From a virus (lineage: Duplodnaviria; Heunggongvirae; Uroviricota; Caudoviricetes): a stretch of 18,281 nucleotides of DNA. Made by a program: the position numbers and the translations under genes. Of this stretch, positions 1 to 18,281 are shown one piece after another. The stretch is taken from the IMG/VR virus record IMGVR_UViG_2690316166_000012; one strand, written 5' to 3'. The notes beneath the pieces were generated by a model. That model was not told where the DNA came from and ran no database searches. It worked only from the letters and a program-made list of their open reading frames with translations. The stretch's first letter is position 1. Each line of letters opens with the position of its first letter.

Positions 1-2
1 GG

Positions 3-21
3 GCCGGGCCGTAAGCCCGGC
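3..21 (-). terminator. GC-rich stem-loop immediately 3' of the major head gene (possible intrinsic terminator; any U-tract would lie beyond the window edge)
   Basis: Plus-strand gccgggc (3-9) pairs with gcccggc (15-21) around a 5-nt loop, directly after the TAA stop at 29-31. The window edge prevents checking for a T-run. Confidence 0.3.
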
Positions 22-28
22 TCACCGT

Positions 29-1027
29 TTACAGATAATCCGCGACAACCAGCTCCAGCTTGCCCTTCATCTCGTTAGAGACTGTGGCGTTACCGTCCGC
101 GAACAGCTCGCGCTCCAGCAGCTGCACCGCCTGTTTTTCCAGCGAAGTGGGGACAACAATATGGGTGGGTTTGATGCCGAGTTTGCGGCCACCGTCAGCC
201 TTAAAGTCACGCATGGCTGACCAGCCGTGCCACAGCGCATCCAGCGTCAGCGGTGACTGCATCATGTAGGCCATCTGCCAGAAGCCGTAGCCCACATTGC
301 GACGGGCGGAAGCACCGAACACAAACTCGTTATCAGTAAACGCACGGCCTTCATCGACTTTTGTCTGGGCAACCAGTTCGGCCTTGCGGCGATCCTGGTA
401 AATCAGCGGTTTTACCGCGCGGGAGCAGTCGAGCAGATACCAGGCCGGGCCACTGTAATCCGCCTGTGCACCGACAGAGCCGGTTTTTGCCACAAACATA
501 TTGCTGACCATCTGTGCATCCCCGGAGCCATCCACTTTGGGGTAAACCGGGTGTTCGGTATCAAAGAAGTTCTGGCCGTCATAGCAGGCCGCACTGATCC
601 CGTCACGCAGTGCAGCAAAGACCAGTTCATCCGGTTGTGCCGCCGCAGCGCGCCCCATCTCCTGGAACAATGGGGAGTAGATGCCAAGATTGTCGTCTTC
701 GAAGTCATCGCGGCTAATGGCGACGGTGCCTTNNNNNNNNNNNNNNNNNNNNNNNAAGGTTTTGTTCACGATGGCGTAGCCATAGGCTTTCATCTTCTCG
801 ATGACGCGGGAGCCGATCCACTCACGGAACTGCGGGAACTGCCCAAGCCAGCCGTAGGTGTTGGATNNNNNNNNNNNNNNNNNNNNNNNNNNNNNNNNNG
901 ACGTGGACGGTACGGTCATCGCAATTTTCTGGTACTGCGACGGAGCCATGGACATCCCGGCCTGAAAATCAGAACGGTAGCCCGTCATCAGGGCGGTGAT
1001 CATCGCCGGTGTAATCGGGGTAGGCAT
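29..1027 (-). CDS. Major head (capsid) subunit, Mu gpT-like
   Basis: 333-codon ORF. N-terminus MPTPITPAMITALMTGYRSDFQAG... and the SNTYGWLGQFPQFREWIG segment resemble the Mu-like prophage major head subunit family as I recall it. ATG at 1027 overlaps the upstream stop (TAATG). Last gene of the head module; two short masked blocks lie inside. Confidence 0.8.
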   Translation of the reverse strand: MPTPITPAMITALMTGYRSDFQAGMSMAPSQYQKIAMTVPSTXXXXXXXXXXXXSNTYGWLGQFPQFREWIGSRVIEKMKAYGYAIVNKTXXXXXXXXXGTVAISRDDFEDDNLGIYSPLFQEMGRAAAAQPDELVFAALRDGISAACYDGQNFFDTEHPVYPKVDGSGDAQMVSNMFVAKTGSVGAQADYSGPAWYLLDCSRAVKPLIYQDRRKAELVAQTKVDEGRAFTDNEFVFGASARRNVGYGFWQMAYMMQSPLTLDALWHGWSAMRDFKADGGRKLGIKPTHIVVPTSLEKQAVQLLERELFADGNATVSNEMKGKLELVVADYL

Positions 1028-1605
1028 TATTGCATTTCCTCTTTCATTTTCAGGAACTCGGCTTCGGTTTTACCCAGCAGATGGGCGGCGGCGATATCTT
1101 CAGCCGACAGCACAGCAGTGGCGGTCTTTTTATCCGGCACGGTCACGGTGTCGGTCTGAAGAGTGGTCAGAGCCGCAACCGGCTGGCGGGCGTCAAGCTG
1201 TGCAGAAAGTGCTGTAACGCCAATCTGTTGTCCGAGTCCTTCCATGTATCCGCGTTCGCTTTTGAAAATGCGTCCTTCGGACTCAGCCTTATCCAGCAAC
1301 TGCTCCAGCGTGGTGCTGCCGTGCTGTGCCGACAGCGCGACATATTCGGTACGCAGGGCGTTATACGTCTCAACGGGCACGTATTTCGTCAGATCAATAG
1401 TGCCGCCAGTTGGTGTGCCTTTTGCGGTTTCCAGCTCTGCCGACAGGCTGGCAACCTGCGTTTTCAGGGTGTCGTGCGCATCCGCACGGGTTTTGATCCC
1501 GGTAAGGGCAGACAGCGCCGCCGTGCCCAGTTCCGGTGTAAATTCGTCACCGTCGGCCACGGTCAGACCGAGCGCCGTCAGCAACTGGCGTAATTGCTCA
1601 TTCAT
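1027..1605 (-). CDS. Putative head scaffolding protein (Mu Z-like position)
   Basis: 193-codon ORF with ATG at 1605 and AAAGGA about 8 nt upstream. Ala/Leu/Thr/Gln-rich, likely helical. Sits between the protease-like ORF and the major head gene and is coupled to it (TAATG). Assignment rests on synteny and composition, not a recognised motif. Confidence 0.5.
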   Translation of the reverse strand: MNEQLRQLLTALGLTVADGDEFTPELGTAALSALTGIKTRADAHDTLKTQVASLSAELETAKGTPTGGTIDLTKYVPVETYNALRTEYVALSAQHGSTTLEQLLDKAESEGRIFKSERGYMEGLGQQIGVTALSAQLDARQPVAALTTLQTDTVTVPDKKTATAVLSAEDIAAAHLLGKTEAEFLKMKEEMQ

Positions 1606-1616
1606 GGAGGTGTCCT

Positions 1617-1958
1617 TTAAAGGANNNNNNNNNNNNNNNNNNNNNNNNNNNNNNNNNNNNNNNNNNNNNNNNNNNNNNNNNNNNNNNNNNNNNNNNNNNN
1701 NNNNNNNNNNNNNNNNNNNNNNNNNNNNNNNNNNNNNNNNNNNNNNNNNNNNNNNNNNNNNNNNNNNNNNNNNNNNNNNNNNNNNNNNNNNNNNNNNNNN
1801 NNNNNNNNNNNNNNNNNNNNNNNNNNNNNNNNNNNNNNNNNNNNNNNNCCCCGCTCTTCACTGAAACGGAAGTTCTCCGGCGAGGCCATGACAAAACCGG
1901 CAGCCGGTGCCGCATGCCCCTCAATCAGTGACTGGTGGTTATAGTCAATCTTCACCGG
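1617..1958 (-). CDS. Head maturation protease (Mu I-like), 3' part; 5' end hidden in masked block
   Basis: Frame is open from the mask through 1849-1958 (..PVKIDYNHQSLIEGHAAPAAGFVMASPENFRFSEER..) and stops at 1617-1619. The two other frames here are not protein-like (one stops at 1952). Position between portal/F and scaffold matches the Mu I protease. Another masked block (1625-1848) lies inside. Confidence 0.4.
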   Translation of the reverse strand, partial: PVKIDYNHQSLIEGHAAPAAGFVMASPENFRFSEERXXXXXXXXXXXXXXXXXXXXXXXXXXXXXXXXXXXXXXXXXXXXXXXXXXXXXXXXXXXXXXXXXXXXXXXXXXXXL

Positions 1959-2897
1959 NNNNNNNNNNNNNNNNNNNNNNNNNNNNNNNNNNNNNNNNNN
2001 NNNNNNNNNNNNNNNNNNNNNNNNNNNNNNNNNNNNNNNNNNNNNNNNNNNNNNNNNNNNNNNNNNNNNNNNNNNNNNNNNNNNNNNNNNNNNNNNNNNN
2101 NNNNNNNNNNNNNNNNNNNNNNNNNNNNNNNNNNNNNNNNNNNNNNNNNNNNNNNNNNNNNNNNNNNNNNNNNNNNNNNNNNNNNNNNNNNNNNNNNNNN
2201 NNNNNNNNNNNNNNNNNNNNNNNNNNNNNNNNNNNNNNNNNNNNNNNNNNNNNNNNNNNNNNNNNNNNNNNNNNNNNNNNNNNNNNNNNNNNNNNNNNNN
2301 NNNNNNNNNNNNNNNNNNNNNNNNNNNNNNNNNNNNNNNNNNNNNNNNNNNNNNNNNNNNNNNNNNNNNNNNNNNNNNNNNNNNNNNNNNNNNNNNNNNN
2401 NNNNNNNNNNNNNNNNNNNNNNNNNNNNNNNNNNNNNNNNNNNNNNNNNNNNNNNNNNNNNNNNNNNNNNNNNNNNNNNNNNNNNNNNNNNNNNNNNNNN
2501 NNNNNNNNNNNNNNNNNNNNNNNNNNNNNNNNNNNNNNNNNNNNNNNNNNNNNNNNNNNNNNNNNNNNNNNNNNNNNNNNNNNNNNNNNNNNNNNNNNNN
2601 NNNNNNNNNNNNNNNNNNNNNNNNNNNNNNNNNNNNNNNNNNNNNNNNNNNNNNNNNNNNNNNNNNNNNNNNNNNNNNNNNNNNNNNNNNNNNNNNNNNN
2701 NNNNNNNNNNNNNNNNNNNNNNNNNNNNNNNNNNNNNNNNNNNNNNNNNNNNNNNNNNNNNNNNNNNNNNNNNNNNNNNNNNNNNNNNNNNNNNNNNNNN
2801 NNNNNNNNNNNNNNNNNNNNNNNNNNNNNNNNNNNNNNNNNNNNNNNNNNNNNNNNNNNNNNNNNNNNNNNNNNNNNNNNNNNNNNNNNNNNNNNNN

Positions 2898-3013
2898 AGA
2901 CTCTCCGCCACACTGCGTGCCAGGTCTTTTCCGCTTCCCACAAACTGAAGCCGGGCAAAGACCCGCTGGAGACGCGCAACGTCCACCACGACCGCCGCAT
3001 CAATGGATGACAT
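2898..3013 (-). CDS. Head-module protein, N-terminal part only (possibly Mu G-like virion morphogenesis protein); 3' end masked
   Basis: ATG at 3013 with GGAGG 5 nt upstream; MSSIDAAVVVDVARLQRVFARLQFVGSGKDLARSVAES then N. This frame stops at 1952 right after the mask while a different frame is coding at 1849-1958, so it is a separate gene from the protease ORF. Identity is by synteny only. Confidence 0.35.
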
Positions 3014-3134
3014 ATTGCCTCCGCATAAAAGATGAATATAAAATAAACAGGCGGTCAGTGTACGCTTAACTGGTAAAGTCGGTGCCTGCCTCCGGGTGGA
3101 TCATGTATGCGGGTTCGACCCCCGCCACTGACCG
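3014..3134 (-). promoter_or_regulatory. Structured intergenic region between F and the next head gene: candidate activator-dependent late promoter plus tRNA-like hairpin element
   Basis: Minus strand has a -10-like TATATT (plus 3035-3040) about 24 nt upstream of the ATG at 3013, with no good -35. Plus strand 3109-3125 forms a hairpin GCGGG-TTCGACC-CCCGC, and GTCAGTG (3054-3060) pairs with CACTGAC (3126-3132). In Mu a C-dependent late promoter lies upstream of gene I. Confidence 0.3.
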
Positions 3135-4466
3135 TTAATCAATTTGTCCTTCCAGCACCTCAAGCATTCCGCCCCGGATATCCGATTTCAGCTTATCCAT
3201 ATTGATAACCCGGTAAGCATTCACAATCACATCCAGTTTGTCGGGCTGACGTTTCAGACTGTACGGTGCATTAACGGCAATCTGCACACTGCCATCCTTA
3301 TTTTCCACGATATACATCAGATTGTTGTGCCGTTTGTCCCACAGCACCGCTTTTGGCTTTGCCAGCATTGCCGGTAAGCGCCCGAAGTCCTCTGGCATCA
3401 GGGCGATGCCGTCATTCTGATGTTTCACACTGTCTGCATGGAGCACATTTTTACCGCTCATCGCCAGCAGGCGGGCCGGTGGCGTTCCCGTCCGGCTTTC
3501 CACTGCCTGCGCAATGCTTTCAGTCATAAAGCCCAGCGTGCGGATATCGTTACCACCTCGCCGGGTCTGCATGATGTTTTTTGCCCAGATGCGGAACGCC
3601 AGCTGCCGCTCCGGGCTGTTGTTCATCTCCTGAACCACCATTTCCCGTAACGCCGGGCTTTTCACCTCGATCAGTTTGCGGATCAGCGCCTGGTCTGTGC
3701 CGAACGCTGCCGAGCCGGGGTTATATGACCAGCCCACATCCGGTGTCATGGTTCTGGTGCCATCTGAATATGTGGTCACCGGCATTTCTCTGACTTCTCC
3801 GGTCTGTTTATCCACGCCAGCCTCAACATTGCGGGTGGAGAGATGATCCTCACCGGATGAAACGGATAACCCCATTGCATCCAGACGGGCCTGAGACAAT
3901 GGCCGCACACGGCAGCGACAGTTCCAGCCATTGGGCGGGTAGTGAGTATTCCAGAACGGATCATCATAGCGGAATACCAGCCCGTTAAGGGCGGAATGTG
4001 CCGGGCGGGTGCGGCTGTCCATCACCGCCACATACTGCCAGAACGGATGCGTGTCCGTGTTGTTCATCATCTGCGTGTAACGCCCGGCATTGTAAGCCAC
4101 ACGGGTGTTCACGTTGTAAATCAGCGCCAGACGGCGGGGGCTGCCAAGCTGCACTTCTTCCGCGTTCCCTGCACTGTCCACCACAATCTGCTTTCCCCAC
4201 CATCCCAGCTTTTGCAGGCGGGGTGTCAGCGTGCGGATAAATGTTTTCTGTGAAATGCCCTCATCAACAGCACGCTGCACTTCCGCCTGTAGTGTGGTCA
4301 GTACGTCCAGGCGTGCCACTTTTGCCGCCGTGAATGAACGGGCATGAACATCCGCGTCTGTTTCGAACCAGTTCCAGCTGATATGCTCCCCTTTGGCGCG
4401 GAAGTATGCCACCGCCTCTTTTGAGGGAAGCGTGGCGGCATAACCTAAATCAATCCCCTGTGTCAT
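3135..4466 (-). CDS. Minor head / head morphogenesis protein, Mu gpF (SPP1 gp7) family
   Basis: 444-codon uninterrupted ORF directly downstream of the portal region. Size and sequence (..YNAGRYTQMMNNTDTHPFWQYVAVMDSRTRPAHSALNGLVF..NGWNCRCRV..) fit the Mu F-type head morphogenesis protein as I recall it. Confidence 0.8.
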   Translation of the reverse strand: MTQGIDLGYAATLPSKEAVAYFRAKGEHISWNWFETDADVHARSFTAAKVARLDVLTTLQAEVQRAVDEGISQKTFIRTLTPRLQKLGWWGKQIVVDSAGNAEEVQLGSPRRLALIYNVNTRVAYNAGRYTQMMNNTDTHPFWQYVAVMDSRTRPAHSALNGLVFRYDDPFWNTHYPPNGWNCRCRVRPLSQARLDAMGLSVSSGEDHLSTRNVEAGVDKQTGEVREMPVTTYSDGTRTMTPDVGWSYNPGSAAFGTDQALIRKLIEVKSPALREMVVQEMNNSPERQLAFRIWAKNIMQTRRGGNDIRTLGFMTESIAQAVESRTGTPPARLLAMSGKNVLHADSVKHQNDGIALMPEDFGRLPAMLAKPKAVLWDKRHNNLMYIVENKDGSVQIAVNAPYSLKRQPDKLDVIVNAYRVINMDKLKSDIRGGMLEVLEGQID

Positions 4467-4714
4467 CCAGCATCCCCTTCATTTCCGCAGCGAACATGGC
4501 ATCACTGAGCAGCGTCATCAGGCGGGAATCATCCATTTCACGATAAAGGGCAGGCAGGTCTGCCAGCGCATCCGCCAGCCCCCGCGTTCTGATGGCATCA
4601 ATGACCGGCTCCAGTACCGGGTCGATGGCCTCCTGTAAGCGGCGGGCAGGCACCGCGTCCCCCATATCATCCAGTTCATCACGCGGCGTGCTTTTCGCTT
4701 CCGGCAGTCTGGCT
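4450..4714 (-). CDS. Protein-coding segment ending at 4450 (portal C-terminus if the mask hides a frame change, otherwise a separate small gene)
   Basis: Protein-like frame from the mask edge to the stop at 4450-4452 (..ARLPEAKSTPRDELDDMGDAVPARRLQEAIDPVLEPVIDAIRTRGLADALADLPALYREMDDSRLMTLLSDAMFAAEMKGMLDDTGD), overlapping the F start by 17 nt. By coordinate it is in a different frame from the portal N-terminal ORF. Confidence 0.45.
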
Positions 4715-6317
4715 NNNNNNNNNNNNNNNNNNNNNNNNNNNNNNNNNNNNNNNNNNNNNNNNNNNNNNNNNNNNNNNNNNNNNNNNNNNNNNNNNNNNNN
4801 NNNNNNNNNNNNNNNNNNNNNNNNNNNNNNNNNNNNNNNNNNNNNNNNNNNNNNNNNNNNNNNNNNNNNNNNNNNNNNNNNNNNNNNNNNNNNNNNNNNN
4901 NNNNNNNNNNNNNNNNNNNNNNNNNNNNNNNNNNNNNNNNNNNNNNNNNNNNNNNNNNNNNNNNNNNNNNNNNNNNNNNNNNNNNNNNNNNNNNNNNNNN
5001 NNNNNNNNNNNNNNNNNNNNNNNNNNNNNNNNNNNNNNNNNNNNNNNNNNNNNNNNNNNNNNNNNNNNNNNNNNNNNNNNNNNNNNNNNNNNNNNNNNNN
5101 NNNNNNNNNNNNNNNNNNNNNNNNNNNNNNNNNNNNNNNNNNNNNNNNNNNNNNNNNNNNNNNNNNNNNNNNNNNNNNNNNNNNNNNNNNNNNNNNNNNN
5201 NNNNNNNNNNNNNNNNNNNNNNNNNNNNNNNNNNNNNNNNNNNNNNNNNNNNNNNNNNNNNNNNNNNNNNNNNNNNNNNNNNNNNNNNNNNNNNNNNNNN
5301 NNNNNNNNNNNNNNNNNNNNNNNNNNNNNNNNNNNNNNNNNNNNNNNNNNNNNNNNNNNNNNNNNNNNNNNNNNNNNNNNNNNNNNNNNNNNNNNNNNNN
5401 NNNNNNNNNNNNNNNNNNNNNNNNNNNNNNNNNNNNNNNNNNNNNNNNNNNNNNNNNNNNNNNNNNNNNNNNNNNNNNNNNNNNNNNNNNNNNNNNNNNN
5501 NNNNNNNCGGGATGATCCCGCCTGTACGTCGCCCGATATCCATCACCGCCCGCATCAGGGCGCTTTTCTGCTCCGGTGTTGCCCCGGACGGGTATTTCCC
5601 GACCTTCATCGGCAGTCCGTACACCTCCAGAAATTCGGCCAGATCGCGCACGGAATAGTTTTTGAAAATGAACGGCCAGATAAGCGTCCTGACAAGCCCC
5701 GTTGCGCCACCGTAACCGGTCCGTGAACGTGACTGATGCACTATCCAGCCAAAAGGCTGAAACGCCACCCCGGCATGGCTGCCGTCACGCAGCCGCAGTT
5801 CGCTCAAATCATCCGGGTTAAGGCAGAAATGCCCGCTGTCACGCCAGCGGATGGCGCGGATGATGTGCATTTTACCGAGCATCCCGTGCTCAATTTCCAT
5901 GCAGGAATAGCCCTTCAGGATGGCATCCGTGGCGTCAAACAGCATGGCATCAAACCAGTCTGCGGAATGCAGATATTCGTCGAGCATTTCCGCGTCCTTT
6001 TTCTCATTCGCGCTGGCGTTCGGTGGCGGCTCAATACTCCATGGCACCCCCTGAATGGCAAGACGTCGCTTGCCCAGCTCCGCAAAAAGGTGGGTGTCCT
6101 TTTCTTCAATGTCAGCCGCCAGATCGGACTGGGCAATCAGGTCGCCACGTTCAGCCCCCCGAAGGCACTGCGCCGCCCGGTTCGGGGTGATACCCGAGGC
6201 GGGATGCTCAACATAACGGCTGGCAATCTGCGGAATATCCAGCGCGGTACTCTGCATCTCCGGGTCAAAGGAGAGAGGTTTTCCGTCAAGATCAATTATG
6301 CGTCCCACTACCAGCAC
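4715..6317 (-). CDS. Portal protein (Mu gp29 / DUF935-like); 3' end inside masked block 4715-5507
   Basis: Start at 6317 (GTG; in-frame ATG 20 codons later) overlaps the TerL stop. 270 visible codons 5508-6317 (..DIPQIASRYVEHPASGITPNRAAQ..WFDAMLFDATDAILKGYSCMEIE..) look like a Mu-type portal, placed between TerL and F. The out-of-frame stretch 4518-4714 is not protein-like. Confidence 0.75.
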
Positions 6318-7972
6318 CCCCGTTCAAATTCATGATATGCCTCATCGTCATCACGATAACCGCCCTCCATTGCCCGCGACCGCTCCGGCAGCGCCTGACA
6401 GGCTGATTCATCCAGGATGAATCCCTCCATGTATGACGCCCGGTTTGCCATACAGAGTGCCACGGCAAAATCACCATGGCGGCGGGCGTTCGCAGCCGTT
6501 GCGTTCTGGTCCTTCGTGCGCCCCTTGTCGATTTGCGGGATACCATTCACCACCTTCACATGGCGCAAATCATCAAGCGTGGTCTGATGGCGGGCGACGA
6601 GGATATTCTGATCTTCAAACTCGGCTTTCAGTTTTGGCATCCACTCGCCGTACCACTTCGGCGACAACATCACGCAGTCGATGATGTCCGGGCCAAAGGC
6701 CAGCAGTGCGGCTTCTGCCAGATAGCCGCCGTTACCGGTGGCGTCGAACGCCGCACCGACCAGCGCCGGAACGCGGGTCAGGATGTACATCATCACCTGT
6801 TCCTGCTGGGCATACGGCAGGTTGCGCAGCTCCACGCGAAACACCTCGCGCTTTGCCAGGGATTCGGTGATTTCCAGCAGCACAAAGCAGGACAGGTCAC
6901 CGGTGCGGGCAAAGTCTTCCCCGAAGCTGAAGCGGGAACGGGGATTTAATTTCTCTAAAAGCGGTTTTAAATGTTCTTCACACCAGGTTAAAACTTCCGA
7001 TTCACGCAGCCATGCGGCACGGCTGATGAAGTTGTCCGGGGCTTCAAACGTCAGAATCGGGATGTCGCGGATCATCGCCATTTCAATAAGCGCGTGAGGA
7101 ATATAGGCACCGCCGGATTTTTTCGGGATACAGCCGTATTCCTCGTCGGCATCCTCACGGGTCGGGGCGTTTTTGTAGAGATCATCACGCCATTTCTGCT
7201 CGCTTTCCGGTGACCATTCCTGATCGGTGACGTAACAGATACGACGGTACAGCCCGTCCGCAATGGCATCATCCAGGGTTATGCGGTGGACGCTGTAATC
7301 CTTGCGCCCCTCGCGGGCTTCCTGAATGTACTGATTAAACAGATTATCGACGCCGTTATGCGTGGAGATAATACGCACGCGCGCGCCCCACATAGTGAGC
7401 GCCATTGCCGCCTTGAGAAGCTCATCCAGTGACTCGTGGAACGCGGCTTCATCAATCACCACATCCCCCTGAAGGCCGCGCAGGTTTGACGGACGGGAAG
7501 ACAGTGCCTGAATTTTGAATCCACTGTTCGGAAAGCGGATCATGTAGGTCAGAATTTCTTCTTTTTTATCCCGATCCCAGAAGGTCTGCTCATACACATC
7601 AGCATCCGCCAGCTGGTTAAAGGCGCGGGAGAACAGGGCGCAGGCAGAAATATATTCCAGCGCCATCTCCTGCTTTGATCCCACATAAAACACATTGCGG
7701 CCACCACGACGCTTCGGTTTTGCAGCAGTAATGACGTTACGCCCGGCTTCCGCCCAGGTAAGACCGGTGCGGCGGGATTTTTCCGCAATGCAGACCTGAC
7801 TTTCATCCTCAAACCAGCGGGCCTGATAATCCAGAAACACCGGCATATCACCGGGCAAATCAAGTCTGTCCGGCACATCCACGCCCAGCAGGGCTTTTTC
7901 ACCGGACAGATCAATTTTGCGGGGAGGCGTCATTTGTATCAGTGAAGGAGACGTTTCTTTGGCTTTGTTCAT
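6308..7972 (-). CDS. Terminase large subunit (Mu gp28-like)
   Basis: 555-codon uninterrupted ORF. ATG at 7972 overlaps the stop of the upstream 82-aa ORF (TGATG), and its stop overlaps the portal start. Size, position between small terminase and portal, and sequence fit a large terminase. Confidence 0.8.
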   Translation of the reverse strand: MNKAKETSPSLIQMTPPRKIDLSGEKALLGVDVPDRLDLPGDMPVFLDYQARWFEDESQVCIAEKSRRTGLTWAEAGRNVITAAKPKRRGGRNVFYVGSKQEMALEYISACALFSRAFNQLADADVYEQTFWDRDKKEEILTYMIRFPNSGFKIQALSSRPSNLRGLQGDVVIDEAAFHESLDELLKAAMALTMWGARVRIISTHNGVDNLFNQYIQEAREGRKDYSVHRITLDDAIADGLYRRICYVTDQEWSPESEQKWRDDLYKNAPTREDADEEYGCIPKKSGGAYIPHALIEMAMIRDIPILTFEAPDNFISRAAWLRESEVLTWCEEHLKPLLEKLNPRSRFSFGEDFARTGDLSCFVLLEITESLAKREVFRVELRNLPYAQQEQVMMYILTRVPALVGAAFDATGNGGYLAEAALLAFGPDIIDCVMLSPKWYGEWMPKLKAEFEDQNILVARHQTTLDDLRHVKVVNGIPQIDKGRTKDQNATAANARRHGDFAVALCMANRASYMEGFILDESACQALPERSRAMEGGYRDDDEAYHEFERGCW

Positions 7973-8220
7973 CAGGCTTTACCTGTCAGAATGCTTTTGA
8001 TTCGGAACTCAAGCTCTTCAGTCATCACGTCCACGCCACTCAACTCATCAGTGACAGCCTCTGCCAGCAGCGAATGCAGTTGTTCCAGGGATATTTCCCC
8101 GGCAATGCTGAGTTCAGTCAACTCACGACACGCTTTTATGGTTTCAGGAGGTAACTGTGTTGCAAGACTGAATGCCTTCTGATGAGCACTACTCATCAGT
8201 GAGCGGTTATCTGTTACCAC
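7972..8220 (-). CDS. Small protein carrying a copy of the small-terminase C-terminal tail
   Basis: GTG at 8220 preceded by a strong SD (AGGAGGTGA), and stop overlapping the TerL ATG. Its C-terminus AVTDELSGVDVMTEELEFRIKSILTGKA parallels the C-terminus of the 193-aa upstream protein, AVTDELRGVDGMSEQIEFRIRQMLLGKA. The DNA is also visibly similar. Confidence 0.6.
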   Translation of the reverse strand: MVTDNRSLMSSAHQKAFSLATQLPPETIKACRELTELSIAGEISLEQLHSLLAEAVTDELSGVDVMTEELEFRIKSILTGKA

Positions 8221-8230
8221 GATTCACCTC

Positions 8231-8812
8231 CTACGCCTTACCAAGCAGCATCTGCCTGATACGGAATTCTATCTGCTCGCTCATGCCATCCACGCCGCGC
8301 AACTCGTCGGTGACGGCGTTCGCCATCTCTTCAGCAAATGCGGCCCGGATTTCTTTTTCACGCTTAATGCTGCGCTCGGCGGCACTTTCCGCACGCTGTG
8401 CCGACAGGAGGATGTCCTTAATAAGGCGCATATCCACATCGCTGTCGCTGTTCAGGGATTCGGTGGCAGCACGCAGACGGCGGTACATCAGGGCGCGGGA
8501 CATTTCCAGAATCAGTGCCGTGGTTTCACCGGTCGGCTTGTCCCCCAGTTCGGCCATCATGGCTTTTGTCTGCTCGCGTAAATCACGCAGGTTACGGGCA
8601 ATCAGCTCATTACGGGAGGCCTCCCGGCTGATGGCCGCCGGTGAAAGCTGCTGCTCTTCCGGCAGACCCGCCTCACGGATCAGGCGGTTGATTTCCTCGC
8701 GGATCTGGACCTGCGTCAGGCGTTTTTCACGCAGCATTTCCAGCAGCGGCTTACGGATGCTGTCGGGGAGCAAATCCACCTTGCGTACACGGCCACGCGT
8801 TGGCTTATCCAT
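8231..8812 (-). CDS. Putative terminase small subunit / DNA-binding protein (Mu gp27-like)
   Basis: 194-codon ORF with ATG at 8812 and AAGGGGG upstream. Basic, HTH-like N-terminus (RGRVRKVDLLPDSIRKPLLEMLREKRLTQVQIREEINRLIREAG), coiled middle and conserved C-terminal tail, immediately upstream of TerL. Confidence 0.65.
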   Translation of the reverse strand: MDKPTRGRVRKVDLLPDSIRKPLLEMLREKRLTQVQIREEINRLIREAGLPEEQQLSPAAISREASRNELIARNLRDLREQTKAMMAELGDKPTGETTALILEMSRALMYRRLRAATESLNSDSDVDMRLIKDILLSAQRAESAAERSIKREKEIRAAFAEEMANAVTDELRGVDGMSEQIEFRIRQMLLGKA

Positions 8813-8814
8813 CG

Positions 8815-9105
8815 TTACCCCCTTGCGCGTGGTTTCTTCACACCCGGAACGGTGGCGCGGCCTTCCGCCACATCCTGACCCCGGCCGGTCAGTTCAACGA
8901 TGAAATAACCGTTAACAAGCGTGCGCTTACGCACCAGTCCCTGCTCGGCAAGCCAGGCAATATGGGTATGCACGGTGTCGCGGGACACGCGGTGGCCGTA
9001 ATCATCCAGGCAGTCCTGAAGCACGGATTCGCCCAGTTCGCCGTTGTAATCCGCCAGCGACCGCAGAATGACAAGACGCTGATCTTCAGTAATGAAATCA
9101 CTCAT
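8815..9105 (-). CDS. Small winged-helix-like DNA-binding protein (Mu gp26 position)
   Basis: 97-codon ORF with ATG at 9105. Sequence (..QRLVILRSLADYNGELGESVLQDCLDDYGHRVSRDTVHTHIAWLAEQGLVRKRTLVNGYFIVELTGRGQDVAEG..) has a helix-turn-helix-wing pattern. Tightly packed between the membrane protein and TerS. Confidence 0.5.
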   Translation of the reverse strand: MSDFITEDQRLVILRSLADYNGELGESVLQDCLDDYGHRVSRDTVHTHIAWLAEQGLVRKRTLVNGYFIVELTGRGQDVAEGRATVPGVKKPRARG

Positions 9106-9409
9106 TGTGTTTTTTCCTTACAGCCTGCTCCAGCAGCAGTTCGTTCTGGTGGGAGACGGATTTCAGGGTGGCATTGGTGGCCTTAAGCTCACCGCGCAGG
9201 GTGGTGATTTCGATATTGAGTCTGTTCACCTCCTGCTGCGTGGGCAGGCCGGAAATCCGGCTCTCCACCCGCTCAACCCGGTCGGAGAGTTTTTCAAAGG
9301 CCTCGCGGGGGACAAAGGTTTTGCGCATCAGCGCCATAAAGATCCCCCCGGCCGTGGCCGTTGCCGACAGGATCGGCACGACATAATCTTTAACGATGCT
9401 GATCCACAT
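9098..9409 (-). CDS. Single-TM membrane protein with coiled coil (Mu gp25 / releasin-like position)
   Basis: 104-codon ORF with ATG at 9409 and GGAGG 7 nt upstream. Hydrophobic N-terminus (ISIVKDYVVPILSATATAGGIFMALM) followed by a charged coiled-coil segment. Lies in the lysis cassette downstream of the spanins. Confidence 0.5.
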   Translation of the reverse strand: MWISIVKDYVVPILSATATAGGIFMALMRKTFVPREAFEKLSDRVERVESRISGLPTQQEVNRLNIEITTLRGELKATNATLKSVSHQNELLLEQAVRKKHNE

Positions 9410-9617
9410 GACCGGCCTCCATGATGCTCTGGCAGTTCACACAACGGATGGCATCCGGCACGGCAACCAGACGGGCGGCCGGAATGTCACCCCCGCAGTC
9501 TGCGCATACACGCCTGCCCGGAGTATCCTCCACCCGGCACTTACGTGTCAGCCGGTCACAAAGGGCGCGTTCTGTTGCCCGCTCCATGACTGCCTGAGCA
9601 CAATCTGAATCATCCAT
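9390..9617 (-). CDS. TraR/DksA-family C4 zinc-finger protein
   Basis: 76-codon ORF from ATG at 9617 (AAGGA upstream); the ORF track's longer start at 9683 overlaps the o-spanin. Contains CADC-x17-CVNC (C-x2-C-x17-C-x2-C), typical of phage TraR-like proteins. Confidence 0.65.
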   Translation of the reverse strand: MDDSDCAQAVMERATERALCDRLTRKCRVEDTPGRRVCADCGGDIPAARLVAVPDAIRCVNCQSIMEAGHVDQHR

Positions 9618-9627
9618 ACCTTTTTCC

Positions 9628-9999
9628 TTACTTCGTCTTTCCTGCCGGAACAGCAGACGTTCCGGCCATATCAGTAAATTCATGCTGTCGCCGTACCTCC
9701 AGACGGCGGATGCTGGCCTTGTCCACGTTGCAGTTCTTAATCACCGCCAGCAGTTGCAGGTTGTAAGTGACCGATGCGCCAAACGTGAACGGCTGCGGCA
9801 CAGAAGGGACCAGACAGTCAGCCAGCCATTCAGCGGGGATCGGCACCGGCTTCACCGGCACGTATTTCACAGACGGCCCGCCGCACCCGGTCAGCCACAT
9901 CATCAGGCACAGGAACAGCGGCCGCAGGCACCGTTGCCAGCGACCGGCGGACAATGCTCTGCTGTTCCTCGCTGTGCTGCATGTTCTGCTGTTTTTCAT
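9628..9999 (-). CDS. o-spanin (outer-membrane lipoprotein spanin subunit), overlapped with the i-spanin
   Basis: Lipobox LTG|C (Cys codon at 9883-9885) preceded by a basic-then-hydrophobic signal (RWQRCLRPLFLCLMMWLTG), then a proline-rich mature part (CGGPSVKYVPVKPVPIPAEW...). Its 5' part lies inside the i-spanin gene in another frame. Start is uncertain (ATG at 9999, or 9903/9900). Confidence 0.55.
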   Translation of the reverse strand: MKNSRTCSTARNSRALSAGRWQRCLRPLFLCLMMWLTGCGGPSVKYVPVKPVPIPAEWLADCLVPSVPQPFTFGASVTYNLQLLAVIKNCNVDKASIRRLEVRRQHEFTDMAGTSAVPAGKTK

Positions 10000-10330
10000 T
10001 CGTGGCCGCCTTACTGATTTGTGAAATGAGTTGCAGGGTGCGTTGCTGGTTTGCCAGCACCAGACGGGCTTCGTCCCGTTCACGCACAAGCACATGATTA
10101 TTGTCCTCAAGGCGCTGCGTCTTCTGGTGCATTCCCCATACCACGGCAGCCAGCACACTCATCACCCCCAGCGCCGCCATACAGCCTCCGGCAATCAGGG
10201 CTGGTAAGGGATTATTCACCGCAGCCACAGCACACCCCGCAGCACCACAACAGCACACAGCAGCGCAATCATGAGCGGTCGCCAGAAACGGTTCAGACTT
10301 TCGGCAAGTCGTAACGACATAACCATTCAT
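9830..10330 (-). CDS. i-spanin (inner-membrane spanin subunit)
   Basis: Hydrophobic TM-like segment (PALIAGGCMAALGVMSVLAAVVW) followed by a long charged/Gln-rich helical region (HQKTQRLEDNNHVLVRERDEARLVLANQQRTLQLISQ...), with the o-spanin overlapping its 3' end. Start is ambiguous (ATG 10330 or in-frame GTG 10219). Confidence 0.5.
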   Translation of the reverse strand: MNGYVVTTCRKSEPFLATAHDCAAVCCCGAAGCAVAAVNNPLPALIAGGCMAALGVMSVLAAVVWGMHQKTQRLEDNNHVLVRERDEARLVLANQQRTLQLISQISKAATNEKQQNMQHSEEQQSIVRRSLATVPAAAVPVPDDVADRVRRAVCEIRAGEAGADPR

Positions 10331-10363
10331 CCGCCGAACGGCGGGCCTCAAGACCGGGGAGTT

Positions 10364-10575
10364 TCACCCCCTTTGAATAAATCCNNNNNNNNNNNNNNNN
10401 NNNNNNCAGCGGATATACTGCTTACAGGACGCGGGCATCTGCCCGGCATTGATAAGGCGCAGGAGCGTGGAGTTGCGAAAGTTCGTTTCACCGGCCCAGA
10501 AAATCCAGGAGGCCAACGCCACCGTCTGACCACGGGTAAGCGGCACCTGAACATGACGATCGATAGCCGCAAAGG
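10364..10575 (-). CDS. Endolysin, GH24 lysozyme family, C-terminal part; 5' end masked
   Basis: Frame reads ..FAAIDRHVQVPLTRGQTVALASWIFWAGETNFRNSTLLRLINAGQMPASCKQYIR.., matching the C-terminal region of P22 gp19 / lambdoid R-type lysozymes as I recall them. Ends at stop 10364-10366; upstream part lies in mask 10576-11388. Confidence 0.5.
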
Positions 10576-11439
10576 NNNNNNNNNNNNNNNNNNNNNNNNN
10601 NNNNNNNNNNNNNNNNNNNNNNNNNNNNNNNNNNNNNNNNNNNNNNNNNNNNNNNNNNNNNNNNNNNNNNNNNNNNNNNNNNNNNNNNNNNNNNNNNNNN
10701 NNNNNNNNNNNNNNNNNNNNNNNNNNNNNNNNNNNNNNNNNNNNNNNNNNNNNNNNNNNNNNNNNNNNNNNNNNNNNNNNNNNNNNNNNNNNNNNNNNNN
10801 NNNNNNNNNNNNNNNNNNNNNNNNNNNNNNNNNNNNNNNNNNNNNNNNNNNNNNNNNNNNNNNNNNNNNNNNNNNNNNNNNNNNNNNNNNNNNNNNNNNN
10901 NNNNNNNNNNNNNNNNNNNNNNNNNNNNNNNNNNNNNNNNNNNNNNNNNNNNNNNNNNNNNNNNNNNNNNNNNNNNNNNNNNNNNNNNNNNNNNNNNNNN
11001 NNNNNNNNNNNNNNNNNNNNNNNNNNNNNNNNNNNNNNNNNNNNNNNNNNNNNNNNNNNNNNNNNNNNNNNNNNNNNNNNNNNNNNNNNNNNNNNNNNNN
11101 NNNNNNNNNNNNNNNNNNNNNNNNNNNNNNNNNNNNNNNNNNNNNNNNNNNNNNNNNNNNNNNNNNNNNNNNNNNNNNNNNNNNNNNNNNNNNNNNNNNN
11201 NNNNNNNNNNNNNNNNNNNNNNNNNNNNNNNNNNNNNNNNNNNNNNNNNNNNNNNNNNNNNNNNNNNNNNNNNNNNNNNNNNNNNNNNNNNNNNNNNNNN
11301 NNNNNNNNNNNNNNNNNNNNNNNNNNNNNNNNNNNNNNNNNNNNNNNNNNNNNNNNNNNNNNNNNNNNNNNNNNNNNNNNNNNNNNNNTTCAGCCATACC
11401 CGCCTCCGGTCATCATTACACAGGGCAAGTTTAAAATAA

Positions 11440-11463
11440 AAATCCCGCGCTGTGGCGGGATTT
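11440..11463 (-). terminator. Rho-independent terminator (minus strand)
   Basis: Perfect 9-bp stem aaatcccgc / gcgggattt with 6-nt loop (plus 11440-11463). On the minus strand it is followed by a T-run (TTATTTTAAAC), then GGAGG and an ATG at 11397 (MAE...) starting the next gene, which runs into the mask. Confidence 0.5.
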
Positions 11464-12836
11464 GGNNNNNNNNNNNNNNNNNNNNNNNNNNNNNNNNNNN
11501 NNNNNNNNNNNNNNNNNNNNNNNNNNNNNNNNNNNNNNNNNNNNNNNNNNNNNNNNNNNNNNNNNNNNNNNNNNNNNNNNNNNNNNNNNNNNNNNNNNNN
11601 NNNNNNNNNNNNNNNNNNNNNNNNNNNNNNNNNNNNNNNNNNNNNNNNNNNNNNNNNNNNNNNNNNNNNNNNNNNNNNNNNNNNNNNNNNNNNNNNNNNN
11701 NNNNNNNNNNNNNNNNNNNNNNNNNNNNNNNNNNNNNNNNNNNNNNNNNNNNNNNNNNNNNNNNNNNNNNNNNNNNNNNNNNNNNNNNNNNNNNNNNNNN
11801 NNNNNNNNNNNNNNNNNNNNNNNNNNNNNNNNNNNNNNNNNNNNNNNNNNNNNNNNNNNNNNNNNNNNNNNNNNNNNNNNNNNNNNNNNNNNNNNNNNNN
11901 NNNNNNNNNNNNNNNNNNNNNNNNNNNNNNNNNNNNNNNNNNNNNNNNNNNNNNNNNNNNNNNNNNNNNNNNNNNNNNNNNNNNNNNNNNNNNNNNNNNN
12001 NNNNNNNNNNNNNNNNNNNNNNNNNNNNNNNNNNNNNNNNNNNNNNNNNNNNNNNNNNNNNNNNNNNNNNNNNNNNNNNNNNNNNNNNNNNNNNNNNNNN
12101 NNNNNNNNNNNNNNNNNNNNNNNNNNNNNNNNNNNNNNNNNNNNNNNNNNNNNNNNNNNNNNNNNNNNNNNNNNNNNNNNNNNNNNNNNNNNNNNNNNNN
12201 NNNNNNNNNNNNNNNNNNNNNNNNNNNNNNNNNNNNNNNNNNNNNNNNNNNNNNNNNNNNNNNNNNNNNNNNNNNNNNNNNNNNNNNNNNNNNNNNNNNN
12301 NNNNNNNNNNNNNNNNNNNNNNNNNNNNNNNNNNNNNNNNNNNNNNNNNNNNNNNNNNNNNNNNNNNNNNNNNNNNNNNNNNNNNNNNNNNNNNNNNNNN
12401 NNNNNNNNNNNNNNNNNNNNNNNNNNNNNNNNNNNNNNNNNNNNNNNNNNNNNNNNNNNNNNNNNNNNNNNNNNNNNNNNNNNNNNNNNNNNNNNNNNNN
12501 NNNNNNNNNNNNNNNNNNNNNNNNNNNNNNNNNNNNNNNNNNNNNNNNNNNNNNNNNNNNNNNNNNNNNNNNNNNNNNNNNNNNNNNNNNNNNNNNNNNN
12601 NNNNNNNNNNNNNNNNNNNNNNNNNNNNNNNNNNNNNNNNNNNNNNNNNNNNNNNNNNNNNNNNNNNNNNNNNNNNNNNNNNNNNNNNNNNNNNNNNNNN
12701 NNNNNNNNNNNNNNNNNNNNNNNNNNNNNNNNNNNNNNNNNNNNNNNNNNNNNNNNNNNNNNNNNNNNNNNNNNNNNNNNNNNNNNNNNNNNNNNNNNNN
12801 NNNNNNNNNNNNNNNNNNNNNNNNNNNNNNNNNNNN

Positions 12837-12966
12837 TTTCTGGCATATCCCGCTTGTCACATTCTTTATCCATAAAAGAAACGAATTTCTCTGCATCTTC
12901 CGGTTTCATGCCTCCGGCGATAAGGATTTTGCGATATTCATAAGACGATCTTAATTCAATACTCAT
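12837..12966 (-). CDS. Hypothetical protein, N-terminal part only (3' end masked)
   Basis: ATG at 12966, 15 nt after the upstream stop. Visible sequence MSIELRSSYEYRKILIAGGMKPEDAEKFVSFMDKECDKRDMPE is protein-like; an overlapping alternative frame is less so. Confidence 0.35.
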
Positions 12967-12981
12967 TATTCACCTGCCTGC

Positions 12982-13332
12982 TTAATCTGTTTCCAGTGCT
13001 TTGCTACGGGCTATAGCCTCACATTCAAAAAATACCGACTCCGGCACGCGCTCTTTTAATTCACGAACAAGGAAATCATTAACGCGTTCATGACGTCTTA
13101 TATTTCTTTCCTTTTCCTCCTGGCGCAATACAGCAAGGCGGTATTCAACAGCCCGGCGTTGTTTCTGAAAGACAGCCAGTGCTTTTCTGGCAGCATTACG
13201 CCATGCATCATCGCCACATGGTGCGTATTCAAGCTGAAATTTAATCTCTTCAATAGTTTCTTTGATTTTTGCCAGCAAGCTAAGACAGTCGCTTATTGTC
13301 TCCAGCTTTTCATTATCAATATAACTTCTCAC
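12982..13332 (-). CDS. Hypothetical coiled-coil protein (accessory operon)
   Basis: GTG at 13332 overlaps the upstream stop (GTGA); an ATG at 13374 is the alternative start. Charged helical protein (..LSLLAKIKETIEEIKFQLEYAPCGDDAWRNAARKALAVFQKQRRAVEYRLAVLRQEEKERNIRRHERVNDFL..). GC content is visibly lower than in the late genes. Confidence 0.45.
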   Translation of the reverse strand: MRSYIDNEKLETISDCLSLLAKIKETIEEIKFQLEYAPCGDDAWRNAARKALAVFQKQRRAVEYRLAVLRQEEKERNIRRHERVNDFLVRELKERVPESVFFECEAIARSKALETD

Positions 13333-13658
13333 GCATTCACCTCCCGTAATTCCGGTAAAGCCGAAATATGACACCAGTGCGTCACCTGTCCGTCTTCATC
13401 TTCAAGGCAGGCTCCGGTTTCTTCATCAACAAAAAAGCCTTCATACCCCATATGGCCGATGCGCAGCTCCTGACGGTGACCATACTGAACAATCAGCACG
13501 ACAGCCTCCATATCAGGTGGGAAAGCATCATTCAGTGAATGCCAGGGATAACCGCGTAAATCCCCGAAATAAACACCGGTCAGCGTTCCGCCACAGAGCG
13601 GCATTCCGGCGGCACACACAAGAGGTTCATCTGATTCAACAAATAAGGTCGTTATCAT
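13329..13658 (-). CDS. Hypothetical small acidic, lysine-free protein (accessory operon)
   Basis: 110-codon ORF whose ATG overlaps the upstream stop (ATGA), with GGGAG upstream. Translation has 18 D/E, 4 R and no K, plus several Cys/His (..PLVCAAGMPLCGG..HWCH..). Confidence 0.5.
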   Translation of the reverse strand: MITTLFVESDEPLVCAAGMPLCGGTLTGVYFGDLRGYPWHSLNDAFPPDMEAVVLIVQYGHRQELRIGHMGYEGFFVDEETGACLEDEDGQVTHWCHISALPELREVNA

Positions 13659-14308
13659 GGCGTTAACTCCCGTANNNNNNNNNNNNNNNNNNNNNNNNNN
13701 NNNNNNNNNNNNNNNNNNNNNNNNNNNNNNNNNNNNNNNNNNNNNNNNNNNNNNNNNNNNNNNNNNNNNNNNNNNNNNNNNNNNNNNNNNNNNNNNNNNN
13801 NNNNNNNNNNNNNNNNNNNNNNNNNNNNNNNNNNNNNNNNNNNNNNNNNNNNNNNNNNNNNNNNNNNNNNNNNNNNNNNNNNNNNNNNNNNNNNNNNNNN
13901 NNNNNNNNNNNNNNNNNNNNNNNNNNNNNNNNNNNNNNNNNNNNNNNNNNNNNNNNNNNNNNNNNNNNNNNNNNNNNNNNNNNNNNNNNNNNNNNNNNNN
14001 NNNNNNNNNNNNNNNNNNNNNNNNNNNNNNNNNNNNNNNNNNNNNNNNNNNNNNNNNNNNNNNNNNNNNNNNNNNNNNNNNNNNNNNNNNNNNNTTGGGT
14101 GTTTATATTTCAGTAACTCCGGGTATGAACTGCGCAATACACCAGTCCGGTTATATACAGCCCAGACAGTTCTTTTTATTCTGGCAGCAATATCCTTAAC
14201 CGGGGTGGATGAATAAAGCGCAATCAGTAGCGCATCTTCTTCAGGTGTCCACGCGCGGACATGAGCGGGTGTACGACCTTTTCGCCCCATGTGTTGTAAA
14301 ATCATCAT
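13655..14308 (-). CDS. Hypothetical protein with Myb/SANT-like helix-turn-helix N-terminus; interior masked
   Basis: ATG at 14308 with AGGGGGTGA upstream, overlapping the preceding stop. N-terminus GRKGRTPAHVRAWTPEEDALLIALYSSTPVKDIAARIKRTVWAVYNRTGVL resembles a Myb/SANT-type repeat. Only 6 codons are visible after mask 13675-14094, so one continuous gene is assumed, not shown. Confidence 0.4.
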   Translation of the reverse strand: MMILQHMGRKGRTPAHVRAWTPEEDALLIALYSSTPVKDIAARIKRTVWAVYNRTGVLRSSYPELLKYKHPXXXXXXXXXXXXXXXXXXXXXXXXXXXXXXXXXXXXXXXXXXXXXXXXXXXXXXXXXXXXXXXXXXXXXXXXXXXXXXXXXXXXXXXXXXXXXXXXXXXXXXXXXXXXXXXXXXXXXXXXXXXXXXXXXXXXXXXXXXXXXRELTP

Positions 14309-14311
14309 ACA

Positions 14312-14728
14312 TCACCCCCTGACTCGCTTTTCGGCAGCATAAAACTCATCAGACAGAATTTCGGTCATTTTCCGTTTTGCGGAATCATCTTCGCACTGAA
14401 GATAAATCACATTGTCAACGCAGAACCAGTTCACGGGACCATACAATATTGCTGAGAAGTCAATACCCAGCCAGAACAACAGGGCATCGGTTCTGGCATA
14501 CGTGACGGGCGAATATTCACGCCACAGACTGTTCAGTTCATCAGAGGCAACACGCAGGGCTTTAGGGATACGTGATGTGCGCGGTGTGCAGCTCCAGCCA
14601 TTCGACGCAGTCGGTTTTCGCCATAAGTCGCGATGAAAAGGATATTTGTCCTCCGTAAAACGCAGTCCCTTAAAACAAAAACCACTGATACTGAATTCAA
14701 ATACCGACCGGCACGCAACATTCAGCAC
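14312..14728 (-). CDS. Hypothetical protein; 5' boundary uncertain (frame stays open upstream into the mask)
   Basis: C-terminal two thirds are protein-like (..KALRVASDELNSLWREYSPVTYARTDALLFWLGIDFSAILYGPVNWFCVDNVIYLQCEDDSAKRKMTEILSDEFYAAEKRVRG). No well-placed ATG; the GTG at 14728 is the ORF-track start, and the frame continues open to the mask at 14774. Confidence 0.35.
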   Translation of the reverse strand: MLNVACRSVFEFSISGFCFKGLRFTEDKYPFHRDLWRKPTASNGWSCTPRTSRIPKALRVASDELNSLWREYSPVTYARTDALLFWLGIDFSAILYGPVNWFCVDNVIYLQCEDDSAKRKMTEILSDEFYAAEKRVRG

Positions 14729-14747
14729 GGCCTCAAGGCGTTTCGCC

Positions 14748-15073
14748 TCATCTTTTACCGTCTGGCAGTCCTGNNNNNNNNNNNNNNNNNNNNNNNNNNN
14801 NNNNNNNNNNNNNNNNNNNNNNNNNNNNNNNNNNNNNNNNNNNNNNNNNNNNNNNNNNNNNNNNNNNNNNNNNNNNNNNNNNNNNNNNNNNNNNNNNNNN
14901 NNNNNNNNNNNNNNNNNNNNNNNNNNNNNNNNNNNNNNNNNNNNNNNNNNNNNNNNNNNNNNNNNNNNNNNNNNNNGCCATCACAAACTGGGGCACGCCT
15001 TCTTTCATGGCCTGCTCATCAACTTCAGCCACCACATAAACGGTTTCACAGGTCAGAACGCCCTGAGCAAATT
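14748..15073 (-). CDS. Hypothetical protein, mostly masked
   Basis: The visible island 14977-15073 is protein-like in only one minus frame (FAQGVLTCETVYVVAEVDEQAMKEGVPQFVMA). That frame ends at a stop at 14748-14750 after mask 14774-14976. Confidence 0.3.
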
Positions 15074-15172
15074 NNNNNNNNNNNNNNNNNNNNNNNNNNN
15101 NNNNNNNNNNNNNNNNNNNNNNNNNNNNNNNNNNNNNNNNNNNNNNNNNNNNNNNNNNNNNNNNNNNNNNNN

Positions 15173-15417
15173 CACTGAACATCATCAGCCGCAGATTCCT
15201 GTCTGCATTTGCGACGAATCGGCTGCACCGGGCGGGGACGCGGAATATCATAAAAACCGTTACATTCCGTCAGCACCCCGGCATCAACCGCATCACGCAG
15301 AAAATAAACCATGGAGGATGGCGGCATATTCATTTTTTCAGCCAGTACGCCGCAGGTCAGACGCCCGTAAATACTCAGCCAGTTTTTAACCCCTTCAAGC
15401 ACTTTTGCATCAATCAT
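15173..15417 (-). CDS. Hypothetical protein with possible winged-helix N-terminus; 3' end in masked block
   Basis: ATG at 15417 with GGAGGAA upstream, 3 nt after the upstream stop. MIDAKVLEGVKNWLSIYGRLTCGVLAEKMNMPPSSMVYFLRDAVDAGVLTECNGFYDIP... The in-frame stop at 15046 sits where another frame is coding, so the gene probably ends inside mask 15074-15172. Confidence 0.4.
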
Positions 15418-15420
15418 GAA

Positions 15421-15765
15421 TTATTCCTCCGTCAGCGCCACATATTCAGAATGTTTAATTTCCTGGCATTCTTCAGGAATACATCCGTTTATTTCCCTGC
15501 CATAAGCGCCCACTTTAAACACCACGCACAGGGCATCACGGGAGAACGAAGGGGTCCACCAGGAGTCCGTGTTAAACATGGAGGGGATTCTCATTACCCC
15601 CAGCTTTTCACAGAGCCAGACAAGGAAATCAGGACGCTTTCTTAACTCGCGTTCAGCGGCTTCAATCATTGCGGCAATCGCCGGTCCTTCAGGGCATGAC
15701 TCATCAGGTCTGGCTATAAAGCACTGTCCGCCACCGATAAAAGCCACATCATCGCGCTTACGCCA
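15421..15765 (-). CDS. Hypothetical protein, C-terminal part (gene immediately downstream of gam); 5' end masked
   Basis: Protein-like frame ..WRKRDDVAFIGGGQCFIARPDESCPEGPAIAAMIEAAERELRKRPDFLVWLCEKLGVMRIPSMFNTDSWWTPSFSRDALCVVFKVGAYGREINGCIPEECQEIKHSEYVALTEE, stop at 15421-15423. The same frame has ATGs at 16260 and 16239 overlapping the gam 3' end, so it may be up to about 270 aa. Confidence 0.4.
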   Translation of the reverse strand, partial: WRKRDDVAFIGGGQCFIARPDESCPEGPAIAAMIEAAERELRKRPDFLVWLCEKLGVMRIPSMFNTDSWWTPSFSRDALCVVFKVGAYGREINGCIPEECQEIKHSEYVALTEE

Positions 15766-16225
15766 NNNNNNNNNNNNNNNNNNNNNNNNNNNNNNNNNNN
15801 NNNNNNNNNNNNNNNNNNNNNNNNNNNNNNNNNNNNNNNNNNNNNNNNNNNNNNNNNNNNNNNNNNNNNNNNNNNNNNNNNNNNNNNNNNNNNNNNNNNN
15901 NNNNNNNNNNNNNNNNNNNNNNNNNNNNNNNNNNNNNNNNNNNNNNNNNNNNNNNNNNNNNNNNNNNNNNNNNNNNNNNNNNNNNNNNNNNNNNNNNNNN
16001 NNNNNNNNNNNNNNNNNNNNNNNNNNNNNNNNNNNNNNNNNNNNNNNNNNNNNNNNNNNNNNNNNNNNNNNNNNNNNNNNNNNNNNNNNNNNNNNNNNNN
16101 NNNNNNNNNNNNNNNNNNNNNNNNNNNNNNNNNNNNNNNNNNNNNNNNNNNNNNNNNNNNNNNNNNNNNNNNNNNNNNNNNNNNNNNNNNNNNNNNNNNN
16201 NNNNNNNNNNNNNNNNNNNNNNNNN

Positions 16226-16750
16226 NNNNNNNNNNNCATCCTGTTCAAAAGGCTCGACATAAAAACTTTCAGCGCCTTTATTCACCTTTATACCGGCAAT
16301 GCCTTTCACCGCATCCGGCTCCGCCAGGACGGCTTCCTTGTTCACTTCCTCTTTCGTGCGGATGAATCGCTCAAGCCCCATACGGCGCAGCGTGTCAATC
16401 ACACCTTCCACATCACGGCTGACGCTGCATGATGGCGTTCCCAGCCGCCATGACACCGTTCCGGTGGTCAGATTGGCAGTTTTGGTTTTGCCGCCGTTCG
16501 TCAGCTCATCACGGTTGGTTTTACACCAGTCCTGAATCCCTTTAAAAAGCACTTTGATTTGCTTTTTAAGATTTTCAATCTGCGGCGTATAACGGGCGGT
16601 GATTTCTGCCACTTCATCATTCATCGCCGTTTCCAGGCGCAGCGCCTCTCGCTGAATATCGCCCAGGGTGCGGATATCGCGGCTGACTTCTTCGCGGGTC
16701 TGCGGTGCGGCCTCGGCTACAGCCTTTAATTTTGTAACGCGTTTTGCCAT
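16226..16750 (-). CDS. gam: Host-nuclease inhibitor protein Gam (Mu Gam family)
   Basis: ATG at 16750 with AAGGA upstream. MAKRVTKLKAVAEAAPQTREEVSRDIRTLGDIQREALRLETAMNDEVAEITARY...ANRDELTNGGKTKTANLTTGTVSWRL...RFIRTKEEVNKEAVLAEPDAVKGIAGIKVNKG...PFEQ closely parallels Mu Gam as I recall it. About 171 codons are visible; the 3' end (16226 is an estimate) lies just inside mask 15766-16236. Confidence 0.85.
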
Positions 16751-16761
16751 TTTGTTTTTCC

Positions 16762-17055
16762 TTATTGCAATGTATCTGGTGCGTTCTGCAAGGAGCGGCG
16801 CTCAATGCTGCTTTTCACCCCCAGAGCCTGCATGGAACCCTGAAGTTCATCTGTCAGAAACTGAATAATTGTGGGGCTGTGATATTTAAGAATTTGCGCA
16901 TAAACATCACATGGGCCTGTCGGTCTGTTCTCCGTATCACGTTCGATTTTTACAGTGGCAGTAACCCCCTCCGTGATTTCCTGACTATCATTACCGGCTG
17001 GCTTTACTTCATGCATTACGTGGTTAAATTCAAAAATAACGCGTACTTTGCTCAT
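16762..17055 (-). CDS. Hypothetical small protein, downstream member of a tandem paralog pair
   Basis: ATG at 17055 (MSKVRVIFEFNHVMHEVKPAGND...), 4 nt after the upstream paralog's stop. Shares the N-terminal motif MSKV-x-(V/H)-I-(I)-FE-(F/Y) with the upstream gene. Lower GC. Confidence 0.45.
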   Translation of the reverse strand: MSKVRVIFEFNHVMHEVKPAGNDSQEITEGVTATVKIERDTENRPTGPCDVYAQILKYHSPTIIQFLTDELQGSMQALGVKSSIERRSLQNAPDTLQ

Positions 17056-17059
17056 GGAA

Positions 17060-17332
17060 TTACCCCTGCTGATTAAATTCATTACCGTTAATAACCCCGG
17101 AAGCCATGCCCCTGTCTTTCATGAATGCACTGGCTTTCATTGCCACAAGCTCTGCGAAGTTTCTGCTTTCCGCGAGCATAACCCCCCCAAAAATCATGGC
17201 GGGTCCATCACCTTTCTGCTTTATCCCGGTTGAACGTATGTCCAGACTTACCCCCATGCGCACTGTTCCATCAGCGTTTTTATGGATAACGTGCTCCTTA
17301 TATTCGAAAATAATGTGTACGACTTTACTCAT
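17060..17332 (-). CDS. Hypothetical small protein, upstream member of a tandem paralog pair
   Basis: ATG at 17332 overlaps the upstream stop (ATGA). MSKVVHIIFEYKEHVIHKNADGTVRMGVSLDIRSTGIKQKGDGPAMIFGGVMLAESRNFAELVAMKASAFMKDRGMASGVINGNEFNQQG. Confidence 0.45.
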   Translation of the reverse strand: MSKVVHIIFEYKEHVIHKNADGTVRMGVSLDIRSTGIKQKGDGPAMIFGGVMLAESRNFAELVAMKASAFMKDRGMASGVINGNEFNQQG

Positions 17333-17627
17333 CCTCTGGTCCTCGTTCTGTTTGGATAACTGACCCGGCGTCTGACCTCACGGCAGAACCGAATCATGGC
17401 ATTAAAGGCTTCTTCCTCCGTCACCGCTTCCGGTATCCCCGGAACCAGTAACTGCTCCTGTTCATCACGTCCATGACGCGCCATAACCTCAATCACATGC
17501 CGTACCGTGGCAGGCTTTCCGGCAACTATCGGCAATGCACCTTCCGGCAGGACGTAACCAAACTCAATAAGACCACTCGACCACGCCCATGCAATGAGAT
17601 TTTTTTTCACCTCACACCTCCCAGTAA
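17329..17627 (-). CDS. Hypothetical protein, C-terminal part; 5' end masked
   Basis: Protein-like frame (..KKNLIAWAWSSGLIEFGYVLPEGALPIVAGKPATVRHVIEVMARHGRDEQEQLLVPGIPEAVTEEEAFNAMIRFCREVRRRVSYPNRTRTRG) with stop at 17329-17331 overlapping the next start. Confidence 0.4.
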
Positions 17628-18141
17628 NNNNNNNNNNNNNNNNNNNNNNNNNNNNNNNNNNNNNNNNNNNNNNNNNNNNNNNNNNNNNNNNNNNNNNNNN
17701 NNNNNNNNNNNNNNNNNNNNNNNNNNNNNNNNNNNNNNNNNNNNNNNNNNNNNNNNNNNNNNNNNNNNNNNNNNNNNNNNNNNNNNNNNNNNNNNNNNNN
17801 NNNNNNNNNNNNNNNNNNNNNNNNNNNNNNNNNNNNNNNNNNNNNNNNNNNNNNNNNNNNNNNNNNNNNNNNNNNNNNNNNNNNNNNNNNNNNNNNNNNN
17901 NNNNNNNNNNNNNNNNNNNNNNNNNNNNNNNNNNNNNNNNNNNNNNNNNNNNNNNNNNNNNNNNNNNNNNNNNNNNNNNNNNNNNNNNNNNNNNNNNNNN
18001 NNNNNNNNNNNNNNNNNNNNNNNNNNNNNNNNNNNNNNNNNNNNNNNNNNNNNNNNNNNNNNNNNNNNNNNNNNNNNNNNNNNNNNNNNNNNNNNNNNNN
18101 NNNNNNNNNNNNNNNNNNNNNNNNNNNNNNNNNNNNNNNNN

Positions 18142-18273
18142 TCGTGTGCGGTCATTAAATTCAAAAAGTAAATCGCCACATTCTTTATTTTCGGCCAGTG
18201 AAATCACCTTCACGTTATCGAAATTAACCAGGTAAAAGCGTCCGTAAATATCAGGAATATTAAATACCGCCAT
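18142..18273 (-). CDS. Hypothetical protein, N-terminal part only
   Basis: ATG at 18273 (a GTG two codons upstream is the ORF-track start); MAVFNIPDIYGRFYLVNFDNVKVISLAENKECGDLLFEFNDRTR then mask. AT-rich. Whether it is continuous with the ORF ending at 17329 cannot be seen. Confidence 0.3.
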
Positions 18274-18281
18274 AATCACAC

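Follow-up and report, generated by a model that had tools for sequence, protein, structure and literature searches.

A chimeric small ORF carrying a copy of the gp27 C-terminal tail in the variable slot between the terminase genes of an Escherichia coli Mu-like prophage

In phages lambda and P22 the C-terminus of the small terminase subunit (TerS) binds the N-terminus of the large subunit, TerL (PMC9611059). The terminase of the Mu family is poorly studied, and a literature search on the Mu-like small terminase gp27 found nothing relevant. In Mu itself only 7 nt, which hold no ORF, separate the end of gp27 (12891) from the start of gp28 (12899). Here we analyzed an 18,281-nt stretch of DNA (the window) from an E. 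coli Mu-like prophage in which an additional ORF of 82 codons, ORF82, is wedged between TerS and TerL. The three genes, and all the features located below unless stated otherwise, lie on the minus strand. The initial annotation had interpreted ORF82 as a duplicated TerS tail and took Mu to lack such an arrangement, which the Mu coordinates bear out. The tail is indeed present twice, but two thirds of ORF82 belong to an unrelated small-protein family.

The TerS gene (8231..8812) encodes a 193-aa protein of the gp27 family that matches PF11985 over its full length (E 3e-33; 116 bits against a cutoff of 28) and phrog_426, annotated as 'terminase small subunit' (E 9e-55). TerL (6308..7972, 554 aa) was recognized by the phrog_2 TerL profile (E 2e-43). 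ORF82 (7972..8220) starts with GTG in the window and with ATG in other alleles, and its residues 1-82 align to positions 1-82 of the 82 positions of phrog_30922 (E 1.1e-55), which is ORF82's own family and is listed in PHROGs as of 'unknown function'. The left junction (8221..8233) consists of the gp27 stop codon TAG (8231-8233), the SD GGAGGTGA (8224-8231) and a 6-nt spacer ahead of the ORF82 start; the SD first pointed out for this ORF, TAGGAGGTGAATCGTG, is present and overlaps the gp27 stop. On the right side the stop codon of ORF82 and the ATG of TerL share one base in TGATG (7970..7974), as had also been described. The GC and GC3 contents of ORF82 are 48.6% and 47.6%, against 58.9% and 69.4% for gp27 and 55.3% and 63.2% for TerL, and the dip in GC spans ORF82 together with the first 75 nt of TerL (45%).

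BLASTP aligned gp27 residues 163-193 with ORF82 residues 52-82 (20/31 identical, 26/31 positive, E 1e-12) and returned no alignment of the two proteins outside this 31-residue tail. The corresponding DNA segments, 8234..8326 for the gp27 tail (copy 1, MANAVTDELRGVDGMSEQIEFRIRQMLLGKA) and 7975..8067 for the ORF82 tail (copy 2, LAEAVTDELSGVDVMTEELEFRIKSILTGKA), are 66% identical over 96 nt. The strings quoted in the initial annotation are all found in the sequence, and the tail similarity that it reported for both protein and DNA is confirmed as far above chance. Similarly, gp27 matches the phrog_30922 profile only at residues 162-193, against profile positions 51-82 (E 6e-8). The tail is a family-wide motif: among 20 diverse gp27 proteins G176 and G191 are invariant and I185, L190 and A193 near-invariant, and enteric-subgroup tails additionally conserve R172 and S178 (window gp27 numbering). 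The ORF82 tail keeps the equivalents of I185, G191 and A193, the acidic stretch and a predicted terminal helix. In every allele it carries the replacements R172 to S, G176 to V, S178 to T and L190 to T; 41-44 of 46 gp27 tails have R, G, S and L/M, respectively, at these positions. The AF2 model of gp27 is of low confidence (pLDDT 59), and secondary structure alone was used from it; it predicts a helical protein whose N-terminal helices are HTH-like, together with long helices, a loop (residues 172-178) and a helix at the C-terminus (179-189).

Among gp27 tails, that of the O157 type is nearest to the ORF82 copy (22/31 aa, 78% nt). Its 5' half is 90% identical to copy 1, and its 3' half is 79% identical to copy 2 versus 67% to copy 1. 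This tail agrees with the Salmonella consensus and has no residue derived in copy 1 or copy 2, so that it looks ancestral-like in the alignments. The same lack of derived residues led us to reject the idea that the slot allele without an ORF (allele A, below) arose as a deletion by recombination between the tail copies.

The remainder of ORF82 has a different affiliation. Its residues 1-55 (8056..8220), which share about 4 residues with the tail copy at the joint, form what we call the ORF-X core by homology with ORF65, ORF-X being a name coined here for a small-protein family that occupies the TerS-TerL slot in Salmonella, Citrobacter and E. coli Mu-like prophages. The other members are ORF65 (65 aa; Salmonella/Citrobacter) and ORF67 (67 aa; P0132), and neither has the tail: after the core both end in 8 unrelated residues, the gp27-like tail being exclusive to ORF82. 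Residues 4-46 of ORF82 are 35% identical to residues 6-48 of Citrobacter ORF65 (BLASTP, E 2e-7), ORF65 matches phrog_30922 (E 0.007), and a profile search recovered ORF82, ORF67 and ORF65 proteins alone. As the core belongs to a family whose other members lack the tail, ORF82 is shown by these comparisons to be a chimera of an ORF-X core, a gp27 tail copy and a putatively coupled TerL start. The C-terminus of ORF65, LAVLEDKV, weakly resembles the start of the tail, EAVTDELS, and the reverse direction, in which ORF65 is a truncated descendant of an ORF82-like ancestor, could therefore also be envisaged.

HMM searches with the two proteins placed gp27 in PF11985 and left ORF82 without a match to it. 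ORF82 matched no Pfam family at E <= 0.1, PF11985 included, and comparison of the ORF-X core with the gp27 family by hhalign gave a probability of 0.1, which relates the core to no part of gp27. With ORF82 and ORF65 as queries, Pfam, NCBIfam and PDB sequence searches returned nothing. A word-indexed search with ORF82 gave 11 clusters, all from E. coli or metagenome assemblies, and an exhaustive HMM search of 1.84 billion representatives found no further ORF82 relatives beyond P0132. Two matches were set aside: P0133, an LRR protein from the exhaustive profile search, is spurious, and the match of ORF65 to phrog_220 (E 2.5e-5) is marginal, covering 58 residues of a 1338-position profile, and was distrusted. 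The AF2 model of ORF82 (pLDDT 68) predicts helices at 4-21, 25-39 and 45-62; a fold search of BFVD with this model gave no match at E <= 0.001.

The TerS-TerL junction is a hypervariable slot. gp27 overlaps or abuts TerL in 66 of the 91 loci surveyed, and gaps of at least 60 nt separate the two genes in 20 loci, with assorted small ORFs inside; one of these wide-gap loci (L023) has a disrupted TerL and not an insert. On near-identical gp27 backgrounds we found four slot alleles: allele A has no ORF and an overlap of gp27 with TerL, allele B has ORF82, allele C has ORF67 and a 119-nt spacer, and allele D has a 9-codon mini-ORF, a remnant that keeps the SD and whose end crosses the TerL start. 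Allele C gave no megablast match in complete E. coli genomes. Of 5426 complete E. coli genomes, 25 have ORF82 and at least 184 others (about 184-205) have a close relative of the prophage that lacks it. In IMG/VR 8 contigs carry ORF82, 7 of them with the downstream TerL in the locus. ORF82 is kept within a sub-lineage, down to 87% nucleotide identity, and most close relatives lack it. All the complete-genome and IMG/VR copies examined have an intact frame, as do all 7 distinct alleles; the metagenomic copies P0002, P0003 and P0008-P0011 are frameshifted or shortened, which may reflect decay or assembly error. ORF82 is probably an optional extra in a variable slot and not a core packaging component.

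Across mosaic phages the type of gp27 tail co-segregates with the type of TerL. In L083 and L089, two of the mosaics, the gp27 body shares only 33-36% identity with that of the window, yet the tail is of the enteric type and TerL is 66-68% identical to the window TerL; 'ILGIA'-type tails are all paired with TerL proteins that are about 46-50% identical. Since tail type follows TerL type across these mosaics, the gp27 tail is probably a TerL-specific element. The premise that this tail faces TerL gains indirect support from the same pattern, which linkage could also explain. The crossover point of the exchangeable tail lies at the invariant KREKEIRAAFA motif. The window TerL and the O157-type TerL are 96% identical, with 12 of their 21 differences within the first 24 residues, and alleles C and D, like Citrobacter, have different TerL N-termini as well. 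The first 20-25 codons or so of TerL (about 7898-7972) are part of the exchangeable cassette.

The pN/pS ratio was 0.44 for ORF82, 0.01 for gp27 (6 loci) and 0.10 for TerL. For the tail, in the same genomes, it was 0.38 in the ORF82 copy and 0.00 in gp27 itself, with 0 nonsynonymous versus 63 pairwise synonymous differences in the gp27 tails of ORF82-bearing loci. The variable sites of ORF82, 2.4-2.8 times as dense as in the flanking genes, comprise 16 synonymous and 26 nonsynonymous ones (P = 0.086 against neutrality) and fall 11/13/18 on the three codon positions (P = 0.13); the lack of stop codons carries no information (P = 0.27). By these measures of sequence divergence ORF82 and its tail copy evolve almost neutrally. 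The ratio is below 1 in both halves of ORF82, its 7 alleles contain no indel in 249 nt, and the SD and start are conserved down to 87% nucleotide identity. The tail-less ORF65 is under clear purifying selection (pN/pS 0.29, third-position excess P = 0.001), which argues that the ORF-X core is a real protein with some function. The suggestion made at the outset that ORF82 might be a second small-subunit component is unlikely to hold for a core role, given its unrelated, chimeric core, its absence from most relatives, the lost tail residues and its near-neutral evolution. For the ORF-X core a dispensable accessory role is favoured over that of a terminase subunit.

ORF82 nevertheless looks translatable, as had been proposed, judging from its strong and conserved SD, its ATG/GTG start, its overlap with TerL and its intact frame. 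All ORF82 alleles share the conserved left junction with alleles C and D, and its homologue in Salmonella/Citrobacter is GGTAAGGCGTGAGGTGGCTATG. The 16 nt at the ORF82-TerL junction (GGTAAAGCCTGATGAA) also occur unchanged at the gp27-TerL junction of prophages that lack ORF82. Although about 20 nt would be enough to include the TerL initiation region, the ORF has kept 93 nt of tail in frame. The geometry of ORF82 and TerL, in which stop overlaps start, would fit a translationally coupled pair, and ORF65 also overlaps TerL (ATGA). A scan of 7700-9200 revealed no promoter consensus and no minus-strand terminator flanking ORF82, in keeping with a late-operon context. We infer that ORF82 is translated, coupled to TerL and dispensable.

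Our favoured explanation, held with moderate confidence, is that ORF82 is a chimeric accessory gene built by recombination, translated and coupled to TerL, whose peptide is optional. The ORF-X core would be a small, fast-evolving three-helix protein resident in the slot, with its own SD directly after the gp27 stop. A copy of the gp27 tail would have been captured in frame along with the stop/start-overlapped TerL initiation site, through recombination between an ORF-X-bearing phage and a phage with an ordinary gp27-to-TerL junction, the crossover probably lying at a short Ala-Val microhomology. ORF82 would be transcribed as part of the late packaging operon, its own SD would drive efficient translation, and terminating ribosomes would be passed to the TerL start, so that an open ORF82 frame would preserve TerL expression. 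The peptide itself would be optional and weakly constrained. The tail of gp27 would stay the functional TerL-facing element, while the ORF82 copy would be degenerating or drifting to another use.

Docking of ORF82 on TerL is possible, and the retention of the tail in frame and in recognizable form (G191, I185, the acidic stretch, the helix) is compatible with kept TerL binding. That ORF82 as a whole is, in line with the initial functional reading, a TerL-docking mini-protein acting at the gp27-tail site, either as a gp27 competitor tuning assembly or as an ORF-X adaptor or third packaging component, nonetheless seems to us rather unlikely. Such a role would agree with the tail being a module that tracks TerL type (in L083, L089 and the 'ILGIA' types), with the overall tail pattern and predicted terminal helix retained in ORF82, with its strong SD, its immediate proximity to TerL and its intact frame in 7/7 distinct alleles and, by analogy, with the binding of TerS C-terminus and TerL N-terminus in lambda and P22 (PMC9611059). 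However, V in place of the invariant Gly, T in place of the near-invariant Leu and S/T in place of R/S are fixed in all alleles, the tail evolves at a pN/pS of 0.38 where that of gp27 stays at 0.00, and ORF82 as a whole is not separable from neutral at the 5% level. Moreover, the tail is missing from the sister forms ORF65 and ORF67, the ORF has been deleted in allele D and does not occur in Mu and most relatives, and linkage alone could account for the way tail and TerL co-segregate. More doubtful still is domain capture, in which the TerS tail docks the ORF-X core on the TerL N-terminus as a third, optional packaging factor. Were it true, such an adaptor might adjust the initiation of packaging or the TerS:TerL ratio, or protect TerL against host defences or hijacking by satellites, and the fixed changes of G to V, L to T, R to S and S to T would be adaptive changes of affinity and not decay. 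Lower again we rank the reading of ORF82 as a decaying, non-functional recombination scar, untranslated or inert and open merely through recency. Neutrality is unrejected by synonymous and nonsynonymous counts or by codon position, the lack of stop codons says nothing, variable sites are denser than in the neighbours, the protein database holds truncated, frameshifted and in-frame-deleted variants, and allele D illustrates that the slot can be emptied. Yet the SD and start have been kept to 87% nucleotide identity, no indel has entered the 7 alleles, both halves have pN/pS below 1, and the homologous ORF65 is significantly constrained. In addition, a nonsense codon in ORF82 would probably abolish coupling and so exert a polar effect on TerL, and the frame is therefore likely selected.

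The two remaining explanations are far less probable. A tandem duplication of the ~260 nt at the 3' end of gp27, with the upstream two thirds diverged beyond recognition, would fit the 259 nt between the stop codons and the direct-repeat geometry. It is effectively refuted by the N-terminal part of ORF82, which is homologous to the independent, tail-less slot proteins ORF65 and ORF67, has no profile similarity to any part of gp27 and differs from gp27 in GC and GC3; furthermore the tail DNA is still 66% identical while the rest has no detectable similarity. Least credible of all is that the true feature is a structured RNA or a plus-strand antisense ORF (7942-8154 or 7991-8182), with ORF82 incidental. 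No stop codon interrupts the antisense frames over 78-102 codons in any allele, but long open antisense frames are common opposite coding sequence; neither plus-strand ORF is preceded by a promoter-like site or an SD, an Rfam scan gave no match at E <= 1, and the SD, start codon and coupling geometry belong to ORF82.

If the favoured explanation, a chimeric accessory gene, is right, this locus would be a clear small-scale case of phage mosaicism making new proteins, in which an accessory ORF in a recombination hotspot captured a partner-binding tail together with the translation start of the next gene. Should the tail copy still bind TerL, ORF82 would offer a natural peptide with which to probe TerS-TerL assembly or compete with it; if it does not, ORF82 would be an ordinary fast-evolving passenger gene. 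Two leads follow for the Mu-family terminase. The final ~30 residues of gp27 act like an exchangeable module specific to TerL, and the gp27-TerL junction is a cargo slot in which some of the varied small ORFs may be anti-defence candidates.

In lambda (gpNu1-gpA) and P22 (gp3 140-162 with gp2 1-58) the extreme C-terminus of TerS is the part that docks on TerL, and the resemblance of the Mu-like locus is one of analogy: here too tail and TerL types, including the N-terminal PRKIDL...GVDVP extension of TerL, are co-inherited across mosaics. In the Mu family, where the co-inheritance is read from sequences, linkage could suffice to produce it, and the terminase families are unrelated in sequence. 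With the Mu gp27/PF11985 family, ORF82 shares its last 31 residues by homology, a predicted loop and terminal helix, and the stop/start overlap with TerL. Unlike gp27, it has no HTH, no long helices and no PF11985 match, and its tail is substituted and under relaxed constraint. ORF82 resembles the morons of Hendrix-type mosaicism in being inserted between genes that are adjacent in most relatives, in its distinct composition (GC 48.6% and GC3 47.6%, versus 55-59% and 63-69% in the neighbours), in its presence or absence among near-identical phages with alternative slot contents, and in encoding a fast-evolving protein. It differs from morons in lacking its own promoter or terminator in the region scanned, in being embedded in the putative translational-coupling chain of the operon and in being partly a copy of the 3' end of its neighbour. 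With ORF65 and ORF67, ORF82 shares the slot, the left junction with its SD and a core of about 55 aa and, in the case of ORF65, the putative coupling to TerL.

The window derives from an Escherichia coli Mu-like prophage, and strain JKHS016 is 100% identical to it over the 1 kb surrounding the finding. The relevant genes lie on the minus strand in the order of the Mu late operon: lysozyme, spanins, a TraR/DksA zinc-finger protein and DUF2730, followed by a VpaChn25_0724-family winged-helix protein (8815-9105), the gp27-family small terminase (8231-8812), an ORF of 82 codons (ORF82, 7972-8220), the large terminase TerL (6308-7972), portal and MuF. Thirteen runs of N within 733-18141, including most of 10576-12836, mask 5925 of the 18281 bases (about a third), and ORF lists across these runs are artefacts. 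ORF82 has no detectable promoter or terminator signal of its own and is therefore part of the late operon.

The JKHS016 genome (NZ_CP147059.1, locus L002, 5280-7409), identical (100%) to the window over the finding, carries a rearranged prophage: a truncated tape-measure gene abuts, in the opposite orientation, a truncated portal gene (DUF935), and both are marked as partial. This copy is thus probably defective; the portal ORF of the window is full-length (4518-6317). One database protein (P0013, 291 aa) fuses a VpaChn25_0724-family protein to gp27; a gap of only 2 nt separates the two genes in the window, so the fusion is probably an artefact of sequencing or of a frameshift. The window TerL is recognised by PHROGs, is labelled 'hypothetical protein' in RefSeq and had no match whatever in Pfam-A or NCBIfam. 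In the RefSeq record of Mu its homologue gp28 is called 'putative portal protein', apparently an annotation error.

The initial annotation described ORF82 as a separate duplicate of the gp27 C-terminal tail. A second tail copy is indeed present: BLASTP aligned gp27 residues 163-193 with ORF82 residues 52-82 (20/31 identical, 26/31 positive, E 1e-12) and nothing outside these segments, and only the last 32 residues of gp27 match phrog_30922, the PHROG profile of the ORF82 family (E 6e-8). The two tail DNAs are, as had been noted, recognisably similar yet diverged (66% identity over 96 nt). The translation signals reported for ORF82 were also found: the SD sequence GGAGGTGA overlaps the gp27 TAG stop 6 nt ahead of the start codon, and the ORF82 stop overlaps the TerL start as TGATG. 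The last 16 nt of ORF82 are identical to the ancestral gp27-TerL junction. What did not hold is the simple duplication, since the ~50 N-terminal residues of ORF82 are unrelated to gp27. This part had no gp27 similarity by BLASTP or Pfam, and its profile-profile comparison with a 20-member gp27 alignment gave a probability of 0.1, on which a simple tandem duplication was rejected as the origin. Antisense-gene and RNA explanations of the region were also rejected.

Searched exhaustively with an HMM, 1.84 billion representative proteins yielded just ORF82's own family and a 67-aa protein (P0132, hereafter ORF67) that has the N-terminal part in common with ORF82 and lacks the tail. Its gene starts 10 nt after a gp27 gene whose protein is identical to that of the window, and a spacer of 119 nt separates it from a TerL gene that encodes a different N-terminus. 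In a survey of 109 gp27 loci (genomes and IMG/VR), the gp27-TerL slot of Citrobacter contained a 65-aa ORF (ORF65), residues 6-48 of which are 35% identical to ORF82 residues 4-46 (E 2e-7). When a profile of the N-parts was run against 5.8 billion clusters, its only matches were ORF82 variants, ORF67 and a large number of Salmonella proteins of 65 aa. The three forms align over a core of about 55 residues (ORF-X), beyond which ORF65 and ORF67 have 8 unrelated residues each and ORF82 has 27 gp27-like tail residues; the left junction (gp27 end, SD and first codons) is homologous in all three. These alignments show that ORF82 is a chimera of an ORF-X core and a gp27 tail copy carrying the TGATG junction. 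In the AF2 model of ORF82 (mean pLDDT 68) the core forms three helices, the third extending into the tail, which continues as a low-confidence loop and a short terminal helix; the gp27 model (pLDDT 59) ends in the same loop and terminal helix. Library, structure and fold searches gave no informative match for the function of the core. The fusion probably arose by crossover between an ORF-X-bearing phage and one with an ordinary gp27-TerL junction, the presumed site being the Ala-Val codons shared by the end of the core (LLAEA/V) and the beginning of the tail (MANAV).

The gp27-TerL slot is hypervariable. Of 91 loci with both genes readable, 66 have a gp27 stop that overlaps or directly adjoins the TerL start and 20 have a gap of at least 60 nt; Mu, in line with the initial annotation, lacks the ORF82 arrangement, having a 7-nt gap and no ORF. 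The cargo consists of unrelated ORFs: several encode small hydrophobic peptides, and the others are ORF65, an 87-aa ORF and the gene of a Vibrio protein of 63-68 aa (phrog_1761/5120). Essentially one E. coli gp27 background carries four alleles, with no ORF and gp27 overlapping TerL (A, O157:H7 strains), ORF82 (B), ORF67 (C) or a 9-codon remnant, MATDWFSYE or MATDRFSYE, with its SD and start codon intact and its end lying across the TerL start (D). Conservation of ORF82 in related prophages is partial: it is found in 25 of 5426 complete E. coli genomes, and the prophage occurs without it in at least 184. The TerL proteins of alleles A and B are 96% identical, with 12 of the 21 differences inside the first 24 residues, and GC content falls to 45-50% across ORF82 and the initial 75 nt of TerL, a low-GC island compared with 55-59% in neighbouring genes. 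The tails of ORF82-less relatives appear ancestral, because they match the Salmonella consensus and have the derived residues of neither window copy.

Other occupants of the slot were also observed. Allele D, found at L050:3582-3640 and in L055 (IMG/VR) with a TerL of allele-C N-terminus, looks like a deletion derivative retaining translation signals. The 87-aa ORF (L069:3590-3853) begins with the same 8 residues as ORF65 (MQQKYDWY), the remainder being an unrelated protein, and is a further instance in which the left junction and first codons are kept and the rest replaced. In Vibrio and Enterovibrio Mu-like prophages (L039:3582-3790, L107:3576-3770) the 63-68-aa ORF, whose start overlaps the gp27 stop, matches phrog_1761/5120 (unknown function); its sub-threshold similarity to the Acb2/Tad1 hairpin domain PF24729 (E 0.045) may mark an anti-defence candidate, on evidence that is unreliable as it stands. 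Several Vibrio/Aeromonas-type loci (L045, L119, L120 and L124) have short hydrophobic ORFs just downstream of gp27, such as MSDHDWVVIGFFLMSVWWLLLIKF... and MDAFVLWLVITMPWFGALWV..., that begin at its stop codon and may encode small membrane peptides. A candidate 39-codon antisense ORF (MMLQTQLELLERYLSG...) on the minus strand of L010 (5181-5300) covers the allele-C spacer between ORF67 and TerL.

The gp27 tail itself follows the type of TerL. Although gp27 proteins are only 33-97% identical, G176 and the near-terminal G191 are invariant and I185, L190 and A193 near-invariant. Across the loci, 'DGMSE...LLGKA' tails pair with TerL proteins 66-96% identical to that of the window, which have a PRKIDL...GVDVP N-terminal extension, and 'AGLT...ILGIA' tails with TerL proteins about 46-50% identical to it. 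Two IMG/VR contigs (L083:2983-5204 and L089:2974-5192) encode mosaic small terminases, with a Vibrio/Aeromonas-type body 33-36% identical to that of the window and the last ~30 residues and TerL of enteric type. Since the switch falls immediately after the invariant KREKEIRAAFA motif, it suggests a recombination hotspot at which the tail and TerL are swapped together. In both lambda and P22, TerL is bound at its N-terminus by the C-terminus of TerS (PMC9611059). By this analogy, and from the pairing and the mosaics, the gp27 tail is a plausible TerL-specificity element, although linkage alone could yield the same pattern.

A tail copy of this kind led the initial annotation to suggest that ORF82 could modulate TerL binding, compete for it or serve as a second small-subunit component. 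In all alleles, however, the ORF82 tail has V at the invariant Gly, T at L190, S at R172 and T at S178, whereas 41-44 of 46 distinct close gp27 tails keep the usual residue at these positions. In the six to seven loci with ORF82 that were compared, pN/pS is 0.01 for gp27, whose tail has no nonsynonymous change, 0.10 for TerL and 0.44 for ORF82 (core 0.47, tail 0.38). The variable sites of ORF82 fall 11/13/18 over the codon positions (2/0/39 in gp27, 15/10/77 in TerL) and comprise 16 synonymous and 26 nonsynonymous sites, so that neutrality is not rejected (P = 0.086); nor is its lack of stop codons informative (P = 0.27). The protein database contains frameshifted, truncated and in-frame-deleted variants. 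The tail-less ORF65, on the other hand, is significantly constrained (pN/pS 0.29 versus 0.07 in the flanks; third-position excess P = 0.001), which marks the ORF-X core as a real and fast-evolving protein. Taken together, these data lean, not decisively, towards a tail copy in ORF82 that no longer does the putative TerL-facing job of the gp27 tail, and we regard a docking competitor or adaptor as unlikely. A functionless scar seems to us more improbable still. We propose instead that the strong SD would drive translation of ORF82 and that terminating ribosomes would reinitiate at TerL, so that selection would mainly hold the frame open while the peptide drifts. The working TerL contact would still be made by gp27's own tail.

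The ORF82 family is already catalogued (phrog_30922) and annotated 'hypothetical protein' in RefSeq; in the literature covered, no description was found of its chimeric make-up, its tail-less sister forms or the gp27-TerL cargo slot. Its interest is modest; demonstrated binding of the tail copy to TerL, docking being the interesting case, would make it considerably greater. Among known systems, ORF82 belongs with mosaic or moron-type accessory genes combined with domain capture.

Follow-up and report, generated by a model that had tools for sequence, protein, structure and literature searches.

What kind of genetic unit occupies positions 12982–14728 of this phage DNA, where at least four small genes follow one another closely on the minus strand of an 18,281-nt stretch (the window, by which we mean the whole stretch analysed)? 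A preliminary description read this block as a translationally coupled, lower-GC accessory operon and as the best candidate for an undescribed module; the four genes it had in mind are those called g3, g4, g5 and g6 here. Comparison with a complete bacterial record, with Mu and with related prophages instead makes it very likely that 12982–14728 represents the half of a Mu-like E. coli prophage's early operon that lies farther from the promoter, known as the semi-essential early (SEE) region and bounded by gam and gemA/mor. The block is an already recognised semi-essential early region with a plasticity slot, in part conserved with Mu and in part swappable, and not a new module.

Sequence record and gene content of the region

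The window is heavily N-masked, with 13 N-runs whose lengths are not true to the real sequence. Unmasked segments of the region are 100% identical to E. coli record NZ_CP147059, which we used to fill the hidden parts; coordinates prefixed L001 are those of this identical record, mapped onto the window. The prophage in NZ_CP147059 has itself undergone rearrangement, and its late region contains several pseudogenes. With the hidden parts filled, the "gene" at 13655–14308, which has 420 N in its middle where NZ_CP147059 has 318 nt, becomes an intact 183-aa ORF (g4). Position 14728 is merely an in-frame GTG and not the start of g3, the real start lying in the masked run 14774–14976. The stop codon of gam, the upstream border of the region, falls in the masked run 15766–16236. 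Features and their positions are collected in Table 1.

Table 1. Features of the gam–gemA interval, with positions in the window and remarks
Feature	Position	Strand	Remarks
gam (host-nuclease inhibitor)	16237..16750, visible part	-	L001 17243-17773 annotated Gam family; 57% identity to Mu Gam over 175 aa
g1, C-terminal part	15421..15765	-	180 aa in L001, start masked; phrog_2260 E = 2e-73
g2, Mu gp11 homolog	14977..15417	-	177 aa in L001; masked 15074-15172, 3' end in masked run 14774-14976
g3, Mu gp12 homolog	14312..14773	-	171 aa in L001; RefSeq CDS L001 18950-19465
g4, three Myb/SANT-like HTH repeats	13655..14308	-	183 aa in L001; middle masked 13675-14094
g5	13329..13658	-	109 aa; ATGA overlap with g4; phrog_6925
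g6	12982..13332	-	116 aa; GTG start in GTGA overlap with g5; phrog_6158
g7, N-terminal part	12837..12966	-	102 aa in L001, remainder masked; phrog_1988; RefSeq CDS L001 20709-21017
Intrinsic-terminator-like hairpin just 3' of gemA	11440..11463	-	L001 21971-21994, AAATCCCGCCACAGCGCGGGATTT then TTATTTT

In the annotation of NZ_CP147059 the genes run in the order ner-A-B-e1..e5-gam-g1-g2-g3-g4-g5-g6-g7-(reverse gene)-gemA-mor, with the reverse gene as the single departure from the common strand. The record annotation and Pfam assign the flanking genes to the Gam, GemA, Mor, Mu transposase and MuB families, and BLASTP identities to Mu are 57% for gam, 67% for g2 with gp11, 52% for g3 with gp12 and 47% for gemA. 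By annotation, Pfam and BLASTP to Mu alike, the block thus lies between the transposition genes with gam on one side and gemA–mor on the other, on the early-operon strand. Its genes are small and poorly conserved: all fall in PHROGs of unknown function save g4, which carries a regulator label, and their distribution among relatives is patchy. The earlier placement of the block in the semi-essential region of a transposable phage was therefore correct.

The correspondence with the Mu SEE region (gp11–gp15, gam to gemA) extends to position, to strand and to the close packing of genes within the early operon, and Mu likewise has a lone reverse-strand gene, gp15, before gemA. The two differ in that Mu has gp13 and gp14 in place of g4–g7, that g1, g4, g5 and g6 are without a Mu counterpart, and that gemA and mor overlap in Mu whereas the terminator-like hairpin separates them here. 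The semi-essential genes of Mu are carried on the Pe transcript and their function is largely unknown (PMC3820752).

The block matched 233 of the 5,426 complete E. coli genomes, O157:H7/STEC strains being numerous among them; the prophage is of a type common in such strains, probably the Sp18 type. Every gene is already in a PHROG family, the identical block has been annotated in RefSeq, and g3 and the adjoining g2 are homologs of Mu gp12 and gp11, so that the term "undescribed module" does not fit. The accompanying statement that no product matches a characterised function did stand up to profile, PDB-sequence and PHROG searches.

Gene junctions and transcription

On the minus strand, 13332–13329 reads GTGA, 13658–13655 reads ATGA and 14314–14306 reads TGATGTATG; the stop/start overlaps first reported are present at exactly the positions given for them. 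The four genes are indeed joined, but the run is not confined to them: g1 and g2 upstream are joined likewise, with junction gaps of 3 and −1, respectively. The start of g7 lies 15 nt past g6. A GGAG-like Shine-Dalgarno sequence precedes each downstream start, inside the 3' end of the preceding gene. Tight junctions do not set the block apart and are equally common elsewhere in the prophage (junctions of ≤4 nt or overlapping: 10 of 15 across the early operon versus 9 of 17 from gemA through the late genes).

In a consensus-match scan, the hairpin after gemA was the sole strong terminator on the sense strand from ner to lys. The same scan, which is blind to Mor/C-type or weak promoters, found no consensus-strength promoter or strong terminator within the run, and promoter-like matches were fewer than the shuffled expectation; the gap between gam and g1 is 97 nt and could still hold a promoter. 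We rejected the idea that the block is transcribed as a unit of its own, because the consensus scan found neither promoter nor terminator at its borders. By analogy with Mu, one long Pe transcript would cover these genes on induction and would be translated by coupled initiation; Pe transcription, translational coupling and dispensability are all features that we infer from Mu and from the sequence. An Rfam scan of the block returned only a sub-threshold, snoRNA-like chance match.

Base composition

That the block is lower in GC held true against the late genes and failed against the other early genes. The unmasked part of 12982–14728 has a GC of 0.472 (0.433 in the stretch 13021–13140) versus 0.569 in the late genes at 1–10575; in 120-nt windows the values are 0.466 and 0.568 (Mann-Whitney p = 1e-5), and per-gene GC3 is 0.34–0.55 for g1–g7 versus 0.625 for the pooled late genes (p = 0.0002). 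Against the other early genes the block shows no significant GC difference (p = 0.07 in windows and p = 0.17 for GC3). Gene by gene, GC3 is 0.34–0.46 in g4–g7 and the reverse-strand gene, 0.48–0.55 in g1–g3 and 0.61 in gemA/mor. The truly low GC is that of g4–g7 plus the reverse-strand gene, not of the whole block.

A core conserved among relatives

The conserved core comprises g2, g3 and g4, the last being the three-repeat Myb-like helix-turn-helix (HTH) protein. The match of g2 to Mu gp11 is full length (Pfam Gp11_C, E = 5e-40), the gene was found in every Mu-like relative compared, and Pfam adds a weak HTH_20 match. Similarly, g3 aligns with Mu gp12 from residue 1 and over residues 1–168 (E = 5e-63; phrog_2314, E = 1.5e-80), full-length homology that places it in the Mu gp12 family.

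A Myb/SANT-like HTH had been reported on one product, and this proved to be g4, which passes Pfam Myb_DNA-binding (PF00249) marginally, at 25.2 bits against a gathering threshold of 24.4, with the repeat architecture present. A profile of 14 g4 homologs matches c-Myb R2R3 (1h88) across two repeats (E = 1e-4); repeats 1 and 2 of g4 align, including the W-T-x-E-E-D that opens each repeat. The third repeat gives AsnC-type/HTH_10 matches. Unlike c-Myb, g4 is a stand-alone 183-aa protein of a bacterial virus, and its third repeat is more of the AsnC/sigma-70 region-4 type. It is also a strong member of phrog_323, "transcriptional regulator, D5-like" (E = 6e-52). Judged by these domain matches, which lie barely over the Pfam threshold, g4 is predicted to bind DNA.

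Homologs of g4 with 44–46% identity occur in P2-like and integrase-type prophages, directly 5' of P2 gpA in one setting and within a Rad52/Lar/Ash early operon in another, each time joined to the following gene by ATGA. Because these homologs have genes for replication and recombination as neighbours in other temperate phages, g4 is most likely an early regulator or an accessory factor for phage DNA transactions. No E. coli or Salmonella relative in the comparison lacks g4, which exists as two alleles, about 71–72% identical, within prophages that are otherwise 90–97% identical.

A slot whose genes are exchanged

Downstream of this core, g5, g6, g7 and the reverse-strand gene, together with g1 upstream, form a slot of small, lower-GC genes exchanged between relatives at exact gene boundaries. 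Homology breakpoints fall at L001 20026/20695, 20332/21435 and 17846–17888/18371–18409. O157:H7/STEC Mu-like prophages and the Mu-like elements inside Stx phages LC727881 and LC727895 have gam-g1-g2-g3-g4 and gemA-mor in common, at 83–97% DNA/protein identity. In O157 strain F8952, a gene for a 61-aa hydrophobic peptide stands in place of g5 and g6, two other small genes precede gemA, and g4 is the other allele. Co-occurrence across Mu-like prophages had been suggested as a check on the module; in close relatives g5+g6, g6–g7 and g1 are each replaced independently. Relatives swap g1, g5, g6 and g7 at gene borders; on this ground and on the presence/absence matrix of relatives, we reject g3–g6 as a co-inherited module.

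[quoted passage not shown] (2014; PMC4378225) described in Mu-like phages of P. aeruginosa. These are slots at fixed positions, chiefly in the early arm; each holds zero to six small ORFs of unknown function, and they are non-homologous between otherwise syntenic genomes and sometimes lie at GC valleys. In Pseudomonas Mu-like phages, such regions with GC valleys lie in the left arm (PMC4378225). Replacement at a fixed locus is seen here for g5–g7 with the reverse gene and for g1, in breakpoints, alternative cargo and a GC valley. The RGPs belong to a different phage genus and have no sequence homology to this block, and RGP G carries anti-CRISPRs whereas the cargo here is known from sequence alone. 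Like lambdoid morons, the cargo deviates in composition (GC3) and, according to the breakpoints, sits between genes that adjoin each other in relatives. Morons, however, have a promoter and terminator of their own, whereas these genes are joined by 4-nt ATGA/GTGA overlaps and a consensus scan found neither element at the borders.

Among the individual genes, g1 is a distant DUF5420/phrog_2260 member with 41% identity to the SfMu DUF5420 protein, and it is missing or replaced in two relatives (L007 and L006). g7 has 32–36% identity to SfMu gp14. g6 is confined to E. coli/Salmonella and is the rarest gene of the block, found in 1 of 5 relatives; it is predicted to be all-helical (AF2 pLDDT 87; helices 12–34, 41–94 and 97–114), and fold searches with this model returned non-specific matches only. 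g5 is confined to E. coli/Salmonella Mu-like prophages and absent from the O157 F8952 relative. An exhaustive profile search with g5 gave 14 matches at E ≤ 1e-3 among 1.84 billion representatives, of which a eukaryote-like FN3-repeat protein (P0060), matched via a "DEDGPVTH" motif, was judged spurious. Its AF2 model, built on a shallow alignment, reached a pLDDT of 45, at which structure-based annotation was dropped. By eye, the pattern W...P...VTHW..LPE in g5 had brought DUF551 (PF04448) to mind. This assignment was rejected: g5 has no Pfam match at E ≤ 1, and comparing the family profile of g5 with a DUF551 protein in hhalign gave a probability of 0.6%; one distant g5 relative (P0059) has a sub-threshold DUF551 match (15.9 bits, cut-off 22). 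Between E. coli and Salmonella g5 is 80% identical as protein and 76% as DNA, and since protein identity exceeds DNA identity the gene appears to be under purifying selection.

PDB sequence searches for g1, g2, g3, g5 and g6 yielded nothing significant, and NCBIfam gave no match for the block genes. PADLOC defence profiles matched none of g1–g6 at E ≤ 0.1 and g7 only with 10 bits (E = 0.07). Literature on DUF5420, Mup11/Mup12 and DUF2513, and on functional screens of early Mu genes, contained nothing of relevance to these families. The products of g5, g6 and g7 would be dispensable accessory proteins, and the analogy of kil, gam and gem makes host proteins their most likely binding partners; natural relatives without g1, g5, g6 or g7 do exist.

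Discussion

What might the genes of the slot do? Early after infection or induction, at least one of g4–g7 could inhibit a host defence system or another host process, a reading that we regard as possible yet rather doubtful. In Mu, this region harbours kil, gam and gem, which are well established to act on host functions (PMC3820752), and anti-CRISPRs are encoded in the low-GC plasticity regions of Mu-like phages of Pseudomonas (PMC4378225). Accessory or counter-defence genes typically show a reduced GC, a patchy occurrence and exchange as cassettes, and the families here are narrow and lineage-restricted. Yet the proteins have no homology to any of known function, the fold searches with g6 were uninformative, g5 is without a usable model, and the matrix of relatives shows that the genes do not travel together. 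A further reading points inward, to the phage itself: g4, perhaps with the winged-helix-like g2, may regulate transcription or aid transposition/replication, with g5 and g6 as partners. The three HTH repeats and the phrog_323 label of g4, the weak HTH_20 match in g2, the position of g4 homologs, which adjoin the P2 gpA replication initiator on its 5' side with a coupled junction and in another prophage lie amid recombination genes, and the retention of g4 in every E. coli or Salmonella relative of the comparison are consistent with it. However, Mu and SfMu are fully functional without g4, g5 and g6, outside this lineage g5 and g6 are unlinked to g4, and the ~71% alleles of g4 in 90–97% identical prophages look like exchange rather than co-adaptation, so that we can entertain such a module only tentatively.

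Rearrangement and late-region pseudogenes in the NZ_CP147059 prophage, along with the low-confidence structure prediction for g5, would also suit g5 and g6 as non-functional remnants or annotation artefacts of a decaying prophage. This is very improbable: both E. coli and Salmonella have full-length homologs that are free of frameshifts, at 57–95% protein identity, the excess of protein over DNA identity in g5 is as under purifying selection, Shine-Dalgarno sequences and 4-nt overlaps are conserved, and the predicted fold of g6 is confident. Narrowed to single genes, the host-directed reading is that a small cargo gene after g4 (g5, g6 or g7), or g4 itself, is an unrecognised inhibitor of a host defence or process, which we put forward as a speculative suggestion. 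If it were true, the conserved Shine-Dalgarno–ATGA junction ending g4 would be a portable docking point for such genes in the early operons of Mu-like, P2-like and integrase-type enterobacterial phages.

Taken together, these results clear up a candidate module as an ordinary region of a widespread and already annotated Mu-like prophage lineage. The function of such early genes, those of Mu included, has been an open question for decades, and g4–g7 with their alternative cassettes make up a compact, naturally variable early-gene set that is carried by hundreds of genomes of pathogenic E. coli and Salmonella. The slot is thus a practical target, and it may reveal counter-defence or host-takeover genes in enterobacterial Mu-like phages, much as the plasticity regions of Pseudomonas Mu-like phages hold anti-CRISPRs.

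Junctions and base composition of the block

A preliminary description of this DNA had proposed that at least four minus-strand genes at 12982-14728 form a low-GC, translationally coupled accessory operon, an undescribed module and a candidate for anti-defence functions. The four are g3-g6 of the genes g1-g7, which lie between gam and a reverse-strand gene followed by gemA. The three junctions are exactly as proposed: TGATGTATG at 14314-14306 comprises the g3 stop, a 3-nt gap and the g4 start, ATGA at 13658-13655 joins the g4 stop to the g5 start, and GTGA at 13332-13329 joins the g5 stop to the GTG start of g6, with a GGAG-like Shine-Dalgarno sequence before each start, within the upstream gene. 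The lower GC content relative to the late genes also held on formal measurement, both for the unmasked bases of the block (0.472 versus 0.569; 0.433 in 13021-13140) and in 120-nt windows (0.466 versus 0.568, p = 1e-5), as did the lower GC3 (0.454 for g1-g7 and 0.389 for g4-g7, with lysis and late genes at 0.625; p = 0.0002 when compared gene by gene). Since junctions and composition both check out, the observation itself stands.

Neither property, however, distinguishes the block. Of the 15 junctions in the early operon, 10 overlap or span at most 4 nt, as do 9 of the 17 in gemA and the genes beyond it, late genes included, and the GC content of the block does not differ significantly from that of the other early genes (p = 0.07; GC3, p = 0.17). 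The real composition minimum consists of g4-g7 and the reverse-strand gene (GC3 0.34-0.46), with g1-g3 (0.48-0.55) similar to the flanking host genes (0.54). Nor is 14728 the start of g3: it is only an internal GTG of a 171-aa gene that aligns to Mu gp12 from residue 1 and whose true start lies inside the masked run 14774-14976, and the coupled run extends upstream via g2 and g1 to a 97-nt gap after gam.

The 13 runs of N in the 18,281-base window do not keep the length of the sequence they hide (420 N at 13675-14094 for 318 nt, 203 N at 14774-14976 for 183 nt, and 22 N at 10385-10406 where the identical record runs on continuously with nothing missing), so ORF lengths and frames across them are unreliable. 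We therefore took as unmasked proxy the matching region of E. coli JKHS016 (NZ_CP147059; L001, with these genes on the plus strand), to which all unmasked segments around the block are 100% identical, and converted coordinates one segment at a time. Collinearity with JKHS016 is lost in the head-gene region (window 1-4714 versus L001 28341-34481), where window 1-1624 matches L001 in reversed relative orientation and 2898-4576 is mostly without a match. The RefSeq annotation of JKHS016 gives split pseudogenes for tape-measure, portal (DUF935) and protease. The window therefore stems from a different copy of the prophage, apparently a more intact one.

Gene order and transcription

L001 is a Mu-like prophage with a repressor, a ner-like gene, a Mu-type transposase A, a MuB-type ATPase, the five small genes e1-e5, gam and g1-g7, followed 3' of g7 by the reverse-strand DUF2513 gene, gemA ('gp16 family'), mor, lysozyme and the late genes. 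Phage Mu is likewise laid out as gam (Mup10), gp11, gp12, gp13, gp14, reverse-strand gp15, gemA and mor, and the DUF2513-like gene, which shares 39 nt with the 3' end of g7, occupies the position of gp15. The preliminary description had recognized the region correctly. BLASTP against Mu matched g2 to gp11 (67%, full length), g3 to gp12 (52%), gam (57%) and gemA (47%); g1 resembles a DUF5420 protein of SfMu (41%), g7 resembles SfMu gp14 (32-36%), and BLASTP and tblastn found no counterpart of g4, g5 or g6 in Mu or SfMu.

In Pfam, g2 matches the 'Phage Mu Gp11 C-terminal domain' (E = 5e-40), and g3, g5, g6 and g7 have no match. Every gene has a PHROG assignment, with 'unknown function' for all except g4, and PADLOC and NCBIfam searches of the block genes returned nothing, in agreement with the earlier view that the block has no assignable functions. 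We found no sequence relative of g1, g2, g3, g5 or g6 among solved structures and no published function for these specific protein families in the literature. The semi-essential early (SEE or SE) region of transposable phages is long and poorly conserved and encodes small uncharacterised proteins (PMC8705779; PMC3820752). Very probably the segment belongs to a common Mu-like prophage as its distal early operon, or SEE region, and includes a plasticity slot. This kind of region is already known, the sequence is already annotated and its genes are not inherited as a unit; they do not form an undescribed or discrete module.

In Mu, one long early transcript from the early promoter Pe spans the 'semi-essential' genes (PMC3820752). 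In a consensus scan, promoter-like sites were rarer here than in shuffled sequence, and from ner to lys the scan detected a single strong terminator on the sense strand, a GC-rich hairpin of 9 bp that directly follows gemA and carries a T-tract; an Rfam search of the block matched no family. This pattern fits the Mu model, in which the block genes would be transcribed and translated from a single Pe transcript. Strict morons carry their own promoter and terminator; in the consensus scan the block genes have neither, and so they are not strict morons. Whereas gemA and mor overlap in Mu, the hairpin separates them here, so that expression of mor may differ, relying on read-through or on a promoter of its own.

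Coordinates of features in L001 and in loci of related elements (L004, L005)
Feature	Locus coordinates	Window coordinates	Strand	Remarks
e5, just upstream of gam	L001 16938-17231	about 16762-17055	minus in window	
Reverse-strand DUF2513-like gene	L001 20979-21389	inside masked run 11466-12836	minus in L001	136 aa, GC 0.387, phrog_585
Terminator-like hairpin between gemA and mor	L001 21971-21994	11463-11440	minus in window	consensus scan
61-aa strongly hydrophobic peptide, probably two transmembrane segments; in L004 together with the 75-aa acidic protein after it	L004 8244-8653; L005 5244-5429			after g4 in O157-type and Stx2c-associated elements; ATGA-coupled

Variation among relatives

Of 5,426 complete E. 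coli genomes, 233 contain sequence matching the gam-to-gemA block; O157:H7/STEC strains are numerous among them, and in 123 the match covers at least 80% of the query. Mu-like elements within two Stx phages (LC727881.1, LC727895.1) match as well; these copies are annotated as insertions in Stx2c- and Stx1a-converting prophages, which indicates that the Mu-like element transposes into other prophages.

Five relatives were compared by tblastn and blastn. All five have g2 and g4, the latter in two allelic forms (identity about 97% or about 71%), and no E. coli form lacks g3; g1 is missing from one relative and in another its place is taken by a DUF5420 gene of 24% identity. Downstream of g4 the content changes. 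O157 strain F8952 has the gene for the 61-aa hydrophobic peptide in place of g5 and g6, two strains have other small genes in place of g6, g7 and the reverse gene, and the Stx2c-associated element has two additional ATGA-coupled small genes exactly at the g4/g5 junction. An ATGA-coupled gene for a 75-aa acidic protein follows that for the 61-aa peptide in L004. In Salmonella, g5 is followed by a 356-aa protein with a dATP/dGTP pyrophosphohydrolase domain (PF04447; L008 6326-7396), the only slot cargo with an enzymatic domain; all alternative cargo belongs to PHROGs of unknown function. The same Salmonella Mu-like prophage has a DUF3164 protein (L008 3100-3738) at the position of E. coli gam. 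The DUF2513-like gene occurs in none of the five relatives, homology ending at L001 20953, inside g7. Breakpoints of DNA similarity fall at L001 20026, 20332, 20695, 20953 and 21435-21481, most of them no more than 20-30 nt away from a gene border.

Such independent gene replacement means that the four genes of the proposed operon are not inherited as a unit: g5 and g6, or g6 onward, are swapped while g4 stays. By sequence comparison, g2-g3-g4 make up a conserved core, and a plasticity slot comes after it. A second mosaic spot in the early operon is e5: in three relatives it has only about 61% identity, against 91-100% for the genes on either side.

Properties of the encoded proteins

The Myb/SANT-like helix-turn-helix noted earlier on one product is that of g4, which only just exceeds the threshold for Pfam Myb_DNA-binding, has AsnC-type and HTH_10 matches in its third repeat, and belongs to phrog_323 ('transcriptional regulator, D5-like', E = 6e-52). 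Alignment of 14 homologs reveals three repeats with conserved motifs W-T-x-E-D, F-x-x-x-E and D-D-D-V-x-L-I-R-x-L-R-D...F-x-E-I-x-E-K-F, and the g4 profile matches c-Myb R2R3 (1h88; E = 1e-4). Similar repeats occur in mycobacteriophage genes that carry HNH endonuclease or methylase annotations. Outside Mu-like phages, homologs of 44-46% identity lie directly upstream of, and overlapping, the gpA replication gene of a P2-like prophage (L009) and among Rad52-like, Lar, Ash/pRha and DUF551 genes of an integrase-type prophage (L010/L011). In every context the 3' end of the g4 homolog (...RELxP*; L001 20020, L008 6004, L009 6549, L010 6564) carries an SD-like GGGAG/GAG and then ATGA, with which the following gene begins; that gene is unrelated between phage types (g5, the transmembrane peptide, P2 gpA or an Ash/pRha protein). 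The junction looks like a conserved gene-boundary recombination point. The g4 product most probably binds DNA, as an early regulator or an accessory factor.

The g6 protein is confined to E. coli and Salmonella, and g5 essentially so. The g5 family is tiny (18 clusters in a word-indexed search; an exhaustive profile search of 1.84 billion representatives yielded 14 at E <= 1e-3, one of them spurious), and its AF2 model, with a β-rich C-terminal half, is unreliable (pLDDT 45). A suspected resemblance of g5 to DUF551 failed confirmation. The g6 protein is confidently predicted (pLDDT 87) to be helical with a central helix of 54 residues, and fold searches with it returned only unnamed phage proteins or generic helical hairpins.

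Pseudomonas Mu-like phages have 'regions of genomic plasticity' with a GC valley, one of which carries anti-CRISPRs (PMC4378225), and the slot described here behaves in the same way, GC valley included. The products of g5, g6 and g7 may be dispensable, host-directed accessory proteins, and an anti-defence role for at least one among g4-g7 is possible, if on the unlikely side.

Follow-up and report, generated by a model that had tools for sequence, protein, structure and literature searches.

Here we identified two adjacent small genes in the early region of a Mu-like Escherichia coli prophage, which are best explained as tandem duplicates within a small gene family that Mu-like transposable phages carry in their early operon, with Mu gp7 as a remote member. 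The window analysed here is the whole 18,281-nucleotide stretch of IMG/VR record IMGVR_UViG_2690316166_000012, and the two genes are referred to as ORF A (90 aa) and ORF B (97 aa). ORF B very probably belongs to this family. The assignment of ORF A appears less firm, since A is tied in only through B. The pair adds a duplicated member to a small, barely studied family with one named member, Gnarl2 (Mu gp7), and is not a new kind of system.

The window covers the early and middle region of the prophage, with genes on the minus strand, and its unmasked parts are ~100% identical to E. coli strain JKHS016 (NZ_CP147059.1). The gene order in JKHS016 is Mu transposase, MuB-like ATPase, a 73-aa gene, a kil-like 84-aa gene, a 93-aa gene, the 90-aa and 97-aa genes, and Gam, with gp11/gp12-like genes, GemA, Mor, and lysis genes 3′ of Gam. 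The window and a related locus, L003, share the early order MuB, 73 aa, kil-like, 93 aa, A, B, and gam. Reading the minus strand directly bore out the original prediction of two ORFs of 90 and 97 aa placed 4 nt apart, with TTCC as the spacer. The upstream ORF is also stop/start-overlapped with its preceding gene as described: the 93-aa gene ends in a TGA that overlaps the ORF A start codon as ATGA, within the sequence ..AGAGGATGAGT... That preceding gene had been read as a 316-aa ORF, which turned out to be an artefact of an N-masked run, the real gene being 93 aa in length (Table 1). The 93-aa gene has no Pfam match and is present in some related prophages and missing from others, including some E. 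coli prophages that keep A and B. In Citrobacter braakii (L071 3232-3504), its homologue is also ATGA-coupled to a single family gene.

Table 1 Features of the A-B locus in window coordinates
Feature	Position	Strand	Remark
Preceding early gene, 93 aa, GTG start	17329..17610	-	PHROG 1518 ("host nuclease inhibitor" label)
ORF A, 90 aa, ATG 17332 to TAA 17062-17060	17060..17332	-	PHROG 4107, pI 9.2
ORF A codons 1-18 (MSKVVHIIFEYKEHVIHK), conserved N-terminal strand motif	17279..17332	-	alignment
A-B junction: AGGGG inside the end of A, TAA stop of A, 4-nt spacer TTCC (17059-17056)	17056..17067	-	
ORF B, 97 aa, ATG 17055 to TAA 16764-16762	16762..17055	-	PHROG 2230, pI 5.5
ORF B codons 1-17 (MSKVRVIFEFNHVMHEV), conserved motif and left edge of the allele-class replacement	17005..17055	-	
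Mu-type gam	16220..16750	-	end inferred from locus L003; last few codons N-masked in window

The AGGGG at the A-B junction is Shine-Dalgarno-like and lies 8-12 nt 5′ of the ORF B ATG. An alternative, longer ORF B start at 17082 would give 106 aa; the 97-aa start is preferred because of the family-wide MSKV/MAKV start and the RefSeq annotation, in which the CDSs of both ORFs are listed as hypothetical proteins. The exact A and B proteins occur on 135 and 714 public contigs, respectively, and are unnamed every time. From the TAA of B, 11 nt (GGAAAAACAAA) lead to the ATG of gam, which matches Pfam Phage_Mu_Gam (PF07352, E 1.8e-39) and encodes 176 aa in the near-identical genome. The pair had been described as lying next to the RecBCD inhibitor Gam. 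The position holds for a Mu-type gam, but Mu Gam is a Ku-like DNA-end binder and, unlike lambda Gam, is not known to inhibit RecBCD directly. Neither a sigma-70-like promoter nor an intrinsic terminator was found within 16600-17620, so the block of the 93-aa gene, A, B, and gam reads as one operon.

Runs of N occupy window positions 17629-18141 and about 15640-16237 and give rise to artificial long ORFs at 17329..18279 (316 aa) and 15758..16750 (330 aa). The first run spans 513 nt and stands where the near-identical genome has about 340 nt, which means that either the masking did not preserve length or the source is different at this point. The window A protein has a Gly at position 50 (codon 17183-17185), where nearly all relatives, including JKHS016, have a Val; this exact Gly-50 variant is nonetheless the one found on the 135 contigs.

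To judge from substitution rates, A and B are real protein-coding genes under purifying selection, as the original prediction had assumed. The dN/dS was 0.30 for A (19 distinct alleles) and 0.35 for B (20 distinct alleles), compared to 0.09 for gam (19 distinct alleles) and 0.12-0.13 for the 93-aa gene (10 distinct alleles), and the sense frame gave the lowest dN/dS among all six frames. Thus, both genes are under purifying selection yet change in amino acid sequence 3-4 times faster than their neighbours. The pair is also conserved as a unit, with B directly after A in 38/38 IMG/VR loci that extend past A and in 3 loci from other sources. IMG/VR returned 41 A-bearing loci, and the three left out of this count were cut off or frameshifted. 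An 85-aa antisense ORF over A (17106-17363, plus strand) is open in 18/19 alleles with a dN/dS of 0.33; over B, the antisense ORF is interrupted in most alleles. We rejected an antisense gene: the antisense frame over A shares wobble positions with the sense frame and is truncated in a divergent A orthologue, and on these two grounds it is most likely an artefact.

Profile comparisons indicate that A and B are true paralogues. BLASTP of A against B gave no match, and detecting the relationship needed shuffle-based Smith-Waterman and profile comparison. The Smith-Waterman score of A against B is 54, with a null of 23.2±4.1 and a maximum of 49 over 5000 shuffles (z about 7.5). An hhalign comparison of the A family with the B family gave 81.7% probability and an E of 1.1e-5 over 79 columns, and its score of 33.3 lies above a null of 11.1±2.2 with a maximum of 18.3 over 200 column shuffles. 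Both the paralogous pairing and the non-random shared N-terminal motif of the original prediction are upheld by these scores. A starts with MSKVVHIIFEY and B with MSKVRVIFEF, giving a conserved first-strand motif of M-[SA]-K-V-x-V-I-F-E-[FY]. Codons for shared residues differ at synonymous sites (Ser AGT/AGC, Phe TTC/TTT), which suggests that the constraint acts on the protein.

Beyond this motif the proteins had been said to diverge completely, which is nearly right for sequence similarity alone. With the first 17-18 residues removed, the A-B profile score drops to 15.7, where the null is 10.0±2.5 (maximum 20.4), and is not significant, so the detectable A-B sequence signal is essentially the motif. 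However, the landmarks past residue 18 remain co-linear in all subfamilies: a turn Gly in the hairpin, a Gly-Pro ahead of the helix, and a Gly beyond it. AlphaFold predicted the same β-β-α order for both proteins, with strands at 6-18 and 24-35 and a long helix at 44-73 for A (pLDDT 79), and strands at 4-21 and 24-39, a helix at 48-77, and a disordered tail for B (pLDDT 77). In these models the motif forms the first strand of a common β-hairpin-plus-helix fold, as the suggested structural check had asked, though both models came from one combined alignment and their agreement is therefore not independent evidence of a shared fold. Both models are matched best by a designed C2 homodimer, and proteins of this shape may therefore pair through the exposed hairpin. 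A is basic (pI 9.2, net charge +1.8) and B is acidic (pI 5.5, net charge -3.2). A membrane protein was rejected for both, with a maximum 19-residue hydropathy of 1.0 and no membrane segment. Each is predicted to be a soluble protein of about 10 kDa without enzyme-like features.

A 67-aa in-frame hybrid (P0061) occurs in an E. coli genome, with A-type residues 1-49 and the last 18 residues of a B-type protein joined at a shared "FG". This points to deletion or recombination between the paralogues. Frameshifts mark four other recovered proteins, all of them B variants (P0051, P0052, P0068, and P0069).

A belongs to PHROG 4107 and B to PHROG 2230 (E 4e-37). Searches of Pfam, NCBIfam, PADLOC, and PDB sequences gave no match for A, B, or Mu gp7, and neither A nor B matched the Mu Gam model (PF07352) or known nuclease inhibitors in Pfam, NCBIfam, or PDB sequences. 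When 1.84 billion representatives were searched exhaustively with a profile, only 31 proteins were returned at E≤1e-3, including one spurious repeat protein. Nearly all members are 84-100 aa long with a common start motif, and A, B, and all subfamilies fit the start M-[SA]-K-(0-3 residues)-V-I-[FI]-[ET]-[FIY]. Word-indexed protein searches found close E. coli relatives only. The first scan of genome representatives used an alignment that was too variable; among the scans with usable alignments, one gave no locus and another gave a single Citrobacter braakii locus. A search for the motif in other prophages, which had been proposed as a check, thus recovered a family in Mu-like early operons, with homology among its subfamilies confined to the sense frame.

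The genomic position of this family is well conserved. We placed six distant members on their contigs: four occupy a Mu-like early region with kil ahead and gam immediately after, a fifth is flanked by kil and DUF3164, and the sixth, on a short contig that lacks the upstream side, is followed directly by DUF3164. The Citrobacter braakii member follows a kil-like ORF and precedes an ORF judged by eye to be DUF3164-like. The position between kil and gam or DUF3164 is held in every Mu-like locus that shows both flanks, and named sources of the relatives include Yersinia and Cronobacter. A divergent A-type member (P0057) again precedes a 97-aa B-type gene, and the other distant members are single, so A looks like a lineage-specific duplicate found in Escherichia only.

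The link to Mu runs through B. By tblastn, B has a faint match to a gene of Escherichia phages PhiR68_1 and Mu_3F6 that lies between Mup06 and Mup08. The product of this gene, a "Mup07" allele in PHROG 2230, is an 89-aa protein starting MAKVIFEF with about 29% identity to B, and it resembles B in position, motif, Gly-Pro helix cap, and post-helix Gly. These "Mup07"-type relatives are single-copy, whereas the window has two genes. Mu gp7 itself (also E6, Mup07, NP_050611.1, UniProt GP7_BPMU) is an 87-aa protein in PHROG 10252 that starts with MAKVIIEI and ends in a C-terminal His. It matches PHROG 2230 over its full length with an E of 0.009. The whole-family profile compared with the gp7-family profile gave 89% and an E of 2.2e-6 over 75 columns, with a score of 35.2 against shuffles at 9.7±1.8. 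The A family alone did not match the Mu gp7 family profile (E 0.27), and tblastn of A and B gave no match to Mu gp7. B is thus linked to gp7 via PHROG 2230, and A is linked only via B.

Mu gp7 resembles the family in its early-operon slot between kil and gam, its size, its MAKVI-E start, a C-terminal His found in many members, and its lack of a known domain. However, identity is only about 19%. Mu carries one copy of the gp7-type gene rather than two, and in Mu gp8 and gp9 intervene between gp7 and gam, whereas B lies directly before gam in the window. Mu gp7 falls in a 90%-identity protein cluster whose representative is the 139-aa Mu gp8 (P0123). The clustering itself is probably at fault here, and a read-through gp7-gp8 member may be the cause.

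NP_050611.1 (Mup07) was named "gnarl2" in two papers from one group (Silas and co-workers, PMC12373910; bioRxiv 10.1101/2023.04.06.535777). In a functional screen, Gnarl2 was scored as a host-sensitising "counter-defence" accessory gene. When it was expressed in the wild E. coli strains ECOR1 and ECOR22, the O-antigen ladder was downshifted and T5 plating increased 1e5-1e6-fold; Gnarl2 pull-downs showed no clear pattern, and its direct target is unknown (PMC12373910). A "Gnarl" is defined by this pairing of a ladder shift with T5 sensitisation, which is reported for Mu gp7 alone. Two small phage proteins described in the same work offer a functional analogy: Gnarl3, which binds GalU and changes O-antigen non-enzymatically through binding of a host enzyme, and Iap of Pseudomonas phage D3, a small inhibitor of the O-antigen polymerase (PMC12373910). 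Both come from other phages and other gene contexts and are likened to A and B by the description of their function alone. Literature searches found no later work on Gnarl2 and nothing usable on the older genetics of the Mu semi-essential early region.

ORF B has two allele classes with ~60% aa identity and about 70% nt identity to each other, and A alleles share 84-92% identity and occur with either B class. In a sliding comparison, the divergent block starts near codon 16 of B and extends to the last codons of the gene, with flanks that are 83-100% identical. A divergent block inside similar flanks shows that the body of B is swapped as a cassette, with the conserved motif as its left edge. 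The content of the slot also varies, with B alone in strain M1, A and B without the 93-aa gene in L036, and all three in the window.

The A-B pair was matched in 232/5,426 complete E. coli genomes, in 226 of these over at least 80% of the pair length. The serotyped carriers listed are mostly O157:H7, O111, and O103, and several others have STEC strain names. The second B class is present in several serogroups, and no strict link between B allele class and O-serotype is visible from the strain names. Since the same B class occurs in O157, O111, and O103 strains, there is no simple allele-to-serotype match.

Based on the analogy with Gnarl2, we tentatively favour the explanation that A and B are stoichiometric binders or inhibitors of host proteins, with O-antigen/LPS biosynthesis as the likeliest target pathway; this is the leading reading, though one we hold at somewhat less than even chances. 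Both proteins would be made from the early promoter during lytic growth, bind or inhibit their host targets stoichiometrically, and so change the surface of the infected cell. In the predicted fold, the long β-hairpin packs on one long helix. The core of the fold or dimer would then be the conserved first strand, and target specificity would come from the parts that vary, namely the tip of the hairpin, the helix face, and the tail. Two copies, one basic and one acidic, together with the B allele classes could broaden the range of host variants covered. The B allele classes inside similar flanks and the differing slot content among prophages are consistent with such diversification. The original prediction of a diversifying host-interaction or anti-defence family fits in part: the evolutionary rate of 3-4 times that of gam, the variable slot, and the remote relative Gnarl2 agree with it, but an anti-defence activity of A or B is something we infer only, by analogy. 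Several points speak against the preferred reading: the low identity to Gnarl2, the failure of the A family alone to match it, the patternless Gnarl2 pull-downs, and the lack of a simple match between B class and serotype. The Gnarl2 phenotype was also obtained by over-expressing the gene in foreign strains and may be a side effect. Since lysogens keep the Mu early genes repressed, a change of the cell surface would be confined to lytic growth. A bolder version would make the pair a two-part hypervariable "seroconversion" device, in which the N-terminal strand pairs homo- or heterodimers and the post-motif cassettes retarget the dimer to strain-variable envelope-biosynthesis enzymes. We consider this version a long shot.

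Several other explanations were weighed against the host-binder reading. A and B could instead be anti-nuclease or anti-defence partners of a DNA-end protection module, acting with Gam or DUF3164 and not on the envelope. The location agrees with this: apart from Mu and PhiR68_1, every related locus examined has the family gene immediately ahead of gam or DUF3164, and so does the window. The "host nuclease inhibitor" label on the PHROG of the gene before A also agrees with it. Fast evolution of A and B is likewise expected of counter-defence genes. However, gp8 and gp9 part gp7 from gam in Mu itself, A and B have no similarity to known nuclease inhibitors, and the sole experimental datum for a relative (Gnarl2) points to O-antigen. 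Nor does either protein have the strong negative charge of a DNA mimic; the strongly acidic Ocr/ArdA type was rejected at net charges of +1.8 for A and -3.2 for B. A nuclease partnership is therefore unlikely, at perhaps one chance in a handful. The idea that a short N-terminal module is joined to divergent C-termini, as first proposed, is not the best fit either. Under that arrangement residues 1-18 would be all that A and B share, acting as an adaptor or a protein-level recombination joint for unrelated, exchangeable C-termini. The loss of a significant profile score without these residues, the start of the B allele-class switch right after the motif, and the in-frame A/B hybrid all agree with it, but A and B are co-linear over about 79 columns, with matching turn Gly, Gly-Pro helix cap, and post-helix Gly, and are predicted to share one small fold (in models from one alignment). 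We regard such a modular origin as quite unlikely.

A could also form an obligate heterodimer with B that regulates phage development, for example through the historical semi-essential early functions in replication level or immunity. Several features are in keeping with this: A is never without B in the 41 A-bearing loci that include downstream sequence, the fixed spacing suggests coupled translation, the net charges are opposite, and the predicted fold is similar to a single chain of a designed C2 dimer. But B-type genes stand alone in many prophages, the free pairing of A alleles with both B classes speaks against tight co-adaptation, and no DNA-binding motif was detected in A or B with Pfam or NCBIfam. 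An obligate regulatory heterodimer thus seems improbable. The small size of the adjacent genes and their oppositely charged products would also suit a toxin-antitoxin-like pair or spurious ORFs, and the 85-aa frame over A that is open in nearly all alleles would suit a real gene on the opposite strand. These options are scarcely credible. A and B are paralogous, unlike toxin-antitoxin partners, and no toxin or antitoxin domain was found in them; dN/dS is lowest in the sense frame, and the antisense reading shares its wobble positions, is broken over B, is truncated in the divergent A orthologue, and lacks the homology among subfamilies that the sense frame has.

Under the favoured family assignment, PHROGs 4107, 2230, and 10252, which are catalogued apart as orphans, are joined in one small superfamily with a fixed place in the Mu-like early operon. 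It also connects a common pair of "hypothetical" genes, carried by Mu-like prophages of pathogenic E. coli (O157:H7, O111, and O103), to the only phenotyped member, Gnarl2. If A or B remodel O-antigen, prophage induction in Shiga-toxin-producing strains would alter surface antigens and phage susceptibility, and the natural allele series (A, the two B classes, and the Mu gp7 types) would be a ready set for finding the Gnarl2 target. If the seroconversion device were real, Mu-like phages would carry a diversifying binder family that tracks O-antigen diversity. If A and B have no O-antigen effect, the pair would be an ordinary case of fast-evolving phage accessory genes.

Two other genes of this region were also observed to be unusual. 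A 180-aa gene 3′ of gam (L003 7987-8529, roughly window 15580-16122 and partly masked) has very divergent alleles, with 35-60% nt identity in 60-nt windows between otherwise similar prophages, and forms a second hypervariable slot. Just before gemA, a DUF2513 gene (L003 11095-11505) lies on the opposite strand to the surrounding early and middle genes and may be a moron.
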